A stretch of DNA of 64,000 bases. Source: Candidatus Woesearchaeota archaeon (GTDB lineage Archaea > Nanobdellota > Nanobdellia > Woesearchaeales > GW2011-AR15). The notes below the pieces were generated by a model. The model worked only from the letters and a program-made list of their open reading frames with translations. It did no database searches and was not told the origin of the DNA. Within the stretch, counting starts at the first letter, position 1. Each line of letters starts with the position of its first letter. Below are positions 1 through 64,000 of this stretch, one piece after another. Both the position numbers and the translations under genes were made by a program. The stretch is taken from positions 134,991-198,990 of the forward strand of contig JAVZBY010000003.1 of assembly GCA_038874655.1 (NCBI GenBank). Direction: 5' to 3'.

Positions 1-366
1 TGTTAAAACATTATCTCCTGGATTTAATAATGCACCTAATGCCATAGTTATTCCTTCTGAGCCACCAGAAGTTAAGACAACATCATTATAATCTACATTA
101 AGACCATTTCTTTTTGCCTCATTTGCAATTGCTTCTCTTGCTTCTTTTAATCCTAATGAATCTGCATAACTAGAACTCTTTTTCCAATTTTTTTCTACTG
201 CTTCAATTAAATGCTTAGGTGTTTCAAAATCATATTTTAATGGATCGCCAATATTCAAATAAATAATTTTTTTACCTTGACCTTCTAATCTTTGCGCTTC
301 AACTGCAACATCTCTTATAGCATATTGAATTTTCTCAGTCCTTTTTGCAGGAATTATTTCTTTCAT
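1..366 (-). CDS. class I/II aminotransferase (aspartate/alanine aminotransferase-like), N-terminal part only; gene continues beyond window start
   Basis: Own translation of the minus strand from ATG at 366..364: MKEIIPAKRTEKIQYAIRDVAVEAQRLEGQGKKIIYLNIGDPLKYDFETPKHLIEAVEKNWKKSSSYADSLGLKEAREAIANEAKRNG...VVLTSGGSEGI. This matches the N-terminal region of fold-type I PLP aminotransferases. Not in the ORF track because it is truncated. Confidence 0.65.
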   Translation of the reverse strand, partial: MKEIIPAKRTEKIQYAIRDVAVEAQRLEGQGKKIIYLNIGDPLKYDFETPKHLIEAVEKNWKKSSSYADSLGLKEAREAIANEAKRNGLNVDYNDVVLTSGGSEGITMALGALLNPGDNVLT

Positions 367-513
367 TACAAAAACAAATAAATATTTACTTAATAAAGAT
401 AATGTTATTATGAAAGAACAATAATAAAAAAATCACAACCTTAAATAAATATTATATCAAAAAGATATACAAAAAAATAAAAATTAAAAAAAATGATAAC
501 TTAAAAAAAATAA

Positions 514-667
514 TGGGCCCGCCCAGACTCGAATCCCCCAAACAATACCAGTTTCAATAAAGTGAATTCATCGAAGATGAATTCGCTCATCCAGATTAAA
601 CCTGATAAGGTTTACTGGGGACCTTTGCCGTGTGAAGGCAATGTCATAGCCACTAGACCACGAGCCC
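514..667 (-). tRNA. tRNA-Val (anticodon CAC) with an ~81-nt intron placed inside the T-arm (between positions 53/54)
   Basis: Reverse complement gives GGGCTCG acceptor paired with CGGGCCC, anticodon stem TTGCC/GGCAA with loop TTCACAC, and T-stem CCCAG...TTCGAGT-CTGGG interrupted by an 81-nt insert. Confidence 0.55.
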
Positions 668-752
668 ATCAAAAATAAAAAAAAATAACAAACTTAAAAA
701 ATTTATTTATATTAATAAAAAACTATAAAAATTAAATTTGAAGATAAATTAT

Positions 753-1331
753 CTATTTCAAAAAAGGCAAATAAAAATAAATCATAGAAATTAAATAAAA
801 AACAATAATAGCAAGAAAAAAATTAATCACATGAAAAGGAGTTTTTTCAAAATCCAAATCTGCTCTTGCAATCTTAAAACCATATTTTAATAGATAGTTT
901 AAACATAATAAAGTAAAAGCAACATAAAAAAAATTATTATTAAAAAAACTAATGCCTCTAAATATAGTAGATAAATAAAATATAGGTAAATGTCTTATTG
1001 CTTTTGTCAAATGCCTTAATTCTAAACAACTTAATATTGCTCTATTTATAATCCCTAAACAAAAAATTATTAATCCATAAACAAAACCATAGTAATATGA
1101 TGCTGTTAATCCAAAGACAAAAACAAAATCAACAGGAATATAAGGAAAAAACTGTTTAAAAATAACTTTAAAAAAATCCAACAACTCAAAAATCAATATT
1201 ATAATTAAAGGTTTAAAATTGGAAAATATAACTAAAAGTATTATAAATAAAACTATTTTAGATATTAATGAAAAATAAACATTCAAAGAATATTGCTTTT
1301 TACATGTTCTTTTACGAAATGTTTTCATCAT
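753..1331 (-). CDS. hypothetical polytopic membrane protein
   Basis: 192-aa ORF with multiple hydrophobic segments. No recognisable motif. Confidence 0.45.
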   Translation of the reverse strand: MMKTFRKRTCKKQYSLNVYFSLISKIVLFIILLVIFSNFKPLIIILIFELLDFFKVIFKQFFPYIPVDFVFVFGLTASYYYGFVYGLIIFCLGIINRAILSCLELRHLTKAIRHLPIFYLSTIFRGISFFNNNFFYVAFTLLCLNYLLKYGFKIARADLDFEKTPFHVINFFLAIIVFYLISMIYFYLPFLK

Positions 1332-1464
1332 ATAATATTTAATAGAATCTTTTATAAAAATTTATCTACCTAAAAAGCTTTAAAAAAATATGAAACAAAT
1401 AAAAACCAATAAATACTAAAAATTTCAATAAAAATTTATAAATTAAATAATTATTTTATAAAAT

Positions 1465-2052
1465 ATGAATGATGAAAATACAAAAAAAATTTTTGAAAAT
1501 TTAAGAAATGAAATTGAAAAAATTGATTCTGCCAGAGAAGAAATAATAATAAAATCAAGACCTATTATCAAAGAATCTAAACAAGCTATTTACCTTTTAC
1601 ATAAAAATAATACAAAAGAAGCAAAAAAATCTATAGATAATGCAAAAAAAGAATTAGAAAAATTAAAAAAATTAATTCTTGAAACTCCTACTGTTGATGT
1701 TGGTTCTTATAATAGCGCATTACAAGAATACACAGAAGCAATAACTTATTATTATTTTGTTGTTGAAAATAGATTAATCTCTAATAAAGAGATAGAAGTT
1801 GATGCCGAAAACTATTTACTTGGCTTATGTGATTTAACAGGAGAACTGACAAGAAGAGCTGTCTTTTCAGTTGTAAATGAAGATTTCAGCGAAGTAAAGA
1901 AAATCTCAACATTTTTAGAAATTATACATAACGAATTTCTAGATTTTGAATTAAGAAATGGTGAAATCAGAAGAAAATCTGATTCAATAAAATGGAATCT
2001 TAAAAAAGTTGAAGAAATATTATATGATTTAAAAATAAGAGGAAAAATATAA
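1465..2052 (+). CDS. translin-family protein (putative nucleic-acid binding/RNase)
   Basis: 195 aa. NYLLGLCDLTGELTRRAV matches the conserved YLxGLxDLTGEL helix of translin/TRAX. Overall all-helical, Glu-rich. Confidence 0.5.
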   Translation: MNDENTKKIFENLRNEIEKIDSAREEIIIKSRPIIKESKQAIYLLHKNNTKEAKKSIDNAKKELEKLKKLILETPTVDVGSYNSALQEYTEAITYYYFVVENRLISNKEIEVDAENYLLGLCDLTGELTRRAVFSVVNEDFSEVKKISTFLEIIHNEFLDFELRNGEIRRKSDSIKWNLKKVEEILYDLKIRGKI

Positions 2053-2113
2053 AATATCAAGAAGAAAACAAAAATAAAAAAAATCAAAAATATAAATAAT
2101 AAAAGGTATAAAA

Positions 2114-2608
2114 ATGGAATTAAACAAAGCTATTGAATTATTAAACAACTCTGAAATATATAAAAAATGGAAAAAAGAAAATCCTAAGTATTATTTAAGC
2201 CATGCTTTTATAATGATTGATCCGCAAGTAAAACTAGAATGGCAAATAGGCTATTGCAATCCAGAAAATAATAAAATAATAACTTTCGCTATTTCTGATG
2301 ATGAAAAGATAACAGAAAACCCTGAGTCAGAAAGTTTATACAATAAAGAAATTTTAAAATTAGATATAAACAAAGTAAAAATAAATTTAGATAATGCATT
2401 AGAAAAAGCAGAACAAAAACAAAAAGAAAAATATAAAGAACATTTTCCATTTAAAAAAATTGTTTTATTGCAAAATTTAGAAATTGGACAAGTTTGGAAT
2501 ATTACTTATGTAACAAGAACATTTAAAACATTAAACATAAAAATTGATTCTGAAACCGGAGAAATTATTTCTGATGAACTAATTGATTTATTCAAAATTG
2601 AGAGATAA
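2114..2608 (+). CDS. hypothetical protein
   Basis: 164-aa ORF, good coding character, no recognisable motif. Confidence 0.4.
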   Translation: MELNKAIELLNNSEIYKKWKKENPKYYLSHAFIMIDPQVKLEWQIGYCNPENNKIITFAISDDEKITENPESESLYNKEILKLDINKVKINLDNALEKAEQKQKEKYKEHFPFKKIVLLQNLEIGQVWNITYVTRTFKTLNIKIDSETGEIISDELIDLFKIER

Positions 2609-2738
2609 GAAAAAAATTTATTATAATTATTAAAAAATCAAAAACAAAATAAAAATAGTATTTATAAAAATTTCTAATCTAAAAAATATATTTTTTATTT
2701 TAATAGAATTTATAAACAAAAGAATTAATTAATCATTC

Positions 2739-3167
2739 ATGGTTGAAGTTAAAATTGTTAGATTAGACAAATCTTTAACAATGCCTTTCTATGCACATGA
2801 AGGTGATGCAGGAATTGATTTAAGAAGCTCTGTTGATGAGATTATAAAACCAAATGAAACAAAAACAATCCCCACAGGAATAAAAATGGCTATTCCTGAA
2901 AACTATGTTGGCTTAATATGGGATAAGTCTGGTTATGCTTCTAAAAATTCAATTAAAACAATGGCAGGTGTTGTTGACTCTGGCTACAGAGGAGAAATTA
3001 AAGTTGTCTTAATAAATTTAGGAAAAGAAGATTTTATCATAAAAAAAGACATGAAAATAGCCCAAATGTTAATACAGCCAGTTGTTAAAGCTAAATTAAT
3101 GGAAGTTGACTCTCTTGAAGAAACAAAAAGAAACGATGCTGGATTTGGAAGCACTGGAAAATTTTGA
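2739..3167 (+). CDS. dut: dUTP diphosphatase (trimeric dUTPase)
   Basis: Motifs GDAGIDL, VVDSGYRGE, IAQMLIQP and C-terminal RNDAGFGSTG are the canonical dUTPase motifs I to V. Confidence 0.9.
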   Translation: MVEVKIVRLDKSLTMPFYAHEGDAGIDLRSSVDEIIKPNETKTIPTGIKMAIPENYVGLIWDKSGYASKNSIKTMAGVVDSGYRGEIKVVLINLGKEDFIIKKDMKIAQMLIQPVVKAKLMEVDSLEETKRNDAGFGSTGKF

Positions 3168-3392
3168 TTAAACAAACAAAAAAACACCAAATTAAAAATA
3201 ATATAAACATAATAAAATTAAAAATAACAAAAAGCAAAAGAGGTCGTAAAAATGACAATACAAAAGAAAAAAATAAGTTATGACGCAATGATAAAAAGCA
3301 AACCATTGGATTCCTTTATAACAGAAGAAAAAGAAGAGTAAAAATAAATTAATTTATAACAAAGATTATATAAATTATATAAAGATATAAGC

Positions 3393-4085
3393 TTAATAAT
3401 TTATTTTTTCTAAAAAACTTAATGCAGATTTTTTAACATCTTCAAAAACCTGTTCAATTTTTCTATTACCATCTATTTTAACATATGGCACTAAATTTCT
3501 TTTAAAAATTTCCTCATAACCTTTTAATACTCTATTGTGGAATTCTAAATTCATAGATTCAAATTTATCTCCTTTTTTATCATTTGCTCTCTTCACTGCT
3601 ATTTCTGGTGGCACATCTAAATAAATAACTAATCCTGGCATTACTGAAACAGCTACTTTGTTTATTAAAAGCACATTTTCAAAACCCAAATTTCTGCCAT
3701 AACCTTGAAAAGCTAAGCTAGATAAAAAACTTCTATCTGAAATTACAATCTTGCCTTGATTAAGATTAGGTAAAACAACATTTCTTAATGTTTGTGCTCT
3801 TGATGCGGCATACAAATATGCTTCTGTATAAGGATTCATTTCTTCATTAAAACTAGTTCCTTGTGCTATTTTCCTTATTGAATCTGCAACCTCACTGCCA
3901 CCTGGCTCTTTTGTTAATAAAACACTATTAGGATATTTCTCATTAAGAAAACTAAAAAGCAATCTTGCTTGTGTTGATTTGCCACACCCAACAATACCTT
4001 CAAAAACAATATAGGGATAAATTTTATTTTCCACAAAAGGAAAAAAACCTTCTATAGTATTTAAAATTAATGTATCCAAATCCAT
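3393..4085 (-). CDS. tmk: thymidylate kinase
   Basis: P-loop FEGIVGCGKSTQ, LLTKEPGG, DRSFLSSLAFQG (DRY-like motif and lid). Confidence 0.9.
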   Translation of the reverse strand: MDLDTLILNTIEGFFPFVENKIYPYIVFEGIVGCGKSTQARLLFSFLNEKYPNSVLLTKEPGGSEVADSIRKIAQGTSFNEEMNPYTEAYLYAASRAQTLRNVVLPNLNQGKIVISDRSFLSSLAFQGYGRNLGFENVLLINKVAVSVMPGLVIYLDVPPEIAVKRANDKKGDKFESMNLEFHNRVLKGYEEIFKRNLVPYVKIDGNRKIEQVFEDVKKSALSFLEKINY

Positions 4086-4112
4086 TTTTAAGACACCAAA
4101 AAAATGAGAGGA

Positions 4113-4188
4113 AAGGGCGACCGGGGAGAATCGAACTCCCTCCTAAGGCTCCACAGGCCTCCACGCTAACCATTACGCTACGGTCGCC
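4113..4188 (-). tRNA. tRNA-His (anticodon GTG), intronless, with encoded G-1
   Basis: Reverse complement folds as a cloverleaf: acceptor GCGACCG/CGGTCGC, anticodon loop CTGTGGA, T-arm GGGAG-TTCGATT-CTCCC. Confidence 0.8.
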
Positions 4189-4323
4189 ATAATTAATGCT
4201 AACAATAAAACATATTTTTTATTTAATGAAGTTTTTGTTTATTTAAATAATTTTAGATACTAAACTTTTTAGAATGAAATTTAAAAAAATCTAAATTAAA
4301 AATCAAAAAGTTTATATAGGATT

Positions 4324-4920
4324 ATGTATACTATTATCTATATGTCTGATTACACATCACCTTTTAGAACAGGAATTGCTTTTTTAGATAGATTAGGTGT
4401 TTACGAAGTTTTATTGCCTTTCCTCTTAATTTTCACATTAGTTTATGCCATTTTAGAAAAATCAAAAGTTTTTGGTGTTGAGCATGTTGGTGAACATACA
4501 TATTCTAAAAAAAATTTAAATGCTATGTTTGCATTTGTAACTGCATTCTTAGTTGTCGCAAGCTCAAGATTAGTTGCCACTATTAATGAAGCTGTTGCAA
4601 ATATGACCATTTTAATGCTATTAGGTGTTTGCTTTTTATTATTACTGGGTGTATTTCATACTGGTGATAAAGAATTAGAATTATCCCAAACTTACAAAAC
4701 AATCTTTACTGTTATAAGCTTTATTGGAATTATAATAATATTTTTACATGCTTTAAAAACAAATGATGGAACACCTTGGCTTTATTATGGTTGGAATTTT
4801 TTAGTAACTAATCTAGACACAGGAGCTGTAGGTGCTGTTATATTAACAATAGCAGTTGTAGTTTTAATGGGCTATATTACAAGTGACCAAAAATCTAAAG
4901 TAGAAGAGAAAAAAGATTAA
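4324..4920 (+). CDS. membrane protein, paralog 1 of a tandem triplet
   Basis: N-terminal FLDRLGVYEVLLPFLLIFTLVYAIL is nearly identical to ILDRMGVLDILLPFLLIFTIAFAVL of the next ORF. 4 to 5 TM segments. Confidence 0.55.
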   Translation: MYTIIYMSDYTSPFRTGIAFLDRLGVYEVLLPFLLIFTLVYAILEKSKVFGVEHVGEHTYSKKNLNAMFAFVTAFLVVASSRLVATINEAVANMTILMLLGVCFLLLLGVFHTGDKELELSQTYKTIFTVISFIGIIIIFLHALKTNDGTPWLYYGWNFLVTNLDTGAVGAVILTIAVVVLMGYITSDQKSKVEEKKD

Positions 4921-4961
4921 ATATAATAAAAATATAATATAAAAAATAAATAGGTGAAAAA

Positions 4962-5549
4962 ATGCAAACATTTACAGATTGGATACTAATTTTAGATAGA
5001 ATGGGTGTTTTAGATATACTTCTTCCATTTTTATTAATTTTCACAATAGCATTTGCAGTTTTACAAAAAAGCATGATTTTAGGCCCAAACTCTAAAAAAT
5101 TCAATACAATTGTTGCTTTTGTTATAGGTATGGCATCTGTAATGCCACATATTGTTGGTAGAGGCCCTGATGTTGTGCCTATTATTAATAGTGCTTTGCC
5201 TAATGTTTCTGTTTTAATGATTGCTTCTATGATGGTTTTATTAATGATAGGTGTATTTGGTAATAATGTTAATGTTGCAGGCACACCCTTAGTAGGAATT
5301 GTTGTTTTATTCTCTGCAATAAGTGTTGGCTATACCTTTATAGCTGCTGCTGGCGGCTTGCCAATGATTCCTTTTTTAAATGATCCTGAAACATTGCAAT
5401 TATTAGTTGCTATTTTAGTATTTGGAATAATAGTATGGTTTATAACAAAAGAAGAAAATGTTCCACAACACAAAAAAACATTTAAGGAACACTTAAATGA
5501 TTGGTTTGGCGGAATGTATGGTGGTGGAAGCCAAGGAGGTCATCATTAA
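4962..5549 (+). CDS. membrane protein, paralog 2 of a tandem triplet
   Basis: Shares the conserved N-terminal LDRxGVxxxLLPFLLIFT block with 4324..4920. Gly-rich tail GGMYGGGSQGGHH. Confidence 0.55.
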   Translation: MQTFTDWILILDRMGVLDILLPFLLIFTIAFAVLQKSMILGPNSKKFNTIVAFVIGMASVMPHIVGRGPDVVPIINSALPNVSVLMIASMMVLLMIGVFGNNVNVAGTPLVGIVVLFSAISVGYTFIAAAGGLPMIPFLNDPETLQLLVAILVFGIIVWFITKEENVPQHKKTFKEHLNDWFGGMYGGGSQGGHH

Positions 5550-6109
5550 TGGCATCCTTATTAGATATATCATTATTGAATTATTTTTCAAATGTATTTG
5601 TTATTCTATTTGTTTTTGCAGCAACTTATGCTGTATTAATGTTTAAAAACCCATTTCAAATATCAGAAGAAAAAAAATACATTAATTCTGTAATTGCAAT
5701 TACATTAGCATTAATGATGATATTCTCTCAAGACGCAATTGAAATTATAAAAAACACAATTCCTTGGTATATTATTATGCTTATTTCATTGTTATTTGTA
5801 ATTATAATTGCCAGTGCATTTAATACCTCAATTCCAAGTTCATTATCAAGCTCAATGGGCACCTATATTTTAGTAATCGCTATAATAATCTTATTAATTA
5901 ATGTTGCCAACAAAATAGGACAACAAGCAGGGCCTTATTTATCAGGAAACGCTAATCCTGATGTTGTTGTTCCAAATGGAGAAGGAGATGTTGCCTCAAA
6001 TAGCTTTACTCAAAACTTTGGCGCTACTCTATTTCATCCAAAAGTTTTAGCAATGATTTTAGTTTTAATTATTTCTTTATTTGCTGTTCTTTGGATAGGA
6101 TATAAATAA
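5549..6109 (+). CDS. membrane protein, paralog 3 (start moved to the ATG overlapping the upstream stop, TAATG, preceded by GGAGGT)
   Basis: MASLLDISLLNYFSNVFVILFVFAATYAVL has the same architecture as the two upstream ORFs. The track ORF began 48 nt earlier inside the previous gene. Confidence 0.5.
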   Translation: MASLLDISLLNYFSNVFVILFVFAATYAVLMFKNPFQISEEKKYINSVIAITLALMMIFSQDAIEIIKNTIPWYIIMLISLLFVIIIASAFNTSIPSSLSSSMGTYILVIAIIILLINVANKIGQQAGPYLSGNANPDVVVPNGEGDVASNSFTQNFGATLFHPKVLAMILVLIISLFAVLWIGYK

Positions 6110-6145
6110 AAAAATCAAACAAAAGAAAAATTAAAAAAATTTAAT

Positions 6146-7894
6146 TTAAACTTTATCAAAATAGCTTGGTAATGTGGTTGATCCTAAAAAATTAACAATT
6201 ACTCCTCCATAAGCACAATGATTTAAATTAGTATTAGGAACATAAATACCTTTTATCTTTATTTTATTATGTTCTATTTTATATAAACTTTTTTTATTAA
6301 TATTACCCTCTTTAATAGTATAAGGAAGAACAAAACAAGAATCTCCACTACTACAATAGGATACAACAGAAATTAAAAGTGTTTTTTCCTCTGCTATACA
6401 CAAATTTCCTGGTTCATAAGGTATGCTTAAAAGATAATCCTCTCCTTCTGCTTTTCCACCTACACATCTAGAATCACAATATCCGTCATTTTTTTCTAGG
6501 TTATCATTTTCAATATATCTACATTCACAAAATCCCTCTCTAATAGGCATACAAACATTACTTGAACCGCAATATTCACCATACTTTTTATTACTACACA
6601 TTTTTATAGAATCTATTTCTCCTGATAAAATTTTTATTGTTTCAGGATCATAAGCTAAATTTTTTGAAACATCTTCTATTAAATTTGAATCTAGACATAA
6701 TCTATTTTCAAAATTATAATAAGGATTATAATATCTCCCATTCTCTACACATTTATCATGAATACTTTTTAACATTTCATCACACTTTATAAATTCTTTA
6801 TTAATATCATTATTTTCATAATATCCATAAATCACATTATTCCTCTTATCAAAGTATTTTGGTTCATTTTTAGCTAAGAGAGTAGTATAAACTTTATTAT
6901 TATCTAAATAATAACTAATTGCCCAATTATCTTTATCATTATCACATAAACAATTACCTTCACTTTCACATAACTCATTAAAATAATACATTGGTTTAAA
7001 TAACAAATCTGATTTTATTATTTTTAAAGTATTACAATCTGTCAACGGAGATTTATAAGAAAAACCATCAATATTTGCAATAAGTCTTCCATTTTTATAT
7101 TCAGTTTTTAAACCACGCCATAAATTCTTTTCTGAATCCCAAGTTGCAATTCTATAATTATTTATAGGCAAAGGTAAAGTTGTTTCATCAACATCATAAG
7201 AAAAAATAACTGGTTTTGAAAAAACAACTCCATCTGGCAATCCTTCATAGACTATATTACTATGTACTACCTTATTTTCAAATCCATTAAAGTTAGTATC
7301 ATGAATCTTTATAGAAATTTTATCTACAGGATTTCCATTTTTATCTAGAATTTTTGTTCCTTTTGAAAACAACAAATCAACTTTACCATCTATAGATTTA
7401 ATTACAATATCTCTATCGGTTATACCATTAGGTATTCTAACGAAATTAGTTTTATCTATATTAACTATAAACTCTCTAAACTCTATTTTTTGATTTTCTT
7501 TTTTTAACTCAACAAAATAATTAACATCTAAAGTAATTGTTTCTTCATTTAATTGTACATTTATTTGTAAATCACCTTCTTGAACTTGATAATTTTTCTT
7601 TTCTACCTCTGAAAAAAGTTGTTCTGTGCATAATTTTGTTTTTTGCTTAACTTGATTTTTAAATAATTCTATATTATTTTCATCAATACCTGTTTTTTCT
7701 ATTTCTGTTTTTGCTGCATCAGCAATACATAATTTAATCATTTCTTTAATATTACTTTCATAACTAAACTCAAAATAATTGCTCTTTGAAAAACCTAAAT
7801 TTGTATTTTTATATAACATTAAAATTAAAAATAGTAAAACAATAATTCCAACAATAAAAAAAATAGTAATCTGTGTTTTTTTGAGTTTAATCAT
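6146..7894 (-). CDS. Cys-rich exported protein with pilin-like (class III signal-like) N-terminus
   Basis: N-terminal KLKKTQITIFFIVGIIVLL resembles RYKKAQFFIIDGIFGIIIL of the pilin-like gene at 23809..24339. C-terminal half rich in paired Cys. Confidence 0.5.
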   Translation of the reverse strand: MIKLKKTQITIFFIVGIIVLLFLILMLYKNTNLGFSKSNYFEFSYESNIKEMIKLCIADAAKTEIEKTGIDENNIELFKNQVKQKTKLCTEQLFSEVEKKNYQVQEGDLQINVQLNEETITLDVNYFVELKKENQKIEFREFIVNIDKTNFVRIPNGITDRDIVIKSIDGKVDLLFSKGTKILDKNGNPVDKISIKIHDTNFNGFENKVVHSNIVYEGLPDGVVFSKPVIFSYDVDETTLPLPINNYRIATWDSEKNLWRGLKTEYKNGRLIANIDGFSYKSPLTDCNTLKIIKSDLLFKPMYYFNELCESEGNCLCDNDKDNWAISYYLDNNKVYTTLLAKNEPKYFDKRNNVIYGYYENNDINKEFIKCDEMLKSIHDKCVENGRYYNPYYNFENRLCLDSNLIEDVSKNLAYDPETIKILSGEIDSIKMCSNKKYGEYCGSSNVCMPIREGFCECRYIENDNLEKNDGYCDSRCVGGKAEGEDYLLSIPYEPGNLCIAEEKTLLISVVSYCSSGDSCFVLPYTIKEGNINKKSLYKIEHNKIKIKGIYVPNTNLNHCAYGGVIVNFLGSTTLPSYFDKV

Positions 7895-8092
7895 AAAAAT
7901 TAATTGTCATAATTAGTATATAAATTTAATGCTCTAAAATTAATAATTGATATTATTAATATGTTTAAATAAAATATAAAAACTATTTAACTAAAAATAA
8001 ATCAAAGAAAAGAAAATAAAAAAATTTAAAAAAGGTATAACTATTATTTTTTTATGATTTTAATCATTTAAAAATTTAAAAAATTTATTAAA

Positions 8093-11000
8093 ATGAAAAA
8101 AAAGATGATAAAAAAGAGGTTATATTTTTTCTTAATTCTTGTATCATTTTTTTTATTTTTCTTTATTAATACTATACAATTTTCAAACTCACAAAGTTTA
8201 AATTATGAGAAAATCGGCAGATCTTATTTTAATTCTCCAAATTGCTATATCTATGAAGATAACTCTTTAAAAGATGGCGGCTGCTTATGCTATGAAAATA
8301 AAATAATGGGAACTGGTAATGAAGAGGATGGTTTATACTCAACATGTAAATCTAGTAACATGGATATTACTCAAATAGAAACTTCTTCAAATGAATGTTC
8401 TAAAAATTGTGTTTCTGATCAATACTATATAAGACTTTGCGAATTTGATGGCAAAAACTTCAATTGTAAAATCTTAGAAAAATTAACAGATTTTCCTTCA
8501 ATAAAAGAAATAGAACCAATCCTTGATGAAAATGGAAATAAAAAATGCTCTACTGATTTTTATAGAAATCCTGGGGAAAATAATTGCTATAAATACTATT
8601 TAGACCCAGAGAAAGAATTATGCGAATTACAAGAAACTAGTGAATTAGAAAAGTGTAATTGTTTAGATGTTAATACTGTAAATTGTGGTTTTGATGAATT
8701 ATTAAAATATTGTTGCAAAAAAGAAGAATTCAAAAATGACCCTAGATGTAATTGTAATATATTAAGTATTGAAATCAAAGGTAATGAAATTACTTGTCAA
8801 GAAAGTTATAAAAGGCCTAAAAAAAATTCATTAAACTGTGAAAAATTAACAAAAAAAGATAATTCATGCGTATATTTAGATGTAAATAATAAAGAGTGTT
8901 ATGATTTTGAATTAAATAACCCTAATAAAAGAAATGGCGATTTAAATTGCTTATCTGATCAATTATACCAACTTTATAATGAAGAATGTAAAAATTGTGA
9001 AAGCAAATTTATATATGATGTTGAAGAACATAAATGTTATTATAAATCACCTGAAACATTTTGTACAGAAAAAGAAGTTTATATATGCAATTGTATAGAT
9101 TTACTAAAAGAAAATGAAAAAACCTGTGATAATCCTTTTTATCAAATCTGCAATTTAGAATGTAAAAATAATGAGCAAAAAAGATGTACAAAAGGTTATT
9201 ATAGAGATTCATTTAATTCTGATAAATGTTTTATTCAAAAATTAGAAAACAATATTTGCATAGAAACTCAAGTAGATCCATTAAATTGTTTAGGAATTGA
9301 TGGTTCTAATTCATGTGTTAATGATAAAATAAAACAAATGACTGACGATTGCAATAAAAATTGCTCTGGAATAACTTATTTAAGATCAAAACATAATTCT
9401 AATGATTGTTTTGTTAAATCTCCTGATACAGATTGTGAAAAAAAAGAAACTGATTTAGAAAATTGTTTAGGTATAATGGGATCTAATAATTGTGAAAGTG
9501 ATCCTATTTATAATAGGTATGGTAATTGTGAAAGACAAGATTCTGACAATGATGGCATAGATGATAAATTTGAAAAAAAAGAATGTTTAAACACAAAAAA
9601 TAACGAGCCTGTAAATAATGATGGCTGTTCTTGTTCTCAAATTAATTGTGATGATAATAATCCCTGTACTGATGATTATTGCGAAAATGGTAGATGCATA
9701 TACAAGTATAACAATAACCCTTGTGGAGAATTTAGAAAATGTCCCTCCAGTCAATGTGAAAGCAAATATCCTTATGAAAGATGGATTGAATATCCAGAAA
9801 GTGGAAAAGATTATTGCTCAGAAGGTAAATGCTTAACTTATAGCTGTGAAATAAAAAGCATAAAATACTCTAAATATTGTGATCCTGACGATGATGATGA
9901 CAATGATCCAGATATAACTGATCCATATCCTGAAGATCCTTCTAGAAACACAGAATCAGAAAAAGAAAAACAAATAATTTGTGAAAAAAATGCCCCAAAC
10001 TGTGAATTAAATCTTGGGATTTGTAAAGATTCTAAAAAACAATGTATAAATAATGAATGGCTAACTTGTGACAAAAACAATTATGGCGAAAATTATGTGC
10101 TTGAAGAAGATAATAATCTTTGCGACGGATTAGATAATGATTGTGATGGCACAATTGATGAGAATTGTGAATGTATAAACAATGAAATAAAAGAATGTGG
10201 CATAAATATTGGAATTTGTAAAAAAGGCATACAAAAATGTATTAATGGCAAATGGAGCACTTGTGAAAATGCTATATTTCCAAAAAATGAAACATGTAAT
10301 AATTTAGATGATGATTGTGATGGTTTAACTGATGAAGATATTTACAATTCTGGTGATTACACCTTAAAAGAAGAATGCTTCATAAACCTATGTAAAGGTG
10401 TAAAAAAATGCAATTCTAATTGTGAATTATTTGAAGATAACGATAAAGATAATTATTGTACTACAATAGATAATTGCCCTGAAATTTCAAACACAGATCA
10501 GATAGATAGTGATGGTGATTTTATTGGTGATGCTTGTGATGTTTGTCCATTTGATCCTTTAAATGACATTGATAATGATGGTATTTGTAGTAATACAGAT
10601 AATTGTCCAACTCTTTATAACCAAAATCAACAAGATTCTGATAATGATAACATTGGTGATGCTTGTGATGTTTGTCCAAATGACCAATTAAATGATATTG
10701 ATAACGATGGTATTTGCAGTAATACAGATAATTGTCCTTTAAAATACAATCCTGAACAAATGGATTGTGATAATAACGGTATTGGTGATATTTGTGATTT
10801 AAACTCTCTTTGTGTTATTGATAGTGATAATGACGGAATAAAAGATAATAAAGATAATTGTCCTTATATATCAAATTCAGAACAAACAGATTCTGATAAA
10901 GATAATATCGGTGATGCTTGTGATGTTTGTCCATTTGATTCTTTAAATGATATTGATAAAGATGGTGTTTGTGGGAACATTGATAATTGTCCAAACATAT

Positions 11001-12880
11001 ATAACCCCAATCAACAAGATTCTGATAAAGATAATATCGGTGATGCTTGTGATGTTTGTCCATTTGATTCTTTAAATGATATTGATAATGATGGTATTTG
11101 TGGGAATATTGATAATTGCCCTTATAGATTTAATCCTCAACAAAATGACTGCAATAAAAATGATATTGGTGATGCTTGCGATACTAATTCAGAATGCTCA
11201 ATTGACTCTGATAAAGATGGAATTTTAGATGTTTACGATAATTGTCCCAATATATATAATCCCGAACAAAAAGATGATGATAAAGATGGAATTGGAAATG
11301 AATGCGATTTATTTAAAAATGATTTCTTTAATGATAAAGATAAAGACGGAATCTCTACTGAGATTGATAATTGTCCTTTTAATTATAATCCTGATCAAAA
11401 AGATTCAGATAATGATAAAAAAGGAGATGCTTGCGATATTTGTCCTTATGACCCATTAAACGATATTGATAGTGATGGTATATGTCATAATATACTAAAT
11501 AATATATCTCTTGACAATTGTCCTTTTAAATATAATCCTGAACAATTAGATTGTGATAAAAATGGAATTGGTGATGCTTGTGATTTAAACTCTAAATGTA
11601 TAGGTGATATAGATTTAGATAATATATTAGACACAAAAGATAATTGTCCTTTTAATTATAATCCTGATCAATTAGACCAAGATGGTGATGGTATAGGTGA
11701 TATTTGTGATATTTGTAAAAAAGATGCCTTTAATGATTTAGATAAAGATGGTGTTTGTGGAAATATCGATAATTGTCCAAATATATATAACCCAAATCAA
11801 CAAGATTCTGATAATGATAACATTGGTGATGCTTGTGATATTTGCCCTTACGATCCATTCAATGATATTGACAAAGATTTAATATGTGGTAATTTAGATA
11901 ATTGCTTAGAAACAAATAATCCTAAACAATTAGATTGCGATAAAAATGGAATTGGTGATGCTTGTGATTTAAACTCAAATTGCGTTAAAGATTATGATAA
12001 TGACAACATACTAGATTATTATGATAATTGTCCTGAAAGTTATAATCCAAATCAATTAGACTCTGATAAAGATAATATTGGTGATGCTTGTGATGTTTGT
12101 CCATTTGATCCTTTAAATGACATTGATAATGATGGTATTTGTAGTAATACAGATAATTGTCCAACTCTTTATAACCCAAATCAACAAGATTCTGATAATG
12201 ATAATATTGGTGATATCTGTGATCTTTGCCCAAATGATGAAAATAATGATATTGATGAAGATACAATTTGTGGCAACTTAGATAATTGCCCTTTTATAAA
12301 AAATCCTGGTCAAGAGCTTTGTGATTCTATAAACACTCAACAAATTATATTTGACAACAAATTAAAAATAAGATTAGATAACCTTTCAAGTTTAACAAAA
12401 AAAGGTGTATTCCTAAACATATCAAAAAATGAAGAGGAAAAATTAAAAAAATTAAAAGAAAACATAGAAATTGAAACAAAAGAATATTATATAGATAATA
12501 AAAAATTTACCAAATATAAAATAACAATTGACTCAAAAAATTTAAATAATTTATATTACTATCAAAATATTCCAAAATGCTTAGCTGAGAAAGCAGAAAA
12601 TCTATATTTTAATGGAAAGAATTATCGTATCATTGAAAATGATCCTCTAATTGCATGGCAATATTCTAACACTCTAGATAAAGTTGAAATTACCTATGAC
12701 ATTGAAGGAAGTATCTCTAAAGAATGTTTAGCACAATTAAAAGATTATATTTATTCTTCAACAATTAAAAATGAAAACAAAAAAAATATTTTATACATAA
12801 TAATACCTTTAATTTTAATTCCTTTAATAATTTTCATAGTTATTCTATTAGAAAAAATGCAAAAAACAGATAATAACTAA
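8093..12880 (+). CDS. giant surface protein: signal peptide, EGF-like Cys-rich modules, more than 15 thrombospondin type 3-like calcium-binding repeats, C-terminal TM anchor
   Basis: 1595 aa. Repeated DxDxDGxxDxxDNCP / DSDNDNIGDACDVCP motifs. C-terminal ILYIIIPLILIPLIIFIVILL hydrophobic anchor. N-terminal signal peptide. Confidence 0.8.
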   Translation: MKKKMIKKRLYFFLILVSFFLFFFINTIQFSNSQSLNYEKIGRSYFNSPNCYIYEDNSLKDGGCLCYENKIMGTGNEEDGLYSTCKSSNMDITQIETSSNECSKNCVSDQYYIRLCEFDGKNFNCKILEKLTDFPSIKEIEPILDENGNKKCSTDFYRNPGENNCYKYYLDPEKELCELQETSELEKCNCLDVNTVNCGFDELLKYCCKKEEFKNDPRCNCNILSIEIKGNEITCQESYKRPKKNSLNCEKLTKKDNSCVYLDVNNKECYDFELNNPNKRNGDLNCLSDQLYQLYNEECKNCESKFIYDVEEHKCYYKSPETFCTEKEVYICNCIDLLKENEKTCDNPFYQICNLECKNNEQKRCTKGYYRDSFNSDKCFIQKLENNICIETQVDPLNCLGIDGSNSCVNDKIKQMTDDCNKNCSGITYLRSKHNSNDCFVKSPDTDCEKKETDLENCLGIMGSNNCESDPIYNRYGNCERQDSDNDGIDDKFEKKECLNTKNNEPVNNDGCSCSQINCDDNNPCTDDYCENGRCIYKYNNNPCGEFRKCPSSQCESKYPYERWIEYPESGKDYCSEGKCLTYSCEIKSIKYSKYCDPDDDDDNDPDITDPYPEDPSRNTESEKEKQIICEKNAPNCELNLGICKDSKKQCINNEWLTCDKNNYGENYVLEEDNNLCDGLDNDCDGTIDENCECINNEIKECGINIGICKKGIQKCINGKWSTCENAIFPKNETCNNLDDDCDGLTDEDIYNSGDYTLKEECFINLCKGVKKCNSNCELFEDNDKDNYCTTIDNCPEISNTDQIDSDGDFIGDACDVCPFDPLNDIDNDGICSNTDNCPTLYNQNQQDSDNDNIGDACDVCPNDQLNDIDNDGICSNTDNCPLKYNPEQMDCDNNGIGDICDLNSLCVIDSDNDGIKDNKDNCPYISNSEQTDSDKDNIGDACDVCPFDSLNDIDKDGVCGNIDNCPNIYNPNQQDSDKDNIGDACDVCPFDSLNDIDNDGICGNIDNCPYRFNPQQNDCNKNDIGDACDTNSECSIDSDKDGILDVYDNCPNIYNPEQKDDDKDGIGNECDLFKNDFFNDKDKDGISTEIDNCPFNYNPDQKDSDNDKKGDACDICPYDPLNDIDSDGICHNILNNISLDNCPFKYNPEQLDCDKNGIGDACDLNSKCIGDIDLDNILDTKDNCPFNYNPDQLDQDGDGIGDICDICKKDAFNDLDKDGVCGNIDNCPNIYNPNQQDSDNDNIGDACDICPYDPFNDIDKDLICGNLDNCLETNNPKQLDCDKNGIGDACDLNSNCVKDYDNDNILDYYDNCPESYNPNQLDSDKDNIGDACDVCPFDPLNDIDNDGICSNTDNCPTLYNPNQQDSDNDNIGDICDLCPNDENNDIDEDTICGNLDNCPFIKNPGQELCDSINTQQIIFDNKLKIRLDNLSSLTKKGVFLNISKNEEEKLKKLKENIEIETKEYYIDNKKFTKYKITIDSKNLNNLYYYQNIPKCLAEKAENLYFNGKNYRIIENDPLIAWQYSNTLDKVEITYDIEGSISKECLAQLKDYIYSSTIKNENKKNILYIIIPLILIPLIIFIVILLEKMQKTDNN
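10440..12300 (+). repeat. in-frame tandem/dispersed DNA repeats encoding the TSP3-like units (129-bp period; ~100-bp perfect duplicate)
   Basis: 10889..10958 is identical to 11018..11087 (period 129 bp = 43 codons). 10522..10622 is identical to 12076..12176. Confidence 0.75.
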
Positions 12881-12918
12881 AAACATTAATTAAAATAATT
12901 TCTCTGAATGATTAATTA

Positions 12919-15405
12919 TTAATCAATAGAAACTCTAAGATTTTCACTTATAATTATATCTCCTTTTCCAAAATCAATATTCTTTGCATAACAAACTGCT
13001 TGAATATCCTCCAAAACTAACTCTAATTTTTTTCTTAAATCCTCTTTACAATCAATTATCAAAGAAATTTCATCTTTTAATGACATTCTTTTTGAGGATT
13101 TATATTTTCTTACTTCGCTTAATATTAAAACAACAAGGTCTCCAATAAGCTCTGACTCTTGATTAATAAAGTTTTCATTAAATTCTGGCCATTTTGTTAA
13201 ATGAATGCTTAATTTTTCTTTACTATTATTTTGTCTATTACTAAAATATTGATGATATATCTCTTCTGTTATAAAAGGCATTATAGGCGCAATTAATTTT
13301 AATATTGTTAACAAAGATTCATAAAGAGTAAATTTAGCCGATTCTAGTTCATATTCTTCATACTTATTTGAATTATACAATCTATCCTTCACTAATTCTA
13401 AATAATTATCACAAAAAACATTCCAAAAGAAAATTTCAATCTCTTGTTTTGCTTTTGAATATTCATAATTTTCAAAACTTTCTGTACAATTTTTTATAAC
13501 CTTTTGTAATTTTGAGAGAAGCCATTTATCAATCTCGTTTAAATTATCATAAACTATCTTTATTTTTTTAATATCAAAATCCTTTAAATGCATTATAACA
13601 AATTTACTTGCATTCCACAACTTTGTAATCATTTTCTTTCCTGTTATTAAATCTTTTTCTTGGAAAGGCAAATCATCTCCTAATTTTGAACCAGCAGCCC
13701 AAAATCTTAAAGCATCTGCACTATATTTTTCAATCATTTCTTGAGGTGCTATAACATTACCCTTGCTTTTAGACATTTTTTTTCCATGTGGATCTAACGC
13801 CCAACCAGAAATCATTACATTTTTCCATGGATTTTTATTATAGTGCAATTGACTTTTAACTAAGGTATTAAACAACCAAAATGTTATAATATCATGTGCT
13901 TGTGGTCTTAAATCCATTGGAAATAATTTTTCATAATTTTTAGTTCCTTTAACTAATTCAATTGCTAAAATTGGTGTCAATGATGAAGTTGCCCATGTAT
14001 CCAATACATCTTTTTCTGGAACAAACTCATTAGAATTACATTTTGGACATTCTTTTATTGGACAATCTGTCTCAATTGGATCTACAGGCAACATAGATTC
14101 ATCTGCAACAACTTCATAATCACACTTTTTACAATACCACACTGGAAAAGGAACTCCAAAAAATCTTTGCCTAGAAATACACCAATCCCATTGTAAACCA
14201 TCAATCCAATTAATTAATCTTGACTTCATAAAATCAGGATACCATTTTAATTTCAAGCCATCTTTTTTAAACTCATCTTTTAAATCCAAATATTTAATAA
14301 ACCATTGTTTTGTATTTAAAATTTCAATTGGCGTGCCACATCTCTCATGAACATTAACATTATGCTTTATTTGCTTTTGATTTACTAGTAATGCCTTTTC
14401 TTTTAAATCTTTAATAATTTCTTTTCTTGCTTCTGTTATGTTTAAACCTTGATACTTTCCTGACAATTCAGTCATTTTTCCGTCTTTGGTTATAGAAATT
14501 CTTAAAGGTAAATTATATGCTTTAAACCATTCAATATCTGTTTGATCTCCAAATGTACAACACATAACACAACCAGTTCCTTTTTCCATATTAACTCTTT
14601 CATCACTAAGAATTTGAACAACATGTTCAAATATTGGAACTTTTGCCTTTTTTCCAACATATTTCTTATATCTCTTATCATCTGGATGCACAAAAACAGC
14701 AACACAACTACTTAATAATTCAGGTCTTGTAGTTGCTATAATTAAATCTTCAACTTCATTAAAGTTTTCATCAACAATCTTAAAAATAATATCATTAAAA
14801 GTGCTATCTAATTCTTTATCTTCTAATTCCACTTGTGCAATTGCTGTCTGACACTCTGGACACCATATTGTAGGACTTTCTTTTCTATACTCTCTACCTT
14901 TTTTATATAATTCAACAAACGACTTTTGACTTATTTTTCTACAATGACCATTTATAGTTGAATAAAACAAACTAAAATCACAACTCATGCCTATATTTTT
15001 CCAATCTTGCACAAAATCAGGTCTTATTTCATTTAAGGTTTCTAAACACAAATTTATAAAATCACTTCTTTTCATTTTGACTGCTTTAACATTCTTGATT
15101 TTCTCAATTAATCTCTCTGTAGCTAAACCATTATCATCAGTTCCAAATGGATAAAACACATTTTTTCCTTTCATTCTTTGATATCTTGCAATAAAATCTT
15201 GCTGTGAATAAGAAAAAGCATGTCCTAAATGCATTTTTCCAGAAACAGTAGGTGGTGGCGTATCAATAACAAATAACTCTCTTGTATCATCATTAGCATC
15301 AAATCCATAGATTTTATTTTCTTCCCAGTATTTTTGCCATTTTTTTTCAGCTTCTTTTGGCTCATATGAATTTTTACTTTCTTGACTTTGTTCCATAATA
15401 ATCAT
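12919..15405 (-). CDS. valS: valyl-tRNA synthetase (class I aaRS)
   Basis: HIGH region TPPPTVSGKMHLGHA, KMSKS motif, WCISRQRFFGVPFPVWYC editing/CP1 junction typical of ValRS. 828 aa. Confidence 0.65.
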   Translation of the reverse strand: MIIMEQSQESKNSYEPKEAEKKWQKYWEENKIYGFDANDDTRELFVIDTPPPTVSGKMHLGHAFSYSQQDFIARYQRMKGKNVFYPFGTDDNGLATERLIEKIKNVKAVKMKRSDFINLCLETLNEIRPDFVQDWKNIGMSCDFSLFYSTINGHCRKISQKSFVELYKKGREYRKESPTIWCPECQTAIAQVELEDKELDSTFNDIIFKIVDENFNEVEDLIIATTRPELLSSCVAVFVHPDDKRYKKYVGKKAKVPIFEHVVQILSDERVNMEKGTGCVMCCTFGDQTDIEWFKAYNLPLRISITKDGKMTELSGKYQGLNITEARKEIIKDLKEKALLVNQKQIKHNVNVHERCGTPIEILNTKQWFIKYLDLKDEFKKDGLKLKWYPDFMKSRLINWIDGLQWDWCISRQRFFGVPFPVWYCKKCDYEVVADESMLPVDPIETDCPIKECPKCNSNEFVPEKDVLDTWATSSLTPILAIELVKGTKNYEKLFPMDLRPQAHDIITFWLFNTLVKSQLHYNKNPWKNVMISGWALDPHGKKMSKSKGNVIAPQEMIEKYSADALRFWAAGSKLGDDLPFQEKDLITGKKMITKLWNASKFVIMHLKDFDIKKIKIVYDNLNEIDKWLLSKLQKVIKNCTESFENYEYSKAKQEIEIFFWNVFCDNYLELVKDRLYNSNKYEEYELESAKFTLYESLLTILKLIAPIMPFITEEIYHQYFSNRQNNSKEKLSIHLTKWPEFNENFINQESELIGDLVVLILSEVRKYKSSKRMSLKDEISLIIDCKEDLRKKLELVLEDIQAVCYAKNIDFGKGDIIISENLRVSID

Positions 15406-15495
15406 CCTTTATAAATAAAATTATTTATTATGATTATAAAATTATTTAAAAAAATAAAATAAAATTTATTAAAAAACTTTCTTTTTTTTATAAAA

Positions 15496-16059
15496 ATGAA
15501 ATCTAATTTAGAAAAAATTTTTAAAAGAGTAAAAGAAAAAAAAACCTTTTTTCTTATATTAATCATAATATTACTAATTTTTTTTATCTACTTAAATTTA
15601 ATCAAACAAATACTCTTTTCTGCAATAATAATAGCAATAGCCTCAATAACAAAAATATACCATAAATTTATAAAAACAACATTAAGCATTGACTTAATCT
15701 TTTTTTCTACACTATTAATATGTTTCGCCTACAAAAATTTTATTTTAAGCATAACTTTTTCTTTAATTGGATTAATAATTGCAGATTATTTAGCCCAAAA
15801 ATTAAACCAAAACACATTAATAAGTGCCTTTACACTTATTTTAACAATATTATTTTTTAATCTTTTAAATAGTTTAAAAATTGATATTATAATTATTGCT
15901 ATATTTTTAATGCTATTATATGAGATTTTAGCCTCGTTTTTATACAATCTAATTGGAAGTTCAAAGGATAAAATAGTATTATTTTTTATCTCACACTTTT
16001 TAACAAATTTATTTCTTATTTTAAATTATTTAAAACAAATCTTAGAATTAATCTCTTAA
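15496..16059 (+). CDS. hypothetical polytopic membrane protein
   Basis: 187 aa, 5 to 6 hydrophobic segments. Confidence 0.4.
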   Translation: MKSNLEKIFKRVKEKKTFFLILIIILLIFFIYLNLIKQILFSAIIIAIASITKIYHKFIKTTLSIDLIFFSTLLICFAYKNFILSITFSLIGLIIADYLAQKLNQNTLISAFTLILTILFFNLLNSLKIDIIIIAIFLMLLYEILASFLYNLIGSSKDKIVLFFISHFLTNLFLILNYLKQILELIS

Positions 16060-16108
16060 TAATATAAAATAAAGACCTAAAAAATAAGAAATTAAAATTT
16101 TTAAAAAT

Positions 16109-17191
16109 CTAAGGATTTACTTTAACCTCTACATTTACTCCTTTTTCTGTTTGAACAACTACCTTAGGTTTATCCTGATTATCATTTTTATTATTAGTCT
16201 CTTCTTTTACTTCTTTTTTCTCATTTTGTTGCTTCTTCTTTTTTTTAATACTTTTTTGCTCTTTTTTATTTGAATTTATTTCTTTTTTCTTATTTTTACT
16301 ATTTTTTTGTTTTGTTTCTTTTTTTACACTTTTTTGTGTTTTATTATCCTTTACTTTTGTTTCTTTTAATTTTTGTGTACCCTCTTTTTTTAATTGTTTT
16401 TCCAACTTAACTAGTTCTTTTTCTACATCACTAAAGCTAGATTTTTTATTGCTTTTTTTAGCATTTGTTTTTTTAACTTTTGATTTTTTTGCTTCTTTTT
16501 TATTTGATTTTACTTTTTTCTTCTTTTGAGATTTTCCTGATTTTTTAACTTTTTTATCTGAAGATTCTGTTTTATGGTGTATAATTATTGGTTTTTCAAC
16601 AACTTTAACAACACTCTCTTTTACCTCACTCTCTTTTACATTAGTTTGTTCTTTAAGTTGATTCGCCTCTTTACTTTCTTCATCTTTTTTTGGTTCAGGT
16701 ATCTTCAATTCATCTGTAGAATCTAATAATTTTTTATCTTCTTTATAATAGTCCTTATATTTCATAATATCTTTTAAAACCATATCAACTAGATTATTAT
16801 CTTTCCATCCTTTTGATTCTAAATTTTGCTTTATTTGTTCAGAACTATATCCTTTATTCATTGCCCATATAACATAGTTCATTATTTTATATAAATCAGG
16901 AGCCAACCTCTTTAAATATAATGTTTCTGTGTCATCTTCTAATTCTTGTATTTCTTGTTCAAATTTACTTAAATCTGTTGATTCTTCTGTTTCAAATCTT
17001 CTAATCTCATCTAAATCCTTTTTTTCTTCTTCTGCTAATTTTTCTAATTGCATTAATTCTTCTTGCTCTTCAGTAGTCATTCTTTGTAATTTTTGCAGCT
17101 GAACTAAAATTATAACAAGCAAGATTAAAAATAATATCACTAACATAAAGAAAATTTCAGGTAAAGGCATATTTACTCCAAATACTAACAT
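16109..17191 (-). CDS. membrane-anchored protein with acidic coiled-coil region and extremely Lys-rich C-terminal tail
   Basis: N-terminal TM FFMLVILFLILLVIILV, then EEQEELMQLEKLAEEEKK, then ~150 aa of KKVKKSGKSQKKKKVKSNKKEAKK-type sequence. Confidence 0.55.
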   Translation of the reverse strand: MLVFGVNMPLPEIFFMLVILFLILLVIILVQLQKLQRMTTEEQEELMQLEKLAEEEKKDLDEIRRFETEESTDLSKFEQEIQELEDDTETLYLKRLAPDLYKIMNYVIWAMNKGYSSEQIKQNLESKGWKDNNLVDMVLKDIMKYKDYYKEDKKLLDSTDELKIPEPKKDEESKEANQLKEQTNVKESEVKESVVKVVEKPIIIHHKTESSDKKVKKSGKSQKKKKVKSNKKEAKKSKVKKTNAKKSNKKSSFSDVEKELVKLEKQLKKEGTQKLKETKVKDNKTQKSVKKETKQKNSKNKKKEINSNKKEQKSIKKKKKQQNEKKEVKEETNNKNDNQDKPKVVVQTEKGVNVEVKVNP

Positions 17192-17276
17192 TAACTATCA
17201 CCTCTTTTATAATAAATAAAGTTATCTTTATAAATTTTTATAAAATTTAAAAAAATTAAAATAAAAAAATAAACAA

Positions 17277-20200
17277 CTAAGATTCTAAATCAACACTAGA
17301 TTCTGCTACTTTATTAATGATCCTGAAACTACCTCCTTTGTATAGATAAGCATTTATCTTATAATTAATTCCTTCTCTTACACAATAGGGGTTTGATAGT
17401 AAAGGCTCAATTACTATACCTTGAATATAAACACTTCTCATATAATCCACAATAACGCTTTTTCCGAATATAGTAGATGGATCATGTATATCTAACTCTA
17501 TATCTGAATAACCTTCATAATCTCTGTTATTTACTATATAATATAAATCATAACATACCATGTTTCCTTTATTGAATCTAGAATCTGGCATTGCTCTTAT
17601 CTCAAATTCTGGAATCACAACTTCTAACTCAATATCTTTTTGAGCTAAAAGATCATTATTGTTTTTTATATATAATTTTAATATTGCTTTACTTGAAGTA
17701 TAATCCTTTACTAAAACAACAAAATTAATCTCTTTTTCTTCTCCAGCAGTAATTTTTTTGATAATTAGATTATTATTTTTTACATCTATTTTATTTGGCG
17801 CTTCTAAAGAAATAACTAAATCTTCTAACTCTCTATTTAGATTGTTTTTTAATTTTACTTTTACTAAAACAGAATCTAATACATTAACAACATTTTTAGT
17901 ATTAATAGTTATTGTAAATAACTCTTCATTAAGTAGACAGTTTTCATCTACTTGTCCATTACAGTTATCGTCTATATTATTACATAATTCCATTCTTCCT
18001 GGATTTATATTATAATCATTATCATTACAATCATTACTACCTGAACATGTGCTTAAAATTTTATAATAACCATCATTATCTAAATCTACACAAACAGGTT
18101 GTTGATTTTGTGTTGTTGGTTTATAACATAATTTTGTATTTGAATTGCATAATAATCCACTCTTACAAGAATCTCTTTTTTCATAACAATCTTCGCATGC
18201 ACAACCCTCGCCTATTTCACATTCTCCGTTTGGTTGCCCTATACATCCTTTTTTGCCGCCATGATTTTCACATGTTGCATCACAAGTATTATCATTACAT
18301 AAAACAGTTCCTTCATCACAATAATAAGTTCTATCTTCTACACACAAAGAAGTGAAATAATTACACTTTGCTCCTAAAACACAACCGTCTCTTAAATCAT
18401 GACAATCTTTACAACCACATCCTTCTCCTAATTGACAGAAACCATCTTCAACAATGCAACCTTTAACACCTCCATGATTAGCACATGTTTCATTACAGGT
18501 ATTATCATTACATAAAGTTGTTCCAACAGGACAACCACATAAACCAAAAGAACAAATAGCTCCTTGAACACAACTATCTTGTTTGTTTCTACAATCTTCG
18601 CAAGCACATCCTTCTCCTATTTCACATTTTCCGTTTCTATTTATACAACCTGCAAAACCACTATCTGTTTCTAGACAATTTCTACTACATGTTCCGTCTT
18701 TACATAATGCTGTTCCAGGCAAACATTGTTTAAATGCATCATTGCAATTACTACCATTCCAAACACAACCAAATTGTGTTAATGATGCCCTACAAGGATC
18801 AAAAACACATGAAATCTCATTAGTATAGTTTGAACATTTCATATTACTTTTACAATTTTCACAATAATCCCCTAAATTACTTGTTGGGAATAAAGCATCA
18901 AAAATAGTGCTTGTATTTATCCAATAACCCCCACAATCAAATAAACATTTCTCTGCACTACAACCTTCTAAAAAAGGAGGTATTATTGTTTGTTTCCCAC
19001 AATTTTCTGGCTTATCACATCCACTTGTACATAAAGGATTAGAATAACTAAATGGATTTGTTATTGGATTAATTTTACGCTGTGTTAAATATACTTTTCT
19101 CAAATTAACTAAACCTTCAAAATTAACATTGAAATTCATTACTGAATCAGTTTTTATAACTAAACAATCTAAATCATTTTTAACTTTTGATAAGTACAAT
19201 ACTTCTTTATTATTATCTCTTAATTGATAACTATCTTGGTTTAAATCAAAATTATTTAATTCTTTAACAAGCATAGATTTTTCTGAATTTATCCTTATAG
19301 TAATATTGTGTTGAATACTATCGTCTGAATAAGTACAAACAAAATAATTACAATTTGAATCCCATATATATACTCCATAACCCTGCAAAAACTCTGGTTC
19401 ATCAATTAAACCATCGCAATCATTATCAACACCATCATTTAATGTACTTTCAAAATTTTCTGTTTTTACACAAGGTAAAGAACATTTTTCATTAAGATAA
19501 TCACATACTAATCCCTGTGCACAACTATCTTTTTTATTAGAGCAATCTACACATGCACAACCTTCTCCTTCTTCACATATGCCATTTCTTATATTACAAC
19601 CCTTTGATGCTGTATCAGTTTCTTTACAATTTTCACTACATGTCCCCTCTTGGCATAGTGTTGTTCCTAAAGGACATTGACATAAGAAATTAGTATCACA
19701 AACAGCACCTAAAACACATCCATCTTGTTTTCCTAAACAATCTGAACATGCACACCCTTCTCCTTCTACACAATTTCCATCTGGATCACCAATACAACCC
19801 ATAAAATCTGTATCTGTTTCTTTACAATCTGAACTACATGTTCCATCTTGACATAAACCTGTTCCTACTGGACAACCTTTTAATTCACAACTACATGTGT
19901 TTAAATTACATGTTTTACCTTCACCACAATCTTGATCATTACCACATTGTGCCCCACATTTATTCTTTACACACTTGGGTAAATCATATAAACAGTTACA
20001 ATCTGCACATCCTATTCTTTGTGAAACTTTTTTACTATTTTGTGAACACAAAAATTCATTGCAATTATTGCCAAAAACAGGTCGATTATTTATAACATCA
20101 CATTCTTCTACTGATTCTAGTTTTTCATTACCACATATATTAACATTTTCACCTACACAACTATTACAACTCATAACATCTGCATCTGTTATAGCACCAT

Positions 20201-21851
20201 CACTATTAATATCATAAATATTTAAAGACTCTGTATCTGTTTTTCCGATATTATTAAATATTGCTGTTAAATCTGCATCATCTACTACATTTGAACTTTC
20301 TCCTTCTGTATTAACATTACATTTTAAACATATATTTTGACAAGTTTCATCTATATATCTTATCCAAACACCATACCTTGGTCTTCCTAAAATATTTGTT
20401 ATCTCAACTTCTTTACAAACCTTTTTTACACCTTGTGAGCAATATGCAAAATTTTCTTCTCTACATTTACCTTGCTCATCTACACAAAGATGTGTATTAT
20501 TAATACAACATGAAGAAGGATTATTACTCAATTGACCTATTTCTGAATATTGCATATATGCTGGATTTACAGAATTATAAGTATTAATTGAAACATAATA
20601 GTCAATTGGTATTTCCTTATTATCATCTCCACAACACAATCCTTGAATATCTTCTAACCCCTCAACTTCTTCATTGGGTTTAAAAGTATCTTTACCATAA
20701 TAACATTGATTTTCATTTTCACAATCAAACCATTTTGATTTAATAAAGTGATAAACATATTGTGGTGTCTCAGGTGTATTTGACATAGATACAAACTCTT
20801 TAATAATTACTTTATCTGTACAATTCCCTTCATTTACATCCAAATCAAGCCACCCTCCTTGAATACCATTTCTTGAATAACAATATTCTATTTCATTATC
20901 ACCATCTGCATCAATTAAAGTGCCAACTGGATGTCCTTTTTTATTAATGTCAACACAATCTGTATTCCTGTAACTACAATTTATAATATTTGTATTTGAA
21001 TTACATTCATCCCAATTATATACTAAATTATTCTCATAAAAATAATAATAAGTATAATCATAAGGATTTTCATCTCTTCCAGTTTCAAAAACATAATAAT
21101 CAAAATCAGGATTAATATTATCATTAACTTTTGGACAATAGAAGAAATTTTCATATCTTATTGGAACAATCACTTCTTCTGTAACATCATATGTATTTGT
21201 GTCTAATGCGGTTTTTATTTCATTTCTATTACCTTTAACTATAACCCTTAAAGGAGTATTAGAAACAATACTTTGTGTAATTGCTTCATTAGGAACTTGA
21301 ATCTCTTCCCTAAATGCATATGCATTTCCAACATTATTATAAACTAAATCCTCATTATCCCAACTTTTATCAACTGTTATAGTATCTCCACAATATGTAC
21401 AAGCTACTTCTAAAATAAATTTTTTTGAATTAGGACTATTATTCAAACAAATCTCTGAAACAGAAGCAGTTAAAGATGCTGGCGGATAATTACAAACATT
21501 ATTATTACATATGCCATAATAGCCACACTTTGTTCCTAATCCAGAACATGTGCCACAATTATTAGTTGGTGTTATTTGTACACCACATTGCACTTGAGAT
21601 GCAGGTGGACATTGAGGTGTACATGATGAACCCTCATTATATTGTCCACAACAACACGCTAAAACACCATTATCATCTCTACATCCATCAAAGCCAGGTT
21701 TACAGTTTGGATAAGTATATTGAATATCTCCCTGACAACAATATTGACTACATAATTTAGCATTAGAGGGAAATAAAAATATTATAAAAAAAATTAAATA
21801 TATTATATAATAAAAATTGTTAAACTTATAATTCTCTTTCATATACCCCAC
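17277..21851 (-). CDS. giant (1524 aa) secreted modular Cys-rich protein with at least 5 copies of a ~65-aa module, dockerin-like and DxDxDG motifs
   Basis: Signal peptide. Repeated CPxGTxLCxDGTCSxxCxETDTxxxGCIxxxGxCExGEGCACxDC modules. DINSDGAITDADV dockerin-like loop. NDGVDNDCDGLIDE. Confidence 0.75.
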   Translation of the reverse strand: MGYMKENYKFNNFYYIIYLIFFIIFLFPSNAKLCSQYCCQGDIQYTYPNCKPGFDGCRDDNGVLACCCGQYNEGSSCTPQCPPASQVQCGVQITPTNNCGTCSGLGTKCGYYGICNNNVCNYPPASLTASVSEICLNNSPNSKKFILEVACTYCGDTITVDKSWDNEDLVYNNVGNAYAFREEIQVPNEAITQSIVSNTPLRVIVKGNRNEIKTALDTNTYDVTEEVIVPIRYENFFYCPKVNDNINPDFDYYVFETGRDENPYDYTYYYFYENNLVYNWDECNSNTNIINCSYRNTDCVDINKKGHPVGTLIDADGDNEIEYCYSRNGIQGGWLDLDVNEGNCTDKVIIKEFVSMSNTPETPQYVYHFIKSKWFDCENENQCYYGKDTFKPNEEVEGLEDIQGLCCGDDNKEIPIDYYVSINTYNSVNPAYMQYSEIGQLSNNPSSCCINNTHLCVDEQGKCREENFAYCSQGVKKVCKEVEITNILGRPRYGVWIRYIDETCQNICLKCNVNTEGESSNVVDDADLTAIFNNIGKTDTESLNIYDINSDGAITDADVMSCNSCVGENVNICGNEKLESVEECDVINNRPVFGNNCNEFLCSQNSKKVSQRIGCADCNCLYDLPKCVKNKCGAQCGNDQDCGEGKTCNLNTCSCELKGCPVGTGLCQDGTCSSDCKETDTDFMGCIGDPDGNCVEGEGCACSDCLGKQDGCVLGAVCDTNFLCQCPLGTTLCQEGTCSENCKETDTASKGCNIRNGICEEGEGCACVDCSNKKDSCAQGLVCDYLNEKCSLPCVKTENFESTLNDGVDNDCDGLIDEPEFLQGYGVYIWDSNCNYFVCTYSDDSIQHNITIRINSEKSMLVKELNNFDLNQDSYQLRDNNKEVLYLSKVKNDLDCLVIKTDSVMNFNVNFEGLVNLRKVYLTQRKINPITNPFSYSNPLCTSGCDKPENCGKQTIIPPFLEGCSAEKCLFDCGGYWINTSTIFDALFPTSNLGDYCENCKSNMKCSNYTNEISCVFDPCRASLTQFGCVWNGSNCNDAFKQCLPGTALCKDGTCSRNCLETDSGFAGCINRNGKCEIGEGCACEDCRNKQDSCVQGAICSFGLCGCPVGTTLCNDNTCNETCANHGGVKGCIVEDGFCQLGEGCGCKDCHDLRDGCVLGAKCNYFTSLCVEDRTYYCDEGTVLCNDNTCDATCENHGGKKGCIGQPNGECEIGEGCACEDCYEKRDSCKSGLLCNSNTKLCYKPTTQNQQPVCVDLDNDGYYKILSTCSGSNDCNDNDYNINPGRMELCNNIDDNCNGQVDENCLLNEELFTITINTKNVVNVLDSVLVKVKLKNNLNRELEDLVISLEAPNKIDVKNNNLIIKKITAGEEKEINFVVLVKDYTSSKAILKLYIKNNNDLLAQKDIELEVVIPEFEIRAMPDSRFNKGNMVCYDLYYIVNNRDYEGYSDIELDIHDPSTIFGKSVIVDYMRSVYIQGIVIEPLLSNPYCVREGINYKINAYLYKGGSFRIINKVAESSVDLES

Positions 21852-21972
21852 CTTCTAAAAGTATTATTTTATTTTTAAAACATTATTAATTAATTTTTAA
21901 TAAAAGTAATCTCATTTTTTACATATATAAACTTTTCGCTCCTAGATAAATTATATCCTAAAAATATCATTT

Positions 21973-22998
21973 CTAATTCACATTCTTTATTAATATCAAA
22001 GCACCTTTTTTTGTATCTGGTAAATCTTCAATGGAATATGCGTTAAAATTACAATCTAATAACCTTAAATTACTATCACCAAATAATTCATCAAAATTAA
22101 TATTAGTTTCTGTATCATCATTAACATTTTTTGCTTTAAATGTCAATTTAGCTATACTTCCTGAACCAGAAGCACATTCATTACCTATAACTCCTAAACT
22201 AAATCTTCCCTCACTTGGACTTATCAATGGATAAGAAATACTGTTTATTTCTTTATGAGAATTATCTAAATTAACAACAAAAACAGAATCAAATAAACTA
22301 TTTTCATTATAAGATGACGATGTAATTATACCAGTCCTTTCAAGAGATATAAAATTAGGGTCATACTTTATAGTAATTTGTATAGATCTTAAATTATTAA
22401 CACAATAAAGATTCAAATACAAATCAAACTCATTGTTCTCATTAACAATTACATCATATTTGCTGTAAATATTGCTTTGTTTTGATTCCAAACTAGCTTG
22501 ATTTTTAGAAATTCTTATTCCATCTTTATCACTTTTAGTTATACAATGTCTATTAGTAGTTTCATTAATCTTTTCTGCAAAATTCCCTTTCACAAAAGTA
22601 GGCAAAATACTATTATAGGTTTTTTTCACTTTTTTATTTCCGCCTAAATAATATTTATCAAAAATAATTAAGGTTATTTCATCATTGCTTAAATTAAGTG
22701 TATATTCATATCCCATTAATCGTGTTGGTAATTCAAATTCCCTATAATAATTATTATGCATTGATGAAGCAATAATAATTTCATTTTTTATATCATTAAT
22801 CAAATTAATAATCTCTTGATTTTCTTTTTCTTGGCTAATCTCAGAAATTCTATTTGTAATTAAATATATAAAACCAGTTATAACTAAAAAAACAATACCA
22901 AAAATTAATATAAATTCAAAGGATATCTGAGCTATTTTAGCTATTTTAAAGTATTTAAGCAAACCTTCTTTTGTTATAGTTTTATTAATTTTTTTCAT
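21973..22998 (-). CDS. pilin-like protein (class III signal-like N-terminus), large C-terminal domain
   Basis: MKKINKT...KIAKIAQISFEFILIFGIVFLVITGF. Start moved to Met17 to avoid overlap with the upstream gene. Confidence 0.45.
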   Translation of the reverse strand: MKKINKTITKEGLLKYFKIAKIAQISFEFILIFGIVFLVITGFIYLITNRISEISQEKENQEIINLINDIKNEIIIASSMHNNYYREFELPTRLMGYEYTLNLSNDEITLIIFDKYYLGGNKKVKKTYNSILPTFVKGNFAEKINETTNRHCITKSDKDGIRISKNQASLESKQSNIYSKYDVIVNENNEFDLYLNLYCVNNLRSIQITIKYDPNFISLERTGIITSSSYNENSLFDSVFVVNLDNSHKEINSISYPLISPSEGRFSLGVIGNECASGSGSIAKLTFKAKNVNDDTETNINFDELFGDSNLRLLDCNFNAYSIEDLPDTKKGALILIKNVN

Positions 22999-23030
22999 TT
23001 TAAAAACATCAATTTTCACAGAGACTTTAA

Positions 23031-23819
23031 TCAAGTTTCTTGACAACCATTTTTACAAATACCTTTTCCTTTAAAATTATCACTTTTACTTAATTTATTT
23101 AAAACAGATGCTTCGTCATCATTATTAGTATCAATCAACCAACTATTTGTAATTTTACCTCTATTTCCTGCTGAATCATAACTATAAATTCCATAAACAC
23201 TTATCTTTATTATTTTATTAGTTTTCCCTTTCCATGAAGCAAAATTAGTTTTATCTGCTATTTCATAATTAAAAGTTCCATTTAATTCTAATGTCCATGG
23301 ATCAATTTGCTTAATAAAATTTCCAAAAAAAGAAACATTTAATTTTTTCAATTCAATATTTAAGTAAGAAAAATTTTTTTCTAAATCACTTTTTAAATTA
23401 GTAAACAAATATCTTTTGTCAATGTAATTCAATTGTGTTAAATTATAATCTCTATTATTAACAGTCAAATTACCATCATAAAAAACATCTGGAAATGCTG
23501 ATAAGAAAGATTTAATATAATTTTGATTAAACCCATTATCATAATAAAAATGTGATAAACCAATTATGACTTCTTTAGAACTAATATATAACATGTTTTC
23601 TAAATAATAATTTTCAAAATCATTCACAAATGAATTTAAAACTTTTAACCTTGCTCTTGTAGCATCAAGATCTGAAACTTTTTCATATCTTTTTGAGTTT
23701 AAATCAATAGTTGCTAAAAATAAAAAAACAAATAAAATAGAAGTAATTGTAAAAAAAACAGACTTTTTATTATTTTTTAATCTAAATTTTTTTAATTTAA
23801 TTAAGATTCTATTTTTCAT
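23031..23819 (-). CDS. pilin-like protein
   Basis: Basic leader KKFRLKNNKKS followed by VFFTITSILFVFLFLATI hydrophobic segment, then soluble domain. Confidence 0.45.
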   Translation of the reverse strand: MKNRILIKLKKFRLKNNKKSVFFTITSILFVFLFLATIDLNSKRYEKVSDLDATRARLKVLNSFVNDFENYYLENMLYISSKEVIIGLSHFYYDNGFNQNYIKSFLSAFPDVFYDGNLTVNNRDYNLTQLNYIDKRYLFTNLKSDLEKNFSYLNIELKKLNVSFFGNFIKQIDPWTLELNGTFNYEIADKTNFASWKGKTNKIIKISVYGIYSYDSAGNRGKITNSWLIDTNNDDEASVLNKLSKSDNFKGKGICKNGCQET

Positions 23820-24339
23820 TCCAAAAAAGCACCTCTACTAAATAAGGGCCAAATTTAATAAAACTACCATCATTTGGATTTTCATAATACCCAAAAACAA
23901 TAGTTTGTCTATTAATTATTTGCTCAGCTTTTTGAAATTTATCACCTTTTGAAAAAATCTCTTCATTGTTTATTCTTATTTTAAGTCCATATCTATCATC
24001 AACTAAATTATATGTGTCTATAAAATCTTTAATTAATAATTTTATTTGAGCTCTATTATTTTTATTATATAACTCACCAATAATGGTAATTAAAGTTTGA
24101 TTAATATTTACATTATTATGTATTGCTGTTAAATTATTAAAATTGCAATTTCCTGCATTACACAAATCTTCACCCTTAACATTAGTTATTAAATCATAAA
24201 AATTGTCTGCTATATTATCCATAGTTATAGCATTACTTTCCGCCCTATAACTTGAAAATAATAATAAATACCCCATAATCAATATAATTATCCCAAAAAT
24301 TCCATCAATTATGAAAAATTGTGCTTTTTTATATCTCAT
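23809..24339 (-). CDS. pilin-like protein (start moved to MRYKKAQ...)
   Basis: MRYKKAQFFIIDGIFGIIILIMGYLLLF: short basic leader, Q, hydrophobic helix, i.e. class III signal-like. Confidence 0.5.
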   Translation of the reverse strand: MRYKKAQFFIIDGIFGIIILIMGYLLLFSSYRAESNAITMDNIADNFYDLITNVKGEDLCNAGNCNFNNLTAIHNNVNINQTLITIIGELYNKNNRAQIKLLIKDFIDTYNLVDDRYGLKIRINNEEIFSKGDKFQKAEQIINRQTIVFGYYENPNDGSFIKFGPYLVEVLFWNEK

Positions 24340-24377
24340 TTTGCATAACTTTTTACAAATATAATTATTTGCCATCT

Positions 24378-24932
24378 TTACTCTGCACATATATAAACAT
24401 TAAAAGTATAAATATCCTTTTGATTATTATAATCATAAAGAACATTTCTCTTAATAAGTATTGATTCTTTCAACGAACATTTTGGATTAGCAACTATATT
24501 ATTTAAATCAGAATCTCCACATAAAATCCTTTCTCCAATAGTTAAAAAATAAACATAATTATTATTATAATTAGGAAAAACTGCCCTGCTTTTTATTATC
24601 CTATTGTTTTTATCTTGTAGATATAAACAATAAGAAATCCTCTTAACAGAATTCGTTGTTAAATCTTTAAAAAAAAAGTCATATAAAACATTATTATCCT
24701 CATTAAAAAAAGCATCTAGCTTATTATTATCAATTTTAATTCCATCTAAAAAATCTTTTTCCTCATCATAAATTTCATTTAACTTATTAAACATTAACTC
24801 ATATTGAATATCCAATTTTTTTTCAGATGTCAAAAAAAAAGCATTATTCAATCCATAAAAAAATAAGGATACTGCAAATATATATAAAATAAAAGTCATA
24901 ACAAAATCCATACTAATAATTTGAGATTTCAT
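24378..24932 (-). CDS. pilin-like protein
   Basis: MKSQIISMDFVMTFILYIFAVSLFF parallels KSQFAMEYVLMIAIALAIL of the adjacent pilin. Confidence 0.5.
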   Translation of the reverse strand: MKSQIISMDFVMTFILYIFAVSLFFYGLNNAFFLTSEKKLDIQYELMFNKLNEIYDEEKDFLDGIKIDNNKLDAFFNEDNNVLYDFFFKDLTTNSVKRISYCLYLQDKNNRIIKSRAVFPNYNNNYVYFLTIGERILCGDSDLNNIVANPKCSLKESILIKRNVLYDYNNQKDIYTFNVYICAE

Positions 24933-24944
24933 TTTTTACAAATT

Positions 24945-25499
24945 TTAACTATATTCTTGTTTTGAGATATTAACACAAATCTTTTGTATTACATTATTAT
25001 TTTGATATTTATAAATACAATTTGGGATTACATCCAAGTAAATACCTTTTAAACCTTCTCCATATATACTTTTTTTTAAACATTTACAATCATTATCAAT
25101 ACAAAGTTCATCTGGATTTATATCGCAATTATCACCATACAATGGAACACTAGACTCATACATAACTTTATTTTCCCCTCCTGTTGTAATATATTTAAAA
25201 ATCAAATATGTTTCATTTCCACCTTTAACATTTAATATATACATATTAGTAATACCCGAAGGCATCTCAAAAGTTAAGGTTGTTCTAGATGAAACACCAT
25301 AATAATAAATTTTTCTTGCATTATTTATAATTAAATTAGAAATTTGATTTAGTTTATTATTAATTGCAAAATCATTGCTTTGGAAAACATAATTTCTAAA
25401 AACATAAATTCCAGAAAGCAAAATAGCTAATGCAATAGCAATCATTAAAACATATTCCATTGCAAACTGAGATTTACCCCTTTTTTTAAAAATCTTCAT
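24945..25499 (-). CDS. archaeal type IV pilin (class III signal peptide, DUF361-like QxAxEY motif)
   Basis: MKIFKKRGKSQFAMEYVLMIAIALAILLSGIYVF matches the archaeal prepilin consensus (basic leader, G, then Q..AMEY + hydrophobic helix). Confidence 0.65.
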   Translation of the reverse strand: MKIFKKRGKSQFAMEYVLMIAIALAILLSGIYVFRNYVFQSNDFAINNKLNQISNLIINNARKIYYYGVSSRTTLTFEMPSGITNMYILNVKGGNETYLIFKYITTGGENKVMYESSVPLYGDNCDINPDELCIDNDCKCLKKSIYGEGLKGIYLDVIPNCIYKYQNNNVIQKICVNISKQEYS

Positions 25500-25606
25500 A
25501 AAAAATAATTAGGAATCTTTCTTTAAATAATTTTTGATAAATTTTATACAGAATTCATGATAAATTTCATATAGTATATAGCAAAAAATAAAAAAAAGAA
25601 AAAATA

Positions 25607-25696
25607 CGCAGCTGAGAGGATTTGAACCCCCGACCTACTGCTTAGGAGGCAGTCGCTCTTTTTGGCTTACTTGTATCCAAGCTGAGCTACAGCTGC
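25607..25696 (-). tRNA. tRNA-Arg (anticodon CCT) with a 15-nt insertion/intron in the D-loop
   Basis: Reverse complement: GCAGCTG acceptor paired with CAGCTGC, D-arm GCTC-AGCTTGGATA[CAAGTAAGCCAAAAA]GAGC, anticodon stem ACTGC/GCAGT with loop CTCCTAA, T-loop TTCAAAT (T-stem has two G-U pairs). Confidence 0.5.
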
Positions 25697-25821
25697 ATAC
25701 TAATTATAAATAAATATAAAAAAATATAAAACAAAAAAAAAGAAAAAAAACTATTTTAAAAATATTGTTAATCTATATGATAAAAACATAAAATTAAAAA
25801 GAATAAAAAAATTTTTTTGAT

Positions 25822-26244
25822 TTATTTACCCCAAGCTAAAATACCCCATATAACAAAATTTACAATGGGTATCATCATTAATATTGCCCACCAACCTGGT
25901 TTTTGTCTTGCTTCGCAAATTTTCCATTGTGCCATTATTGAAACTACCATTAAAGTTAGTGATGCAAAAAAGTTTATAAAAGGTATAATTAGAGCTATTA
26001 TCAATAACATTAACATTGGGTTCATTTTAGCCATTTTTAGCATCAAATAAAAATTAGCTATTGGAATCCATGCTAACCATGCATTTTGTACATTCAATCT
26101 TTGTGCTGTTTTCATCAATGCTAAAGACATATAGACATATACTGCTACTGAAAACAAAACTAAAAAAACCATCATCCCCATTAATAATCCTAATAACCCT
26201 GCTGCACTATCTCCAAAAACCACATCATTGTATTGCAATAACAT
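25822..26244 (-). CDS. hypothetical small polytopic membrane protein
   Basis: 140 aa, Trp/Met-rich TM helices. Preferred over the overlapping plus-strand ORF, which is Ile/Lys-rich antisense-like. Confidence 0.45.
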   Translation of the reverse strand: MLLQYNDVVFGDSAAGLLGLLMGMMVFLVLFSVAVYVYMSLALMKTAQRLNVQNAWLAWIPIANFYLMLKMAKMNPMLMLLIIALIIPFINFFASLTLMVVSIMAQWKICEARQKPGWWAILMMIPIVNFVIWGILAWGK

Positions 26245-26353
26245 TTTATCACCTCATAATATAAATAAAATTTAGAATTTAAATATTTTTTTATTCAATC
26301 TTTTGTAATATTTATGTAAAAATTTTAAAAAGATTTAAAATTTCAATCATAAA

Positions 26354-27352
26354 ATGAAACTAAAATTAATTCCTCTATTTATATTTGGATTTATAATTAT
26401 TTCATTAATTTACAGTCATTTTGGTTTAAAAGATGCACTAGACGCATTTAAAAAATTTACAATATTACCTTTAATTGCTTTTATAATAATTGCTATTATA
26501 ATTGACTATTTGTTAACTTACAGATGGAAACTCATATTAGAAGCAAACAACATAAAAATAAATTTTCTAAAAATATGGCAATATAGGCTAAGTGGTTTTG
26601 CAATTGGTTATTTAAGTCCTCAACCAAATATTGGTGGAGATCCTATAAGAGCAATATTATTAAAAAAAGATAAAGTAAAATTCAAAAAAGCTTTATCAAC
26701 AGTAATAATTGATAGAAGTATTCAAACATTAACAGATTTAATTTTTGCATTTATAATGATTCTAATTATTTTTTTTTCAATAAAAATCTCATTAAAAACA
26801 AAAATCCTTTTATTTTTAATTGTTAGTTTCCCATTATTAATAATTATATATTATTTCACTGCAATGAAAAAAAACAAACCCTTTTTTAGCAAGTTATTTA
26901 AAAGATTTAAAAAAATACAACAAAACTTAATTGAAATAGAAAAAATAATTTCTAATTTTCACAGAAAAAAAAACCACATATTTATAAAAACATTATTAAT
27001 AAATTTTTTAGTCCTACTCTTGATTATAATTCAATATGTATTCATATTAATGCTTCTAAATATTAATATTAATATAATCACTATTTTTTTATTAATAATA
27101 AGTATAACTATTGCATCTGCTGTTCCCTTACCTATGAACATGGGTGCTCTTGAAATTTCACAAATTACAGCTCTTAGCTTTTTAAAAATAGATCAAGCAA
27201 TTGGATTATCAATAAGTATTTTAATAAGATTTTTAGATTTAACAAAAACAATTATAGGGCTAAACAGTTTATTTTACTTTGGATTTAATTTTGAAAAGAT
27301 ATTAAAAATTTTAAAGATTAAAAATGACAAAAAAAATAATAAAGAAAAATAA
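26354..27352 (+). CDS. flippase-like membrane protein (lysylphosphatidylglycerol synthase TM-region / UPF0104-like)
   Basis: 8-TM architecture. Conserved GYLSPQPNIGGDPIRAILLKK loop typical of this family. Adjacent to GT2 genes. Confidence 0.5.
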   Translation: MKLKLIPLFIFGFIIISLIYSHFGLKDALDAFKKFTILPLIAFIIIAIIIDYLLTYRWKLILEANNIKINFLKIWQYRLSGFAIGYLSPQPNIGGDPIRAILLKKDKVKFKKALSTVIIDRSIQTLTDLIFAFIMILIIFFSIKISLKTKILLFLIVSFPLLIIIYYFTAMKKNKPFFSKLFKRFKKIQQNLIEIEKIISNFHRKKNHIFIKTLLINFLVLLLIIIQYVFILMLLNININIITIFLLIISITIASAVPLPMNMGALEISQITALSFLKIDQAIGLSISILIRFLDLTKTIIGLNSLFYFGFNFEKILKILKIKNDKKNNKEK

Positions 27353-28076
27353 AAAAAATATTAAACAATCAAATAAGGCTACTGAAAAAATAAAAAATCT
27401 TTTATTAGAATATGAATCAAAAAAAGATAAAATAAGAAAAAGATTAGATGATTTCATAAAGTTTTATAATGAGGATTATTCTTGGTTTTATGAAAATAAT
27501 GAGTTAATATTAAAAAAAATTAATAAAAATAATGATGAAAGAATTTTTGAAGAACTTTGTTTCTGTATTTTAACTGCTAATGGTTCTGCACTAACAGGGA
27601 TAAAAGCAATTCAGTATTCTAGAGATATTTTAATAAATGGAACAAAAGAAGAAATACAAAAAAAGTTAAAAGAATCTGGGGTTAGATTTCATAATAGAGC
27701 AGAGTATATTTTTCATAATAGAGAAAAACTAAAAAAAGATTATAATTTTGAAATTAAAAAATTAATTGATGAAAAAAAACACAATAAACAAGAATTACGA
27801 GAATTTTTTGTTTCATACATCAAAGGTTTTAGTTATAAAGAAGCAAGTCATTTTTTAAGAAATATTGGCGTTTTTGATTATGCAATCCTTGATAAACATA
27901 TTTTAAGAACAATGTTAGAATATAAAATAATAAGAGAAATTCCTAAAACAATTACAAAAAAGAAATATTTGGAATTAGAGCAAAAATTTATTGATTTCAG
28001 CAAATTTTTGAATATTGATATGAATGAATTAGATTTATTACTTTGGCAAACCAAAACAGGAAAAATTCTTAAATAA
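27324..28076 (+). CDS. ogg: N-glycosylase/DNA lyase (archaeal Ogg-type 8-oxoguanine glycosylase, HhH-GPD)
   Basis: FCILTANGSA, HhH KEASHFLRNIGVFDYAILDKHI with catalytic Lys/Asp spacing typical of Ogg2. Confidence 0.7.
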   Translation: MTKKIIKKNKKNIKQSNKATEKIKNLLLEYESKKDKIRKRLDDFIKFYNEDYSWFYENNELILKKINKNNDERIFEELCFCILTANGSALTGIKAIQYSRDILINGTKEEIQKKLKESGVRFHNRAEYIFHNREKLKKDYNFEIKKLIDEKKHNKQELREFFVSYIKGFSYKEASHFLRNIGVFDYAILDKHILRTMLEYKIIREIPKTITKKKYLELEQKFIDFSKFLNIDMNELDLLLWQTKTGKILK

Positions 28077-28165
28077 AAATAAATTATAAAAAAGTATAAT
28101 TAAAATTTTAAAAAATTGAAATTAAAAAAAAAATACTAGAAAATACAAAAGATCATCTGAGAAAA

Positions 28166-28429
28166 ATGCCAATAAAAATAATAGCAGATTTAATAAAATT
28201 CAAAATAAAGTTTATTGCATATTTAGCAAGACATAGTAAAAAATCATTTAAGTTTTTATTTTGGATAGATGACTTTATAAGAATTTTTGCAATGACAATT
28301 TTATTTATGCTTATTGCAAGAATTCTTAATTTAAATGCTTTATTTTCAACAATACTTTTCTTTATTGGTGTTATAGTTGATATAGAAGATTTTATTAATA
28401 ACAAAGGTATAGGTAAATTAGACATTTAA
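28166..28429 (+). CDS. possible small membrane protein (uncertain)
   Basis: 87-aa ORF. Overlapped by an antisense ORF of similar size. Weak coding evidence. Confidence 0.2.
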   Translation: MPIKIIADLIKFKIKFIAYLARHSKKSFKFLFWIDDFIRIFAMTILFMLIARILNLNALFSTILFFIGVIVDIEDFINNKGIGKLDI

Positions 28430-28487
28430 AAATAGAAAATCTAAAATTATTGAATCATTAAAAACATATAAGAATAAGCTAGTATAT

Positions 28488-28609
28488 ACGGCAGTGGTCT
28501 AACGGCATGATAGGACCCTCCCATAAAAAAAGTATAAAACATATAATAATAAATTATGTTAATAAATTGAAGAGAGGTCTTGATCCGGGTTCAATTCCCG
28601 GCTGCCGTA
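28488..28609 (+). tRNA. intron-containing tRNA, tentatively tRNA-Gly (CCC); ~45-50-nt A/T-rich intron after anticodon loop
   Basis: Acceptor ACGGCAG/CTGCCGT, T-arm CCGGG-TTCAATT-CCCGG, anticodon stem GGACC/GGTCT with loop CTCCCA then an insert. Exact anticodon is uncertain. Confidence 0.5.
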
Positions 28610-28658
28610 TGAAAAGATTTATTAAAACTAAATCTAATATTTAAATAAAGGTGAAAAA

Positions 28659-29375
28659 ATGAAAAAAAAATTATTAATTATTCTTAGTATAATTATAATA
28701 ATACCTATATTATTATTAGCCTATTTTGGTTTTGTTCCTGTTTTATCAGAATTATTTAATAAACCAGTTGATTTAGGAATCAGATATACAGAGCAGGATT
28801 TAATTTCAGCACAACAAAAATCTGGAGTAATAAAAAAAGATCTTCCTAAAAATACATTAACAGAAAAAAGCATTTATTATGAAGGTAATAACAATGTTAA
28901 TACTTTTTTTACAAGCAAAGAATTAACAGCATGGGCAAACAGCCCTCATTGGAAATATTATCCATTAAAAGATGTTCAAATTAGAATAAATAATGACAAC
29001 ACTGCCGAAGTTTCTGGTAGAATTAAAACATCTGTTCTTGAAAATTATAAAAAATCTGTTAATCTAAAAGATGAAGAAGTTGATAAAGGTTTAAACTATA
29101 TTAAATACTTGCAAAACCCAACATTTTATGCAAAAGGAAAAGTGGAAATAAAAAATAATATTGTTGAATTAGATTACGAAACTATAAAAATAAATAATTT
29201 TGAGGTTCCAAAGGAATATGATAATAAAATAGAAAGCACTTCCACAAGGACATTGTACAACATAAAAAATTCTGTAAAAGGGTTAGATGTTCTAAATGTA
29301 AAAGAAATGAAAATTGAAAATGGTCAATTAAAATTTGATGGAACATTGCCAAAAGAAGAATATGGATTAAAATAG
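28659..29375 (+). CDS. hypothetical membrane-anchored exported protein
   Basis: N-terminal TM LLIILSIIIIIPILLLAYFGFVPV, then a soluble domain. Confidence 0.45.
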   Translation: MKKKLLIILSIIIIIPILLLAYFGFVPVLSELFNKPVDLGIRYTEQDLISAQQKSGVIKKDLPKNTLTEKSIYYEGNNNVNTFFTSKELTAWANSPHWKYYPLKDVQIRINNDNTAEVSGRIKTSVLENYKKSVNLKDEEVDKGLNYIKYLQNPTFYAKGKVEIKNNIVELDYETIKINNFEVPKEYDNKIESTSTRTLYNIKNSVKGLDVLNVKEMKIENGQLKFDGTLPKEEYGLK

Positions 29376-29421
29376 AAATTAATAAAATTTTTATTCTTTA
29401 TTTATAACTTTATTTATAAAG

Positions 29422-30117
29422 ATGAAAAGAAAAATATCTATAGTTATTCCTACCTTTAATGAAGAAAAATATTTACCAAAACTATTAAAATCAATTAAAT
29501 CTCAGTCCTTCAATGATTATGAAATCATTGTTGCAGATAATAACTCAAAAGACAAAACTATTCAAATAGCAAAAAAACATAATTGTAAAATAACAAAAGG
29601 AGGCATTCCATCTGTTGCAAGAAACAATGGTGCTAAAATAGCTAAATATGACTTATTATTTTTAGATAGTGATGTCATTTTACCTAAAGATTTTTTAAAA
29701 AATTTTTTAAAAAAGATAATTAATAATGATTTAGATTATGCCAGTTGTAGAATAGAACCTTTAACAAATAAAAACAAGATTAAATTTTCATTCATGTTAA
29801 AAAATATAGGAAATAAATTAATTCCCAATCATACTTCAGGACAATGTTTATTTGTAAAAAAAGATTGCTTTAATTCTATAAATGGATTTGATGAAAAACT
29901 TTATTTGGCAGAAGAACATGATTTTGTTGAAAGACTAAATAAAAGAAAATTTAAAGGTAAATTTTTTTTTGATACATTTGTTTATTGTGTTCCAAGAAGA
30001 CAAGAAAAAGAAGGAACTTATAGAACATTGATTAAAGATATTTATTCTGAATTATATAGAATTTTTATAGGTAAAATAAAAAAACCCATTTATAAAAAAG
30101 AATATGGGCATTATTAA
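29422..30117 (+). CDS. family 2 glycosyltransferase (dolichyl-phosphate sugar synthase-like)
   Basis: ISIVIPTFNEEKYL, DYEIIVADNNSKDKT, DSD. Confidence 0.8.
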   Translation: MKRKISIVIPTFNEEKYLPKLLKSIKSQSFNDYEIIVADNNSKDKTIQIAKKHNCKITKGGIPSVARNNGAKIAKYDLLFLDSDVILPKDFLKNFLKKIINNDLDYASCRIEPLTNKNKIKFSFMLKNIGNKLIPNHTSGQCLFVKKDCFNSINGFDEKLYLAEEHDFVERLNKRKFKGKFFFDTFVYCVPRRQEKEGTYRTLIKDIYSELYRIFIGKIKKPIYKKEYGHY

Positions 30118-30137
30118 AAAATAAAAAAATTTAAAAC

Positions 30138-31376
30138 TTAAATTTCGTGAAATTTTTCTTTTGTAATCTTAAAAAATAAAACAAAAGCAACCCAAGAAAC
30201 AAAAATTAAAAAACTTGAAATTATAATTGGAAAGTCAATTCTTATAGAAACAATAAAACCAGAAATTAAAGCAGGTAAAGACATTGCAAAACTTTGAACT
30301 GATTGAGAAATTCCCAAAATTTCTCCTTGTGATTCTTTATCTGCTAAGTTTGAAATAATTGCTGTTGCATTTGGTTGTGTTAAACCATTTGAAATAGCAA
30401 CAAAAGGAATTAAGTAATACAAATAAATCGCTTTATCTGGAAAGCTCATTGCAACTAAGCTTAATGATAATAAGATTAAACTAAATCTTAAAATTTGTTC
30501 TGGTAAAAATTTTTTTGATAATTGTCTCGTTAAAATTCCTTGTGTCAATGCAACACATAAACCCATATAAGCAAATAAATCCCCAATCTGACTTTGTGAA
30601 AAATTAAATTTTTCTATTAAGTAAACCTGTAAAAACTGTGTATAAAAATTAAAACCAATTGTAAATAAAAAGATAATCATAAACATTAATCTCAAATTTT
30701 TCATTGCAAATGCTTTTTTTAAATTTTTAAAACCTGTAAATACATTAATTTCCTTATGTAATTTATATTTTAAGGTTTCATTAAACCTAAAAATAACTAA
30801 AATTATATTAATTGCTGATAAAAAAGCAGCAAAAAATATAGGTGTTGTATTATTGAATAAATAAAAAAAAGTAGCGTCTGAAAGTTTTCCTCCTATAAAA
30901 GGTCCTAATATAAATCCTAATCCAAAAGCCATTCCTATTAAACCAAAATTTTTAGGCTTTTCTTGTTCATTACTTAAATCAGAGATTGCAGATAATGCAA
31001 TAGATATATTTCCCCCAGTAAAACCATCAATAATTCTTCCTATAAACAATAATAAAACATTTTTTGTTATTAAAGCAAAACCAAAAAATAAATATCCTAA
31101 AAAAGTGCCAAATAAAGAAATTAATAATATCTTTTTTCTTCCATATCTATCTGATAATGCACCTAATATTGGAGAACCAAAAAATTGTGCAATGGGAAAA
31201 CTTGATATTAATAAACCTAAAAGGATTGTTCTTTGTCTTAAAGAAAAATAGCTAGGTAAAATACCATTTGTATCTAAAAACAAATGCCCTAATATTGGAA
31301 TAACTAAACCAACACCTAATAAATCTAAAAAAACAGTAAAAAAAATAGTAAAAAGTTGTTTGTTTTGATTTTGCAT
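30138..31376 (-). CDS. MFS transporter
   Basis: 12 TM. GALSDRYGRKKILLISL (MFS motif A), GRIIDG. Confidence 0.8.
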   Translation of the reverse strand: MQNQNKQLFTIFFTVFLDLLGVGLVIPILGHLFLDTNGILPSYFSLRQRTILLGLLISSFPIAQFFGSPILGALSDRYGRKKILLISLFGTFLGYLFFGFALITKNVLLLFIGRIIDGFTGGNISIALSAISDLSNEQEKPKNFGLIGMAFGLGFILGPFIGGKLSDATFFYLFNNTTPIFFAAFLSAINIILVIFRFNETLKYKLHKEINVFTGFKNLKKAFAMKNLRLMFMIIFLFTIGFNFYTQFLQVYLIEKFNFSQSQIGDLFAYMGLCVALTQGILTRQLSKKFLPEQILRFSLILLSLSLVAMSFPDKAIYLYYLIPFVAISNGLTQPNATAIISNLADKESQGEILGISQSVQSFAMSLPALISGFIVSIRIDFPIIISSFLIFVSWVAFVLFFKITKEKFHEI

Positions 31377-31414
31377 TTTAAATTATATATGAAAAAAATT
31401 AATAAAAAATAGTT

Positions 31415-31696
31415 CTAATCTTCTTTTTCATCGTTTATATCTGATTCATGTAATTCTTCTAATTCTTCTTCAATCTCTTCTTCAACTTTTTCTTGTCTTT
31501 CTTCTTGCATCTCTAAATCTTTTACAACATCTGCTAATTTTAACCTTAATTCTTGCTCTGAAATCACTCCTTTCTGTATCAATAGATCTATTAAAGTATT
31601 CAAAACTATATTATTATTTTGTACAATATCCTCTATTGTAATATCATGTCCATGATTATGCCCACATTCACATGAACCATCTTCACAACATCCCAT
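31415..31696 (-). CDS. small protein with N-terminal Cys/His metal-binding cluster and acidic tail
   Basis: MGCCEDGSCECGHNHGHD followed by helical Glu-rich sequence. Last gene of the copper operon. Confidence 0.4.
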   Translation of the reverse strand: MGCCEDGSCECGHNHGHDITIEDIVQNNNIVLNTLIDLLIQKGVISEQELRLKLADVVKDLEMQEERQEKVEEEIEEELEELHESDINDEKED

Positions 31697-31784
31697 TTTG
31701 ATTTCCTCCTTAAAGTTTTATTTTCTTATATTTATTCAAAACAAAAAGTTAGAGTTTTTAATTATTATTAAATCTATGGTTTTA

Positions 31785-34049
31785 TTAATCAATATTATCC
31801 TTACTCATTAACAATGTATTACTAACAACACTAACACTTGAAAAAGCCATTGCTGTTCCTGCAATAATAGGGCTTAATAACAAAGGATAAAATAATCCTG
31901 TAGCAATTGGTATTCCTAAAACATTATAAAAAAATGCCCAAAATAAATTTTGCTTTATTTTTCTGATTGTTAATTTACTTAGATTTATTGCTTTAACAAA
32001 AGACATTAAATCATTATTCATTAAGATTATATCACCTGTTTCCATTGCTATATCTGTTCCTGATCTCATTACAACTCCAATATCTGCCTGAGCTAATGCT
32101 GGTGCATCATTTATTCCATCTCCTACCATAGCAACATATCCCTTTTTTTCAGATTGTAATTTTTTAACATAATTTAATTTTTCATCAGGTAAAACATTAG
32201 CAAAATAATTTATTTTTAACTCATTAGCAATTGATTTTGCTGTTTTTTCATTATCGCCTGTTATCATATAAATCTCCATCTCTTGTTCCTTTAATTTATT
32301 GATAACCTCAATAGCATTTTCTCTTAATTTGTCTTTAATTCCAATGACACCTAATAAACTAAAGTATTCTTTTTTGTTTTTTAGAGTTTTCTCAGCAACT
32401 AAAACTATTGTTTTTCCTTCATTTTGAAGTTTATCTAAAATTTCAAAATATTCTTTCTTTAAAACTATTTTATTTTTTTCTAAGAATTCTTTTATGAAAT
32501 TTAAACTTCCAACAAAATATTCCTTATTTAATATTACTCCTTTAATCCCTTTACCAGAAAAAGATTTAAAATTTTTAACATTATAATATTCTTTTGAAAT
32601 TTTTTCATACTCATTAAGAATTGCCTCTCCTAAAGGATGCTCTGAATTTTTTTCAATTGATGCAACAATCTTTAAAAAACCTTCTTTTGTTAATTTATAT
32701 TTATCATTAGAAAATATAATAACATCTGAAACAACTGGTTTTCCAACTGTTAATGTTCCTGTCTTATCAAAAACAACATACTTTACTTTATGCAATTTTT
32801 CTAATGCCTCAGCGCTTTTTATTAAAATACCTTTTTGAGCTCCTAAGCCAGTTCCAACCATTATTGCTGTTGGAGTAGCTAATCCTAATGCACATGGACA
32901 TGCAATTACTAAAACAGAAACAGAATTAATTATAGCCAATTCTAAATTTTTAAAAACAAAAAACCAAATACTAAAAGTTATTAAAGAGATTAATAAAACA
33001 ATAGGCACAAAATAACTTGAAATTAAGTCCGCATATCTTTGTATAGGTGCTTTTTTATTTTGTGCATCTTCTATTAATTTAATAATATTGGCTAATGTTG
33101 TATTTTCTCCAACAGAGGTAGCTTTAAATTTAAAACTTCCATTTTTATTAATAGTCCCTGCAAAAACCTTATCATTTATTTTCTTTTCAATTGGCAAATG
33201 CTCCCCAGTAAGCATACTTTCATCAACAAAAGAATTTCCTTCTATAATAAATCCATCAACTGGTATTTTTTCTCCTGGTTTCACAAATAAAACATCATTT
33301 TCTTTAACTTCATCAACACTAATTTTAATTTCTTGTCCATTTTTTATTAGAGTTGCAATTTTCGGACTTAGATCAATTAATTTTTTAATTGCTTCATTTG
33401 TTTTTGACTTTGCTTTTGCTTCTAAATATTTGCCTAATAGAACCAAAGTAATAATTATAGTTGATGCTTCAAAATACAAACCATCTCCACCAATTATCAT
33501 AGAATAAATACTGAAAAAATAAGCTGCACTTGTTCCTAATGCTATCAATGTATCCATATTAGCAGTTTTATTTCTAAGAGAAGCAAAAGCTCCTTTATAG
33601 AATCTCCTCCCAGAAATAAATTGCACTGGTGTTGCTAAATAAAATAAAATTAATTCTTGATAAGGAATCATTATTTTTAAAAACATAAATACCATACCTA
33701 TAATAAAAGAAGGAATTGCAAAAATACTTGAAAATATTAATAAAAACTTTAATTCCTTTAATTCTTTTTTCTGACTTATTTTTTCATCAAAATTAAAAAC
33801 AACTCTATAACCCAATGAATTAATTATATTAATTATTTTTTCATCATTAACCGAATTTCTATCATATTCAACAAATGCTTTTCCATTTGCATAATTAACA
33901 TTAACTTCATTAATGCCATTTATCTTTGTCAATGATCTTGTAATTAATAATGAACAACTAGCACAATGCATTCCTGTAATTGAAAATGTTTTTTTTACTA
34001 GATTTATATTATTAATGTTATTATTAAGATTATTACTATTATTTTTCAT
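31785..34049 (-). CDS. copA: copper-translocating P1B-type ATPase
   Basis: N-terminal HMA GMHCASC, CPC motif [27 protein letters not shown], and the TM MxxSS-like region. Confidence 0.9.
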
Positions 34050-34053
34050 TTTA

Positions 34054-34815
34054 TCATCTCAAATCTGATTCAATTAAAGGAATAAAATGAGTCATATCAA
34101 TAATAGAGTTAGTTTTATTTATAATACCAACAACATGCACATTTATTCCAAAAAAATCATCAATCTTATCACCTGATTTTTGAAATAATTTTTCTGAAAT
34201 CATCATACTTGCTTCATCAAATCCAATAACAACAGGATAATATGTTTTTCCGTTAATTATCTTCACATTATAATCTTTTATGTTGCCCTCCATTAACTCT
34301 AAATTGGGTTTATCTCCTAAACTATAACTATAAAATAATTTAGGCATTCCTTTATTTGTAAATTTAATAAAAAGTTTATTTTCAATTCCATTTATTTTAT
34401 AAAAATTTTCCTCAGATAAAAAATGCATATCATCAATCATTGTATTTGTTTTTTTCAATACGCCACCTATTTGGACATTTATGCCAAAAAAATTGTTTAT
34501 ATTATCATCAATTTTTGAAAATAGTTTTTCATTTTTCATCATTTCTGCCTCATTAAAACCTAAAACAATTTTATTATTTTCAATAGAAATTTTTCCATCA
34601 TTTAGTTTTAGTTTTTTTAATTCCTGCTCATTCACATAAGAAAAAACTTTCATTTCATTTTTCTCACTAAAATCTACTTTCATTTTTAAATTTTTAAAAA
34701 AATTTTCATCTATCATAACTGGTGAATATCTAAAATAAAAAAATGTGCCAATGAAAAGCATTATAGTTGTAATTATTATTGCAAATTTCATTAAAATCTG
34801 CCCCCGCAACCACAT
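34054..34815 (-). CDS. membrane-anchored exported protein with internal tandem duplication (unknown function)
   Basis: [36 protein letters not shown] is repeated as [36 protein letters not shown]. Confidence 0.45.
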
Positions 34816-35384
34816 CCTATTCTTGTAGTTTGATTATTATCTTGATTTGTTTTTTCTTCATTATTATCTTCTTTGGTGTTTTCATAAGATTGTGTTTTCA
34901 ATTCATTATTCTTTGACTCATCTATCTTTGAATCATCTGAAACAACATCAAAATAGCCAACATACATATTCATAGAGCATTGTATTCTTATTCTTCCTTC
35001 TTTTGTTGGAGTAAATTCTATAATATTATCTCCTTGCCTCACATTTTTAAAGACATTAAACTGAGGAATTACTATTGATCTTGCACAACCATAAACAGAA
35101 TTTAAATCAACCAGCATCTTAACAGGAACATCTTTTTTTAAAACACTCGGCTGTAATTCATAATTTCCTTTAGCATTTATAATTAAATTAACATTTTGAA
35201 AACCAAAATCTTGATTATTAATATTATTTAAATTTGCATTATTATTTACATTAATATTTTGATTAATACTTTGTTCTTTTGTGTTTTCTTTCAAAATATT
35301 AAAATCATTCATCAATATATTTCTTGAAGAGATAATTGTTAATAATAAAATAACAATTCCAAAGACAATAACGACTGTTTTCAT
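34791..35384 (-). CDS. exported cupredoxin-like domain protein with C-terminal CGCGG motif
   Basis: VKMLVDLNSVYGCARSIVIPQFN...IIEFTPTKEGRIRIQCSMNMYVGYFDVV resembles the cupredoxin_1 fold signature. N-terminal TM. Confidence 0.45.
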   Translation of the reverse strand: MKTVVIVFGIVILLLTIISSRNILMNDFNILKENTKEQSINQNINVNNNANLNNINNQDFGFQNVNLIINAKGNYELQPSVLKKDVPVKMLVDLNSVYGCARSIVIPQFNVFKNVRQGDNIIEFTPTKEGRIRIQCSMNMYVGYFDVVSDDSKIDESKNNELKTQSYENTKEDNNEEKTNQDNNQTTRIGCGCGGRF

Positions 35385-35433
35385 TTTTTCACCTTTTTCA
35401 TTTAAAATTTTTTAATATTGTTAATTTTTAAAA

Positions 35434-36330
35434 TCAAATAGCTAAAACTGACTTAGGACCAAAATAAATTATTAAAAGCAATAAAATCAAAAACAATGCT
35501 GAATATGAAGCTAATGTTAAAAAATCAATATTATTAATCTCATATTTTTTATTTTCTGCTAATTCTTCATAAATCATATATGATAAAAATAAAAAGATTA
35601 ATCCATTTAAGAAAAAATAAATCGGACTAAAGATATTCAAATTATCATTTAATAACATTACTGAAATCATTGCTCCCATTGTTCCTGCCATTATGCCAGA
35701 CATTGAACCCTGTAAAGCACCCATAATACCACAACATTGTCCAGTAATAAAACCAACAAAAAAACCTATTAACATTCCTACTAATGCTCCAATAAAAAAG
35801 CCATTTGTTATTCCAAAGATATAACCAATCATCATTCCTGACTGCATCCCAAAGGTCATTCCAATCATCATTCCTGTCATGCATGTAATTTTAGTTTTAT
35901 AACTTAAAAAGTGCCATAAAACACTTGAAATTATTGCTAAACTAAAATTCAAGTAAATAAAATATTGTAAATATTTTACAAAAGATAATTTAAAAGCAAA
36001 AACAAAAACAGCATTAACAAAAATTAAAACAAAAAATAAAGAAATAAAATATTTTATTAATTTGTATTCTAAAAAATATTTATGCTTATTTTCAATAAAA
36101 TCCCTAAATCTTTCTGAAAATGTTTTTCTTTCAAAGCTTAATGAAGCCCTATAACCTAATTCTTTTATTTTTTTGATATATTTTTCAGGTTTTTCAGATT
36201 CATCTATCTCAATATGATCATTATTAATTTTTACATTTTTATCATTACTAAATGCCTTTTCTAAAACTTTTACACAACTCTCGCATTCAATATCTGGAAT
36301 ATAAATTTTTGTTTTTTTCATATAAATCAA
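35434..36330 (-). CDS. HMA (CxxC) domain fused to a Met/Gly-rich polytopic membrane domain (Ctr-like MxxxM motifs)
   Basis: N-terminal IPDIECESCVKVLEKA ferredoxin-like HMA, then TM helices MTGMMIGMTFGMQSGMMIGYIFG...GQCCGIMGALQGSMSGIMAGTMGAM. Confidence 0.6.
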   Translation of the reverse strand: MIYMKKTKIYIPDIECESCVKVLEKAFSNDKNVKINNDHIEIDESEKPEKYIKKIKELGYRASLSFERKTFSERFRDFIENKHKYFLEYKLIKYFISLFFVLIFVNAVFVFAFKLSFVKYLQYFIYLNFSLAIISSVLWHFLSYKTKITCMTGMMIGMTFGMQSGMMIGYIFGITNGFFIGALVGMLIGFFVGFITGQCCGIMGALQGSMSGIMAGTMGAMISVMLLNDNLNIFSPIYFFLNGLIFLFLSYMIYEELAENKKYEINNIDFLTLASYSALFLILLLLIIYFGPKSVLAI

Positions 36331-36521
36331 CCTAAAACTTTATAGCCTTCATCCTCAATTATTTTTTTAATATCCTCAAAAGAGATTTTTTTATCATCAA
36401 ACTCAACATCTGCTTTTCCAATAACTACATTTGCTTTAACTCCTTTTTCTTCCAAAGCAATCTTTATCAAACTAACACAACTTTTACAATGCATACCATT
36501 AATAATCATAGTTTTTTTCAT
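36327..36521 (-). CDS. copZ: copper chaperone
   Basis: 64 aa, INGMHCKSCVSLI HMA fold. ATGA overlap with the downstream gene. Confidence 0.85.
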   Translation of the reverse strand: MKKTMIINGMHCKSCVSLIKIALEEKGVKANVVIGKADVEFDDKKISFEDIKKIIEDEGYKVLG

Positions 36522-36632
36522 AAAAAAGAGAAGAATGAAACACCTTAAAAAGTATTATTTGAAATTAACATGAAACTAGTTTCAATTTAAAAAAATAAAT
36601 AAAATAAAAAATATAAAAAGAAATATGATTAA

Positions 36633-37202
36633 TCAATTCCTCAATATCACAACATTAGTCATTCCTCTTCTCTTTCTTTCAATTAAACCCTTTCCTTCTA
36701 ATTTATCTAAAATCCTGGTTATTTTTACTTTGCTATAATTAGTTTTCTCAACCAATTCTGATTGAAATATTGTTCCTTGTGATTCTACTATTTTATCATA
36801 TACTAATTTTTCATCAGGCAATAAATCCAAAATTCTTTTTTTTATTATTTCTTTTTCTGTTTTTTCAGATTCTTCATTTTTTTCAATAATAAAATTTCTT
36901 TTAAACTTGCTCTCAAACAAAAAATAAATTCCTAAAGCAATCAAAGAAACAGATAAAACACTTCCAAAAATATACACTAAAAAATTTCTGTTTTCATGCA
37001 AGCAAGTTCCATCATCTAAAAAACAAGTTCCTTCATTTTTAACATATAGATTAATATAATAATCTTCTCTTGCTTTAAACATAAAAAGCATAACAGCAAG
37101 TAAAATCCCAATAAAAATAACAACAAAAGCAAAATTTTTATTCATAATAATTTGTAAAATATTTAAATTTAAAAAAGTTATTTTTAATTTCTCTAAAATC
37201 AT
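36633..37202 (-). CDS. membrane-anchored winged-helix transcriptional regulator with extracytoplasmic Cys pair
   Basis: Two TM segments flanking CFLDDGTCLHENRNF. C-terminal wHTH SELVEKTNYSKVKITRILDKLEGKGLIERKRRG. Confidence 0.5.
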   Translation of the reverse strand: MILEKLKITFLNLNILQIIMNKNFAFVVIFIGILLAVMLFMFKAREDYYINLYVKNEGTCFLDDGTCLHENRNFLVYIFGSVLSVSLIALGIYFLFESKFKRNFIIEKNEESEKTEKEIIKKRILDLLPDEKLVYDKIVESQGTIFQSELVEKTNYSKVKITRILDKLEGKGLIERKRRGMTNVVILRN

Positions 37203-37226
37203 ATTTTATTAAAATGCTACATAAAA

Positions 37227-37868
37227 TTAGTCAAAATAAAAATTAAATCTTTTTTCATCACACATTAAGCCTATAATAACATTAGGACTATCCCATTTTA
37301 TTTGATTATAAGATTCAATATCCTGATTAGAAAAAATACAATGTAAAATAGGATGTGTATGTAATTCAATTAGAGTTTTATCATCACAAATTTCAGATAC
37401 TACTTTATAAACATCACTTCCATAAATTTTTGGTATATAAATTCCTTTAACATTATAAACTTGATAACCTAAATTTTGCTCATTGGAGATATTACCATAT
37501 AAACACATCTTAATTTCTGATTTTTGATTTTGTCTAAATATAGAAAGTAATGCATTGTAATTTTCTTTCCCAATGATAATTTTCTTATTATTCAAGATTA
37601 TTTCATAATTATCATTAATTTCAGTACTTATAATTTTTCCAAATAATATATTTAATATATGAAATCCCAACAAATTACTAATAAGCAAAAAAATAATAAA
37701 AAATGTGATTAAAATAATATAGGTTTTTTTAAGAATTTTTTTTAATTCTGATTCTTCTTGTTGTGATTCTAAAATTTCATCTTCTAACTCAATTAAATTA
37801 TATTCCAAATTTTCTTCAGATTTATTCAAATTCTTTAAATTATCTTCATTATTTTGTTTTTTGCTCAT
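37227..37868 (-). CDS. membrane-anchored JAMM/MPN+ motif protein (putative metalloprotease/deubiquitinase-like)
   Basis: E...HTHPILHCIFSNQD = HxHx7Sx2D JAMM motif with upstream Glu. N-terminal TM ILITFFIIFLLISNLLGF. Start taken at MSKKQ. Confidence 0.5.
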   Translation of the reverse strand: MSKKQNNEDNLKNLNKSEENLEYNLIELEDEILESQQEESELKKILKKTYIILITFFIIFLLISNLLGFHILNILFGKIISTEINDNYEIILNNKKIIIGKENYNALLSIFRQNQKSEIKMCLYGNISNEQNLGYQVYNVKGIYIPKIYGSDVYKVVSEICDDKTLIELHTHPILHCIFSNQDIESYNQIKWDSPNVIIGLMCDEKRFNFYFD

Positions 37869-38629
37869 AAATAAACACTCAATAATATAATTAAACCTAA
37901 TACAAAACAATATATTGAGAAATAACTAAATTTGTTGGTTTTAATAATTCGTAGTAAAAATTTCAATGATAAATATCCAGAAATCATTGAAAACAAAACT
38001 CCAATAAATGCAAAACTTAAATTTTCAATTTGCCCAATATTTCTAATTTCTAAAATTGTTGCACCAAAAATTGGTGGGATAGCCATTAAAAAAGAAAATT
38101 TTGCTGCTTCCTCTTGCTTTATTCCTTGAATTAATCCTGTTGAAATTGTAATTCCTGATCTAGAAACACCAGGTAAAATTGCAATTGCTTGACTTACACC
38201 CATTAAAAATGTGTTTAAAAAATTTAAATTCTTATCTTTTATTTTTGGATATTTTGATAAAAATAAAACTATTGAAGTAAATATCCATGCAAAACCTACA
38301 AAAGCTAAATTTGAAAATGCTCTCTCTATATAATCATTTAAAAAAAAACCAACTAATGTAATAGGAATTGATGCAAAAATTAACATTAAAGCTAAATTTA
38401 TATATTTCTTTTCTCTTTTTAAAACACCTAAAATTAATTCTAAAATTTCCTTTCTAAAAACAAATAAAATTACTAATAAAGAACCAAAATGCAACAACAC
38501 ATCAAAAATTATTGGTTGCTTTATTTTAAAAATAGTTTGAAACAAAACTAAATGTCCTGAACTACTTATAGGAAGCCACTCAGTAATGCCTTGTATAATA
38601 CCTAAAATTATTGCTTCAATTAGATTCAT
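37865..38629 (-). CDS. uppP: undecaprenyl-diphosphatase (BacA/UppP family)
   Basis: GIIQGITEWLPISSSGHL and PGVSRSGITIS motifs. Confidence 0.85.
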   Translation of the reverse strand: MNLIEAIILGIIQGITEWLPISSSGHLVLFQTIFKIKQPIIFDVLLHFGSLLVILFVFRKEILELILGVLKREKKYINLALMLIFASIPITLVGFFLNDYIERAFSNLAFVGFAWIFTSIVLFLSKYPKIKDKNLNFLNTFLMGVSQAIAILPGVSRSGITISTGLIQGIKQEEAAKFSFLMAIPPIFGATILEIRNIGQIENLSFAFIGVLFSMISGYLSLKFLLRIIKTNKFSYFSIYCFVLGLIILLSVYL

Positions 38630-38739
38630 AATATAAAGAAAATTTTTATTACTTAAATATTATTGCTTAAATTATAAGTAAATAAAAAAACAATATAGTG
38701 ATAAAGAAAATATAAAATTTTATTATATAGTAATTAATT

Positions 38740-40011
38740 TTATTTATTCAAACAATCATTTTTTAATTTAGTATTGCTAATTTCTTCACAAATATCTTTG
38801 TTATATATTGCATAATTAATTATACATTGATCTCTTTCATTAGAAGTTAAATAAATACAAAACAAAGGATCCTTAATTTTTTCTATAATTGTTAGTTTAC
38901 ATTCACTATCTTTACAATCAACAATAAGTTGTTTTACAATTCTTGCTTCAATAAGTTTTAATGCCAATATTTTATCTATATCTTTTTCTTGATGGTTTAA
39001 ATTATATTCTTGTTTTATTATTTCATTTTTGATTTTTTGACGAGTTTCAAATAATTCAAGGACTATTTTTTCTGCCATTTTATATATATCCAAATGTGTG
39101 AAAAGTTTATTGGTTGCTTTATAAAATAGAGAATAATCATTATCAAGAAAAGGTGAATTTCGAAGAATATTTATTAATTCATTTTTATCATCTTGATTGA
39201 TTTCTGATATTTTTGAATAAAGATAATTTACATTATTATTTAGAAATTCTATATGCTCATTCATACTTTTTGAACCATCATAAAAGAGAGTATTATTTAT
39301 TATATTTTTCTTAATCCATTTATATTCATTAGAAACAATTTTTTTTGATTCTAATATATCACTTAACATTAATCTAAATTTTTCAAAAAAGATAATATGA
39401 TTTTTCATATCTTCATATACTTTACCATTAAAATAATAAGATAAACTCTCTATCCAGTTTTTTGGAAAAACTACATTTTTATTAATTAATTCACTATGAA
39501 TTGATTGCCATTTATTATTAATTTCCATTGCAACCTGTGTTTTTTGAAGTTCTGGCTCTTCATTTTCAAAGAGATTATCAGAAAGGGTTTGTGTTATTTT
39601 ATAAATATTTTTTTGAAAATTATTAATATTTATATAAGTATTATTAACAAAAATTATACCAAAAATTGAAGCAATTACAAAACATAATATCAAAAAGAAA
39701 AGATATAATATCATCATAGATTTTATAACTGTTTTCTTAACATTTTCTTCTTTTGCTGAGAGAATATTAAATAGAGAAAATGGAAAAAATTTAAACCTAA
39801 AATATGCAACATAATTAAATTCCCCAAAAACCTTTTTAAGTAATTTCATAGATATTAAAAAATATGATAAAATAAAAAAGATAAATAAAGAAGACATTAT
39901 TAAAATAAAACTAAATAAAGAGATTGTTCCAATGAAATCAAAAATAACAAAAGCATAAAGAAGATAAATCAAAAAAGAAAATGTAAATGAAAAATTTAAA
40001 CTTATTAACAA
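38740..40011 (-). CDS. hypothetical membrane protein with C-terminal Cys-containing soluble domain
   Basis: 423 aa, 4 to 5 N-terminal TM segments. Confidence 0.4.
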   Translation of the reverse strand: MLISLNFSFTFSFLIYLLYAFVIFDFIGTISLFSFILIMSSLFIFFILSYFLISMKLLKKVFGEFNYVAYFRFKFFPFSLFNILSAKEENVKKTVIKSMMILYLFFLILCFVIASIFGIIFVNNTYININNFQKNIYKITQTLSDNLFENEEPELQKTQVAMEINNKWQSIHSELINKNVVFPKNWIESLSYYFNGKVYEDMKNHIIFFEKFRLMLSDILESKKIVSNEYKWIKKNIINNTLFYDGSKSMNEHIEFLNNNVNYLYSKISEINQDDKNELINILRNSPFLDNDYSLFYKATNKLFTHLDIYKMAEKIVLELFETRQKIKNEIIKQEYNLNHQEKDIDKILALKLIEARIVKQLIVDCKDSECKLTIIEKIKDPLFCIYLTSNERDQCIINYAIYNKDICEEISNTKLKNDCLNK

Positions 40012-40013
40012 TG

Positions 40014-40397
40014 TTAAAAAGATATATTCAAAAGGATATTTCTTTTGTGAGTTAAAAAAATAAGATAATGAAAAAAGAAATGATAAAAAAAGTATAAATG
40101 ATAAATATAAGAAACTATTAGTGATACTATAAATAAAAAAAAAAATATAGTTAATCCATTAATAAAATTTGCAATATTTATTTTATTACTTTTATATAAG
40201 AAATTAATTATCAAAAAAATACTTGCATAAATAAAAAGAAATATTAATACTTCAAAGATTTTATTAAAGGAATATGAGATAAATAAAATCGACAAAATAA
40301 AAATAAAAAAAACAGAAAATGATAATTTTTTTATATAATTATTAATTGAAATGTTTATCCCTTTCTGAGATAAAGAATCGAAAGATATTTTTTCCAT
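40014..40397 (-). CDS. hypothetical small membrane protein
   Basis: 127 aa, 3 TM segments. Confidence 0.35.
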   Translation of the reverse strand: MEKISFDSLSQKGINISINNYIKKLSFSVFFIFILSILFISYSFNKIFEVLIFLFIYASIFLIINFLYKSNKINIANFINGLTIFFFLFIVSLIVSYIYHLYFFYHFFFHYLIFLTHKRNILLNISF

Positions 40398-40462
40398 TAT
40401 ATAAATTAAAAAAATACATCTATATAAGATTTATTATTTTAATAATTGAAGAAATATTTAAA

Positions 40463-41830
40463 TTAATATAAATTATTTTTACTATAAAACCTTCTTATCA
40501 AATAAGACAAAATAGTTGGCACTAAAAAAGAAGTTAATAAAGCCATTGCTGAAATAATAGAATATTCTTTCACACTTAAAATATTATTTGCCAATCCTAA
40601 AGAAGCTATTATTAAAGCAACTTCTCCTCTTGGAACCATTCCTATTCCAACAATTAAAGAATCTTTAAAATTCAATTTTAGTAAATATGAAAAACCTCCA
40701 CATGCAATAACTTTACTAATTATCGCAATAAGAGTAATTATTAAAATTGGAATAAAATAGAAATATATAGATTTAACATCAACTAATATGCCTAATGAAA
40801 TAAAAAATATAGGCATAAATAAAAACTCTAAGCCATATGTTTTTTCTTCTAGTTCTGCATAATGCCTACTCCTATTTATGATAAGCCCTGCTAAAAAAGC
40901 TCCAACAATAGCAGATAATTTTATAATTTCAGCAACATAAGCAAAAAAAAGCATTAAAGCTATTGAAAGTAAAAATCTTTTATCTCCTAAATCTTTTTTA
41001 TCCAAATATTCAACTATATATCTTCCTGCTATAATAGCTCCAACTACAAAAACAACTGCTGTAAAAAAGGTTTTAGAAACTGTTTTAAATATCTCTCCTT
41101 CTGCATTAGCTAAATTAACAACAATTGACAACAACAACAAACTTAGTATGTCGTCTAAAACAGCAGCGCCAATAATAACTTCTGAAAACTTTTTATCCAA
41201 AACTTTCATTTGTTTCAAGATTGCAACAGAAACACCTACGCTTGTAGCAGATAATGCTGCTCCTATAAACATAGAATAAACAAAATTCTTGCTTAAAAAA
41301 AGTGCATAAAAATATCCCATAAAAAAAGGTAATAAAACACCTGATAATGCAACAAACAAATTCTCCTTTGAAAAAATTTTTTCAACTTTACTATGCAATC
41401 CTACTTTAAAAAGTAAAATTATTGCCCCTAATTGTGCAAAAATCTCTATAATATTTTCGTTCAAAAAAAGCTTTGGTGCATTACCTGGTAGATTAAAAAA
41501 ATCCCAAGAAAAATTTAAAAAACTTGGACTTATTAAAATGCCTAAAATCATTAAAATAATGACATTTTGTGCTTTTAAATAAAATACAGCAACCTCTGCT
41601 AAAACCGCTAAAAGTAATAAAAAAACAATCTCAAAATAGAGATGCTCACTTGGCTCAACTTGACCTAAAATACTCCTTCTAATAATTGAAAAGATTAAAA
41701 TACAAAATAAAATAAAAATTCCCATTGCAGATATATTATAAAAAGGTTTTTTTATTTCTTCTATATCTAAATCTTTTAATTTTATATCATCAACCTTATT
41801 TATAATTTTTTTTATTCTTCTAATAGGCAT
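40463..41830 (-). CDS. cation:proton antiporter (Na+/H+ exchanger family)
   Basis: 455 aa, 12 to 13 TM, Gly-rich helices, GAALSATS/VGVSVAIL-type CPA motifs. Confidence 0.65.
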   Translation of the reverse strand: MPIRRIKKIINKVDDIKLKDLDIEEIKKPFYNISAMGIFILFCILIFSIIRRSILGQVEPSEHLYFEIVFLLLLAVLAEVAVFYLKAQNVIILMILGILISPSFLNFSWDFFNLPGNAPKLFLNENIIEIFAQLGAIILLFKVGLHSKVEKIFSKENLFVALSGVLLPFFMGYFYALFLSKNFVYSMFIGAALSATSVGVSVAILKQMKVLDKKFSEVIIGAAVLDDILSLLLLSIVVNLANAEGEIFKTVSKTFFTAVVFVVGAIIAGRYIVEYLDKKDLGDKRFLLSIALMLFFAYVAEIIKLSAIVGAFLAGLIINRSRHYAELEEKTYGLEFLFMPIFFISLGILVDVKSIYFYFIPILIITLIAIISKVIACGGFSYLLKLNFKDSLIVGIGMVPRGEVALIIASLGLANNILSVKEYSIISAMALLTSFLVPTILSYLIRRFYSKNNLY

Positions 41831-41889
41831 GTTAAAAAAAAAATAATTCCATGTTTAAATAATTTTAGAAAATATAATATTAAAACAAA

Positions 41890-43308
41890 TCAATTTTCAG
41901 ATGCCCTCTTCTGATCTGCTCTAGAATAAAAACCATTAATAACATTAACCAATTGAACTAATCCATTATTACTAACATTCCACAATAAAGCATGTGTATT
42001 AGTGCAAGCATTTGGTCCTTGTGCATATGGTAAAACTAAATAAGTTGAAGTTCCTACAACATAAGTGTCTCTTAATATTTCAGCTTGATGAGTATGTCCT
42101 GAAATACTTTTGCCAGCATCTGCTTCAATTGTCTTTGCATTTCCTCTTCTTCCATTAGGACCAAAATGACCATGCGCTGCTAACTGATATCCTAAGATTT
42201 TATAATCTTCATCTGCTCTTAAAAATTTTACATTCTTAGGCAATTTCCCATGTGATTTAATACCCATTTCAACAGGGTTTTTACCATCAGCAAATTCTTT
42301 TGCCAATTCTAATGCCTTTTTCAAATTTAAAGGATCATTGATAAACCTACCTTCATCTAAATATCTCTCTAACATCATAGGATCATGATTAGAATAAACA
42401 ACTAAAATTTCTCTACCATTATTATTTGTTTCTAATGCATCTAATAAATAACATAATTCATCATAACATGCTTTTAATTCCTCATCTAAACTTAAAAAAC
42501 CTTTATCAGAACCTTCTCTAATTTTTTGACTTATTAAATGCCCTTCTTTATGATGATTAACTGAATGTCCATCAAAAAAATCATGTAAAACAATTCTTTT
42601 TGGTTTAAAATCTTTTATCATCCTTAAATTTGCCTCTTTCACAACAGGATCTGTGTAGCCAACATGCCAATCTCCGAAAACAATTGCTTCTAATGTTGCT
42701 TCTCTAGGTTCTTCATTTGGTAAAAATAAAGTGCCTAAATCTACAAATTTACCATTAGATAATGCCCTCACATTTCTATGATGATAGATTTCATCATCAA
42801 TAACTTCAACAATCCACGCTCCATAGATATGATCTCTTAAAGCTAAATTTCCTAATCTTCTTCTTTCTGCACTAAAATCTTCAGAAGTAGCATAATTAGG
42901 TAATGTAATTGCTCCTGTAGTAATCAATGCTTTTGGAATTTTAATATTGCTATGGGGAATATATTTTAATCTTTGTTTGGGGCTCGCAAAAATAGTGCTA
43001 ATTGCTCTTTGTGTAAATCTCGATAAGCCAGTAATAGGATCAATTTGCCAGGGTCTTATATAAAACTGATCAATCATTACATTATTATTTAACCTCATCT
43101 CATCATAAACAAAAGGAAACCTTTTTAATTGTGAATCCATATATTTAAAGTTCCAATCTTCTTTAGCACTACTTCCTATCATTGGTAAAATAAGTAATTC
43201 TCCATTTACAAAAGATGCGAATTTTTCTAGTGAATTTAAAAAAGGAATGTTTGGCTCAGAAAAAGATTGTGCAGAGGTTATTATATATGTTTTTGGTTGA
43301 TATTGCAC
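41890..43308 (-). CDS. two-domain protein with C-terminal calcineurin-like metallophosphoesterase
   Basis: GDWHVGYTD, LHDFFDGH, VYSNHD, GHFGPNG, GHTHQ metal-ligand motifs. N-terminal 200 aa not recognised. Confidence 0.55.
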   Translation of the reverse strand: MQYQPKTYIITSAQSFSEPNIPFLNSLEKFASFVNGELLILPMIGSSAKEDWNFKYMDSQLKRFPFVYDEMRLNNNVMIDQFYIRPWQIDPITGLSRFTQRAISTIFASPKQRLKYIPHSNIKIPKALITTGAITLPNYATSEDFSAERRRLGNLALRDHIYGAWIVEVIDDEIYHHRNVRALSNGKFVDLGTLFLPNEEPREATLEAIVFGDWHVGYTDPVVKEANLRMIKDFKPKRIVLHDFFDGHSVNHHKEGHLISQKIREGSDKGFLSLDEELKACYDELCYLLDALETNNNGREILVVYSNHDPMMLERYLDEGRFINDPLNLKKALELAKEFADGKNPVEMGIKSHGKLPKNVKFLRADEDYKILGYQLAAHGHFGPNGRRGNAKTIEADAGKSISGHTHQAEILRDTYVVGTSTYLVLPYAQGPNACTNTHALLWNVSNNGLVQLVNVINGFYSRADQKRASEN

Positions 43309-43432
43309 AAAACAGTTAAAAAAATAATAATTTAAAAAGAATTCTTTTTTTATTTATAATTTTTCAAAAATATATTTTAAAAAACAAAAATTATTTAAAA
43401 TAAAAAAATTATTTTATATTTACTCAAACTTT

Positions 43433-43663
43433 TTGATAAAAATGAAAAGAAGATTTCAATATGCTCCTTTATCTGGTGCTTTTATGGCTACTTCAATCCT
43501 TGGATTAATGATTTCTATTTTTTTCGTTTACAAACATTATCCTGATTGGGGAATTACTTTTTCGATAGTTTTTGGAATTATGTTTATTTCCTCAATTATA
43601 TCAATGACAGTGGCTGACCCTGAAGAATTTATTGATTTAGAATCAAAAAATAAAAAACAATAA
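43433..43663 (+). CDS. possible small membrane protein
   Basis: 76 aa, two hydrophobic helices. Confidence 0.3.
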   Translation: MIKMKRRFQYAPLSGAFMATSILGLMISIFFVYKHYPDWGITFSIVFGIMFISSIISMTVADPEEFIDLESKNKKQ

Positions 43664-43677
43664 AAAAATAAAAAAAT

Positions 43678-43977
43678 TTATTTATTAATTCTATCAAACT
43701 TTTCTTTTGCTTTACTCTCTTTATAATAAACTTCATGACTTGCTCTTTTATCAAATAATGCAATTGCAATTTTAATCATATCTGTTTGAAATTGTTTTAA
43801 ATTTTCTTTTTGCATTATTTCAATGGCATCTTGTATTGATTCATGCATTTTTTTTATATTCTCTAATCTGGCCAATTGCTCTTGTTCTTTTTCTTCTTTT
43901 TCTGTTAAATAAACTTCTTCCCATTTATTATAAACTGCTTTTTGAACTTGTTTTGGAAAATCTTTATTAAATGCCAT
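43678..43977 (-). CDS. hypothetical helical protein
   Basis: 99 aa, charged and helical. Confidence 0.35.
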   Translation of the reverse strand: MAFNKDFPKQVQKAVYNKWEEVYLTEKEEKEQEQLARLENIKKMHESIQDAIEIMQKENLKQFQTDMIKIAIALFDKRASHEVYYKESKAKEKFDRINK

Positions 43978-44109
43978 GATAACACCTCTTTTATTAATAT
44001 CATATTAGTAATATAATAAGTATATAAACCTTTCTAAAAAAGGTCTAATTTTTTAAAGAAACTAATACTAAACAGTTAAATTTAAAACCTCATAAAAAAT
44101 AGAAAGATT

Positions 44110-44826
44110 ATGATTTCATTTATTATTCCTACTTTGGATGAAGAAAAAAATATTGAAAGAGTTGTTTCTCAGTTTAATGTTTTAAAAGGCAAATTTAGTT
44201 ATGAAGTTATTGTTGCTGATGGGGGAAGCAAAGATAAAACAAGACAAATTGCTAAAAAACTAGGTTGCAAAGTTTTCAAAAATAATAGAAAAAATCAAAA
44301 CATAGCAAAAAATAGAAACTTAGGTGCAAAACATGCAAAAGGCACTATTCTTGTTTTTTGTGATGCTGATACTCAAATAAAAAACCCTGTCTTTTTTTGT
44401 AAAATTGTTTTAAATAAACTTAAAAATAAAAACATTGTTGCAGGTGTTCCTAAAATCAGAGTATTTCCAAAAGAAGAAAAAAAAGAAGACAAAATTTTTC
44501 TTAAATTATTGAATTATTTTGTTGAAAAAAGTTTTAAATCAAAATATCCTATGGCATCAGGACAATGTCAAATTATAAAAAAAACAGCATTTGAAAAGGT
44601 AAATGGCTATAATGAAAATTTATCTTATGGTGAAGATGCAGACATTTTTTTAAGATTAGGAAGAATAGGCAAACTTTATTTTTTCTCAAATTTGATTGTT
44701 TATGAGAGTCCAAGAAGATATAGAAAATGGGGATATCCTAAATTAATTACAAATGCTATCTCTAATTATTTATATAAAATACTTTTTAAAAAAGAAAAAA
44801 TAAAAGAATGGAAAAGAGTTGATTAA
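44110..44826 (+). CDS. family 2 glycosyltransferase
   Basis: ISFIIPTLDEEKNI, VIVADGGSKDKT, FCDADT. Confidence 0.75.
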   Translation: MISFIIPTLDEEKNIERVVSQFNVLKGKFSYEVIVADGGSKDKTRQIAKKLGCKVFKNNRKNQNIAKNRNLGAKHAKGTILVFCDADTQIKNPVFFCKIVLNKLKNKNIVAGVPKIRVFPKEEKKEDKIFLKLLNYFVEKSFKSKYPMASGQCQIIKKTAFEKVNGYNENLSYGEDADIFLRLGRIGKLYFFSNLIVYESPRRYRKWGYPKLITNAISNYLYKILFKKEKIKEWKRVD

Positions 44827-44850
44827 TTTTTTTATCATTTATAATATAAT

Positions 44851-46566
44851 TCATTTTACTGTAACTGATTTTGCTAAATTTCTTGGCTTATCAATAGGTA
44901 AATCTTTTTTTAATGCAATATAATAAGTTAATAATTGACCTATAATTGCTGCTAAAATTCCAAATTTACCATCATTATCAGTATTCACTTTAAGATCACC
45001 CTCTAATTCATTTGTAATTTTTATTACAAAAGCGCCTCTTGCTTCAACCTCTTTTGTATTTGATAACATAGCATAATCCTTATTGCTTATTAATGAAATT
45101 ACTGGTGTACCTTTTTCTATTAATGCAATTGTTCCATGTTTTAGTTCTCCGCCCATCATGCCTTCTGCATGTATATAAGAAATTTCTTTAATTTTAAGTG
45201 CTATTTCTCTAGCAACAGGATAACTTAAACCTCTGCCTAAAATATAAATATCTCTTTTATCGTAAATTAAATTCGCTATTTTTTTAATTTCCTTTCTTAA
45301 TAAAAGTGTTTCTTCAATTTTTTCAGGTAAATTTTCTAAATTTATTTTAAACCCAAATTCTTGAGCAATTCTCAACAATAAAGTAACTTGATTAACAAAT
45401 GACTTTGTCGCAGCAACACAAATTTCTTGTCCAGCTGCAATATTTAATGAAATTTCTGACATCCTTTGTATAGTTGAGTAAGGAACATTAACAATAGAGG
45501 CAATTTTTGCGTCATTCTTTTTTGCGTACTTTAATGCTTCAATAACATCCATTGTTTCTCCTGATTGTGATATTGCTATTACTAAAGTGTCTTTATCAAC
45601 TCCTACAAAATGCTCAAATTCTGATGCAATAATAGTCTGTGCATTAATATTGCATTTATGCAAATAATAAACCCCTAACAAAGAAGCATGATAGCTTGTT
45701 CCTGCAGCAACAAAAGTTATTTTTTTTGCTTTTTTCATTAAACTAACAAATTTATCAAAATTTTCTTTTTGCTCTGCTTTCAAACTTAACAACAATCTTC
45801 TAACAACTTTTGGTTCTTCCATTATTTCTTTTATCATATAATGCTGATAATTTTCTGTTTTGCTTTCTTCTTGTTCCCATGAAAATTCAAAAATTTTTTT
45901 TTCAATTTTTTCTCCATTTGTATTATAAAAAGTATAATCTTTTTCATTTATGATCGCAAATTCATTATTATCAAAAAAAATTGCTTTATTTGTTATATCA
46001 GAAAAAGCATAAATATCTGATGCTAAATAAAACTCACTTTTTCCAATTCCCAAAACCAAAGGTGAATCCCTTCTTAGTGCATATAAATTATTATCTCCCT
46101 CAATAACAACTAATATTGCAAATTCTCCTTTTATCTCATTTATAAAATCAATGCAAGCTTCTTTCATTGATTTTATTTTTAATTTTTCTTCAAAATAATG
46201 TGCCGCAATCTCTGTATCCGTCTGACTTATAAATTTATGACCTTTTTTTTCTAAATCTTTTTTTAGTTCTTCATAATTTTCAATAATACCATTATGCACT
46301 AAAGCAATTTTTTTATCACAAGATAAATGTGGATGCGCATTAAAATCAGTAACACCACCATGTGTTGCCCATCTCGTGTGTGTTATAATTTTTTTTGTTT
46401 TGTCTTCTATGTTAGGAACAACAATATTTCCTACTTTTTTAATTAATTTTTTATCATAATAATAACCAAAAGAATCATAACCTCTATATTCTAATCTTTT
46501 TAATCTTTTTAATGCATCATTAACTAAAAAATCATTTTTTGAAATTATTCCCACAATTCCACACAT
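44851..46566 (-). CDS. glmS: glutamine--fructose-6-phosphate aminotransferase
   Basis: MCGIVGI N-terminal nucleophile, two SIS domains, C-terminal ...KSVTVK. Confidence 0.9.
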   Translation of the reverse strand: MCGIVGIISKNDFLVNDALKRLKRLEYRGYDSFGYYYDKKLIKKVGNIVVPNIEDKTKKIITHTRWATHGGVTDFNAHPHLSCDKKIALVHNGIIENYEELKKDLEKKGHKFISQTDTEIAAHYFEEKLKIKSMKEACIDFINEIKGEFAILVVIEGDNNLYALRRDSPLVLGIGKSEFYLASDIYAFSDITNKAIFFDNNEFAIINEKDYTFYNTNGEKIEKKIFEFSWEQEESKTENYQHYMIKEIMEEPKVVRRLLLSLKAEQKENFDKFVSLMKKAKKITFVAAGTSYHASLLGVYYLHKCNINAQTIIASEFEHFVGVDKDTLVIAISQSGETMDVIEALKYAKKNDAKIASIVNVPYSTIQRMSEISLNIAAGQEICVAATKSFVNQVTLLLRIAQEFGFKINLENLPEKIEETLLLRKEIKKIANLIYDKRDIYILGRGLSYPVAREIALKIKEISYIHAEGMMGGELKHGTIALIEKGTPVISLISNKDYAMLSNTKEVEARGAFVIKITNELEGDLKVNTDNDGKFGILAAIIGQLLTYYIALKKDLPIDKPRNLAKSVTVK

Positions 46567-46622
46567 ATTTTCACCTTGTATTTTTTTAATAATACTTTTT
46601 TAATATTTTCTAAAACTTTTTT

Positions 46623-47861
46623 TTATTCAATATCTTTTTTCACTATTTCTCCTGGCAATGTTGTTTTATTAGGCCAAATTTTTCTTCCTGGATAGATAGA
46701 TGTATGTATCCCTGTATGAACATTATCTCCTATAATAGCACCTAATTTTCTTCTACCACTATCAACTAAATTACCCTTCACAAAAGAAAATACATTTGAA
46801 TCATCATGCCTTAGATTTGCTGTTATTGTTCCTGCACCAAAATTTACATTATTTCCTATAATAGAATCCCCTACATAAGATAAATGCCCGATTGAAGTTT
46901 TATCTCCAATAATAGAATTTTTTACTTCAACTGCATTTCCTATTTTACAATTATTTCCAATACTAGAAAAACCTCTTATATAACAATTAGGGCCAATCAC
47001 ACAATTATCCCCAATAATAATATTTCCTTCTAAATAACTTCCTGATTTAACAATTGTATTCTGTCCAATAATTATATTCCCTTTTAATGTAGCACCTTTT
47101 TCAATAATACCTTTATTAATAGATTTTTTAAAATTACTTAAAATTATTTCATTAGCATTTAACAAACTCCAAGGATAGGTTATTGGAATCCAAAAATCTG
47201 CTATATTATAATTAACTACTTCTTTTTCAGATAATTTTTTTATAAAATCTGTAATTTCATATTCATTTCTCTCTGAAAGAGCTATATCAAAATCAAATAT
47301 TTTTTTATCTAAAACATATACTCCTGTATTAGCAAAACCTTTTCTTTTTTCTTGTGGTTTTTCTTTTATTGTTATTATCTTTTTATTTTTTTCATCAACA
47401 ATAAGTTCACCAAAATTACTTATATCAAAAACTTGTTTGGCTAAAACAGAATATCTATCTTTCAAGCAATTTTCAATATCTCCTTTTGAATAGATATCAT
47501 CTCCATTAATTACTATAAACCTGTCTTTTAGATAATTTTTTACTTCTAATAATGCTCCTCCTGTTCCGTTTTGCTCTTTTTGTTCAACAAACTTTATATT
47601 TAGTTTAGGATATTTCTCTTCAACATATTTTACTATTTGTTCTTTAAGATAACCAACAACAATTAATATCTCATTTGTAAGATCCTTAATTGCTTCAATG
47701 TTATATTCCAAAAGTGTTTTATTAGCCACTCTTAATAAGGGTTTTGGTTTTGTAATAGTTAATGGCCATGCTCTTGTAGATTTACCTGCACATAAGATTA
47801 TTGCTTGATCTATTTTATATTTGTTTACTTTATTGTTATTTATGGAATTTTTTTTTGCCAT
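46623..47861 (-). CDS. glmU: archaeal bifunctional sugar-1-phosphate nucleotidyltransferase / acetyltransferase (GlmU-like)
   Basis: AIILCAGKSTR NTP-transferase fold plus C-terminal hexapeptide-repeat left-handed beta-helix (IIGDN, IGNN repeats). Confidence 0.8.
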   Translation of the reverse strand: MAKKNSINNNKVNKYKIDQAIILCAGKSTRAWPLTITKPKPLLRVANKTLLEYNIEAIKDLTNEILIVVGYLKEQIVKYVEEKYPKLNIKFVEQKEQNGTGGALLEVKNYLKDRFIVINGDDIYSKGDIENCLKDRYSVLAKQVFDISNFGELIVDEKNKKIITIKEKPQEKRKGFANTGVYVLDKKIFDFDIALSERNEYEITDFIKKLSEKEVVNYNIADFWIPITYPWSLLNANEIILSNFKKSINKGIIEKGATLKGNIIIGQNTIVKSGSYLEGNIIIGDNCVIGPNCYIRGFSSIGNNCKIGNAVEVKNSIIGDKTSIGHLSYVGDSIIGNNVNFGAGTITANLRHDDSNVFSFVKGNLVDSGRRKLGAIIGDNVHTGIHTSIYPGRKIWPNKTTLPGEIVKKDIE

Positions 47862-47862
47862 T

Positions 47863-49242
47863 TTATACTCCTATCTCTTTTTTTATTGCGTTTGCTATTT
47901 TATTAGCTATTTTTTTCATTATTCCAGAATCTTTAGCTTCAACCATTACTCTTATCAATTGCTCTGTCCCACTATATCTTACTAAAATTCTTCCTTGGTT
48001 TTCTAAAATCTTTTCTGAATCCATAATTATTGAGTAAGCATTTAATTTTTCTAATGGCTTTTTTTCTTTAACTTTTACATTAATAGTAATTTGAGGATAT
48101 TTTTTTAAAACACTTGCTAATTTTGATAACTTTATTTTTTTTTCTTTCATAATTCTTAGAATTTGCAGAGCAGCAATAATTCCATCTCCTGTCGTGTTAT
48201 AATCTGAAAAAATAATATGCCCTGAATATTCCCCACCTAGGTTATAGTTATTTTTTCTCATTTCATCAATAACATATCTATCTCCATTAAGAACTTTGAC
48301 AACATTAGCATTATGTTTTTTCATCAATTCATCAAAAGCCAGATTCGTGTATTGTGTTGCAACAATTGTATTTTTTGCCAATTTATTTTTTTCTAATAAA
48401 TATAAGCCAGCAATAGCTAAAATATAATCCCCATCTAAAATATTACCTTCTTCATCTATTAAAATTACTCTATCTGCATCACCATCCAATGTAATCCCTA
48501 TGTCTGCATTATAACCCAAAACTGCTGATTTTGCAAGTTCTGGATAAAGTGCACCACAGTCCTTATTTATATTATTTCCATCCGGTTGATTAGATAAAAC
48601 AATTACATCTGCTTTTAATTCTCTCAATATTAAAGGTGCCACTTTATAAGCTGCACCATTAGCACAATCTAAAACTATTTTCAAACCATTTAAAGAATTA
48701 TTTTTTATAGTTCCTTTTGCAAATTCAATATATCTTCCCTGTGCATCATCAATTCTATAAGCTCTACCTATTTCTTTTGATGTAATATGTTCAGTTTTTA
48801 TATGATTATTAGTTAAATCCTTTAAAACAAGATCTTCTATTTGAGATTCTACTTCATCAGGCAATTTATAGCCCTCTGAATCAAAGAATTTTATACCGTT
48901 ATCATCAGAAGGATTATGTGAAGCAGAAATCATTATTCCGGCATCAGCAGCAAAAGACCTTGTTAAATGCGCAATTGCTGGAGTAGGCATAGGCCCAACT
49001 AACAAAACATCTGCACCCATGGAAGTTAATCCTGAGGTTAATGCATATTCTAACATATAACCACTTAATCTAGTATCTTTTCCAATTAAAAAAACCGGTT
49101 TTTTTTCTTTAACTTTTTTATTAACATCCTTATTTCTCAATACAAGAGCAGCAGCTTTTCCTAATTTTAAAGCAACTTCTGCTGTAATTGGATATGTGTT
49201 TGCTTTGCCTCTAACCCCATCAGTACCAAATAATCTAGCCAT
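47863..49242 (-). CDS. glmM: phosphoglucosamine mutase / phosphohexomutase
   Basis: MARLFGTDGVRGKAN, ISASHNPSDDNGIKF active-site Ser loop, GDGDADR metal loop. Confidence 0.8.
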   Translation of the reverse strand: MARLFGTDGVRGKANTYPITAEVALKLGKAAALVLRNKDVNKKVKEKKPVFLIGKDTRLSGYMLEYALTSGLTSMGADVLLVGPMPTPAIAHLTRSFAADAGIMISASHNPSDDNGIKFFDSEGYKLPDEVESQIEDLVLKDLTNNHIKTEHITSKEIGRAYRIDDAQGRYIEFAKGTIKNNSLNGLKIVLDCANGAAYKVAPLILRELKADVIVLSNQPDGNNINKDCGALYPELAKSAVLGYNADIGITLDGDADRVILIDEEGNILDGDYILAIAGLYLLEKNKLAKNTIVATQYTNLAFDELMKKHNANVVKVLNGDRYVIDEMRKNNYNLGGEYSGHIIFSDYNTTGDGIIAALQILRIMKEKKIKLSKLASVLKKYPQITINVKVKEKKPLEKLNAYSIIMDSEKILENQGRILVRYSGTEQLIRVMVEAKDSGIMKKIANKIANAIKKEIGV

Positions 49243-49424
49243 AATTTATTGGCATTAAATTTTATTTAAAAAGTTAATTAAAAGAAAATTTATAACCAAA
49301 TACAAAACTTTATAAATAAAAAACAAAAAAAGAATATTTTTTTATAAAAAATATATAAAAATATTATAATTTTTTTTATAATAATATAAATTTTATAGTA
49401 ATATTTATTAATTCGTTTGTTTTT

Positions 49425-50357
49425 TTGTTTATTATGAAAACATATGTTTTAAAAGAAAAAGACAACAAATTTTATTATAGCCCTGCTATTTTTGTTGATA
49501 ATCCTAATTCTATTAAATTAATAAACCATCCTATAAGATTAAAAATATTAAAGCTTTTATCTAAAAAGCCTATGTATCCAGCAGAATTAGCAAAAGAATT
49601 AAAGATGCATGAACAAAAAATTTACTATCATATAAATCAAATGATTGAATCAGATTTATTAGATGTCGTAGAAAAAGAAGAAATAAGAGGCACAACTGCA
49701 AAAAAACTAAAACCAAAAATACTAAACTTTGCTTTTACAATGTCAACTGATTGGTTTAACATAAAGAATTTGTACGAAGAAAAAGACAAAGAAATTATAA
49801 CTTTTTTAAAACCTTTTATTCTTGAAGGCAGATTAAATTCTTATATTGTTGTTGGCAGCCCTGACCCACATGGTGAGCATAAAGCAAGAGCAAGAGATGG
49901 CCATTATGCTATTGATTTAGCTTTATTTTTGGGAAGCTTTTGTAATGTTGATGAATTTTCAACAAAATTAGATGTTGATATTGATTTGAAACAAAATAAA
50001 AATTTAATTTTAGTTGGAGGCCCAGTTACAAATTTAGTTGTCAGTAAAATTAATGAATATCTACCAGCAAAGTTTTCAGAACAAAAACCCTGGGGGATAA
50101 TCTCAAAACTAAAAACGTATACTGATGAGAGTATAGGTTTAATCTCAAAAATTCCTAATCCTCTTAATCCAAATTACTATATATTAGTTTTAGCAGGAAT
50201 TAGATTCATAGGAACAAAAGCAGCTGTAATGGCATTCACAAAATACACAAAACAAGTAATTTACAGATATACTGGGCAAAAAGAATTTTATTGCATTGTT
50301 CAAGGTTTTGATTTAGATGGAGATGGAAAAATTGATAGTATTGAAGTTTTAGAATAA
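49425..50357 (+). CDS. HTH (ArsR-like winged helix) domain protein with uncharacterised C-terminal domain
   Basis: INHPIRLKILKLLSKKPMYPAELAKELKMHEQKIYYHINQM. Confidence 0.5.
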   Translation: MFIMKTYVLKEKDNKFYYSPAIFVDNPNSIKLINHPIRLKILKLLSKKPMYPAELAKELKMHEQKIYYHINQMIESDLLDVVEKEEIRGTTAKKLKPKILNFAFTMSTDWFNIKNLYEEKDKEIITFLKPFILEGRLNSYIVVGSPDPHGEHKARARDGHYAIDLALFLGSFCNVDEFSTKLDVDIDLKQNKNLILVGGPVTNLVVSKINEYLPAKFSEQKPWGIISKLKTYTDESIGLISKIPNPLNPNYYILVLAGIRFIGTKAAVMAFTKYTKQVIYRYTGQKEFYCIVQGFDLDGDGKIDSIEVLE

Positions 50358-50372
50358 TCCTATATTATAAAA

Positions 50373-50999
50373 ATGAAAAAGATAAAAAATAATGTTGAAA
50401 ACTTAAAAATTGATAATAAAAAAATAATTTTAGCCTCAAAATCACCTAGAAGAAGAAAACTTCTAGAAGATATTTTTGGAGAGGACATAATAATTCATCC
50501 TAGTAATATAGATGAAAATTCTATTAAAGAAAAAGATCCAATAAAACTAGCAAAAAAATTAGCATTTTTAAAAGCAAAAGAAGTATCAAATTTCTATGAT
50601 AAAGGGATAATCATTGCTGCAGATTCTTTTGTTGTGTATAAAAATAAAATATTAGGCAAACCTAAAGATAAAAAAGATGCATTCAACATGTTAAAACTTC
50701 AATCTGGTAAAAAAACGAAGGTTATTACAGGACTATGTGTTATTGATTTAAATAAACAAAAAGAGTATTTAACTTATGATATTACTGAAATAAAAATGAC
50801 AAAAATGAATGATGAAGAAATCTTAAATTATATAAAAACTGGTGATCCATTAGATAAAGCAGGTTCTTTTGGAATGCAAAGTAAAGGTTCAATATTTGTT
50901 GAAAAAATAAATGGTTGTTATTCAAATGTAGTTGGCTTACCAATGCCTAAATTATTGAAAATATTAAGAAAAATAGGCTTAAAAATTTTTAATTATTAA
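50373..50999 (+). CDS. maf: Maf-like nucleoside triphosphate pyrophosphatase
   Basis: ILASKSPRRRKLLE, ADS, GKP, VVGLPM motifs. Confidence 0.8.
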   Translation: MKKIKNNVENLKIDNKKIILASKSPRRRKLLEDIFGEDIIIHPSNIDENSIKEKDPIKLAKKLAFLKAKEVSNFYDKGIIIAADSFVVYKNKILGKPKDKKDAFNMLKLQSGKKTKVITGLCVIDLNKQKEYLTYDITEIKMTKMNDEEILNYIKTGDPLDKAGSFGMQSKGSIFVEKINGCYSNVVGLPMPKLLKILRKIGLKIFNY

Positions 51000-51013
51000 T
51001 TTTTTTCTTGCCT

Positions 51014-51523
51014 TTATTGGTTTTCTGCTTTCTTTTTTTTTGATTTTTTATTTGTTGTATCTATAACTCTTACATTATGCCCTAATTCCAAAGCTTCCAT
51101 TCTACAAACATCAAAAATCTCAGCATCTAAGTTTTCTCTAATTTTATGTTTTGAATACCCTCTTTTCTCTAGCCTCTTTTTTAATTTCTTCAATTCGCAT
51201 TTGGTTATGATACATAAATCTACATATTTTTTAGGTAAGTAGTGAGATAAGTGAGAATCAATAACAATTCCCTTTGTTTTTTTATCTTTTTTTTTCTCTT
51301 TAATTATTTCTATAAGTGCTTTATTTAAATTATCAGTATCAATTATTTTAGTATTTCTTTTTTTATCATATCCGGATATTATTTTATATTTATTGTTATA
51401 AATCTCTATAATTTTATTTACATCAATATATTCATAATTTTTTTCTTTCGCCAAATTTTTTGCTATTGTTGTTTTTCCTGTTCCTGGAGTTCCTGATACA
51501 ATAATAACTTTCATACTTTTCAT
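51014..51523 (-). CDS. P-loop kinase (adenylate kinase AK6/Fap7-like)
   Basis: MKVIIVSGTPGTGKTTIAK Walker A, small size. Confidence 0.5.
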   Translation of the reverse strand: MKSMKVIIVSGTPGTGKTTIAKNLAKEKNYEYIDVNKIIEIYNNKYKIISGYDKKRNTKIIDTDNLNKALIEIIKEKKKDKKTKGIVIDSHLSHYLPKKYVDLCIITKCELKKLKKRLEKRGYSKHKIRENLDAEIFDVCRMEALELGHNVRVIDTTNKKSKKKKAENQ

Positions 51524-51573
51524 TATATTACTGAAATATAAAAAACTATTTAAATCAATAAACTATTTTATAT

Positions 51574-51882
51574 GTGATATATCTTTTAATTTATGGTTGT
51601 AAGGAGGTCATTAAAATGTTAAAAATGAAAAGAATCTCAGAATGCTATGAAATGAAAGTTTTTACAGATGAAGGAGATTATTTTGGAGATGTTGAAGAAA
51701 TAATATTAACAACTAACAAAATAACTGGTTGGCGTGTAAAAGCAACTAAAAATTCTTTTTTAAACACTGTTTTAGGAAGTGCAAAAGGAGTAATTGTTCC
51801 TCATCAATTAGTTAAAGCTATTGGAGATATAATGATAATTAACAAATCTGCTGTTCCTTCTTATGACCCAGATGAGGAATAA
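51574..51882 (+). CDS. PRC-barrel-like domain protein
   Basis: 102 aa, VFTDEGDYFGDVEEIIL...GVIVPHQLVKAIGD pattern. Confidence 0.4.
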   Translation: MIYLLIYGCKEVIKMLKMKRISECYEMKVFTDEGDYFGDVEEIILTTNKITGWRVKATKNSFLNTVLGSAKGVIVPHQLVKAIGDIMIINKSAVPSYDPDEE

Positions 51883-51951
51883 ATAAAAAAATAACAAATA
51901 GGACTAAATTTAAAAAAAATAACTTTTTTCTTTTCTATAATTTTATTTAAT

Positions 51952-52086
51952 GCGCAGGTAGTGAAGTGGTCAAACACGATAGACTCAAGAAATTTGAGTG
52001 TTGAGCTTTATGCTATGAAAAACACTTGCCCATTATGAGGAATCTATTCCCTTAGTGGGTTCGCAGGTTCGAATCCTGCCCTGCGC
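51952..52086 (+). tRNA. tRNA-Leu (anticodon CAA), type II variable arm, ~50-nt intron at the canonical 37/38 position
   Basis: GCGCAGG acceptor paired with CCTGCGC, anticodon stem ATAGA/TCTAT with loop CTCAAGA + insert, variable arm CCC-TTAGT-GGG, T-arm GCAGG-TTCGAAT-CCTGC. Confidence 0.65.
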
Positions 52087-52197
52087 AGTTTTTATTTTGA
52101 TTTAAAAAATTTATTCTATCTAATTAAAAAGAACATTTATATAATAAGAAAGATTTGTTATAGTTATAATTGTTATAAAATAGTGTGAGGTGAGCAT

Positions 52198-52848
52198 ATG
52201 AAAAAAAAACTTGTTTTATTAAGTCTTATTTTGGTTTTGACTTTTATGAGTGTTTCTGCAAAGAACAAATTTTTTTTAAAAGAAATGTTTAAAGACAATG
52301 ATTATACAAATAACCCTGTTTGGGAATTAGGCTTAGGTGGGAATGTATATTTAGTTAATGGCGTTCTACATCATGATGGTATAAATCTTGATGATTCAGA
52401 TAGATATTGGTCATTACTTAGCACAAATACCATTTTTTCAACAAAAGATTATTTAGAATTGTCATTTAAGGGTTTGTTAAAATCAGAAGGAAACCCACAA
52501 GAAGGTAGGGGTATAATTTTAGCTCTTTACTCTTCTGACAAAAAAAAGAGATATGACATTAGAATACAAGATGGATTTACTAGTGGTTTTCCAATAAACC
52601 AACATTCTATTTCCTTAGGATATGGTGATGAAGATTCATTAGGGGATTATATAGTAACTTCATTTGTGCCTGAAAGAGACAGATTTTATAACATAAAAGC
52701 GGTAAGAAAAAATAATCTATGGTCATTATATGTAGATGGTGTTTTAATTGGAACACATGAAGATACTTTAAAAATAAAAGAATTTAGCATGGTTCAAATG
52801 CCTTTAGTTGGAAGTGTTGCTATTGACAACATAAAAGTAAGAAATTAG
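52198..52848 (+). CDS. secreted hypothetical protein (possible beta-sandwich/lectin-like)
   Basis: Signal peptide LVLLSLILVLTFMSVSA. No catalytic motif seen. Confidence 0.45.
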   Translation: MKKKLVLLSLILVLTFMSVSAKNKFFLKEMFKDNDYTNNPVWELGLGGNVYLVNGVLHHDGINLDDSDRYWSLLSTNTIFSTKDYLELSFKGLLKSEGNPQEGRGIILALYSSDKKKRYDIRIQDGFTSGFPINQHSISLGYGDEDSLGDYIVTSFVPERDRFYNIKAVRKNNLWSLYVDGVLIGTHEDTLKIKEFSMVQMPLVGSVAIDNIKVRN

Positions 52849-52912
52849 TTTCTCTTTTTTTATTATTTTATTAAACAATATCTTTATATCTTTTTGATAT
52901 TTTTCAAGCAAC

Positions 52913-53458
52913 ATGAAGCTACTATATTTATTATCTATTATGACTCTTTTTTCACATTTAGCTTTAATAACACTTTTATTTATATATATTTTAAAAAAAG
53001 AGTTTTTTAAAAATTTTTTAAAAATTTTTTATAAATATAGCCTATTTTTTGCTTTTCTAGTTTCTCTTGTTTCTACTATTGGAAGTTTAAGCTTTTCAGA
53101 AATCTTAAAATTAGAACCTTGTAGATTATGCTGGTTTCAAAGAATATTTATGTATCCTTTAGTTATATTATTAGGATTGCCATTGTTCATTAAAAAATTT
53201 AGAAAAGATTTTTTTGTTTTAAAAAAATACATTATTTTATTAGCCTTAATTGGAAGTTTATTTTCAATATATCATCATACATTACAAATATTCGGTTCTT
53301 TTTTTAATCAAAACTATATCTGCGATGTTAATGGGATATCATGTTCAACAGCCTATTTTCAATTTGGTTATATAACTATTCCTTTAATGGCTTTGACTTC
53401 ATTTATTATGATTATTTTTATTATATCTGTAAATAAAAGAAATTTTAAAAAAATATAA
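52913..53458 (+). CDS. DsbB/BdbC-like disulfide bond formation protein
   Basis: 4 TM. First external loop CxxC (EPCRLCWFQRI) and second Cys pair (ICDVNGISCS), as in DsbB. Confidence 0.55.
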   Translation: MKLLYLLSIMTLFSHLALITLLFIYILKKEFFKNFLKIFYKYSLFFAFLVSLVSTIGSLSFSEILKLEPCRLCWFQRIFMYPLVILLGLPLFIKKFRKDFFVLKKYIILLALIGSLFSIYHHTLQIFGSFFNQNYICDVNGISCSTAYFQFGYITIPLMALTSFIMIIFIISVNKRNFKKI

Positions 53459-53470
53459 TCTAAAAAAATC

Positions 53471-54028
53471 TTAATTAAAACCAATTTCTTTTAATTTTTC
53501 AATGTTCTCGCTTTTCTTTACTTTTATTTCATAATAATATGTTGTTGGGCAAACATTACAAGCTTGACAAACTATTCTATCTGTTTCTATTTTCTCAAAA
53601 CTCACTAGTTCTATATTGAATGCATTACTCAGATAAACAGTTATAACTTCCTTTTCTGTCGGTGCTTTTACCCATCTAATATCGCTTGTTTTTATCCATT
53701 TCTCCCAAGGTGTTTCTTCACATTGCTTTGGTTGATATATTAATGCTATTATTTCATTATTATTTTCAATACTATTATTTGGACATTCATTTCTAAAAAA
53801 AGCCCATTCATCACATTCAATGCCATTAGGCAAAACACAAATTCCTTTTTGACCTTGTTCTGTTTCTATTATTTTTACTTGACCTTTATTTTCAACGCAA
53901 TATTTTGATGCTGGATTTGTTATTCCAAAATTTTCATTTTCTTTATCAATTTCTTTGTTCTGACAAGCGCTAATCAAAACCATGACTAAAAAAAATCCTA
54001 CTAAAAAAATTCTTTTCATTTTTCTCAC
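53471..54028 (-). CDS. lipoprotein with DUF333 (putative hemolysin-like) domain
   Basis: Lipobox LISAC. NPASKYCVENKGQ...GICVLPNGIECDEWAFFRNEC matches DUF333. Confidence 0.55.
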   Translation of the reverse strand: MRKMKRIFLVGFFLVMVLISACQNKEIDKENENFGITNPASKYCVENKGQVKIIETEQGQKGICVLPNGIECDEWAFFRNECPNNSIENNNEIIALIYQPKQCEETPWEKWIKTSDIRWVKAPTEKEVITVYLSNAFNIELVSFEKIETDRIVCQACNVCPTTYYYEIKVKKSENIEKLKEIGFN

Positions 54029-54177
54029 CTAAAATAAGAAAGATCTTTTTATATTTAAATAAAGTTATAGGTTCAATTTAAATTGAAGTTAATTTAAATC
54101 TTATCAATATTTAAAACTAAACTTATAAAAAGTATAAAATTTATAAACAAATAATTTTTTTAATATATAAATTACAA

Positions 54178-55449
54178 ATGACTTTCCCAATTACAAAAAA
54201 ACATGAATTCTGGAAAAATATTAATAATGAGCAGTGGAATGATTGGCACTGGCAACAATCTAATAGAATAACAAAACTAGAACAAATTCAAAAAATATTA
54301 GGCAATAAATTAACAAAAGAAGAGTTAAATGCCTTTTCAAAAACCTCTTTGAATTTTATGGTTGCAATCACACCTTATTATTTTTCCTTAATTGATTTTG
54401 ATAATACTAATGATCCAATAAGATTACAAGCAATTCCTCAGAATGGTGAAACACTAGAACATATTGATGATTCAGAAGACCCTCTAGCAGAAGACCATGA
54501 TATGCCAGTTCCTGGGTTAACTCATAGATATCCTGATAGAGTTTTATTATATACTACACATAATTGTCCTGTTTATTGCAGACATTGCACAAGAAAAAGA
54601 AAGGTAAGTAATCCTAATAGTGCTGCAACAATAACACAAATCAATTTAGGATTGGATTATATAAAAAAGCACAAAGAAATTAGGGATGTTGTTATTTCTG
54701 GTGGAGACCCATTATCATTATCAGATGAAAGATTATTTAAAATTATTTCAGATTTACAAGAAATTGAACATATCGAAATGATGAGATTAGGCACAAGAAA
54801 TTTAGTAACATTGCCTCAAAGAATTACTAATGATTTTGCATCAAAATTAAAAGAATTAAATTCAAGAAAGATAAATGGAAAAAGAAAACCTATTTACATA
54901 AACACGCACTTTAATAATCCAAAAGAATGCACTGATGAAGCAGAAGAAGCTGCACATAGATTATTACAAGCTGGAAGCCCTTTAGGAAATCAATGTGTTT
55001 TACTAAAAGGTGTAAATGATAATCTTAATGTTATGAAAGAACTAAATAAAAAATTATTACAAATGGGTATTAAACCTTACTATATTTATTTATGTGATCC
55101 TACACCAGGAACAGGGCATTTTAGAACAAGTGTTGAAATAGGATTAGAAATCATTGATAATTTAAGAGGACACACCTCAGGATTTGCAACGCCACAATTA
55201 GTTATTGATGCACCATCTGGTGGAGGCAAAATATTAATTCCTAATGGTATTGTTGCAAGACATGTTGGTTCAAAATATACTGTTTGGAAATTAATTAATT
55301 TCGAAAAAAAATATTACTATTATATAGCTCCAAATGATGAAACAAACTATTATAAGAGATATAATAAACCAATTCCACCTGATTTTGATATTTCAGAATT
55401 AGAAAATTCATTCTTAAAAAATGCTTATGAAAAAGGATTAATTGACTAA
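54178..55449 (+). CDS. kamA: lysine 2,3-aminomutase family radical SAM enzyme
   Basis: CPVYCRHCTRKRKV (CxxxCxxC), PLP-binding Lys region, KamA-type length and C-terminal Zn-Cys. Confidence 0.75.
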   Translation: MTFPITKKHEFWKNINNEQWNDWHWQQSNRITKLEQIQKILGNKLTKEELNAFSKTSLNFMVAITPYYFSLIDFDNTNDPIRLQAIPQNGETLEHIDDSEDPLAEDHDMPVPGLTHRYPDRVLLYTTHNCPVYCRHCTRKRKVSNPNSAATITQINLGLDYIKKHKEIRDVVISGGDPLSLSDERLFKIISDLQEIEHIEMMRLGTRNLVTLPQRITNDFASKLKELNSRKINGKRKPIYINTHFNNPKECTDEAEEAAHRLLQAGSPLGNQCVLLKGVNDNLNVMKELNKKLLQMGIKPYYIYLCDPTPGTGHFRTSVEIGLEIIDNLRGHTSGFATPQLVIDAPSGGGKILIPNGIVARHVGSKYTVWKLINFEKKYYYYIAPNDETNYYKRYNKPIPPDFDISELENSFLKNAYEKGLID

Positions 55450-55485
55450 AAAAATTAAAATTAAGTTCTATTCTTATTTTATTGT

Positions 55486-55857
55486 TTATATCTCTTCTGA
55501 TAAATTTTTCCTATAAAAACTATATTTATGTGTTTTTCCCTTAACCAATTCTTTCGGATATCTTACATTATTGATTTCTAATTTCTTATTAAAAGATTCA
55601 TATAAATCAATTCCTGTTGCATTGCTAAAAGCTATTAAAAAATGCATTAAATCTGCTATTTCTAGTTCAATTTCATCTTTTTTTTCTTTCAAAATTTGCC
55701 ATGATTCTTCTGTTGTTTTCCATTCAAAGATTTCTAAAAGTTCATTAGCTTCAATTGACAAAGCAATTGCTAAATCTTTTGGATTATGGAATTTTTCCCA
55801 ATCTCTCTCTTTTAAAAATTCTGAGAACTTTTTTTTCATATCTTCTATTTTGTCCAT
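55486..55857 (-). CDS. MazG-like nucleotide pyrophosphohydrolase
   Basis: FHNPKDLAIALSIEANELLE...EIELEIADLMHFLIAF EExxE/D motifs. Confidence 0.65.
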   Translation of the reverse strand: MDKIEDMKKKFSEFLKERDWEKFHNPKDLAIALSIEANELLEIFEWKTTEESWQILKEKKDEIELEIADLMHFLIAFSNATGIDLYESFNKKLEINNVRYPKELVKGKTHKYSFYRKNLSEEI

Positions 55858-55976
55858 ACTTATAGGTTTATTTTATTTTTTAAAAATTTATTTAACTTTA
55901 ATAATTAACTTTAAAAATATCCTCAAAATCTTTTTAAAGTAATAGGCATTTCAATTAATCCTATGAATAAGGTGAA

Positions 55977-56246
55977 ATGATGGAAATAAATATTCTTGAA
56001 GACAAACCAAAAAGATTAGTTTTTGAATTAAAAGGAGAAGATCATACTCTATGTAATGCATTAAGAGAAGAACTTTGGAATGATGAATCTGTTGTTGTTT
56101 CTGCTTATAATATTGAACATCCTTTAATAGGCACACCAAAATTTATTATAGAAACAAAAGATAAAGAACCTAAAAAAGCATTAAAAGATGCCATTTCAAG
56201 ATTAAAAAAAAGAAATTCTGAAATTAGAAAAACATTATCTAAGTAA
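55977..56246 (+). CDS. rpoL: DNA-directed RNA polymerase subunit L (Rpb11 homolog)
   Basis: 89 aa, FELKGEDHTLCNALREEL. Confidence 0.7.
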   Translation: MMEINILEDKPKRLVFELKGEDHTLCNALREELWNDESVVVSAYNIEHPLIGTPKFIIETKDKEPKKALKDAISRLKKRNSEIRKTLSK

Positions 56247-56322
56247 ATAAAAATTTTTATTCGATTTTTTTATATTTTATAATTTAACAATTTTTATATA
56301 CTTCTTTTGTTTATTATCATTT

Positions 56323-56907
56323 ATGTCAGATTTAAATTATGGAAAAACCTTAATAAAATATGCTAGAGAATCTATTGAAACCTATTTTTCTGGCAATAAA
56401 CCAAACATTCCAGATGTTTTAAAAAATGACAAAGAAAAGAAAGGAGTTTTTGTTACTTTAGAAAAGAATGGTCACTTAAGGGGTTGTATTGGTTTTCCAG
56501 AGCCTGTTTATGAATTAAAAAAAGCAATTTTTGAGGCTGCTAGAGCCGCAGCATTTAAAGATCCTAGATTTATGCCATTAGAAGAAGACGAATTAGATTC
56601 TATAACAATAGAAATAAGTTTATTAACAAAACCTGTTTTAATTGAAGTAGAAAAACCTGAAGATTATTTGAAAAAAATAATAATTGGAAAACATGGTTTA
56701 ATTATAAGAAATATGTATAATTCTGGTTTATTGTTACCACAAGTTTTTACTGAATACAAATGTAGCTCATTAGAAGCTTTAGAAATGGTATGTGAAAAAG
56801 CTGGATTAGATAAAGATGCTTGGAAAGAAGAGGAAAGTCAGATTTATTCATTTGAAGCAGAAATTTTTTCAGAAAAAGAACCAAAAGGTGAAGTTATAAA
56901 AAAATAA
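56323..56907 (+). CDS. AMMECR1 domain protein
   Basis: GVFVTLEKNGHLRGCIG signature. Confidence 0.8.
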   Translation: MSDLNYGKTLIKYARESIETYFSGNKPNIPDVLKNDKEKKGVFVTLEKNGHLRGCIGFPEPVYELKKAIFEAARAAAFKDPRFMPLEEDELDSITIEISLLTKPVLIEVEKPEDYLKKIIIGKHGLIIRNMYNSGLLLPQVFTEYKCSSLEALEMVCEKAGLDKDAWKEEESQIYSFEAEIFSEKEPKGEVIKK

Positions 56908-56957
56908 AATGAATAAAAAATTAAATTTTATATATTAAAAATAATATTTAAAAATCT

Positions 56958-57908
56958 ATGAAAGCAACAGCAATAGCAAACTCAAATATAGCATTTCTTA
57001 AATACTGGGGAAAAAAAGATGATTCTCTTAATATTCCAATGAATCCTAGTATATCAATGACCCTTGATGAAAATATTTCTACAAAAACTTTTGTTGAGTT
57101 TACTAAAGAATTAAATGAAGATGAATTTTATTTAAATAATATAAAACAAGAAGGAGAAAAATTAGATAGAGTAAAAAATTTTTTAGATATTGTGAGAAAA
57201 AAAGCAAATATTTCATTAAAAGCAAAAATAATTAGTGAAAATAATTTTCCAACTGCATCTGGAATAGCTTCATCAGCTTCTGGTTTTGCTGCTTTAGCAG
57301 CTGCTTCAACAAAAGCATTAAACCTAAAAATAACTTTAAAAGAACTCTCAAGTTTAGCAAGATTAGGCAGTGGAAGTGCTTGTAGAAGTATCTATGGTGG
57401 TTTTGTTGAATGGCAAAATGAATATGCAACACAAATAAAAGATGAAAAACATTGGCCAGAAATAAGAGATATAATTGTTTTAATATCAAATGATGAAAAA
57501 AAAATCAACTCTAGACAAGGAATGAAATTTACAAAAGAAACTAGTAAAAAATATCAAGAGAGGTTAAAAAGTATAAATCTAATCTATTTTAAGATAAAAA
57601 GAGCAATAATAAATAAAGATTTTATAAACTTAGCTGAAGCAATAATGAAAGAATCTGATAATTTGAATGAATGTTTTTTAGATACAATTCCAAAATTAGA
57701 TTATTTAAACGACAAATCATATGAAATAATAAAATTAATAAAACAAATTAACTCAAAAATAATTAAAGCTGCTTATACATTTGACGCTGGTCCAAATGCA
57801 CATATTATAACATTAGAAAAATATTTACCTGAAATAGAAATAGAATTAAAAAGAAAAAACTTTAATTATATAATTTCTAAATGTGGAAAAGGTGTTAGAT
57901 ATCTATGA
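56958..57908 (+). CDS. mvaD: diphosphomevalonate decarboxylase family (MVD)
   Basis: NIAFLKYWGKKDD, PMNPSISMTLD, PTASGIASSASGFAALA. Confidence 0.75.
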   Translation: MKATAIANSNIAFLKYWGKKDDSLNIPMNPSISMTLDENISTKTFVEFTKELNEDEFYLNNIKQEGEKLDRVKNFLDIVRKKANISLKAKIISENNFPTASGIASSASGFAALAAASTKALNLKITLKELSSLARLGSGSACRSIYGGFVEWQNEYATQIKDEKHWPEIRDIIVLISNDEKKINSRQGMKFTKETSKKYQERLKSINLIYFKIKRAIINKDFINLAEAIMKESDNLNECFLDTIPKLDYLNDKSYEIIKLIKQINSKIIKAAYTFDAGPNAHIITLEKYLPEIEIELKRKNFNYIISKCGKGVRYL

Positions 57909-58963
57909 AAGCAAAAGCATATGGTAAAATATTGATATTTGGTGCCTATTCAATTTTAGAACCAGGTAATTTAGGTTATGTTGCAACAATAAATAAAGGC
58001 ACAACAACAGAAGTTAAAGAAACAGATTCTGGAAAATTAATAATTGACTTAACAAATTTTCAAATTTCCATTGAAGGAAATTTTAAAAATAACATTCTAA
58101 AACTTGAAAAAGAACATGATTCATTAAACTTTATAAAAAACGCAATAAATTATTCATTCCAATATTTAGCATATAAAAAAGTAAAAATAAAAGATATAAA
58201 ATTAACTTCAATAAACGACCAAATTTTTTCAATTAATAATCAAAAAACTGGCTTAGGTAGTAGTTCATGTTCTGTTGTTTCCACAGTTGCCTCAATTTTA
58301 TCATTACATGATATTAATAATAGAGATATTGTTTTTAAAATATCTAGATATGCTCACTATAAAGCACAAAATAATTTAGGTAGTGGATACGATATAGCTT
58401 CTGCTTGTTTTGGAAGTCATTTTTTCATTTCTGACAACTTAACACAAACCACAAACTTTTTTGACTATTTAAACCAAAAAGATAATTATATAAAAAAAGA
58501 ATTTGAATTTCCACAATCCTTATTACCAATTTTAATATTTATAAATAGACAAGTTTCAACAAAAGAATTCATTAAAAAAGCATTAATCTTTAAAAACAAA
58601 AAACCAAAAGAATATGAATCTTTTATGTATGAATATAATCAAATAAACAACAAAGTAAAAGAAGCTTTTGAATATAATGATATAAAAAAAATAAAAGATT
58701 TTCTAGAAGAAAGTTGGGCTAAAAGAAAAAAATTTGGTTTAATGGCGGAAATTCCTATTGAAACTGAGAGAGAAACAAATTTCATAAATAATATTAAACA
58801 AAAGGGTGCTTTCACAGCTGGAATTATAGGTGCTGGAGGTGATTCTATATTAGCATTATGTGATTCTAACTATAATAAACAACAATTAATTAAATTCCTA
58901 GAATCTAACGATTATAATTATGCTGACATTGACTTTAGCAATCAAGGTTATGAAATAACATAA
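57905..58963 (+). CDS. GHMP kinase, phosphomevalonate kinase-like (ERG8-type)
   Basis: AYGKILIFGAYSILEPGN resembles APGKxLLAGGYLVLE of PMK. GLGSSSCSVVS ATP loop. Confidence 0.55.
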   Translation: MKAKAYGKILIFGAYSILEPGNLGYVATINKGTTTEVKETDSGKLIIDLTNFQISIEGNFKNNILKLEKEHDSLNFIKNAINYSFQYLAYKKVKIKDIKLTSINDQIFSINNQKTGLGSSSCSVVSTVASILSLHDINNRDIVFKISRYAHYKAQNNLGSGYDIASACFGSHFFISDNLTQTTNFFDYLNQKDNYIKKEFEFPQSLLPILIFINRQVSTKEFIKKALIFKNKKPKEYESFMYEYNQINNKVKEAFEYNDIKKIKDFLEESWAKRKKFGLMAEIPIETERETNFINNIKQKGAFTAGIIGAGGDSILALCDSNYNKQQLIKFLESNDYNYADIDFSNQGYEIT

Positions 58964-59027
58964 AAATTAATAATCATTTAGAGATTATACCAAAAATTTA
59001 TATTTATTTTTCTATTTTAAAAAAAAT

Positions 59028-60083
59028 ATGAGTGGAATTGTGTCATTTGGTAGTTATATTCCTATTTATAGGATAAAAGTTGAAGAAATTGCAAAAGCAC
59101 ATTCTCAAAACCCTGATAACATAAAAAAATCATTGAACATTGAAGAAAAATCTGTTCCAAATATTGATGAAGATTCTGCTACAATGGCAGTTGAAGCAGC
59201 AAAAAATTGCTTAATTCCCATTAAAGAGGATATAAATTACGAAGACATAAATAGTATTTATATTGGAAGTGAATCTCATCCTTATGCTGTTAAACCAACA
59301 GGAACAATTGTGGCTGCTGCTCTTAACATAAAGAATTATTCTACTGCAGATTTAGAATTTGCTTGCAAAGCTGGAACAGAAGCAATAAAAATTGGTTTAT
59401 CACAAGTAAAATCAAATTTTGTTAAATATTCTTTAGTAGGTGGCTCTGATACTGCACAATCAAAACCTGAAGATATTTTAGAATACACTGCTGCAGCAGG
59501 AAGCGCTATTTTTTTAATTGGAAGTTCAAATGTAATTGCTGAAATAAAAAATTTTACTAGTTTTACATCTGACACTCCTGATTTTTGGCGTAGGCAACAT
59601 GAAAAATATCCTAAACACGCTGGAACTTTTACAGGTGAACCTGCATATTTTAAACACATAATAAATGCAACAAAACTCTTATTTCAAAAAGCAAAAACTA
59701 ACCCAGAAGATTACAAATATGTTGTTTTTCATCAACCTAATGGAAAATTTCCTTTGGAAGTAGCTAAAATTTTAGGATTCAAAAAAGAACAAGTAATGCC
59801 AAGCATTTTAGTAAATAAAATTGGAAACACCTATTCAGGATCTTCATTACTTGGATTATGTAAAATATTAGAAATTGCAAACCCTAATGATAGAATATTA
59901 TTAACATCTTATGGTTCTGGCTCTGGAAGCGATAGTTTTGATATTACAATAACTGATAAAATTATAGAATTTAGACAAAAAATAAAAAAACTAAAAATAA
60001 AAACATTAGACTATTATTTAAATAATAAAATATATATTGATTACATTACCTATTTAAAAAACACAGGAAAACAACTATATTAA
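59028..60083 (+). CDS. archaeal hydroxymethylglutaryl-CoA synthase
   Basis: MSGIVSFGSYIPIYRI, catalytic Cys region LEFACKAGTEA, archaeal short form. Confidence 0.85.
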   Translation: MSGIVSFGSYIPIYRIKVEEIAKAHSQNPDNIKKSLNIEEKSVPNIDEDSATMAVEAAKNCLIPIKEDINYEDINSIYIGSESHPYAVKPTGTIVAAALNIKNYSTADLEFACKAGTEAIKIGLSQVKSNFVKYSLVGGSDTAQSKPEDILEYTAAAGSAIFLIGSSNVIAEIKNFTSFTSDTPDFWRRQHEKYPKHAGTFTGEPAYFKHIINATKLLFQKAKTNPEDYKYVVFHQPNGKFPLEVAKILGFKKEQVMPSILVNKIGNTYSGSSLLGLCKILEIANPNDRILLTSYGSGSGSDSFDITITDKIIEFRQKIKKLKIKTLDYYLNNKIYIDYITYLKNTGKQLY

Positions 60084-60103
60084 AAAATTAAAATCTTAAA
60101 AAA

Positions 60104-61255
60104 ATGAGAAAAGTTGCAATAATAGGTATTGGCCAAATAAAATTTGGCTATCATTGGGATAAAGATGCTATTGATTTAGCAGTAGAAGCAGGAATTAAGG
60201 CAATCCATGATGCTGGCATACATAAAAAAGATGTTCAAGCAATTTATGGAGGTATTATGTCAGGTGGATTATTTAATAATCAAGAGCATTTTGCAAGTAT
60301 ATTTTCTGATCACTTAGGTTTCAATAACATTCCAAGTGTTAGAGTTGAGGCTGCATGTGCTTCTGGAGGTTTGGCTTTAAGACAAGCATACATAGATGTT
60401 GCTTCAGGTTTTCATGATATTGTTGTTGCTGGTGGCGTAGAAAAAATGACTGATTTAAACACAAACCAAATTACAAAAATTTTAGCAACTGCTTCTGACA
60501 CTGAAAGAGAAGCCATATTCGGTGCAACTTTTCCAGGATTATATGCAATGATGGCAAAACTTCATATGCATAAATTCAATACAACAGAAGAGCAATTAGC
60601 CTATGTTTCTGTAAAAAATCATAAAAACGCTTTGAAAAACAAGTACGCACAATTTCATAAAGAAATATCTATAGAAGATGTATTAAAATCACCAAAAATA
60701 GCAGATCCCTTAAAGTTATTGGATGCTTCTCCAATAAGTGATGGTGCAGCTGCTATTGTTTTAGCTAGTGAGGAAGTTGCAAAAAAATTCACTGACACTC
60801 CTATCTGGATAGCTGGAAGTGGTCATGCTACAGACGCAATAAGCTTACATGATAGAGAAGATTTACTAACAATAAAAGCAACTGTTGAAGCTGCAAAACA
60901 AGCATTTTTACAATCAAAATTAGAGCCAAAAGATATTCATGTTGCTGAAGTTCATGATTGTTTTACAATTGCTGAGTTATTGGCAATTGAAGACCTAGGG
61001 TTTGTAAAAAAAGGGCAAAGTGGTAAATTTGTTGAAGAAGGTCAAACAGAAATTGGTGGAAAAATTCCAATAAATCCTAGTGGTGGTTTAAAAGCAAAAG
61101 GACATCCTGTTGGTGCAACTGGAATTGCACAAGCAATAGAAGCTGTTTTACAATTAAGAGGTGAAGCTTCTAATAATACAAATGCTGAAACAGCACTCAC
61201 ACAAAATGTTGGAGGCAGCGGTGGAACTGCTATTGTGCATATATTTAAAAAATAA
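60104..61255 (+). CDS. acetyl-CoA acetyltransferase (thiolase)
   Basis: [11 protein letters not shown] active-site Cys, C-terminal GHP.GATG. Confidence 0.85.
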
Positions 61256-61338
61256 TTTTAAAAAAATTGGTAAATAATTTAAAAATAAATTATTAAAAGT
61301 ATAACAAATAAAATAATAACAAAAAAATTAAGATAAAA

Positions 61339-61743
61339 ATGAAAGTACCAAAAATTTGGAGAAAAATTCCTGAATATTATTGCTTAATTGGTAAAAAATG
61401 TAATGATTGCAATGAACTTTATTTTCCTGGGAGAAAAGTTTGTAAAAAATGCGGTTCTCTAAACTTAAGTGATTATCAATTTTCTGGGAAAGGAAAAATA
61501 ATTACTTTTACAATTATAAGAACAACAACAGAATCAGAATCTGAAAAACCATTCAGAAAGCCACCTTATGCATTAGCTATTATTCAATTAGATGAAGGCC
61601 CTAAATTAACTGCTGAGATAGTAGATTCAAATTTTGAGGACATAGAAATTGGTAAAAATGTTGAATTTGTATTTAGAAAAATATTAGAGTATGATGAAAA
61701 AGGTGTAATTCAATATGGTTATAAATTCAAGCTCACAGAATAA
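61339..61743 (+). CDS. DUF35 OB-fold/Zn-ribbon protein (thiolase/HMGCS scaffold)
   Basis: CNDCNELYFPGRKVCKKCGS zinc ribbon followed by OB fold. Confidence 0.75.
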   Translation: MKVPKIWRKIPEYYCLIGKKCNDCNELYFPGRKVCKKCGSLNLSDYQFSGKGKIITFTIIRTTTESESEKPFRKPPYALAIIQLDEGPKLTAEIVDSNFEDIEIGKNVEFVFRKILEYDEKGVIQYGYKFKLTE

Positions 61744-63013
61744 AAAATTAAACTCAATAGAAAATAAAAAAAAAGAAAAAAACCATAGTGATGAAGAACT
61801 ATTAAATTTATTATTAAGTGAAAAGATAAAATTACATGAATTAGATTCATTAAGTGAAAATGCTGATAAAATTAGATTGGTCTATTTAGAAAAGAAATTA
61901 AATTTAAGTTTAGATGGCATATCAAAATCAATCTTATCATTGGAAGATTGCAAAGGAAACATTGAAAATTTAATTGGCACATGTCAAATTCCATTAGGTA
62001 TATCTGGCCCAGTTTTAATTAATGGCAATTATGCTAAAGGTTTTTTTTATTTGCCATTAGCAACTACTGAAGGTGCATTAGTTGCTTCTGTAAATAGAGG
62101 TTGCAAAATAATAAACCAAAGTGGTGGTGCTAAAACAATCATTCTAAGTAATGAACAAACTAGATCATTATTATTTAAATCAAATGATATATATGAATTA
62201 AAAGAATTCTCAGATTGGATAGAACAAAATTTTGAAACTTTAAAAAAAATAGGAGAAGAAACATCAAATCATATAGAAATTAAAAAAATTGAAACCTATA
62301 TTTTAGGACTAAATATTTGGCTTAGATTAAAAGCCTTTACTAATGAAGCAATGGGTATGAATATGATAACAATCGCAGGAAAAAAAATCGCAGATTACAT
62401 CATAGAAAATTATATAAAAAAAGAGCATAAATCTATAATCTTTATATCTGAATCTGGAAATTTGTGTGTTGATAAAAAACCGAGTTTTATGAATTTAATA
62501 AATACAAGAGGAAAAAAAGTAATTGCTTCAATTAACATTAATGAAAAAGACATAAATGAAATATTAAAAACCACAAGTGATAAATTAATTGACATAAATT
62601 ACAGAAAAAATTTACTAGGTAGTGCTTTTGCAGGTTCTTTAGGTTTTAATGCGCATTTTGCAAATATTATCGCAGCAATGTTTTTAGCAACAGGACAGGA
62701 TTTAGCTCATGTTGTTGATGGTTCTCTCGGATTCACAACAATAGAAAAAATTGAAAATCAAAATAACAAAAATAAATCTACAATAAACATTTCAATTACT
62801 ATTCCAAGTTTACAAGTTGGCACTATTGGTGGTGGCACTAAATTAAAAACACAAAAAGAATGTCTCTCTATTTTAAGTTGTGAAGGTAAAAATAGTTCGT
62901 TAAAATTGGCTGAAATAATTGCAGTTGCAGTTTTAGCGGGTGAGATTTCATTATTAAGTGCTCTAACAACAAAAGAATTAGCTGAAGCACATAAAAAACT
63001 AAACAGAAAATAA
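61715..63013 (+). CDS. hmgA: hydroxymethylglutaryl-CoA reductase (class I)
   Basis: EN.IG..QIP.G, ATTEGALVAS, DAMGMNM, GTIGGGT motifs. Confidence 0.85.
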   Translation: MVINSSSQNKKLNSIENKKKEKNHSDEELLNLLLSEKIKLHELDSLSENADKIRLVYLEKKLNLSLDGISKSILSLEDCKGNIENLIGTCQIPLGISGPVLINGNYAKGFFYLPLATTEGALVASVNRGCKIINQSGGAKTIILSNEQTRSLLFKSNDIYELKEFSDWIEQNFETLKKIGEETSNHIEIKKIETYILGLNIWLRLKAFTNEAMGMNMITIAGKKIADYIIENYIKKEHKSIIFISESGNLCVDKKPSFMNLINTRGKKVIASININEKDINEILKTTSDKLIDINYRKNLLGSAFAGSLGFNAHFANIIAAMFLATGQDLAHVVDGSLGFTTIEKIENQNNKNKSTINISITIPSLQVGTIGGGTKLKTQKECLSILSCEGKNSSLKLAEIIAVAVLAGEISLLSALTTKELAEAHKKLNRK

Positions 63014-63059
63014 AAATTTAAAATTATAAAAAACAATTACAAAAAATATAATTACAAAA

Positions 63060-63761
63060 ATGAAAATTCTAACTCAAAATATGTGGCTATTGCCATTTGG
63101 TTTCTCAAAAGATAATAAAAAAAGATTAAAACTTTTAGTTGATTACATAGAAAAAAATGAGATTGATATAATCTGCTTACAAGAAGTATGGAAAAACAGT
63201 TATATTAGTTATCTTAAAAAAAATATTAAAAAAAAATATTTTTTTTCGTATAACAAAACAAAATTTTGGAATAAAAGTGGTTTAATTTGTTTAACTAAAA
63301 TTAAACCAAAAAATGTAGAATTTTTTGAATTTAAAAAATCAAAAGATAATCCTCTTATCAATAAAATTGCTAAAAGAGGATTTCTAAAACTAAGTTTTAA
63401 AGAATATGATATATATAACACACACTTATATTATAAGACTGATATAAAAATAGGATTAAAAATTGCATTAAAAGAATTTGAACAATTAAAAAAAAATATC
63501 CATAGATTTTCAATTATTTGTGGTGATTTAAACATTGATAAAAAAATCTTTGATAAAATTAATACTTTTTATTATGCAGATAATATAGAAAACACATTTT
63601 CTTCAAAAAATAAATACTCAAAAAAATGGTGGGAGAAAAAAGTAATTTTAGATAAAAAAATAGATTATATCTTGACAACAAAAAAAGTAAATTTTAAATC
63701 ATATGCTATTGAAGGTTTATCTGATCATGAAGGTATTTTAAGCGAGATAATACTAAATTAA
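63060..63761 (+). CDS. endonuclease/exonuclease/phosphatase (EEP) family protein
   Basis: ICLQEVW, GDLN, SDHEGI catalytic motifs. Confidence 0.6.
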   Translation: MKILTQNMWLLPFGFSKDNKKRLKLLVDYIEKNEIDIICLQEVWKNSYISYLKKNIKKKYFFSYNKTKFWNKSGLICLTKIKPKNVEFFEFKKSKDNPLINKIAKRGFLKLSFKEYDIYNTHLYYKTDIKIGLKIALKEFEQLKKNIHRFSIICGDLNIDKKIFDKINTFYYADNIENTFSSKNKYSKKWWEKKVILDKKIDYILTTKKVNFKSYAIEGLSDHEGILSEIILN

Positions 63762-63879
63762 TATTTATATGAATTTAGTATTTTTTAACTTTTATATATA
63801 AACTTGTACAATAATTATTACTATAAAAATAAAATATAATAAAGTTAGTTTTTTATAGTTTAGATTTATTCATTAAATT

Positions 63880-64000
63880 ATGAGTATAACAGCAAAAGCA
63901 TGTGCAAAATCAATATTACTTGGAGAACATGCTGTTGTATATGGAAAATATGGAATTTCTATCCCAATAAAATCTTTATATACCTTAGCAACTGCTTCAA
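63880..64000 (+). CDS. mvk: mevalonate kinase, N-terminal 40 codons only (runs off window end)
   Basis: Own translation MSITAKACAKSILLGEHAVVYGKYGISIP matches the MVK N-terminal GEHAVVYG motif. Confidence 0.6.
   Translation, partial: MSITAKACAKSILLGEHAVVYGKYGISIPIKSLYTLATAS

What the first reader, a model, noticed from the sequence alone, without database searches (positions are those of the whole stretch)
8093..12880. 1595-aa membrane-anchored surface protein made of Cys-rich modules and more than 15 thrombospondin-type-3-like calcium-binding repeats, encoded by near-perfect DNA repeats
The protein body is dominated by DxDxDGxxDxxDNCP...DSDxDxIGDACDxCP units, the TSP3 / calcium-binding motif. 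It ends in a single hydrophobic anchor (ILYIIIPLILIPLIIFIVILL).
At the DNA level, 10889..10958 is repeated exactly at 11018..11087 (129-bp = 43-codon period). A ~100-bp segment at 10522..10622 is identical to 12076..12176, 1.5 kb away.
Such long perfect repeats inside an ORF are substrates for slipped-strand or homologous recombination. Repeat number, and therefore protein length, may vary between cells or strains.
Spurious antisense ORFs (His/Tyr-rich) in this region are artefacts of the repeat.
Basis: seen in the sequence. Interest (0 to 1): 0.6.

Follow-up and report, generated by a model that had tools for sequence, protein, structure and literature searches.

The report
Fixed-length calcium-repeat surface protein of DPANN archaea
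This is a real 1595-residue membrane-anchored surface protein of a tiny Woesearchaeota-type archaeon; its thrombospondin-like calcium-binding repeats carry exact DNA copies made by gene conversion, but the repeat number is held at 14 across relatives rather than varying.

Summary
ORF 8093..12880 (+) encodes a 1595-aa protein with 136 cysteines. Pfam TSP_3 scores E=2e-63, and the array matches solved thrombospondin-2, COMP and TSP-1 structures. There is a C-terminal membrane helix. The exact repeats are 72 bp and 101 bp (128/129 over one 129-bp unit).

The array is 14 double units in the order (AAB)4AA. Eight of nine complete, syntenic orthologues at 45-62% identity also have 14 units, spanning 608-610 aa in seven of them. 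One has 13. The identical tracts have sharp edges and lie in register, as gene conversion does. They homogenise sequence without changing unit number. Protein length varies in the N-terminal head (about 420-1010 aa), not in the array.

Architecture:
- signal peptide
- variable cysteine-rich head
- two MopE-like modules
- constant calcium "wire"
- beta-sandwich plus membrane-helix anchor module with no Pfam or NCBIfam model, found in about 280 protein clusters; every taxonomically named one is a DPANN archaeon

The heads almost completely lack N-glycosylation sequons: 3 observed against 59 expected.

Best reading: a recognition or adhesion protein on a fixed-length, calcium-stiffened stalk. It is a new variant of a known kind.

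The parts
8093..12880 (+). Complete gene for the 1595-aa type I membrane surface protein. NCBI names the identical protein 'MAG: thrombospondin type 3 repeat-containing protein [Candidatus Woesearchaeota archaeon]'.
   Evidence: ORF list. 100% match to P0001. Syntenic orthologues.
8093..8197 (+). Signal peptide, aa 1-35: a Lys/Arg-rich start, a hydrophobic core, then SNSQS.
   Evidence: Read from the translation. Equivalent N-termini occur in P0004, P0005, P0007, L006, L007 and L008. Cleavage is inferred, not tested.
8198..9541 (+). Variable cysteine-rich head, aa 36-483, built of roughly 58-59-aa Cys modules. It is the least conserved part of the family.
   Evidence: Direct repeats at 174/177-bp spacing (D4 and D6). 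Identity to eight orthologues is 10-35%, with up to 44% gaps. No Pfam family.
9542..9979 (+). Conserved cysteine-rich region, aa 484-629. It holds an isolated DxDxDG loop (SDNDGIDD), the CSCSQINCDDNNPCTDDYC module and the acidic linker DPDDDDDNDPDITDPYPEDP.
   Evidence: Family alignment. The AlphaFold model was unusable at pLDDT 44.
9980..10363 (+). Two 58-aa MopE-like modules, aa 630-757, each ending in CDGLDNDCDGTIDE or CNNLDDDCDGLTDE.
   Evidence: Direct repeat D5 at 174-bp spacing. Motif positions 681 and 739 are conserved in all orthologues. Pfam Cu-binding_MopE did not reach E<=0.1 on this protein.
10433..12313 (+). TSP3 calcium-binding array. It has a leading half unit (aa 781-803) and then 14 units (aa 804-1407) in the order (AAB)4AA, where A is 43 aa and B is 42 aa. 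Unit 8 carries the 6-aa insert LNNISL. There are 29 Asp-rich loops in total.
   Evidence: Pfam TSP_3 E=2e-63. PDB hits: thrombospondin-2 8e-37, COMP 3e-30, TSP-1 3e-17. Unit parsing. Tandem Repeats Finder periods 129 and 384.
10522..10650 (+). Gene-conversion tract, copy 1 (units 1-2). It is 128/129 identical to 12076-12204, with 101 bp exact.
   Evidence: Flanks drop to 62% and 75% identity.
12076..12204 (+). Gene-conversion tract, copy 2 (units 13-14).
10888..10959 (+). 72-bp exact tract in unit 4, identical to 11017-11088 in unit 5.
   Evidence: Flanks are 58% and 75% identical.
11017..11088 (+). 72-bp exact tract, second copy (unit 5).
12314..12787 (+). Lys/Glu-rich linker and membrane-proximal beta-sandwich domain, aa 1408-1565. 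Motifs are IPKC, F.NG.NY, DPxIxW and Y.IEG...C.
   Evidence: Exhaustive profile search gave 287 proteins at E<=1e-3. Of the top hits, 146 of 151 cover the core and 129 of 146 lie within 100 aa of the C-terminus. AlphaFold pLDDT 76.7. No significant PDB fold match. No Pfam or NCBIfam family.
12788..12877 (+). Membrane helix ILYIIIPLILIPLIIFIVILL (aa 1566-1586) and the 9-aa cytoplasmic tail EKMQKTDNN.
   Evidence: Translation. Helix in the model. Aligned membrane helices in relatives, 96 of 142 of which have tails of 30 aa or more.
10815..11063 (-). Spurious antisense ORF (82 aa, His/Tyr-rich) inside the array.
11985..12266 (-). Spurious antisense ORF (93 aa, His/Tyr-rich) inside the array.
6146..7894 (-). 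Divergently transcribed 582-aa membrane-anchored protein. It is a conserved neighbour of the TSP3 gene and a possible partner.
   Evidence: tblastn finds a homologue directly upstream, on the opposite strand, in L003, L006, L007, L008 and L020. No Pfam family.

Best explanation
**What it is (shown).** The gene encodes a conserved, syntenic type I cell-surface protein of Woesearchaeota-type DPANN archaea. From the outside of the cell inwards it has:
- a poorly conserved, disulfide-rich head that lacks N-glycosylation sequons
- two MopE-like Cys modules
- a constant-length thrombospondin-type-3 'wire' of 14 double units (29 Asp-rich calcium loops, about 609 aa, four Cys per unit)
- a beta-sandwich domain
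- one membrane helix and a short cytoplasmic tail

**What the repeats mean (shown, then inferred).** The long exact DNA repeats are tracts of intragenic gene conversion between units in the same register. They homogenise sequence while purifying selection keeps the number and order of units fixed.

**How it probably works (inferred).** Calcium and disulfides stiffen the array into a spacer of defined length. The spacer holds the variable head at a set distance from the membrane. The head then binds a partner surface, such as a host cell, a neighbouring cell or a particle.
For: **Architecture and homology**
- TSP_3 E=2e-63.
- The array matches solved T3 structures of thrombospondin-2, COMP and TSP-1.
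- The anchor module is modelled as a beta-sandwich plus helix and is shared by about 280 proteins.

**Constant unit number**
- 14 units, AABAABAABAABAA, in 8 of 9 complete orthologues. The array spans 608-610 aa in seven lineages, while total length ranges from 1252 to 1839 aa.
- There are no gaps in the array in the nine-way alignment.

**Gene conversion**
- Tracts have sharp edges.
- Paralogous units W1/W13 are 92% identical and W4/W5, L1/L3 and L6/L7 are 88%. Orthologous units are 64-79% identical.
- L001 has lineage-specific shared substitutions (GEACDKCP).
- Some orthologues have independent tracts and others have none.

**Positional orthology persists**
- 5-6 of 14 best matches fall at the same position, against about 2 expected by my own estimate (1/10 per A-type unit, 1/4 per B-type unit), not a computed null.

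**Core-gene status**
- The order [582-aa gene, divergent] - [TSP3 gene] - [ValRS, convergent] holds in five lineages where ValRS is 53-72% identical.

**Variable tip, conserved stalk**
- Identity rises from 10-23% at aa 1-350 to 55-69% in the array.

**Exposure outside the cell**
- N-x-S/T sequons in the heads: 3 observed vs 59.5 +/- 7 expected. The reversed motif is 60 vs 59.
- Cys-poor proteins with the same anchor are about 2.2-fold enriched in sequons.

**Literature analogy**
- Archaeal and bacterial TSP3 proteins are linked to adhesion or the surface matrix (PMC6461757, PMC6593220).
- TraA of Myxococcus presents a variable head on a stiff cysteine-rich stalk (PMC12045341).
Against: - No experiment or expression data exists. 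Calcium binding, disulfides, signal-peptide cleavage and surface location are inferred from homology and sequence.
- The head has no recognisable fold, and its model failed (pLDDT 44). No ligand can be proposed.
- High head divergence could reflect relaxed constraint rather than selection for recognition.
- One orthologue has 13 units, so the number can change.
- Only nine complete arrays were examined. All come from metagenome assemblies, and short-read assemblers can collapse or normalise repeats.
- A fixed-length stalk fits a structural envelope protein as well as an adhesin.
Confidence: 0.6

Rival explanations
1. One reading: a length-variable surface protein. The perfect repeats drive slipped-strand or unequal recombination, so repeat number and protein length differ between cells or strains, as at a contingency locus.
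For: - Exact 72-bp and 101-bp repeats exist.
- One orthologue differs by exactly one 43-aa unit.
- A near-identical copy of the P0005 gene carries a 1-bp deletion inside the array.
Against: - 8 of 9 complete arrays have the same 14 units in the same order, and the span is 608-610 aa in seven lineages.
- Orthologues with no exact repeat of 20 bp or more (L008) or none above 21 bp (the P0005 type) still have 14 units.
- The 101-bp pair lies 1554 bp apart and copied sequence without adding a unit.
Confidence: 0.1
2. A structural envelope protein: the S-layer subunit or its membrane stalk. The calcium-loaded array sets the width of the space under the layer, and the cysteine-rich head forms the lattice.
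For: - Constant array length.
- A single conserved syntenic copy beside a housekeeping gene.
- A C-terminal membrane helix. From my own knowledge, this is typical of several archaeal S-layer proteins, and many S-layers depend on calcium.
- The anchor module is shared by many surface proteins.
Against: - The outermost 350 aa are the least conserved part, at 10-23% identity with many gaps. That is unusual for lattice-forming contacts.
- From my own knowledge, archaeal S-layer proteins are usually heavily N-glycosylated, whereas this head has almost no sequons.
- Cys-poor, sequon-rich proteins with the same anchor, such as P0133 (156 sequons), are more S-layer-like candidates.
Confidence: 0.2
3. 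Mainly a calcium- or mineral-binding device. The 29 Asp loops would serve to capture or buffer calcium, or to stick the cell to carbonate or mineral surfaces, and the head would be secondary.
For: - The array is 23% Asp and 16% Asn.
- It is homologous to calcium-filled T3 repeats.
Against: - A buffering role would not need a fixed order and number of units, positional orthology, or a large conserved Cys framework in the head.
- From my own knowledge, the calcium in solved T3 repeats is structural and buried.
Confidence: 0.07

Closest known systems
Type 3 repeats of metazoan thrombospondins and COMP (PDB 1YO8/2RHP, 3FBY, 1UX6)
   Same: Significant sequence similarity (E=8e-37 to 3e-17). Both have Asp-rich loops of two alternating kinds, with conserved Cys and DNCP...NP.Q motifs.
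   Different: - 29 loops in about 615 aa. From my own knowledge, thrombospondins have 13 motifs.
- A strict (AAB)4AA super-repeat.
- No TSP_C lectin domain, EGF repeats or coiled coil.
- Followed by an unrelated beta-sandwich and a membrane helix.
- Archaeal host.
Prokaryotic TSP3-repeat surface proteins: TraB and OmpA-like proteins, the Myxococcus mts cluster protein MtsC, and TT3R proteins of Nitrosopumilus and Poseidoniales
   Same: All are TSP3 repeats in extracellular proteins tied to adhesion, cohesion or the surface matrix (PMC12045341, PMC6593220, PMC6461757). The NCBIfam MtsC model scores 313.9 bits.
   Different: - The MtsC score is below the 350-bit cut-off, and there is no MYXO-CTERM tag.
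- The bacterial examples cited use short TSP3 linkers (PMC12045341).
- Here the array is long and of fixed length, and it is combined with a DPANN-specific anchor module.
TraA of Myxococcus (polymorphic recognition receptor)
   Same: The same design logic: signal peptide, variable distal domain, stiff disulfide-rich stalk, C-terminal membrane attachment (PMC12045341).
   Different: No sequence relationship was tested or claimed. The TraA stalk is made of Cys-rich beta-hairpins, not TSP3. TraA has a cleaved, lipidated sorting tag, whereas this protein has a true membrane helix.
MopE-type 'putative metal-binding motif' proteins (Pfam PF11617)
   Same: The motif C-D-G-x-D-N-D-C-D-G-x-x-D-E occurs twice, at aa 681 and 739. 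The nearby 1524-aa protein does hit PF11617 (E=7e-11).
   Different: The TSP3 protein itself did not reach E<=0.1 for PF11617.

Membership tests
Pfam TSP_3 (PF02412) repeat-containing proteins | Significant match to the TSP_3 profile above the gathering score. | tested here: met
   210 bits against a cut-off of 25, E=2.3e-63, 14 stretches. All orthologues match too.
Pfam TSP_3 (PF02412) repeat-containing proteins | Similarity to experimentally solved calcium-binding T3 repeats. | tested here: met
   phmmer against the PDB: thrombospondin-2 8e-37, COMP 3e-30, TSP-1 3e-17.
Pfam TSP_3 (PF02412) repeat-containing proteins | Actual calcium binding and disulfide bonding. | not testable with these tools
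   Only inferred. Co-loss of the 2nd and 3rd Cys in window unit 7 and in P0007 unit 4 hints at an intra-unit disulfide.
Thrombospondin/COMP family proper | C-terminal TSP_C lectin-like domain after the T3 repeats, with EGF repeats before them. | tested here: not met
   Pfam finds only TSP_3 on this protein and on six relatives.
MtsC, cell-cell cohesion MYXO-CTERM protein (NCBIfam NF047638) | Score at or above the curated cut-off, plus a MYXO-CTERM tag. | tested here: not met
   313.9 bits against a cut-off of 350. The C-terminus is a beta-sandwich plus membrane helix with no sorting-tag hit.
Omp28-related selenoprotein (NCBIfam NF045500) | Match over the length of the 377-position model. | tested here: inconclusive
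   319.7 bits is above the 200-bit cut-off, but it comes from 14 separate stretches. The best of these covers only profile positions 273-312, which looks like the shared TSP3 segment. I do not file the protein here.
Contingency or length-variable repeat surface proteins | Repeat number differs among related genomes. | tested here: not met
   14 units in 8 of 9 complete arrays, and 13 in one.
Contingency or length-variable repeat surface proteins | Repeat-number heterogeneity within a single population. | not testable with these tools
   No reads are available. The exact protein is not in the contig index.
Archaeosortase/exosortase-type C-terminal sorting signals (PGF-CTERM and similar) | Short signature motif, membrane helix, and a basic cluster at the extreme C-terminus, recognised by NCBIfam models. 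| tested here: not met
   No CTERM model hit even at E<=10. 96 of 142 relatives have tails of 30 aa or more after the helix, and PxxxxP occurs in only 53 of 146.
DPANN C-terminal anchor module (no Pfam or NCBIfam model; delineated here) | Beta-sandwich with the IPK[C] and DPxIxW motifs, followed by a membrane helix near the C-terminus. | tested here: met
   The profile finds 287 proteins. The IPK motif occurs in 136 of 146 and DPxIxW in 133 of 146. Named members are Woesearchaeota, Nanoarchaeota and Iainarchaeum.
Pfam Cu-binding_MopE (PF11617) | Profile match above threshold. | tested here: not met
   No hit at E<=0.1 on this protein. The motif is visible by eye at aa 681 and 739.

The most novel reading that the evidence does not exclude
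The family could be the main partner-recognition receptor of this clade of episymbiotic DPANN archaea. On this reading:
- The invariant 14-unit, roughly 609-aa calcium wire acts as a molecular ruler that sets the gap between symbiont and host membranes.
- The hypervariable, sequon-free cysteine-rich head determines host specificity.
- Gene conversion keeps the ruler uniform.
- More broadly, these archaea would build two exclusive classes of surface protein on one anchor module: disulfide-rich and sequon-poor, or Cys-poor and sequon-rich.
Probability: 0.2. Interest if true: 0.7.

Novelty: new variant of a known kind. Interest (0 to 1): 0.4.

Why it matters
TSP3 repeats are well known, and this protein is already auto-annotated as carrying them, so its existence is not news. 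Three things are new.

- **A repeat array that does not vary.** Long perfect repeats might be expected to make the array length-unstable, yet this one is held at exactly 14 units across deeply diverged lineages while gene conversion rewrites its sequence. Exact intragenic repeats should therefore not be read automatically as phase or length variation.
- **An uncatalogued family.** The analysis defines an orthologous, syntenic surface-protein family and a C-terminal anchor module that Pfam and NCBIfam do not model. This gives a handle for cataloguing the surface proteins of Woesearchaeota and Nanoarchaeota, organisms whose cell-cell contacts are central to their biology but poorly understood.
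- **Sequon avoidance.** The cysteine-rich heads avoid N-glycosylation sequons about 20-fold, while Cys-poor proteins on the same anchor are enriched. This is a directly testable statement about how these archaea build their surface.

Tried and rejected
**Searches that found nothing useful**
- The look-up of encoding contigs for the window protein: not on record, so no source contig or reads.
- The search for homologous proteins with the N-terminal alignment A1: no hit at all, not even the query's own entry. I treat this as a limit of the tool, not as evidence.
- The same tool with the anchor alignment A3: only six short proteins.
- NCBIfam at E<=10 on the C-terminus and Pfam at E<=1 on 24 anchor modules: no consistent family.
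- BLASTP of the neighbouring 582-aa, 1524-aa and cohesin proteins against the TSP3 protein: no similarity at 1e-3, so they are not paralogues of it.
- Literature searches for TSP3 with Woesearchaeota or DPANN: nothing on this family.

**Structure work**
- AlphaFold of the conserved Cys region, aa 484-800, with five sequences: pLDDT 44, so not used.
- Foldseek against the PDB with the anchor domain: best E=0.018. The hits were mu-homology and CBM2/chitin-binding beta-sandwiches, so no assignment was made. Two weak Pfam hits to Adap_comp_sub (E=0.042) point the same way but are not significant.

**Ideas rejected**
- A sorting-signal reading of the Pro-rich membrane helix, because most relatives have long cytoplasmic tails.
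- A recent tandem duplication as the origin of unit 1, because 14 units is the ancestral state in the family.

Full report
**1. Checking the observation**

The ORF at 8093..12880 (+) starts with ATG and encodes 1595 aa. The window has about 25% G+C. It contains a 136-nt intron-bearing tRNA that only the Rfam model finds, which fits an archaeon. The protein is 100% identical to an NCBI entry named 'MAG: thrombospondin type 3 repeat-containing protein [Candidatus Woesearchaeota archaeon]', from a 204-kb contig.

Both claimed exact repeats are real and slightly longer than stated:
- 10888-10959 = 11017-11088 is 72 bp.
- 10522-10622 = 12076-12176 is 101 bp, and 128/129 over 10522-10650.

All 13 exact repeats of 25 bp or more in the 64-kb window lie inside this gene. 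Codon bias is strong (GAT is 89% of Asp codons). Paralogous units therefore already share 71% of codons at identical residues and 74% of bases. A 101-base run is still improbable, at a naive 1e-13.

Pfam TSP_3 scores E=2.3e-63 in 14 stretches. The array also matches solved thrombospondin-2, COMP and TSP-1 chains at E=8e-37 to 3e-17.

**2. Anatomy of the protein**

The TSP3 array:
- Anchoring on the DNCP....N..Q motif cuts the array into a leading half unit and 14 units (aa 804-1407, nt 10502-12313).
- There are two unit types. A is 43 aa: DSDxDxIGDACDxCPxDxxNDIDxDGICxNxDNCPxxYNPxQ. B is 42 aa: DCDKNGIGDACDLNSxCxxDxDxDxIxDxxDNCPxxYNPxQ.
- The order is (AAB)4AA. This explains the 129-bp period nested in a 384-bp period.
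- Each unit has two Asp-rich loops and four Cys. Unit 7 has lost the 2nd and 3rd Cys together, as has unit 4 of P0007.

Upstream of the array:
- a signal peptide
- a head of roughly 58-aa Cys modules (repeats at 174/177-bp spacing)
- an isolated DxDxDG loop and a CSCSQ module
- an acidic linker
- two MopE-like modules

Downstream of the array:
- a Lys/Glu-rich linker
- a beta-sandwich domain
- a membrane helix and a 9-aa tail (AlphaFold pLDDT 76.7)

**3.

A word-indexed search found one close orthologue, P0002 (L001, Woesearchaeota, partial at its N-terminus). It is 61% identical globally. The only large difference is one missing 43-aa unit, at window aa 805-847.

An exhaustive HMMER search with the C-terminal module found 287 proteins. 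Among them are the full-architecture relatives P0004 (1839 aa), P0005 (1710 aa) and P0007 (1252 aa). Scans of genome and metagenome contigs added L003, L006 (=L019), L007 and L008.

| Feature | Result |
|---|---|
| Unit number | 14 in 8 of 9 complete arrays, order AABAABAABAABAA; 13 in P0002 |
| Array span | 608-610 aa in seven lineages; 615 in the window (6-aa insert); 566 in P0002 |
| Head length (residue 31 to first TSP3 motif) | about 420 to 1010 aa |
| Gaps in the array, nine-way alignment | none |
| Identity to orthologues | 10-23% in the first 350 aa, 55-69% in the array |

In L003 one B unit is 41 aa. In L006 my pattern split one A unit in two. Both arrays still count as 14 units.

**4. 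What the exact repeats are**

- Within a genome, some A units are far more alike than orthologous units are. W1/W13 are 92% identical, and W4/W5, L1/L3 and L6/L7 are 88%. Orthologous pairs are 64-79% identical.
- L001 units 1, 3, 6 and 7 share GEACDKCP, which no window unit has.
- The tracts have sharp boundaries. The 128/129 tract is flanked by 37/60 and 45/60 identity. The 72/72 tract is flanked by 35/60 and 43/57.
- The B units, and units 10 and 14, keep their best match at the same position across genomes. Overall 5-6 of 14 best matches are positional, against about 2 expected by my own estimate, which is not a computed null.
- Other orthologues have their own tracts or none: L007 at 104/56/50 bp, L001 at 50/43 bp, L008 with none of 20 bp or more, and the P0005 type with at most 21 bp. 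All of these except L001 (13 units) have 14 units.
- Fourteen units is the family norm. Window unit 1 is therefore an old unit recently overwritten from unit 13, or the reverse. It is not a new insertion.

This pattern is patchy concerted evolution by gene conversion, with unit number under purifying selection. The antisense His/Tyr ORFs are by-products of GAT/AAT/TGT-rich codons. Every orthologue has long antisense frames, but in different places and with different content.

**5. Genomic context**

The order [three small paralogous ORFs, 4324-6109] - [582-aa membrane protein, divergent] - [TSP3 gene] - [ValRS, convergent] recurs in L003, L006, L007, L008 and L020. ValRS is 53-72% identical in these loci. 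The gene is therefore a stable, vertically inherited part of these genomes.

A 1524-aa Cys-rich protein with a MopE motif and a cohesin-domain protein lie nearby. The 1524-aa protein has homologues in L006/L019, L007 and L020, and the cohesin protein in L007. None of these neighbours is similar in sequence to the TSP3 protein.

**6. The anchor module**

- Of the top hits, 146 of 151 cover the beta-sandwich core, and 129 of 146 lie within 100 aa of the C-terminus.
- The IPK motif occurs in 136 of 146 and DPxIxW in 133 of 146.
- The carrier proteins range from 106 to 2781 aa.
- Only six of 152 retrieved proteins carry at least two TSP3 motifs: P0002, P0004, P0005 and P0007, plus two others that I did not identify individually (P0037 is one).
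- Named carriers are Woesearchaeota, Nanoarchaeota and Iainarchaeum. A few contigs are labelled 'uncultured Methanosarcinales', but they share the synteny and ValRS at about 70% identity, so that label is doubtful.
- Pfam and NCBIfam have no model for the module. Foldseek against the PDB gives no significant match.
- Most relatives have cytoplasmic tails of 30 aa or more. The helix is therefore a true anchor, not a cleaved sorting tag.
- A few profile hits (P0020, P0120) match only the Lys/Glu-rich linker and are probably spurious.

**7. An unexpected feature: sequon avoidance**

| Region or set | N-x-S/T observed | Expected |
|---|---|---|
| Heads of nine family members | 3 | 59.5 +/- 7.0 |
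| Same heads, reversed motif S/T-x-N | 60 | 59.3 |
| Window 582-aa neighbour, ectodomain | 0 | 5.9 |
| Window 1524-aa protein | 9 | 18.3 |

- Four other control motifs in the heads are near expectation, with observed/expected ratios of 0.96-1.20. N-x-C is raised, at 1.52.
- Twelve cytoplasmic proteins from the window show no general depletion.
- Among 92 other proteins on the same anchor, the observed/expected ratio falls as Cys content rises (Spearman -0.50, P=5e-7). The ratio is about 2.2 below 4% Cys and 0.52 above 6%.
- The window also encodes a GlmS/GlmU-like/GlmM-like cluster.

The simplest reading is inferred, not shown. These cells N-glycosylate exported proteins, the head is exposed to that machinery, and glycans on the disulfide-rich head are selected against.

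**8. Mechanism and comparison with known systems**

Three things are shown: homology of the array to calcium-filled T3 repeats, the constant unit number, and the gradient from a variable tip to a conserved stalk. The rest is inferred. Calcium and about two disulfides per unit would make a stiff spacer of set length that presents a recognition head.

The closest functional parallels are prokaryotic TSP3 surface proteins linked to adhesion or the surface matrix (PMC6461757, PMC6593220). TraA shares the design of a variable head on a stiff Cys-rich stalk (PMC12045341).

The protein is not a thrombospondin proper, because it has no TSP_C or EGF domains. It is not MtsC, because it scores below the cut-off. 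It is not a contingency protein by the between-lineage test.

An S-layer role remains a serious rival, and function is unproven. I rate this a new variant of a known kind, of moderate interest.

Noticed in passing
window 8198-10432 (head); also 6146-7894 and 17277-21851; relatives P0002, P0004, P0005, P0007, L003, L006, L007, L008: The extracellular heads strongly avoid N-glycosylation sequons: 3 N-x-S/T against 59.5 expected across nine orthologues, while the reversed motif is at expectation. Among 92 other proteins on the same anchor module, sequon use falls as Cys content rises (Spearman -0.50). Cys-poor proteins are about 2.2-fold enriched.
   Followed up: partly
window 4324-7894; L003, L006, L007, L008, L020: Synteny is conserved. 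Three small paralogous ORFs of about 195-200 aa (4324-4920, 4962-5549, 5501-6109; no Pfam family) and a divergent 582-aa membrane protein precede the TSP3 gene. ValRS follows it, convergent, in lineages where ValRS is 53-72% identical.
   Followed up: partly
window 17277-21851 (-) and 21973-23046 (-): Two more likely surface proteins lie close by. One is a 1524-aa protein with 9.2% Cys and a MopE metal-binding motif (PF11617, E=7e-11). The other is a 357-aa protein with a cohesin domain (E=3e-9). The 1524-aa protein has homologues in L006/L019, L007 and L020, and the cohesin protein in L007.
   Followed up: partly
window 51952-52087 (+): The Rfam tRNA model matches a 136-nt stretch end to end (50 bits), while ARAGORN reports no tRNA there. 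This is probably an intron-containing archaeal tRNA.
   Followed up: no
window 44851-49242 (-): Three adjacent genes look like a UDP-GlcNAc pathway: GlmS (GATase + SIS), a GlmU-like nucleotidyltransferase with hexapeptide repeats, and a phosphoglucosamine/phosphoglucomutase. Such a pathway would supply sugar for glycans.
   Followed up: no
L020 9083 (contig Ga0233437_1001418): A copy of the P0005 orthologue, 99.9-100% identical, has lost one G (GGG to GG, in CAGGGAATT) inside the TSP3 array. This splits the gene into products of 1201 and 484 aa (P0155, P0156). It may be an assembly error or a real frameshift variant.
   Followed up: partly
window 11270-11398 (unit 7); P0007 unit 4: The 2nd and 3rd cysteines of an A unit (CDxC and GIC) are lost together in window unit 7 and, independently, in P0007 unit 4. 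This suggests that the two form an intra-unit disulfide. In L001 the orthologous unit has the cysteines and looks overwritten by its neighbour.
   Followed up: partly
L003, L005, L007, L014 (records CAYMPC01, CAZHYZ01, CAZJZJ01): These contigs are labelled 'uncultured Methanosarcinales archaeon'. L003 and L007 carry the same synteny, with ValRS about 70% identical to the window's, and their TSP3 genes have 32% and 36% G+C. For those two at least, the taxonomic label is probably wrong.
   Followed up: no
P0005, P0006, P0013 and many anchor-module proteins: Many relatives have a conserved helical cytoplasmic tail of about 45 aa after the membrane helix (for example ...DKFEEIIQSKVKEV...KKYIKEIIKRL). 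The window protein lacks it, ending 9 aa after the helix and 38 bp before ValRS.
   Followed up: no
window 31785-34049 (-): A 754-aa P-type ATPase with an N-terminal heavy-metal-associated domain, probably a copper or heavy-metal exporter.
   Followed up: no

Follow-up and report, generated by a model that had tools for sequence, protein, structure and literature searches.

The window analyzed here is a 64,000-nucleotide stretch from the MAG of a small-celled Woesearchaeota (DPANN) archaeon, which agrees with how an earlier sequence-only reading had taken the organism. ORF calls on the window show seven consecutive minus-strand ORFs, in the order P1-P2-P3-P4-P5-G-K, running from position 25499 down to 16109. 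The seven-gene run claimed in that reading is real, its coordinates are exact, and every N-terminal string it quoted is present in the ORFs. The four junctions among P1–P5 are tight or overlapping, with spacers of 12 (P1-P2), -13 (P2-P3), -11 (P3-P4), and -16 nt (P4-P5). The spacers of 0 to 40 nt claimed earlier do not hold for P5-G (121 nt) and G-K (85 nt), which allow separate transcription.

P1 and P5 are class III signal/type IV pilin-like proteins, and both have the conserved Q+1/E+5 motif, as is typical of archaeal pilins that undergo processing. P1 (24945..25499, minus strand) is a 184-aa protein with six Cys and the class III signal MKIFKKRGKS/QFAMEY; the family consensus N-terminus is MKKRG/QIAVEY. 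Every member of this family (16/16) matches Pfam Class_IIIsignal, with a best E value of 4e-6, and the window copy scores 15.9 bits, under the GA of 23.7. A low-confidence AF2 model of P1 shows a helix at residues 8–67, then strands. P5 (21973..22998, minus strand) is a 341-aa modular pilin in which the class III signal KIA/QISFEF and a pilin module (aa 1–172) are followed by a cohesin module. The ORF spans 21973–23046, and the 341-aa product annotated by NCBI, a “cohesin domain-containing protein” at a 100% match, starts at the ATG at 22998. In the P5 family, 28/28 members match Cohesin and 25/28 match Class_IIIsignal in Pfam, the window copy lying under the gathering threshold for the latter. 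The AF2 model of P5 (pLDDT 89.4) has a 70-residue helix (residues 10–79), a beta head (84–171), and a beta sandwich (183–338), the last of these being the cohesin domain (21985..22452, minus strand; aa 183–338). This domain was missed by the earlier reading.

The pilin module of P5 is matched by hundreds of archaeal pilins of 120–180 aa. P5 relatives have lectin or Cys-rich modules grafted onto the same pilin module, and the P5 orthologue of locus L014 carries a fused Laminin_G_3 (lectin-type) domain. Homology extending across the globular head links P1 to the N-terminal half of P5 (hhalign probability 96%, E 1.8e-9), contrary to the earlier statement that the C-terminal domains are all different.

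The N-termini of P2, P3, and P4 have a basic leader, a small residue, and a hydrophobic stretch, and this pattern, together with operon position, suggests that they are minor pilins; profile support is absent. P2 (24378..24932, minus strand; 184 aa) starts with MKS/QIISMDF and has a conserved D at +6 and four conserved Cys. Its orthologues sit at the equivalent place in 17 other loci, no family member matches Class_IIIsignal (0/18), and an hhalign comparison with P1 was not significant. P3 (23809..24390, minus strand; a 193-aa ORF whose start is probably the ATG at 24339) reads MRYKKA/QFFIIDGIF, with an invariant D at +6; again 0/18 family members match Class_IIIsignal, and hhalign against P1 gives a probability of 36% over the N-terminal 27 columns only. 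P4 (23031..23819, minus strand; 262 aa; ..NNKKS/VFFTITS) has 0/17 matches to Class_IIIsignal and no relation to P1 by hhalign, and the family alignment contains no acidic residue at +5/+6. The pseudopilin GspK also lacks the conserved acidic residue near its N-terminus, and by analogy P4 is a candidate capping subunit. Of the five prepilin-type N-termini described earlier, those of P1 and P5 are therefore borne out by Class_IIIsignal, whereas those of P2–P4 are not.

G (17277..21851, minus strand) is a secreted giant of 1524 aa and 140 Cys with a Sec-type signal (..FPSNA/K). It has no C-terminal membrane anchor and no hydrophobic anchor besides the signal peptide. The giants of L001, L002, L004, L012–L014, and L017 are orthologues at 30–42% identity over nearly the full length, and in L005 and L007 two separate genes encode the giant. 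Five copies of a Cys-rich module of 64–71 aa begin at aa 660, 726, 1043, 1107, and 1178; modules 1–2 cover aa 660–791 (19479..19874, minus strand) and modules 3–5 cover aa 1043–1243 (18123..18725, minus strand). The copy number given earlier holds, but each module contains 12 Cys rather than eight. G also has a MopE-type motif (Pfam E 7e-11) and further DxDxDG and MopE-type Ca or metal motifs, and the L002 giant has a Laminin_G_3 (lectin-type) domain.

A dockerin-like module, CNVNTEGESSNVVDDADLTAIFNN...YDINSDGAITDADVMSC, lies within G at aa 511–574 (20130..20321, minus strand) and is internal, not terminal. The Ca-loop string DINSDGAITDADV is present in the window as quoted, and the signal peptide and Dockerin_1 matches uphold the description of G as a Sec-type secreted giant with a dockerin-like module. 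In isolation, the window segment matches Pfam Dockerin_1 at E 2.9e-4 and 21.4 bits, just under the GA of 22.9; the first of its Ca loops has 4 residues inserted and is degenerate. Dockerin_1 was the best Pfam match for 6/6 segments tested (the window and five orthologous ones), and the L007 segment scores 25.9 bits, above the GA. A search with an HMM of four segments recovers the module in 13 distinct loci and at no other site, each time in the giant that follows the cohesin-pilin gene; two of these giants lie outside the HMM set. It sits at aa ~440–590 in most giants, at aa 709 in the split L005 giant, and elsewhere in L020, L022, and L023, and in most orthologues a conserved Cys pair brackets the two-segment module. 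Within the ~412 kb of window and loci, cohesins are confined to P5 orthologues and dockerin-like modules to G orthologues; the loci were gathered through P5, and these “only here” statistics are therefore biased. Binding has been demonstrated for archaeal cohesin-dockerin pairs, as cited in PMC9012536. Judging from the sequences, the P5 cohesin and the G dockerin-like module may form a physical link between the pilin set and the giant putative adhesin.

The last gene of the run encodes K (16109..17191, minus strand; 360 aa). The N-terminal TM segment, acidic coiled coil, and Lys-rich tail described earlier are all there, along with a KGxSxxQIKxNLxxKGWKD domain. K is 23% Lys overall with 0 Cys, and its TM segment is flanked C-terminally by K/R residues. 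The K orthologues of L002 and L004 end in an Ada_Zn_binding domain, which in L004 reaches 23.7 bits against a GA of 23. The bulk of this conserved partner is probably in the cytoplasm, so K, which had been counted in the surface system, is probably not a surface component. Beyond K, a convergent and conserved neighbor on the plus strand (15496..16059) encodes a multi-pass membrane protein of 187 aa in which two Asp are invariant. It lies directly after K in seven other loci, no Pfam or PDB relative was found for it, and whether it is part of the system is uncertain. A sixth similar N-terminus had been reported on a 582-aa Cys-rich protein (6146..7894, minus strand) and is present: the protein starts MIKLKKTQITIFF and is class III-like (MIKLKKT/QITIFF). 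It has no Pfam match. In L008 the gene next downstream of P5 encodes a homologue (39% identity, E 1e-94), and L012 and L014 have one no more than a few kb away from the cluster, which links this protein loosely to the cluster.

Synteny in related genomes, suggested earlier as a check, shows that the order P1-P2-P3-P4-P5 is kept in ~20 distinct loci of other genomes at protein identities of 28–58%, usually with the giant and K next. Because the order recurs so often, the gene cluster is not a product of chance. All of these loci are from Woesearchaeota-type (DPANN) archaea, the closed genome GW2011_AR15 among them. A K orthologue follows the giant in nine other distinct loci and comes directly after P5 in L018. 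The cohesin-pilin is kept without an adjacent giant in five complete loci (L006, L016, L018, L021, and L024). In other lineages, extra modules are grafted onto P2, P3, or P4, as expected of exposed minor pilins.

In the window, we found no T2SSE ATPase or T2SSF platform by tblastn and by reading the ORFs by eye, and no prepilin peptidase by eye and in Pfam scans of a few neighboring genes, as the earlier reading had said. Its further claim that the machinery is encoded elsewhere draws support from relatives: a T2SSE ATPase is on the same contig as the cluster in L002, L017, L023, and AR15, and machinery genes are sometimes 4–6 kb from the cluster. An AR15-type contig has a T2SSE, a pair of T2SSF genes, and a canonical pilin of 155 aa. 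In the source genome itself, neither an ATPase nor a platform or peptidase could be located.

No curated NCBIfam family matches P1–P4, G, or K, whose only meaningful Pfam matches are the sub-threshold Class_IIIsignal of P1 and the MopE and Dockerin_1 matches of G. Among the closest parallels are the modular pilins of Streptococcus sanguinis, in which PilB has a vWA module and PilC a ConA-like lectin module (Raynaud et al. 2021, PMC8179133). Like them, P5 joins a class III signal and small pilin carrier to a C-terminal functional module among minor-pilin neighbors, and in both cases the grafted protein is predicted to be tip-exposed. Unlike them, P5 is archaeal, and its graft is a cohesin, an adaptor for a second protein rather than a ligand-binding domain. 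The modular-pilin census of that study is bacterial and based on IPR012902, and “cohesin” is absent from its text and available supplements. In the PilY1 (PilC) tip complex, an operon of four to five minor pilins precedes the gene for a very large non-pilin adhesin, which binds Ca and needs the minor pilins for its display, according to PMC8179133 and PMC4858521. The cluster has the same layout, but G and PilY1/PilC share no homology: the Pfam matches of G are limited to MopE and Dockerin_1 and thus include neither a PilY1/PilC nor a DUF2341 domain. Coupling here would use a cohesin-dockerin pair, whereas PilY1 docks onto minor pilins through a beta-propeller.

Compared with cellulosomal scaffoldins and anchoring proteins and with the non-cellulosomal archaeal pair of Archaeoglobus fulgidus (PDB 2xdh), there is a single cohesin here, and its anchor is a pilin module in place of an SLH, sortase, or TM anchor. 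The cargo is a Cys-rich putative adhesin and not an enzyme, with no GH or CBM present, and its dockerin is internal and, in most orthologues, bracketed by a conserved Cys pair, with a degenerate first loop in the window copy. Archaeal T4P loci of the Methanococcus Epd type combine five or more minor pilins with large secreted, putatively adhesive proteins, and archaeal pilin sets can sit apart from the ATPase/TadC pair (Makarova, Koonin and Albers 2016, PMC4858521). The cluster likewise places several class III signal proteins and a large secreted putative adhesin in one locus; that census makes no mention of DPANN, cohesin, or dockerin. The comparisons suggest that two known kinds of element, a modular pilin and a cohesin-dockerin pair, are combined here, and that their pairing on a pilus-like structure is previously undescribed.

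With roughly even confidence, we read the cluster as encoding the surface-exposed, non-core components of a type IV filament-like system, namely a minor-pilin or tip-type complex in which the cohesin-pilin carries the dockerin-bearing adhesin. P1–P5 would be exported as class III signal (prepilin-type) proteins, processed by a prepilin peptidase encoded elsewhere, and assembled through their hydrophobic N-terminal helices with a T2SSE ATPase and T2SSF platform also encoded elsewhere in the genome. G would exit via the Sec pathway without an anchor of its own. Its Cys-bracketed, Ca-binding module would then plug into P5, where the pilin module is the carrier and the C-terminal cohesin the socket, and the pilus-like structure would therefore display a 1500-residue disulfide-rich adhesin for host-cell or surface attachment. 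K would be a conserved membrane-anchored partner facing the cytoplasm.

A possible but less probable arrangement is a display platform without a long filament, in which P1–P5 stay in the membrane, either uncleaved and signal-anchored or as a short pseudopilus or bindosome-like assembly, and P5 acts as a membrane-anchored single-cohesin scaffoldin keeping G at the cell surface. Class III signals anchor binding proteins in the Sulfolobus bindosome, which offers a precedent. The cohesin and dockerin evidence serves this arrangement equally well, and it also suits the lack of class III profile matches in P2–P4 and of an ATPase or platform in the window; the 155-aa canonical pilin beside the ATPase of relatives is a better candidate for a fiber-forming major pilin. 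However, the Q+1/E+5 motif of P1 and P5 points to processing, and five co-ordered pilin-like genes are the usual format of a minor-pilin priming or tip complex (PMC4858521, PMC8179133).

It is unlikely that the P5 cohesin has a target other than the dockerin-like module, or none, with the loops of G being generic EF-hand-type Ca sites in a Ca-rich, Cys-rich protein and adjacency reflecting only a shared surface function. The sub-threshold window dockerin with its degenerate loop, the five loci lacking an adjacent giant, and the other Ca/metal motifs of G fit such a view. Against it stand the conservation of the module in 13 loci, its Cys bracket and similar placement in most giants, the Dockerin_1 matches (one above GA), the demonstrated binding of archaeal pairs, and the absence of any other means of attachment in G.

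The T2SS has five pseudopilins, GspG-K. A similar piston, exporting or pushing G through the envelope with no display, would account for five pilin-like subunits, a P4 that resembles GspK in lacking the acidic residue, and a putative substrate encoded next door. We consider this improbable, as G is equipped with a Sec signal, archaea lack both an outer membrane and a secretin, the cluster has no sequence relation to Gsp proteins, and a cohesin implies stable tethering. Least probable of all is a competence-like DNA-uptake pseudopilus with ComGC-GG-like pilins and K as a membrane-anchored DNA receptor, for although the pilin count resembles Com pili and K offers a Lys-rich tail or, in L002 and L004, an Ada-type Zn domain, the charge distribution and lack of Cys in K argue for a cytoplasmic tail, no ComEC-like channel was seen, and the giant Cys-rich protein and the cohesin are left unexplained.

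Under the minor-pilin or tip-type reading that we favor, a cohesin “socket” on a pilin and a dockerin-like “plug” on an adhesin suggest an undescribed way to mount a large adhesin.

The window has a G+C content of ~25% and carries archaeal housekeeping genes, among them ValRS and mevalonate-pathway enzymes. ORF calling on the window placed seven minus-strand genes exactly where the sequence-only reading had them. These are the pilin-like genes P1 (24945–25499, 184 aa), P2 (24378–24932, 184 aa), P3 (23809–24390, 193 aa), P4 (23031–23819, 262 aa), and P5 (21973–22998, 341 aa counted from the annotated ATG), then the giant Cys-rich secreted protein G (17277–21851, 1524 aa) and the Lys-rich membrane protein K (16109–17191, 360 aa). 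The junctions P1-P2, P2-P3, P3-P4, and P4-P5 measure 12, −13, −11, and −16 nt, respectively. Spacers of 0 to 40 nt had been proposed for the whole cluster, but this does not hold for P5-G (121 nt) and G-K (85 nt). It is possible that G and K are transcribed separately from P1–P5; as the spacers are AT-rich, matches to TATA-like and oligo-T elements are uninformative. Just upstream of P1, between it and a DUF5684 gene, a tRNA-like element of 90 nt (25607–25696, minus strand) forms the boundary of the cluster. Its acceptor stem is 7 bp long, and the anticodon loop reads CUCCUAA (CCU, Arg). It gave a partial Rfam tRNA match at 28.0 bits, against a gathering threshold (GA) of 29, and no call by ARAGORN. 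Because removal of 15 nt of the D-loop yields a canonical 75-nt cloverleaf, it is probably a tRNA-Arg(CCU) whose D-loop carries a non-canonical intron.

The sequence-only reading had taken P1–P5 as pilin-like. A class III signal was defined as a short, basic leader with a small residue in position −1 and then ~20 hydrophobic residues, together with a match to the family profile. The profile supports the prepilin-type N-termini for two of the five families, as Class_IIIsignal (PF04021) was matched by 16/16 members of P1 (best E 4e-6) and 25/28 of P5 (best E 3.4e-5), but not for P2, P3, and P4 (0/18, 0/18, and 0/17 in Pfam), where the pattern is visible by eye. The window's own P1 and P5 copies score 15.9 bits, under the GA of 23.7. 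With an arrow between positions −1 and +1, the family N-termini are MKKRG↓QIAVEY for P1 and KKA↓QISFEF for P5, each with E at +5, KKS↓QIISMDF for P2 and KK[AG]↓YFFLMD for P3, each with D at +6, and KK[AGS]↓IFFSIVS for P4, which has no acidic residue. The absence of this residue recalls GspK, the capping pseudopilin of the T2SS, as a tentative analogy. P2–P4 are predicted to be pilins on account of the N-terminal pattern and because their genes, translationally coupled, lie between P1 and P5, both genuine pilin genes; hhalign detected no significant relation of P2–P4 to P1. In other lineages, P2, P3, or P4 is enlarged by TSP3 or Cys-rich modules.

The P5 model (pLDDT 89.4) contains a helix at residues 10–79 and a beta head at 84–171, which is a pilin layout as modeled. 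P1 is homologous to this pilin module (hhalign probability 96%), and its own model shows the same helix and beta-head layout at low confidence (pLDDT 60.7, alignment of three sequences). Foldseek with the P1 model gave no meaningful match (best E 0.06), and the P1 profile had no match among PDB sequences. Positions 3–100 of the P5 profile were matched by hundreds of archaeal proteins of 120–180 aa with RKAQ/KSQ...EF N-termini. NCBIfam returned nothing meaningful for any of the seven cluster proteins.

P5 joins its pilin module to a cohesin. Cohesin (PF00963) was matched at aa 206–333 of the 357-aa P5 ORF (E 3.2e-9, 37.6 bits vs GA 24.1) and in all 28 P5 family members (best E 1.2e-15), and the domain is the nine-stranded beta-sandwich (jelly-roll) of the cohesin fold. 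Within ~412 kb, comprising the window and the loci from relatives (given here by L numbers), cohesins are confined to P5 orthologues, in a sample biased by the choice of loci through P5. The cohesin-pilin of L014 (9989–12169) is 726 aa long and consists, in order, of the pilin module, the cohesin, four DUF4215 repeats, and a Laminin_G_3 (ConA-like lectin) domain. An adhesive module is thus fused directly to the cohesin-pilin in this locus.

The giant G contains 140 Cys, and its five modules of 64–71 aa hold 12 Cys apiece instead of the eight originally counted. It has a Sec-type signal and no further hydrophobic anchor, and therefore needs a tether. Pfam searches with the whole of G and with five pieces of it gave only MopE, Dockerin_1, and a weak PTHB1_GAE match. 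The L002 giant has Laminin_G_3 domains. By sequence, G belongs to a family of orthologues (30–42% identity across nearly the full length) rather than being a hypervariable payload. What had been read as a dockerin-like loop belongs to a two-segment module at aa 511–574. The defining features of a dockerin are two tandem segments, each with an EF-hand-like Ca loop of the form D-x-[ND]-x-[DN]-G-x-[IV]-x-x-x-D and then a helix, and the module consists of two such segments. In the window, the second loop is canonical (DINSDGAITDAD) and the first is degenerate, with a 4-residue insertion. Both loops are canonical in the L001, L012, and L014 orthologues, e.g., CDVNDDGKVDQID...DINDDGLVDQLD. A Cys pair flanks the module and is conserved in most orthologues.

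Searched alone, aa 511–574 matched Dockerin_1 (PF00404) with an E of 2.9e-4 and 21.4 bits, against a GA of 22.9. The orthologous segments score 14.0–25.9 bits, with only L007 over GA, and Dockerin_1 is the top Pfam match for 6/6 segments from the window and orthologues. An HMM built from four segments recovered the module in two left-out giants (36 and 32 bits). Run with filters off, it located the module at 13 distinct loci, always in the giant beside the cohesin-pilin gene and in no other ORF. This link, in which the dockerin-like module of G pairs by position with the P5 cohesin at 13 loci, goes beyond the sequence-only reading.

Loci were gathered by tracing P5 homologues to their contigs and by scanning a single genome of each species, which gave 17 loci; both collections together contain ~20 distinct loci with the cluster. 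The closed 1.16-Mb genome of Archaeon GW2011_AR15 (AR15, CP010425.1) is among them. According to family HMMs, the order P1-P2-P3-P4-P5 is kept in nearly all. The giant Cys-rich gene, or two split genes, lies 3' of P5 in 13 loci, window included, and five complete loci (L006, L016, L018, L021, and L024) have the five-gene core with no adjacent giant. K has an orthologue 3' of the giant in 9 further distinct loci, and one directly 3' of P5 in L018. In L006 (3893–9118), the pilin core is followed by DUF58 and VWA/BatA genes, with a MoxR-type AAA ATPase nearby (a Bat-like set), instead of by a giant and K. An exhaustive search of 1.84 billion representative proteins with the pilin-cohesin profile gave only 32 clusters at E<=1e-30. 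The near-full-length pilin-cohesin matches lie in this band, which also includes some fragments, and the family is thus a small, lineage-restricted one. Six of the loci (L009, L010, L011, L013, L017, and L021) come from TPA records labeled "uncultured Methanosarcinales archaeon" despite their Woesearchaeota-type cluster, and the label on these MAGs is probably a taxonomic mislabel.

As first noted from the sequence, the 64-kb window has no gene for an assembly ATPase (T2SSE) or platform protein (T2SSF). A prepilin peptidase gene was not recognized in the window, and none was identified in any sequence examined. In L002 and L003, a FlaI-like T2SSE ATPase of 757 aa is encoded 4–6 kb away from the cluster; its orthologues apparently share a contig with the cluster in L017, L023, and AR15. 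Homologues of this ATPase number 6371 at E<=1e-30, with many named Woesearchaeota, and it is near-universal among relatives. In L002 (1488–5494) and in the AR15-type contig L025 (8311–12274), the ATPase sits amid a coiled-coil protein, a 227-aa protein, and a canonical 155-aa pilin. The N-terminus of the latter in L025 is MRTRKAQ↓VAVETLL, and this protein makes a better major-pilin candidate. A second T2SSE gene (495 aa) and then two T2SSF genes are found at 16862–20145 of L025, ~5 kb from the 757-aa ATPase set. Type IV pili components have been stated to be missing in DPANN genomes (bioRxiv 10.1101/2020.05.14.094862), which the T2SSE, T2SSF, and pilin genes of these relatives contradict.

Conserved in K are a TM segment at the N-terminus with K/R after it, an acidic coiled coil, the domain KGxSxxQIKxNLxxKGWKD, and a tail rich in Lys. 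K has 0 Cys, and all exported cluster proteins are Cys-rich. The orthologues in L002 (17231–18184) and L004 (16013–17083) have an Ada-type Zn-binding domain at the tail (23.7 bits in L004, over the GA of 23), in place of the C-terminal VVVxxxKGVDVxVKY motif. The TM-flanking K/R, the lack of Cys, and the Ada-type domain favor an orientation of K toward the cytoplasm, and the Zn domain hints that the tail is cytoplasmic and possibly nucleic-acid-binding. K and the 227-aa protein beside the ATPase have a GxSxxQIxxNL motif in common, but at a score of only 5.7 bits it is no evidence of a relation.

Convergent with K is the gene for a 187-aa multi-pass membrane protein (window 15496–16059, plus strand), which directly follows K in 7 other loci. 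D66 and D97 are invariant, as are K53, Y55, K60, G154, S155, and N171. The protein has no Pfam or PDB relative, and we rejected it as the prepilin peptidase because it lacks GxGD and matches neither Peptidase_A24 nor any PDB structure. Our guess is a novel peptidase or an accessory factor. Additionally, a 582-aa Cys-rich protein (window 6146–7894, minus strand; N-terminus MIKLKKTQITIFF) has a homologue, at 39% identity, directly 3' of the cohesin-pilin gene in the closest relative, L008 (1780–3237). Other homologues lie near the cluster in L012 (4822–5559) and L014 (20382–20876), and the protein may be a further, loosely linked component.

Other surface and membrane proteins are encoded in the window. 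In a 1595-aa surface protein (8093–12880, plus strand), Pfam finds 14 thrombospondin type 3 repeats (E 2e-63); the protein also carries MopE-like CDGxDNDCDG motifs and is anchored by a C-terminal TM segment. It is a second giant Ca-binding surface protein nearby, in this case self-anchored; its homologue adjoins ValRS in L001. Three adjacent genes at 4324–6109 (plus strand) encode membrane proteins of 198, 195, and 202 aa, the first two of which are paralogous (37% identity) with the N-termini ..DRLG↓VYEVLLPFLLIF and ..DRMG↓VLDILLPFLLIF. All three share synteny with AR15, at 51–61% identity, and also lie at L012 19255–20906. Finally, a gene at 34054–34815 (minus strand), adjoining copper P-type ATPase genes, encodes a protein of 253 aa whose N-terminus, MWLRG↓..., is class III-like.

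Two known arrangements were weighed for the cluster. G is not a PilY1/PilC-type tip adhesin, as Pfam scans showed no C-terminal beta-propeller or DUF2341. A cellulosome has a multi-cohesin scaffoldin, dockerin-bearing carbohydrate-active enzymes, and a CBM. The system here has a dockerin-like module on G, but only a single cohesin and no enzymes, with no GH or CBM domain in G or its neighbors, and so it is not a cellulosome. We propose that P1–P5 would assemble, on a type IV filament-like structure, into a complex of minor-pilin or tip type. P5, as a modular pilin, would use its cohesin to capture the dockerin-like module of Sec-exported G, which would act as an adhesin. An adhesive, exposed role is supported by the four DUF4215 repeats and the lectin domain of the L014 P5, the Laminin_G_3 domains of the L002 giant, and the enlarged P2, P3, and P4. 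Cohesin-dockerin binding, filament formation, location, and ligand are all inferred. Taken further, a type IV filament of Woesearchaeota with a cohesin socket at its tip or surface, onto which a giant dockerin-bearing, disulfide-rich adhesin is plugged non-covalently, is a tentative reading that we hold to be possible but somewhat doubtful.

The nearest concepts include bacterial modular pilins (PMC8179133), the minor-pilin/PilY1 tip complex, archaeal non-cellulosomal cohesin-dockerin pairs (cited in PMC9012536), and archaeal T4P loci in which at least five minor pilins occur with adhesins (PMC4858521). A pilin-borne cohesin is mentioned in none of them, and neither is DPANN. In the literature, we found no description of a pilin-cohesin fusion or of cohesin-dockerin in DPANN pili. 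Much is already known of cohesin-dockerin pairs and of modular pilins, and what is new is the combination of known modules.

If the pair binds, it would provide a small, Cys-bracketed cohesin-dockerin pair for the protein-engineering toolbox and would show how pili in general could exchange very large adhesins. If the proposed system is real, it would be, as far as we found, the first case of cohesin-dockerin cargo loading onto a pilus, with K and the two-Asp membrane protein of 187 aa as new accessory factors. The Woesearchaeota, abundant and uncultured archaea with small genomes, are thought to be host-dependent. A dedicated, conserved pilin cluster bears on how they attach, and, if the reading is right, it would be the first concrete candidate for a host-recognition organelle in this uncultured DPANN lineage.

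Follow-up and report, generated by a model that had tools for sequence, protein, structure and literature searches.

Genes for a copper chaperone and a copper-exporting ATPase lie together with several unusual membrane proteins in a stretch of 64,000 nucleotides from a woesearchaeal contig (the window). Do these genes form one copper-handling unit, and what would the proteins encoded between copZ and copA do there? An earlier note had described seven minus-strand genes, and all seven open reading frames (G1 to G7) proved real and correctly placed. The motifs quoted for them were found as well: CFLDDGTC, the HMA CxxC, the string beginning MTGMMIGM, the CGCGG end and MGCCEDGSCECGHNHGHD. A protein from a Woesearchaeota MAG at NCBI has the same sequence as G3 (100% identity); an intron-containing tRNA was also found, in keeping with Woesearchaeota (DPANN). 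The features, with their main basis where one applies, are:

36633–37145, minus strand: G1, membrane-tethered wHTH regulator (Pfam DUF7343)
36571–36584, no strand assigned: candidate operator of G1, the 14-bp palindrome TGAAACTAGTTTCA (recurrence in related loci)
36536–36552, minus strand: TATA-like box and third half-site (sequence reading)
36327–36521, minus strand: G2, CopZ-type HMA copper chaperone of 64 aa with MHCKSC (Pfam HMA)
35434–36321, minus strand: G3, HMA domain and seven Met/Gly-rich TM helices (homologues, AF2 model)
34791–35384, minus strand: G4, membrane-anchored CupA-like cupredoxin (profile match to CupA)
34054–34791, minus strand: G5, N-terminally anchored, duplicated MacB-periplasmic-domain-like unit
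31785–34049, minus strand: G6, CopA, P1B-1 Cu(I)-exporting ATPase with one N-terminal HMA domain (TIGR01511, motifs)
31415–31696, minus strand: G7, orphan of 93 aa (own AAGGAGG ribosome-binding site)

The description of the genes as overlapping or abutting applies to copZ/G3 (gap of 5 nt), G4/G5 (overlap of 1 nt) and G5/copA (gap of 4 nt), but not to G1/copZ (111 nt, containing the promoter and candidate operator), G3/G4 (49 nt) and copA/G7 (88 nt, containing the separate ribosome-binding site). A single seven-gene operon was rejected because the conserved promoter/operator comes only after G1, and because G7 is preceded by a ribosome-binding site of its own. Nor are the seven genes a conserved set, as G5 was detected in just eight and G7 in none of 80 related loci.

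These 80 loci, from species-level genomes at 36–91% identity, define what is conserved. G3 is present in all 80, G4 lies directly downstream of it in 76, copA is found in 72, a small HMA/CopZ gene is located 5' of G3 in most, and a G1-type regulator was detected adjacent in 37; these frequencies show that the arrangement is not chance adjacency. According to the locus coordinates, most loci have the copZ stop codon overlapping or adjoining the G3 start codon. The conserved core is copZ, G3, G4 and copA, in that order. We lean towards reading the whole locus as a cop regulon that senses copper, with G3 and G4 as a path by which Cu(I) from CopZ would cross the membrane. That a G1-type regulator adjoins the cluster in less than half of the loci weighs against this reading. 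We give almost no credence to the view that copper is handled by copZ and copA alone, the other genes encoding unrelated membrane proteins. It could draw on G5 and G7, which are not conserved with the cluster, and on the nearby MFS, UppP and JAMM genes, which share the strand without a functional link. For G1 to G4 and G6 it is contradicted by the gene order kept in the 80 genomes, the HMA domain of G3, the conserved candidate operator and the intact copper ligands of G4, a CupA homologue.

The identities of the two classical components could be confirmed. G2 is an HMA protein (Pfam HMA, E = 3.8e-9), as its assignment to CopZ had implied, with 48.5 bits against NCBIfam CopZ_Bs, under the equivalog cutoff of 91. 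CopA scored 634 bits against TIGR01511 and its P1B-1 motifs are complete (CASC29, TGE281, CPC384, DKTGT428, HP471, GDGIND643, YN708 and MAFSS734). A P1B-1 HMA CopA, a small HMA chaperone and a dedicated regulator are shared with the copZ-copA clusters under CsoR/CopY of Bacillus and Enterococcus and with copR/copT-copM-copA of Saccharolobus, the latter having a TRASH-domain regulator and chaperone. The locus differs from these in having G3 and G4 inserted between copZ and copA, and a regulator that is anchored in the membrane and exposes a Cys/His loop on the outside. None of the nine proteins scanned matched the CsoR, CopY or TRASH-domain Pfam families.

G1 had been proposed to be a membrane-anchored wHTH protein whose two TM helices flank an extracytoplasmic Cys pair, and this description holds. 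The protein consists of TM1, an outer loop with C-x6-C-x-H, TM2 and a cytoplasmic wHTH domain, and matched DUF7343 with 44.9 bits (cutoff 27.6) as well as MarR. The Cys pair is located in the inter-helix loop rather than in the membrane core; as the wHTH domain has to lie in the cytoplasm, this loop must be extracytoplasmic. The longest open reading frame reaches 37202; translation most likely starts at M20 (MNKNFAF...), as homologues start at that residue. Alignment of 38 cop-linked homologues revealed that the loop motif is kept as G-x-C-x6-C-L-H in most, not all, of them, and that the family splits into two recognition-helix subfamilies. A tethered DNA-binding domain with the sensing part across or within the membrane is known from bacterial ToxR and CadC and from ArnR of Sulfolobus. 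G1 is distinguished by its order of parts (TM1, a Cys/His loop of about 30 aa, TM2, a C-terminal MarR/TrmB-like wHTH domain), its tie to copper genes and a predicted operator that brackets an archaeal TATA box.

This operator candidate was found next to the G1 gene. The TATA-like box of copZ (CTTTTTAAGG, 36543–36552) has the palindrome on one side and, directly after it, a third half-site, GTTTCA (36536–36541), on the other; the box/half-site unit precedes the copZ ATG by about 27 nt. The palindrome is perfect and has a single exact match within the window. Its core, GAAACNNGTTTC, has 14 matches in 86 related loci where 0.8 are expected, every one just 3' of a G1-type gene or just 5' of copZ or the next gene. 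Where an adjacent regulator is visible in these loci, it belongs to the recognition-helix subfamily of the window or is a DUF7343 gene. The arrangement TTTATAAGGTGTTTCA is kept in ten loci (L002, L005, L008, L016, L021, L042, L063, L078, L081 and L085). Judged by co-location only, the palindrome is likely to be the operator of G1. The matches to the exact core come from about 11 distinct related loci, a restriction that counts against the regulon reading.

G3 starts with ATG at 36321 and has 295 aa, matching NCBI. A cytoplasmic HMA domain (PDIECESC) is followed by an amphipathic helix and seven Met/Gly-rich TM helices, and the AF2 model (pLDDT 90.9) also has seven. The claim that this HMA–membrane fusion belongs to no described family was borne out, as no Pfam or NCBIfam model covers the membrane domain; its TM part found no relative in the PDB and no solved fold. 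We collected 772 homologues, 462 GTDB species loci and 683 clusters at 50% identity. Invariant residues are C13, C16, H137, T146, M148, G-M-M-x-G-M, Q160, N173, C197, E252, E253 and E256, and conserved Cys also occur at C145 and C196/C197. All conserved Cys are on the predicted cytoplasmic face, none near the outer face. In the wider family the Met/Gly pattern is better conserved than Cys, and conserved residues are Met/Gly rather than charged.

The suggested resemblance to Ctr-type permeases can be retained as a functional analogy only. MxxxM spacing and GxxxG packing in Met-rich TM helices are common to Ctr1/CTR proteins and G3, as are Cys/His termini that pass copper to chaperones. However, Ctr proteins are trimers with three TM helices, whereas G3 has seven predicted helices and an HMA domain, and it has no Ctr match by Pfam or structure.

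G3 shows a positive-inside bias, with 7.0, 1.7 and 2.3 K/R in the segments predicted to be inner and 0.6, 0, 0.03 and 0.9 in those predicted to be outer. Natural fusions fit an N-in/C-out topology: Cupredoxin_1 follows TM7 of a G3-type domain in P0232 (located near copA and a DUF7343 regulator), P0239 and P0350, and a HisKA_3/HATPase_c histidine kinase follows TM6 in P0345. This kinase fusion also hints that G3 might not be a transporter. It could be a membrane copper sensor, buffer or scaffold that reports membrane or cytosolic Cu(I) to G1 or CopA, or simply docks and loads G4; the family-wide conservation of Met/Gly instead of charged residues and the interchangeable cytoplasmic N-terminal modules (HMA, two HMA, C2H2-like, CxxC stub and CC-motif) would agree with such a role. 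We regard it as quite improbable. The kinase occurs in just one of 149 representatives, the sole wHTH fusion (P0307) breaks off in TM4 and resembles a product of deletion or chimeric assembly, and a bilayer-spanning ligand-rich path in seven packed helices, together with the recurrent external cupredoxin fusion, suits a conduit better.

G4 had been described as an exported cupredoxin-like protein ending in CGCGG. Fold and tail were found, but the protein is not anonymous. The G4 family profile (Pfam Cupredoxin_1) matched CupA (2mry/4f2e) with E = 2.7e-22 and the metal-binding domain of Streptococcus pneumoniae CopA (4f2f) with 1.8e-14, the ligand residues being aligned. G4 retains the C...CxMxM copper ligands, with both copper-site ligand sets (C100, C136-S-M-N-M140), and a conserved C-terminal GCGCGG tail; by sequence it is clearly homologous to CupA, a Cu(I) chaperone that has been characterised. 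As in the copY-cupA-copA operon of S. pneumoniae (CupA, PDB 4F2E/2MRY), the gene adjoins copA under a copper-operon promoter, and the proteins share an N-terminal membrane anchor, the Cupredoxin_1 fold family and Cys...Cys-x-Met-x-Met. CupA has been said to be confined to a few streptococci (PMC7558416), whereas the G4 subfamily is archaeal and CPR-bacterial, adds the tail, is predicted to face outward and is paired, sometimes fused, with a seven-TM Met-rich protein. Further, CopZ and an HMA-type CopA are found here instead of a cupredoxin-type CopA domain, and a membrane wHTH regulator instead of CopY. Natural-fusion parity and a weak charge bias indicate that G4 probably faces outward (in the window's own G4, K/R is 1 before the helix and 2 after). 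S. pneumoniae CupA is described as working on the cytoplasmic side and passing Cu(I) to a cupredoxin-type CopA domain (PMC7558416), which, with the HMA-type CopA here, weighs against the regulon reading.

In some G4 relatives (e.g. P0217 and P0224), the fusion partner is instead a DsbD_2 (PF13386) membrane domain, a polytopic domain that precedes a GCGCGG-ending cupredoxin of the G4 subfamily, and DsbD_2 proteins may be fused to Cupredoxin_1 and/or HMA. G3 might act like CcdA/DsbD, relaying reducing equivalents through the membrane from its cytoplasmic CxxC to keep C100, C136 and GCGCGG of G4 reduced for Cu(I). A Cys-rich external protein would presumably need shielding from oxidation, and G3 has the CxxC domain and the conserved C145 and C196/C197. 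Nevertheless, this role is highly improbable: no relationship between the G3 TM profile and the DsbD_2 fusion could be detected (0.3% probability in hhalign), the G3 domain being Met/Gly-rich and without a Pfam model; none of the conserved Cys lies on the outer face for a disulphide relay; and across the wide family Cys is less conserved than Met/Gly.

The internal duplication in G5 (start 34791, 245 aa) is real, but its units are about 100 aa long (40% identity, E = 3e-19) rather than about 40. The fold of the unit is MacB-periplasmic-domain-like, although Pfam MacB_PCD gave no match at E <= 0.1. Compared with the periplasmic core of MacB/LolC/YknZ (type VII ABC transporters), the unit is in tandem duplicate and the protein lacks an FtsX-type TM domain or a clustered ABC partner. 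G7 begins with a Cys/His-rich region, is helical in the middle and ends in an acidic tail. It had no Pfam/NCBIfam match and no homologue in the 80 loci, the metagenome scan or the PDB, and may be a lineage-specific orphan, possibly outside the copper system.

Could copper move inward through G3? An outward G4 would then capture copper, possibly reducing Cu(II), and the G3 pore would conduct Cu(I) inward like Ctr1, via the HMA domain to CopZ. G3 shows no ATPase and no obvious coupling domain or element, its MxxxM/GxxxG-rich helices resemble Ctr pores, and both the membrane potential and a level of free cytosolic copper close to zero favour flow into the cell. Import rather than export is also what a passive pore lined with Met would favour, which counts against the reading we prefer. 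The reduction of Cu(II) by CupA in vitro (PMC7558416) also supports uptake. We nevertheless consider uptake unlikely, since G3 and G4 are flanked by copZ and the exporter gene copA and follow a single conserved promoter/operator, and inducing an importer together with an exporter would be futile. Homology to Ctr is also lacking (no Pfam match, seven helices versus three, no structural match). Moreover, few copper enzymes in need of supply are known from Woesearchaeota.

In the preferred reading of a Cu-sensing cop regulon, G1 would sense extracellular copper via its Cys-x6-Cys-x-His loop and release repression at the palindrome. One transcript, probably leaderless, would then encode CopZ, G3, G4, (G5) and CopA. 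CopA and G3 would both receive Cu(I) from CopZ through their HMA domains. Within G3, methionine ladders of period 4 in TM3 and TM5 may carry the metal between a cytoplasmic-face ligand cluster (H137, C145, C196/C197 and E252/E253) and G4, cluster and ladders being placed by helix position, not 3D distance. At the outer end, the outward-facing CupA-like G4 would bind or buffer Cu(I), and G5 might be an optional extracytoplasmic accessory of CopA. As G3 and G4 appear to be co-regulated with CopA, a role in detoxification, outward or by hand-off, is tentatively favoured. Judged by its homologues, G3 represents a widely conserved, previously undescribed membrane family.

The seven open reading frames that the earlier note had assembled into a copper operon are all present on the minus strand. 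In transcription order they are G1 (a membrane-tethered winged-helix (wHTH) regulator), copZ (G2), G3 (an HMA domain followed by a Met/Gly-rich domain of seven transmembrane (TM) helices), G4 (a CupA-like cupredoxin), G5 (an anchored protein with a duplicated unit of about 100 residues whose fold may resemble the MacB periplasmic domain), copA (G6) and G7 (a 93-residue orphan). They do not form one evolutionary unit, as a census of related genomes revealed. A G3 profile search of GTDB species genomes gave 462 loci, and the proteins of the window were searched against the six-frame open reading frames of the best 80 of these. Nearly all of the 80 are labelled Woesearchaeota, Nanoarchaeota or simply 'archaeon'; about twenty are TPA assemblies labelled 'uncultured Methanosarcinales' and one is labelled 'bacterium'.

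Occurrence of the genes in the best 80 of 462 loci
G3: matched in 80/80 loci
G4: directly downstream of G3 in 76/80 loci
copA: matched in 72/80 loci
G1-type regulator: 37/80 loci, upstream of copZ or downstream of copA
G5: 8/80 loci
MFS gene: near the cluster in 3/80 loci
G7: 0/80 loci

A small HMA gene lies directly upstream of G3 in most of the 80 loci. On these counts, the evolutionary unit is copZ-G3-G4-copA plus the regulator, rather than the seven genes. The gene starts and the neighbouring features are as follows.

Gene starts and neighbouring features in the window
37865-38629 (-): upstream open reading frame for a 254-residue membrane protein, read from the sequence as undecaprenyl-diphosphatase (UppP)
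37227-37910 (-): open reading frame of 227 residues directly upstream of G1, with one predicted TM helix and a JAMM/MPN+ metalloprotease motif
36633-37145 (-): G1, start probably M20, where its homologs begin
36321 (-): ATG start of G3
34791 (-): start of G5
30138-31376 (-): Tet(A)-like MFS efflux gene, 38 nt downstream of G7
51952-52087 (+): intron-bearing tRNA match of 136 nt, for which ARAGORN in bacterial mode gave no call

The genes had been described as overlapping or abutting throughout. This holds for copZ/G3 (5 nt), G4/G5 (1-nt overlap) and G5/copA (4 nt), whereas real gaps separate G1 from copZ (111 nt), G3 from G4 (49 nt) and copA from G7 (88 nt). The MFS, JAMM-motif and UppP genes, although also encoded on the minus strand, show no conserved association with the cop cluster. 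The JAMM/MPN+ motif, HTHPILHCIFSNQD, has the form HxHx7SxxD; Pfam gave no match for this protein. Its gene adjoins G1 only in the window and in L002, the locus of the closest full-length relative. Processing of the membrane-tethered regulator by this protein is conceivable but unsupported. The window has a G+C content of about 24%, and a Candidatus Woesearchaeota MAG encodes a protein 100% identical to its G3. Together with the intron-bearing tRNA, this identifies the window as DPANN archaeal DNA. A scan for bacterial-type promoters and terminators found 73 sites against 74 expected and is uninformative, as it applies bacterial models to an archaeal host.

The exporter of the cluster is unambiguous. 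As a P1B-1 Cu(I) ATPase, G6 matches TIGR01511 with 634 bits (cutoff 397), and the metal-site signature is complete, with CPC384 in TM6, YN708 in TM7 and MAFSS734 (MxxSS) in TM8. All catalytic motifs were found (DKTGT428, TGE281, HP471, GDGIND643), and the N-terminal domain, which carries a CASC motif, is of the HMA type and not a cupredoxin. Its identification as CopA was thus correct. For G2 the assignment stands in part: this 64-residue protein is an HMA chaperone with the motif MHCKSC in its MxCxxC loop (Pfam HMA, 37.2 bits; cutoff 24.8). Since the NCBIfam cutoffs for the CopZ equivalog were not reached (48.5 versus 91), it belongs to no named CopZ equivalog.

G4 taken by itself shows a weak Cupredoxin_1 match (E = 0.011), and PF13473 is present in most of its homologs. 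Comparison of a 30-sequence profile (alignment A3) with PDB revealed homology to CupA of Streptococcus pneumoniae (2mry/4f2e; E = 2.7e-22 over 92 residues) and to the cupredoxin domain that CopA carries in the same species (4f2f; E = 1.8e-14). The residues C100 and C136-S-M138-x-M140, invariant in the 30 sequences, align with the S1/S2 copper ligands of CupA (C...CGMNM), which bears out the cupredoxin-like character proposed earlier. According to a review, CupA is a membrane-anchored Cu(I) chaperone known from a few streptococci only; it traps copper at the cytoplasmic membrane and passes it to CopA, and it reduces Cu(II) in vitro (PMC7558416). Judged by this homology and the conserved ligands, G4 is a new archaeal branch of the known chaperone family. 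It also differs from CupA of S. pneumoniae. More than 90% of the G4 family end in GCGCGG, a tail which CupA does not have, and while CupA is described as cytoplasmic and as delivering copper to an N-terminal cupredoxin domain in CopA, the CopA encoded here is of the HMA type. Cupredoxin domains fused behind TM7 of G3-like proteins, together with charge bias, suggest that G4 faces outward. The membrane anchor of G4 itself adds weak support for this orientation; among its homologs, the bias is pronounced only in those whose N-terminus is extended by a long stretch.

The partner of G4 belongs to a large family. We found 772 homologs of G3 at E <= 1e-3, all about 300 residues long, and a profile of the membrane domain alone, run against 1.84 billion representatives, identified 683 clusters at 50% identity. 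When 149 representatives were analysed with Pfam, 38 had an HMA domain and two a C-terminal Cupredoxin_1 domain; single cases contained HisKA_3 plus HATPase_c, DUF7343/MarR or C2H2. No model covered the membrane domain, in agreement with the earlier view that the fusion is not a recognised family. The AlphaFold2 model (pLDDT 90.9) consists of the HMA domain, an amphipathic helix and seven further helices.

Helices of G3 predicted by AlphaFold2
83-109, 114-140, 147-173, 175-197, 199-225, 229-255, 267-287

Within the wide family, conservation is strongest in the Met/Gly pattern. Invariant among 30 sequences are CxxC, H137, T146, M148, G-M-M-x-G-M, Q160, N173, C197, E252, E253, E256 and many Gly and Met residues with a period of four from TM3 to TM5; C196 is kept in 90% or more. 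On the basis of alignments A1 and A4, we define the family by T-C-M-x-G-M-M-x-G-M-T-x-G-M-Q in TM3, G-x-M-x-G-x-M-x-G-x-M-G-G-T-M-G-x-M in TM5, a CC pair at the turn between TM4 and TM5, Y-E-E where TM6 ends and a Cupredoxin_1 gene as genomic partner. All of these are found for G3 of the window, the pairing recurring in the 76 loci.

The resemblance to Ctr-type copper permeases that had been read into G3 is one of analogy. Ctr proteins are homotrimers with three TM helices, MxxxM in TM2, GxxxG in TM3 and a Pfam Ctr match, and G3 differs from this description: seven helices are predicted, no Ctr match was obtained at E <= 0.1, and no solved transporter structure in PDB matched. A search of PDB sequences with the TM profile also gave nothing meaningful. 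A relation of G3 to DsbD_2/CcdA (PF13386) was rejected: hhalign assigned a probability of 0.3% to the comparison of the G3 TM profile with P0224, which contains a DsbD_2 domain fused to a relative of G4, and Pfam showed no such match. A CcdA-like reductant relay is a less likely role of G3.

Lys/Arg counts of G3 are high before TM1 (7.0), between TM2 and TM3 (1.7) and between TM6 and TM7 (2.3), and low in the alternate segments (0.6, 0, 0.03 and, at the C-terminus, 0.9). We infer from the sequence that the seven helices are arranged N-in/C-out, which fits these counts. Natural fusions agree, with a cupredoxin following TM7 in P0232, P0239 and P0350 and a histidine kinase following TM6 in P0345. 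This topology would bring H137, C145, C196/C197 and E252/E253 close to the HMA domain on the cytoplasmic side of the membrane and leave the CupA-like domain outside.

A sensor or scaffold function of G3 is also less likely. The fusion of the 257-residue protein P0307, in which the N-terminus of G3 (HMA through TM3, ending in TM4) is joined directly to a G1-type wHTH C-terminus, was rejected as evidence for a sensor; breaking off within TM4, it is most likely a deletion or an assembly chimera of neighbouring genes rather than a designed fusion.

The membrane domain also occurs in Micrarchaeota (P0250, MBI5229382.1) and, fused to a cupredoxin, in the CPR bacterium Candidatus Magasanikbacteria (P0350, MCX6781126.1), a distribution that may reflect exchange among ultra-small archaea and bacteria living in shared habitats. 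In four homologs (P0275, P0265, P0305, P0298), whose sequences look richer in G+C, a Cys-rich N-terminus (MTCCPDD..., MTEQCCGGGE..., MADACCDGE...) replaces the HMA domain, and a C-terminal tail ending in E-M-x-C-G-A-M-M is added. Their N-terminal CC-[ED]-[DG] motif recalls the first residues of G7 (MGCCEDGSCEC).

For G7 itself, Pfam, NCBIfam and the metagenome scan yielded no match, nor did phmmer at E <= 10 in the 80 loci, where the contigs of the closest relatives end before its position. The sole PDB match, a designer PPR protein, is spurious. G7 is probably a real gene because an open reading frame of 93 codons is improbable by chance in such base composition; it also has its own AAGGAGG site. 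Its Cys/His-rich N-terminus is what might link it to copper. G5 is a duplicated protein of 245 residues in the window and in L001, and a single-repeat protein of 138 residues in L085 (10288-10704). The two forms among the closest relatives suggest a recent internal duplication or its loss.

G1 is, as had been proposed, a membrane-anchored winged-helix protein with a Cys pair between two TM helices. It consists of TM1, a loop of about 30 residues, TM2, a linker and the wHTH, which exceeds the Pfam gathering thresholds for DUF7343 (44.9 versus 27.6 bits) and MarR (32.0 versus 24.6 bits). With the wHTH necessarily in the cytoplasm, the loop lies outside; the loop motif G-x-C-x6-C-L-H is kept by most of 38 cop-linked homologs. 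The recognition helices of these homologs fall into two subfamilies. None of the nine proteins scanned matched the Pfam families CsoR, CopY or TRASH.

The spacer between G1 and copZ contains the following elements.

Elements of the G1-copZ spacer
36571-36584: perfect palindrome TGAAACTAGTTTCA
36536-36552: TATA-like box and third GTTTCA half-site, downstream of the palindrome and about 27 nt before the copZ ATG

The core GAAACNNGTTTC has 14 matches in 86 fetched loci, where 0.8 are expected (200 shuffles: mean 0.8, maximum 5). All are located directly after a G1-type/DUF7343 gene or directly upstream of copZ or the next gene, with a constant layout of the palindrome, TTTATAAGG and GTTTCA. Where the adjacent regulator is visible, it belongs to the recognition-helix subfamily of the window or is a DUF7343 gene. 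These comparisons are good evidence for a candidate operator on both sides of the TATA box; its mode of action would be repression by occlusion. The position of these conserved elements indicates that G1 is transcribed separately from copZ-copA. In the loci of P0232 (L081-L083), which represent another lineage, copA is followed by a DUF7343 regulator, the same palindrome, five small unannotated genes, one with a weak SfLAP match, and finally a G3-like TM-cupredoxin fusion. The pair of operator and regulator therefore travels with varying downstream genes.

The best-supported reading is a copper-responsive regulon with a Cu(I) route through G3 and G4. G1 would sense external copper and derepress copZ-G3-G4-(G5)-copA; CopZ would supply two HMA-bearing clients, CopA and G3; and Cu(I) would cross the bilayer along the Met ladders of G3, to or from the external CupA-like G4. 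A detoxifying role of G3 and G4 is favoured because they share a promoter with the exporter. Copper import through the two proteins is a serious rival, in line with the fact that G3 has no energy-coupling element.

The operon type is already known, and CopA, CopZ and the CupA-family protein are of known kinds. Pfam, NCBIfam and the searchable literature contain neither the G3 membrane domain nor the G3-G4 pairing, the putatively outward-facing, Cys-tailed CupA variant or a membrane-tethered copper regulator with its candidate operator. Likewise, literature on DUF7343/PF24034, PF13473 and DPANN copper systems gave no account of a copZ-G3-G4-copA module. It is a realistic possibility that G3 stands for a new class of copper conduit. 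More tentatively, and with the balance somewhat against the full proposal, its Met/Gly-rich domain may found an ATP-free class in DPANN archaea and CPR bacteria that connects cytoplasmic HMA/CopZ with an outward CupA-type cupredoxin under a membrane-tethered archaeal factor sensing extracellular copper.

To our knowledge, archaeal copper handling is known from few models, and from essentially none in DPANN. Here, a fixed four-gene copper module, the middle two genes of which are unstudied, is retained across hundreds of ultra-small archaea and in some CPR bacteria. The CupA family, reported from few streptococci, now extends to archaea, where its predicted orientation and its partner differ. 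The G3 family, having neither a Pfam model nor a solved structural relative, is a candidate new copper conduit, and G1 with its conserved candidate operator offers a putative one-component sensor of external metal in archaea that is open to direct tests.

Follow-up and report, generated by a model that had tools for sequence, protein, structure and literature searches.

A protein encoded in the window, by which we mean the whole 64,000-nucleotide stretch of DNA analyzed here, joins a true HMA/CopZ-type domain to a methionine-rich membrane domain that defines an undescribed family. We refer to it as the HMA-7TM protein and propose that it probably serves as a transmembrane relay for Cu(I)/Ag(I), be it outward or inward. 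A more specific reading, whose chances we put only a little short of even, is that the family constitutes an unrecognized class of Cu(I)/Ag(I) transporters, in which a single seven-helix subunit with two Met ladders acts as a chaperone-to-chaperone "wire" and a CupA-type cupredoxin works at the outside. On this same reading, and with the same reserve, the class would be unrelated in sequence and fold to the Ctr, CopD, P1B, RND, and MFS copper transporters. The features on which our analysis rests are compiled in Table 1.

Table 1. Position, strand, and supporting evidence of the HMA-7TM gene, its domains and motifs, and its neighbors in the window.
Feature	Position	Strand	Basis or comment
HMA-7TM gene	35434..36321	-	295 aa from ATG; ORF, homologues, AF2 model
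HMA domain (ferredoxin-like, CopZ-type), residues 1-60	36142..36321	-	Pfam, homologues, Foldseek; predicted cytoplasmic
CxxC motif C13/C16 (CESC, residues 13-16)	36274..36285	-	invariant among homologues
Basic juxtamembrane amphipathic helix (SFERKTFSERFRDFIENKHKY)	36076..36138	-	model helix 68-77
Seven-helix membrane domain, residues 83-287	35461..36075	-	model helices, mfDCA couplings, K+R counts; predicted N-in, C-out
TM3 (CMTGMMIGMTFGMQSGMMIGYIFGITN)	35803..35883	-	conservation, helical wheel
CC pair and TM5 (CCGIMGALQGSMSGIMAGTMGAMISVMLLN)	35647..35736	-	conservation, helical wheel
Acidic cluster E252, E253, E256, cytoplasmic end of TM6	35554..35568	-	conservation
Stand-alone CopZ-type HMA chaperone, 64 aa, directly upstream of the HMA-7TM gene	36327..36521	-	Pfam HMA 3.8e-9, NCBIfam CopZ 7e-13
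Membrane-anchored CupA-like cupredoxin, 197 aa	34791..35384	-	PDB CupA 4F2E/2MRY E=7.2e-10; predicted extracytoplasmic
P1B-1 (Cu+/Ag+) P-type ATPase CopA, N-terminal HMA	31785..34049	-	Pfam E1-E2_ATPase, Hydrolase, HMA
Membrane-bound winged-helix regulator (DUF7343/MarR-like)	36633..37202	-	Pfam DUF7343 1e-11

The ORF list of the window contains the reading frame on the minus strand at 35434..36330, and homologues that match it across its full length establish it as a real gene. It is not a chance ORF, since we recovered 772 full-length homologues (E<=1e-3), mostly with 44-55% identity, and the profile of the membrane domain alone gathered at least 694 clusters at 50% identity. The N-termini of the homologues match at the ATG at 36321, which is therefore more likely to be the start codon than the TTG at 36330; the latter overlaps the TGA stop codon of the upstream copZ gene, as TTGA. 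Translation of copZ and the HMA-7TM gene is probably coupled. A nested ORF (35645..35884) was rightly dismissed in the initial annotation but wrongly described there as antisense; it lies on the same minus strand in a different frame, and we reject it as well, because the conserved frame is that of the HMA-7TM protein. The Met/Gly-rich peptide with a CC pair quoted in the initial annotation (GQCCGIMGALQGSMSGIMAGTMGAM) is found in it, and its core segment (residues 144-225) contains 14 Met and 18 Gly among 82 residues. The host genome belongs to the Woesearchaeota (DPANN) and has a GC content of 25%, against which the high Gly content of the core goes.

The N-terminal domain had been labeled HMA on the strength of its residue pattern and the CESC motif, and this assignment holds despite a Pfam HMA (PF00403) score of 19.3 bits (E=0.0015) that does not reach the gathering threshold of 24.8. 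C13 and C16 are unchanged in an alignment of 39 homologues, the CxxC motif sits at the junction of loop 1 and helix 1 as the HMA family requires, and PF00403 appears in the precomputed annotation of about half of the full-length homologues. The AF2 model gives the secondary structure E-H-E-E-H-(E), and its comparison by Foldseek yielded a probability of 1.0 to MerP (1osd), ATP7A MBD4 (2aw0), a CopZ-like protein (2l3m), and others. Between this domain and the membrane lies the basic amphipathic helix; its stretch carries a mean of 4.2 K+R, and E70 and R71 are invariant among close homologues. It is possible that this helix offers a docking platform on the cytoplasmic face.

The structure of the HMA-7TM protein was predicted as a monomer with a pLDDT of 90 and a pTM of 0.79, the membrane bundle scoring 87-90. 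The prediction and the composition confirm a Met/Gly-rich helical bundle, but the number of transmembrane helices, originally given as five to six, is seven in the model, preceded by the juxtamembrane helix, and the coevolution couplings agree. These mfDCA couplings are consistent in helix register for both parallel and antiparallel pairs and place TM6 at the center. Loops assigned to the inside carry 9.3 K+R, as opposed to 1.9 in those assigned to the outside. Since the positive-inside rule and the fusion proteins described below point to the same topology, we predict a cytoplasmic HMA domain and an extracytoplasmic CupA-like domain. An open passage between the Met ladders is predicted from sequence geometry and the couplings. 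No evidence for an internal duplication emerged when TM3-4 was compared with TM5-6 by hhalign (probability 2%), and we discounted a match between TM3 and TM4 (95%), which reflects only the shared GxxxG period of antiparallel helices.

Pfam and NCBIfam scans of the membrane domain, conducted for the window protein and, with Pfam at E<=1, for 22 diverse members, detected no known family. The sole matches were the compositional Gly-zipper_YMGG and a weak ECF_trnsprt. In PDB sequence searches with the single sequence and with a profile (E<=10), only HMA domains and Gly-rich low-complexity noise were matched. Likewise, Foldseek searches of the PDB with the full model matched the HMA domain and nothing else, and those with the membrane-only model found nothing at E<1 (best query TM-score 0.26). 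A description of the family was not found in a literature search on copper, Met-rich, and HMA proteins of DPANN, Woesearchaeota, and Nanoarchaeota. The suggestion to look for homologues in other small-genome archaea proved fruitful: where members are named, they belong to DPANN archaea or, in a few cases, to CPR bacteria, and each is annotated as hypothetical.

We computed residue conservation over 312 sequences and found the two Met ladders to be 98-100% preserved. On TM3, M148/151/152/155/159 line one helix face within a helical-wheel arc of at most 100 degrees and span 16.5 A (conservation: M151 and M152, 0.99 each; M155 and M159, 1.00 each). A Gly zipper runs along this helix, C147 (0.86) lies at its cytoplasmic end, and N173-G174 form the outer turn, with N173 conserved at 0.97. 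The ladder on TM5 (M200/207/211/215/218/222) occupies an arc of 80 degrees and, with a length of about 33 A, covers the whole membrane depth; its conservation is 0.98 for M200, 0.99 for M207, and 1.00 for the remaining four. C196 (0.75) and C197 (0.89) are placed at the cytoplasmic end of TM5. D226 and E253 are each D or E at 0.96, and E253 is invariant in a diverse alignment. All core motifs of the family are present in the window protein: GMMxGMTxGM (TM3), the TNG turn, CCGxMGxxxGxMxGxMxGxMGxM (TM5), and the E that ends TM6. The membrane Cys residues are not universal, since P0134 and P0264 lack them at either position and P0139 has only the first. We infer that these Met and Cys residues bind metal.

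The genes that surround the HMA-7TM gene strongly back a role in Cu(I) handling, as the initial annotation had supposed. Their order in the window is copZ, HMA-7TM, cupA-like, a gene of unknown function, and copA, and a synteny survey of loci from 80 species shows how widely this arrangement is kept. An HMA domain is fused to or adjoins the membrane domain in 72 of the 80 loci, a cupA-like gene follows within 700 nt downstream in 72, a copA gene of the Cu(I) type lies on the same strand in 67, and a second HMA is present upstream in 49. The same copper module also surrounds distant stand-alone members of the family and one member from a CPR bacterium. The CupA-like neighbor possesses the Cu(I) ligands C-x35-CxMxM, aligned with the ligand Cys and Met of CupA 4F2E/2MRY, and a C-terminal GCGCGG tail; CxMxM recurs in 70 of the 72 cupA-like genes beside orthologues. 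The anchors of these proteins carry 2.6 K/R on the N-terminal side and 1.2 on the other, a bias for N-in. By regular expression we found every signature motif sought in CopA: CPC, N(x)6YN(x)4P, M(x)2SS(x)5N, and DKTGT, the first three expected in TM6, TM7, and TM8 (there as M(x)2SS(x)5[NS]), respectively. The DUF7343/MarR-like protein, encoded in 35 of the 80 loci, is likely the copper-responsive regulator of the cluster; it has a CX6CLH loop between two TM helices that is conserved in most of the orthologues listed, and its true start is probably an internal Met at about 37145. PDB searches with the 253-aa and 227-aa proteins of the neighborhood returned no match.

In several relatives, these partners are physically joined. 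P0127 is a CxxC-HMA-7TM-CupA protein in one polypeptide, P0239 carries the CupA-like domain at the C-terminus of the membrane domain, and P0123 has one or two HMA domains at its N-terminus. In a further relative, represented by one cluster whose contig measures 2 kb, an HMA domain and TM1-5/6 are fused to a HisKA_3/HATPase histidine kinase; since the kinase follows TM6, that end of TM6 must be cytoplasmic.

The version of the relay that we favor, tentatively and with rather less than even confidence, is directed outward. The CopZ-like HMA domain would sit in the cytoplasm beside a soft/acidic ligand cluster at the inner membrane face, made up of C147, C196, C197, often H137, and E253. From there, the TM3 and TM5 Met ladders would cross a compact seven-helix bundle packed around TM6 and finish at an outer mouth with D226, N173, and often H227. 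The presumed acceptor is the membrane-anchored CupA-like cupredoxin with its bis-thiolate/Met2 Cu(I) site and Cys-rich tail, which is the product of the next gene or, in some relatives, a C-terminal fusion. Cu(I) would move by ligand exchange from the CxxC motif to the Cys cluster, along Met2-3 sites that follow one another at intervals of about one helical turn, and on to the outer chaperone, and thus from chaperone to chaperone between cytoplasm and cell surface. The pathway would work beside the ATP-driven CopA in a copper-detoxification operon, and export may be proton-coupled via E253 and D226. Transport, its direction, and its energy source are what we infer from the protein and its partners; the genuine HMA domain with its invariant CxxC, the high-confidence seven-helix model with agreeing couplings, the ladders (98-100%), Cys residues (75-89%), and E253/D226 (96%) conserved over the 312 sequences, the synteny and fusions with HMA, CupA-like, and CopA partners, the topology indicators, the true CupA homology of the neighbor, and the P1B-1 Cu+/Ag+ signature of CopA all argue for the relay. 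Precedents exist for its individual steps. Hand-off from chaperone to transporter is the rule for CopZ and CopA (PMC7558416), and in the RND protein CusA, Cu(I)/Ag(I) is proposed to move stepwise along a ladder of Met pairs and triads from the cytoplasmic side outward (PMC7558416). CusA, however, is a trimeric 12-TM RND protein driven by protons; its periplasmic domains are large, and neither its size nor its fold or sequence relates it to the HMA-7TM protein. The CupA-like neighbor resembles CupA of S. pneumoniae in its cupredoxin fold, its aligned Cys...CxMxM ligands, its N-terminal membrane anchor, and its linkage to CopA. Pneumococcal CupA has been described as working on the cytoplasmic side, where it supplies a cupredoxin-type metal-binding domain of CopA with Cu(I), whereas the anchor charges and C-terminal fusions of the archaeal protein point to an extracytoplasmic site, the archaeal CopA has an ordinary HMA metal-binding domain, and the CupA-like protein bears the additional CGCGG tail.

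Against outward transport stand the lack of a recognizable energy-coupling module in the HMA-7TM protein, the presence of CopA as an exporter that makes the need for a second one not obvious, and the exceptions among the Cys ligands (P0134, P0264, P0139). The inside-negative potential and an arrangement in which thioether sites of low affinity end, at the cytoplasm, in thiolates of high affinity would moreover favor passive inward flow, as in Ctr1; such flow is thermodynamically at least as easy to justify as export. We consider the same relay running in reverse, as a passive importer of the Ctr1, CopC/CopD, or MerP/MerT kind, to be unlikely but still the most serious competitor. Cu(I) would be captured outside by the CupA-like protein with its Cys tail and travel inward along the Met ladder, down the membrane potential; the cytoplasmic Cys cluster and HMA domain would then take it over and hand it to CopZ, either for controlled delivery, for sensing, or for CopA to export it again. 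The absence of an energy-coupling domain fits this route, as do the succession of ligands from membrane Met through Cys at the cytoplasmic mouth to CxxC, which is that of Ctr1, and the capture domain anchored beside the conduit or fused to it. MerP/MerT is an importer encoded within a resistance operon. MerT, known also from MerTP fusions, further resembles the HMA-7TM protein as a small membrane protein with a vicinal Cys pair (here C196-C197 at the cytoplasmic start of TM5, missing from some members), with an outer metal-binding domain on one side and an HMA domain in the cytoplasm (NmerA) on the other, and ligand-exchange transfer is common to both schemes. It differs in being Cys-based and in having three TM helices, no Met ladder, and an HMA domain rather than a cupredoxin as its outer partner; the membrane domain studied here gave no Pfam or NCBIfam Mer match to MerT, MerF, or MerC, and its locus has an ATPase of the Cu+ type and no MerA. 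PcoC/PcoD and the YcnJ fusion of B. subtilis are likewise importer precedents inside resistance operons: in CopC/CopD, too, an inner-membrane copper permease has an outer beta-sandwich copper chaperone as its separate or fused partner, and both are encoded within copper-resistance clusters (PMC7558416). CopD, however, has eight TM helices, His ligands, and an unrelated sequence (the HMA-7TM protein has no PF05425 match), CopC binds Cu(II)/Cu(I) via His and Met, in contrast to the CupA-like partner, and a cytoplasmic HMA domain is missing from CopC/CopD. Import would also create a futile cycle with the co-transcribed CopA exporter and CopZ, and DPANN fermenters probably have no large copper demand. 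Tandem N-terminal HMA domains mark exporting P1B ATPases, and the co-oriented, tight packing of the HMA-7TM gene with copZ and copA again speaks for export.

Other functions seem less probable than transport in either direction. A role as a Cu(I)/Ag(I) binding module embedded in the membrane, serving as sensor, buffer, or scaffold, is in our judgment improbable; such a module might, for instance, inform the HMA domain or the regulator of copper in the membrane or outside the cell, or hold the CupA-like protein by CopA. With its many Met residues, the protein could accommodate several Cu(I) ions, the kinase fusion suggests that Met/Cys helices can act as a sensor domain, and the membrane-bound regulator with its conserved CX6CLH loop accompanies 35 of the 80 loci; the kinase fusion is, however, that one cluster on a short contig, and ladders across the full membrane with partners on both sides in one polypeptide (P0127) fit through-transfer better. 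Far less likely still is a thiol-disulfide electron relay akin to CcdA/DsbD, in which electrons would pass via the HMA CxxC and the membrane Cys to keep the CupA-like Cys ligands reduced. Such a relay could account for the Cys at 13/16, 147, and 196/197, for an outer partner that relies on Cys thiolates and has a CGCGG tail, and for the DsbA-like and VKOR genes that adjoin two related clusters. The membrane Cys are, however, located at cytoplasmic helix ends rather than mid-membrane and are 75-89% conserved, while the redox-inert Met are 98-100% conserved, and Pfam yielded no match to the DsbD or CcdA families. Finally, the label "Ctr-like," if taken literally as membership in the Ctr/SLC31 copper channels, has practically no chance of being right. 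MxxxM occurs seven times and GxxxG fifteen times in the sequence, and eukaryotic Ctr1/SLC31 proteins share MxxxM thioether ligands, GxxxG packing, the absence of an ATPase module, and Cys ligands on the cytoplasmic side that pass Cu(I) to CxxC chaperones. The likeness in motifs is convergent and compositional and insufficient for membership, and the resemblance is confined to the use of MxxxM-type thioether ligands, with no support for kinship. Ctr1 is a trimer of three-helix subunits whose symmetry axis carries two Met rings, as opposed to a seven-helix bundle with ladders of five to six Met on two helices and covalently attached chaperone domains; no Pfam Ctr (PF04145) match was found in the 22 members, no PDB sequence match to the membrane domain, and, in the proposed Foldseek check of the AF2 model, no solved fold matched the membrane part, Ctr1 included. 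No Ctr protein is known from a prokaryote (PMC7558416).

If the proposed wire is real, it would be a hallmark of ultra-small DPANN archaea and of some CPR bacteria, and CupA-type cupredoxins would act outside the cell in these lineages. To our knowledge, only few membrane families are known to move copper, namely P1B ATPases, Ctr, CopD, CcoA-type MFS proteins, RND CusA, and the outer-membrane CopB/PcoB. A compact protein, some 230 aa long, whose Met ladder runs the full length and which has chaperones at both ends would represent a new solution to the same chemical problem. It would, moreover, be a very tractable model of how Cu(I) crosses a membrane by ligand exchange. Several hundred clusters now called hypothetical in DPANN and CPR organisms, groups with a little-known surface and membrane biology, would acquire a function. 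The CupA type of chaperone, described from a few streptococci, would be extended to archaea, where it probably occupies another cellular compartment.

The ORF listing of the window confirms, with small corrections, the frame picked out in the initial annotation, which lies on the minus strand; in its product, called X below, an HMA domain precedes a Met-rich membrane domain, modelled with seven TM helices where the initial annotation had five to six. The TTG start candidate at 36330 shares the sequence TTGA with the TGA that ends the 64-aa gene upstream, while an ATG at 36321, nine bases further on, yields a 295-aa product whose N-terminus agrees with that of all homologues (MKxxIYVPDIEC); residues of X were counted from this ATG. 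Residues 13-16 of X form the CESC motif noted initially, and the Met/Gly/Cys-rich peptide quoted there was found as well. The core of X (residues 144-225) holds 18 Gly and 14 Met in 82 residues, a composition that opposes the mutational bias of the window with its GC content of 24.9%. A nested 79-aa ORF, previously called antisense and dismissed, lies on the same strand as X; the strong conservation of the long frame still justifies its rejection, and we attribute it to the repetitive sequence of the core.

Searches of 5.8 billion proteins with X as the query gave 772 matches at E<=1e-3, and the match at 100% comes from a Candidatus Woesearchaeota MAG. The best 120 of the 772 stem from Woesearchaeota/Nanoarchaeota MAGs, are nearly all about 300-310 aa long (five are longer, with 318-445 aa), are mostly 44-55% identical to X across the whole length, and are labelled 'hypothetical' or 'heavy-metal-associated domain-containing protein'. 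With a profile restricted to the membrane part, 694 clusters at E<=1e-3 (417 at E<=1e-10) were retrieved from 1.84 billion cluster representatives; in many of the 694, the membrane domain stands alone and measures 215-250 aa. Where a source is named, it is Pacearchaeota, Nanoarchaeota, Woesearchaeota, an unclassified 'bacterium' or Candidatus Magasanikbacteria, and every such protein is annotated as 'hypothetical' except the Magasanikbacteria one, which is titled after its fused cupredoxin domain. A relative is encoded in 315 genomes of GTDB species representatives, and the best 80 of these are DPANN archaea throughout. The X gene is thus no chance ORF but part of a large family without a name. 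Many GTDB contigs carrying it (the loci L010, L011, L014, L015 and others) bear the title 'uncultured Methanosarcinales archaeon'; it was probably submitted as a placeholder or by mistake, since the closest relatives and the gene content are those of Woesearchaeota/Nanoarchaeota.

No model in Pfam or NCBIfam covers the membrane domain, a sequence comparison of X with the PDB gave no meaningful match, and our literature search found no description of the family. AlphaFold2 modelled X with 39 homologues at a pLDDT of 90 (pTM 0.79) and the membrane part separately at 86.7 (pTM 0.84). Foldseek of the full model against the PDB matched the HMA domain alone (probability 1.0), and the membrane part on its own matched no solved fold (best E 1.4, query TM-score <=0.26). 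On the membership tests that were run, X can therefore be assigned neither to Ctr1, CopD, MerT/MerF or CcdA nor to any further family that is solved or curated. The family is uncharacterised, with no detectable relationship to known transporters; the earlier description as 'Ctr-like' holds only as an analogy.

In a mean-field DCA of 312 family sequences (Meff 270), the top couplings fall into registers that agree with one another. TM2 and TM6 run parallel (119-229, 123-233, 130-243, 137-247), as do TM3 and TM5 (156-203, 161-204, 167-220); TM3-TM6 (160-239, 164-236, 167-232), TM5-TM6, TM4-TM5, TM4-TM7 and TM1-TM2 are antiparallel pairs. TM6 is therefore central, with TM3 and TM5 side by side. 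No internal duplication was detected. In the same 312 sequences, conservation reaches 96-100% in TM3 and the following turn (G150, M151, M152, G154, M155, G158, M159, G162, G166, G170, N173, G174) and in TM5 (G198, M200, G201, G205, M207, G209, M211, G213, M215, G216, M218, M222). The ladder Met of either helix keep within an 80-100 degree arc, over a length of 16.5 A in TM3 and 33 A in TM5; together with the TM3-TM5 register, this places thioether pairs at successive depths. At the cytoplasmic ends of the two helices lie C147 (86% conserved), C196 (75%) and C197 (89%), at the outer ends N173 and D226 (96% D/E); E253 is 96% D/E and H137 72% conserved.

Among the loops of X, those assigned to the inside carry 9.3 K+R (5.2 without the juxtamembrane helix) and the outside-assigned ones 1.9. 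In family member P0235 (JGI contig, 2 kb), HMA, TM1-5 and one extra TM helix are followed by a HisKA_3/HATPase histidine kinase, which must be cytoplasmic and so puts the end of TM6 inside and that of TM7 outside. In members P0239 and P0127, TM7 is followed at once by a Cupredoxin_1 domain, without an added hydrophobic segment; P0127 joins a CxxC without further domain, X and a CupA-like part in one chain, and P0239 is X plus a CupA-like part, encoded by a Magasanikbacteria (CPR) genome. Hence the HMA domain lies inside, and the partner fused to the C-terminus lies outside. Two tandem HMA domains precede X in P0123.

Genes in and next to the cluster, and segments of X
Feature	Position	Strand	Remark
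Membrane-bound wHTH regulator	36633..37202	-	first in cluster gene order
copZ	36327..36521	-	between regulator and X
X	35434..36330	-	
Nested 79-aa ORF	35645..35884	-	other frame of the Met/Gly-rich core of X; MHDRNDDWNDLWDAV...
197-aa CupA-like protein	34791..35384	-	after X
253-aa protein	34054..34815	-	membrane-anchored; between cupA-like gene and copA
copA	31785..34049	-	last in cluster gene order
227-aa protein	37227..37910	-	
HMA domain of X	residues 1-60		AlphaFold2 model
Basic amphipathic helix	residues 68-77		AlphaFold2 model
TM1, TM2, TM3, TM4	residues 83-110, 114-140, 147-173, 175-197		AlphaFold2 model
TM5, TM6, TM7	residues 199-225, 228-255, 267-287		AlphaFold2 model

CopA displays the P1B-1 Cu+/Ag+ signature (CPC, N(x)6YN(x)4P, M(x)2SS(x)5N, DKTGT). 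The 197-aa protein matches PDB 4F2E/2MRY (E=7.2e-10) and the CopA MBD 4F2F (E=0.002), and its Cu(I) ligands Cys...CxMxM align with those of CupA; these alignments identify it as an S. pneumoniae CupA homologue, encoded here in a DPANN archaeon. CupA itself, a cupredoxin anchored in the membrane, serves as a Cu(I) chaperone and has two sites, the bis-thiolate S1 and the Met-rich S2 (PMC7558416). Of 80 species loci, 72 have an HMA domain that is part of X or directly adjoins it, and 49 have another HMA gene immediately upstream. Downstream of X, in the same orientation and at most 700 nt away, 72 loci have a CupA-like gene; CopA is on the strand of X in 67 (56 of the 61 loci having >3.5 kb of downstream sequence), and the regulator was found in 35. 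Individual contexts agree, also those of distant members, namely an X that stands alone and an X-CupA fusion from a CPR bacterium adjoining HMA and a P-type ATPase.

C-x35-CxMxM occurs in 70 of the 72 CupA-like neighbours, an N-terminal hydrophobic anchor in 68 and a CGC-containing C-terminal tail in 41; the window protein combines anchor, Asn-rich linker, C-x35-CxMxM and the tail ...IGCGCGGRF. With 2.6 K/R before the anchors vs 1.2 after, the charge bias indicates an N-in, C-out orientation. Anchor charges and fusions together suggest that the CupA-like domain is outside the cell, whereas the described role of CupA is cytoplasmic. DsbA-like thioredoxin-fold (locus L007, 8914..9657) and VKOR (L008, 4155..4586) genes adjoin two related clusters, a hint that the thiol redox state of the Cys-rich CupA-like proteins is maintained outside the cytoplasm. 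A larger copper island at L002 (6938..8761) has two Cupredoxin_1, DUF411 (which we take to be a CopG-like family), DUF302 and SHOCT genes downstream of X.

The regulator (orthologues in L010-L086) is a winged-helix DUF7343/MarR-like protein in which two TM helices flank the conserved loop GxCxLxDGxCLH (CX6CLH), and looks like a one-component sensor of metal outside the cytoplasm; its annotated ATG is probably too far upstream, because orthologues begin at the equivalent of the internal MNKNF. The 253-aa protein, present in only 10 of the 80 loci, is internally duplicated (...GF(N/D)EA(E/S)MM..EKLF.K..D.I..FFGINV...G(V/I)..KTN..ID..HF) and matched nothing in Pfam or the PDB. Pfam and PDB sequence searches likewise returned nothing for the 227-aa protein, in which HTHPILHCIFSNQD fits the JAMM/MPN metalloprotease motif HxHx7Sx2D.

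Evidence from the observed architecture, conservation, topology indicators, synteny and fusions converges on X being a Cu(I)/Ag(I) relay, whose metal binding, translocation, direction and energy source we infer; the copper conduit proposed initially is well supported by independent evidence. The cytoplasmic CxxC domain would give Cu(I)/Ag(I) to a Cys/Glu cluster at the inner mouth, the metal would cross the bilayer along the two Met ladders, and it would arrive at the outer mouth beside the extracytoplasmic CupA-like chaperone. A few members lack the Cys at the cytoplasmic ends of TM3 and TM5 partly or wholly (P0134 and P0264 have none at either position, P0139 has the first only); the Met residues are retained in every case. 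It is highly improbable that X is a CcdA-like redox relay; a role as sensor or scaffold is less far-fetched, yet also improbable.

Regarding direction, we tentatively favor export, at somewhat less than even confidence. It is favored by the operon logic (copZ and copA controlled by a putative metal-responsive regulator), by the one or two N-terminal HMA domains in a P1B-like layout and by the precedent of CusA, with its outward stepping along Met. Import, which we rank slightly below export and consider rather unlikely, would suit the lack of an energy module in X, a membrane potential that is negative inside, and the Met-to-Cys ligand order, which is that of Ctr1; moreover, resistance operons can hold importers (e.g., CopC/CopD, YcnJ, MerP/MerT). 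Chaperone-coupled Cu(I) transfer via Met and Cys ligands is a principle already known; there is a substantial chance that the X family represents a truly new transporter class.
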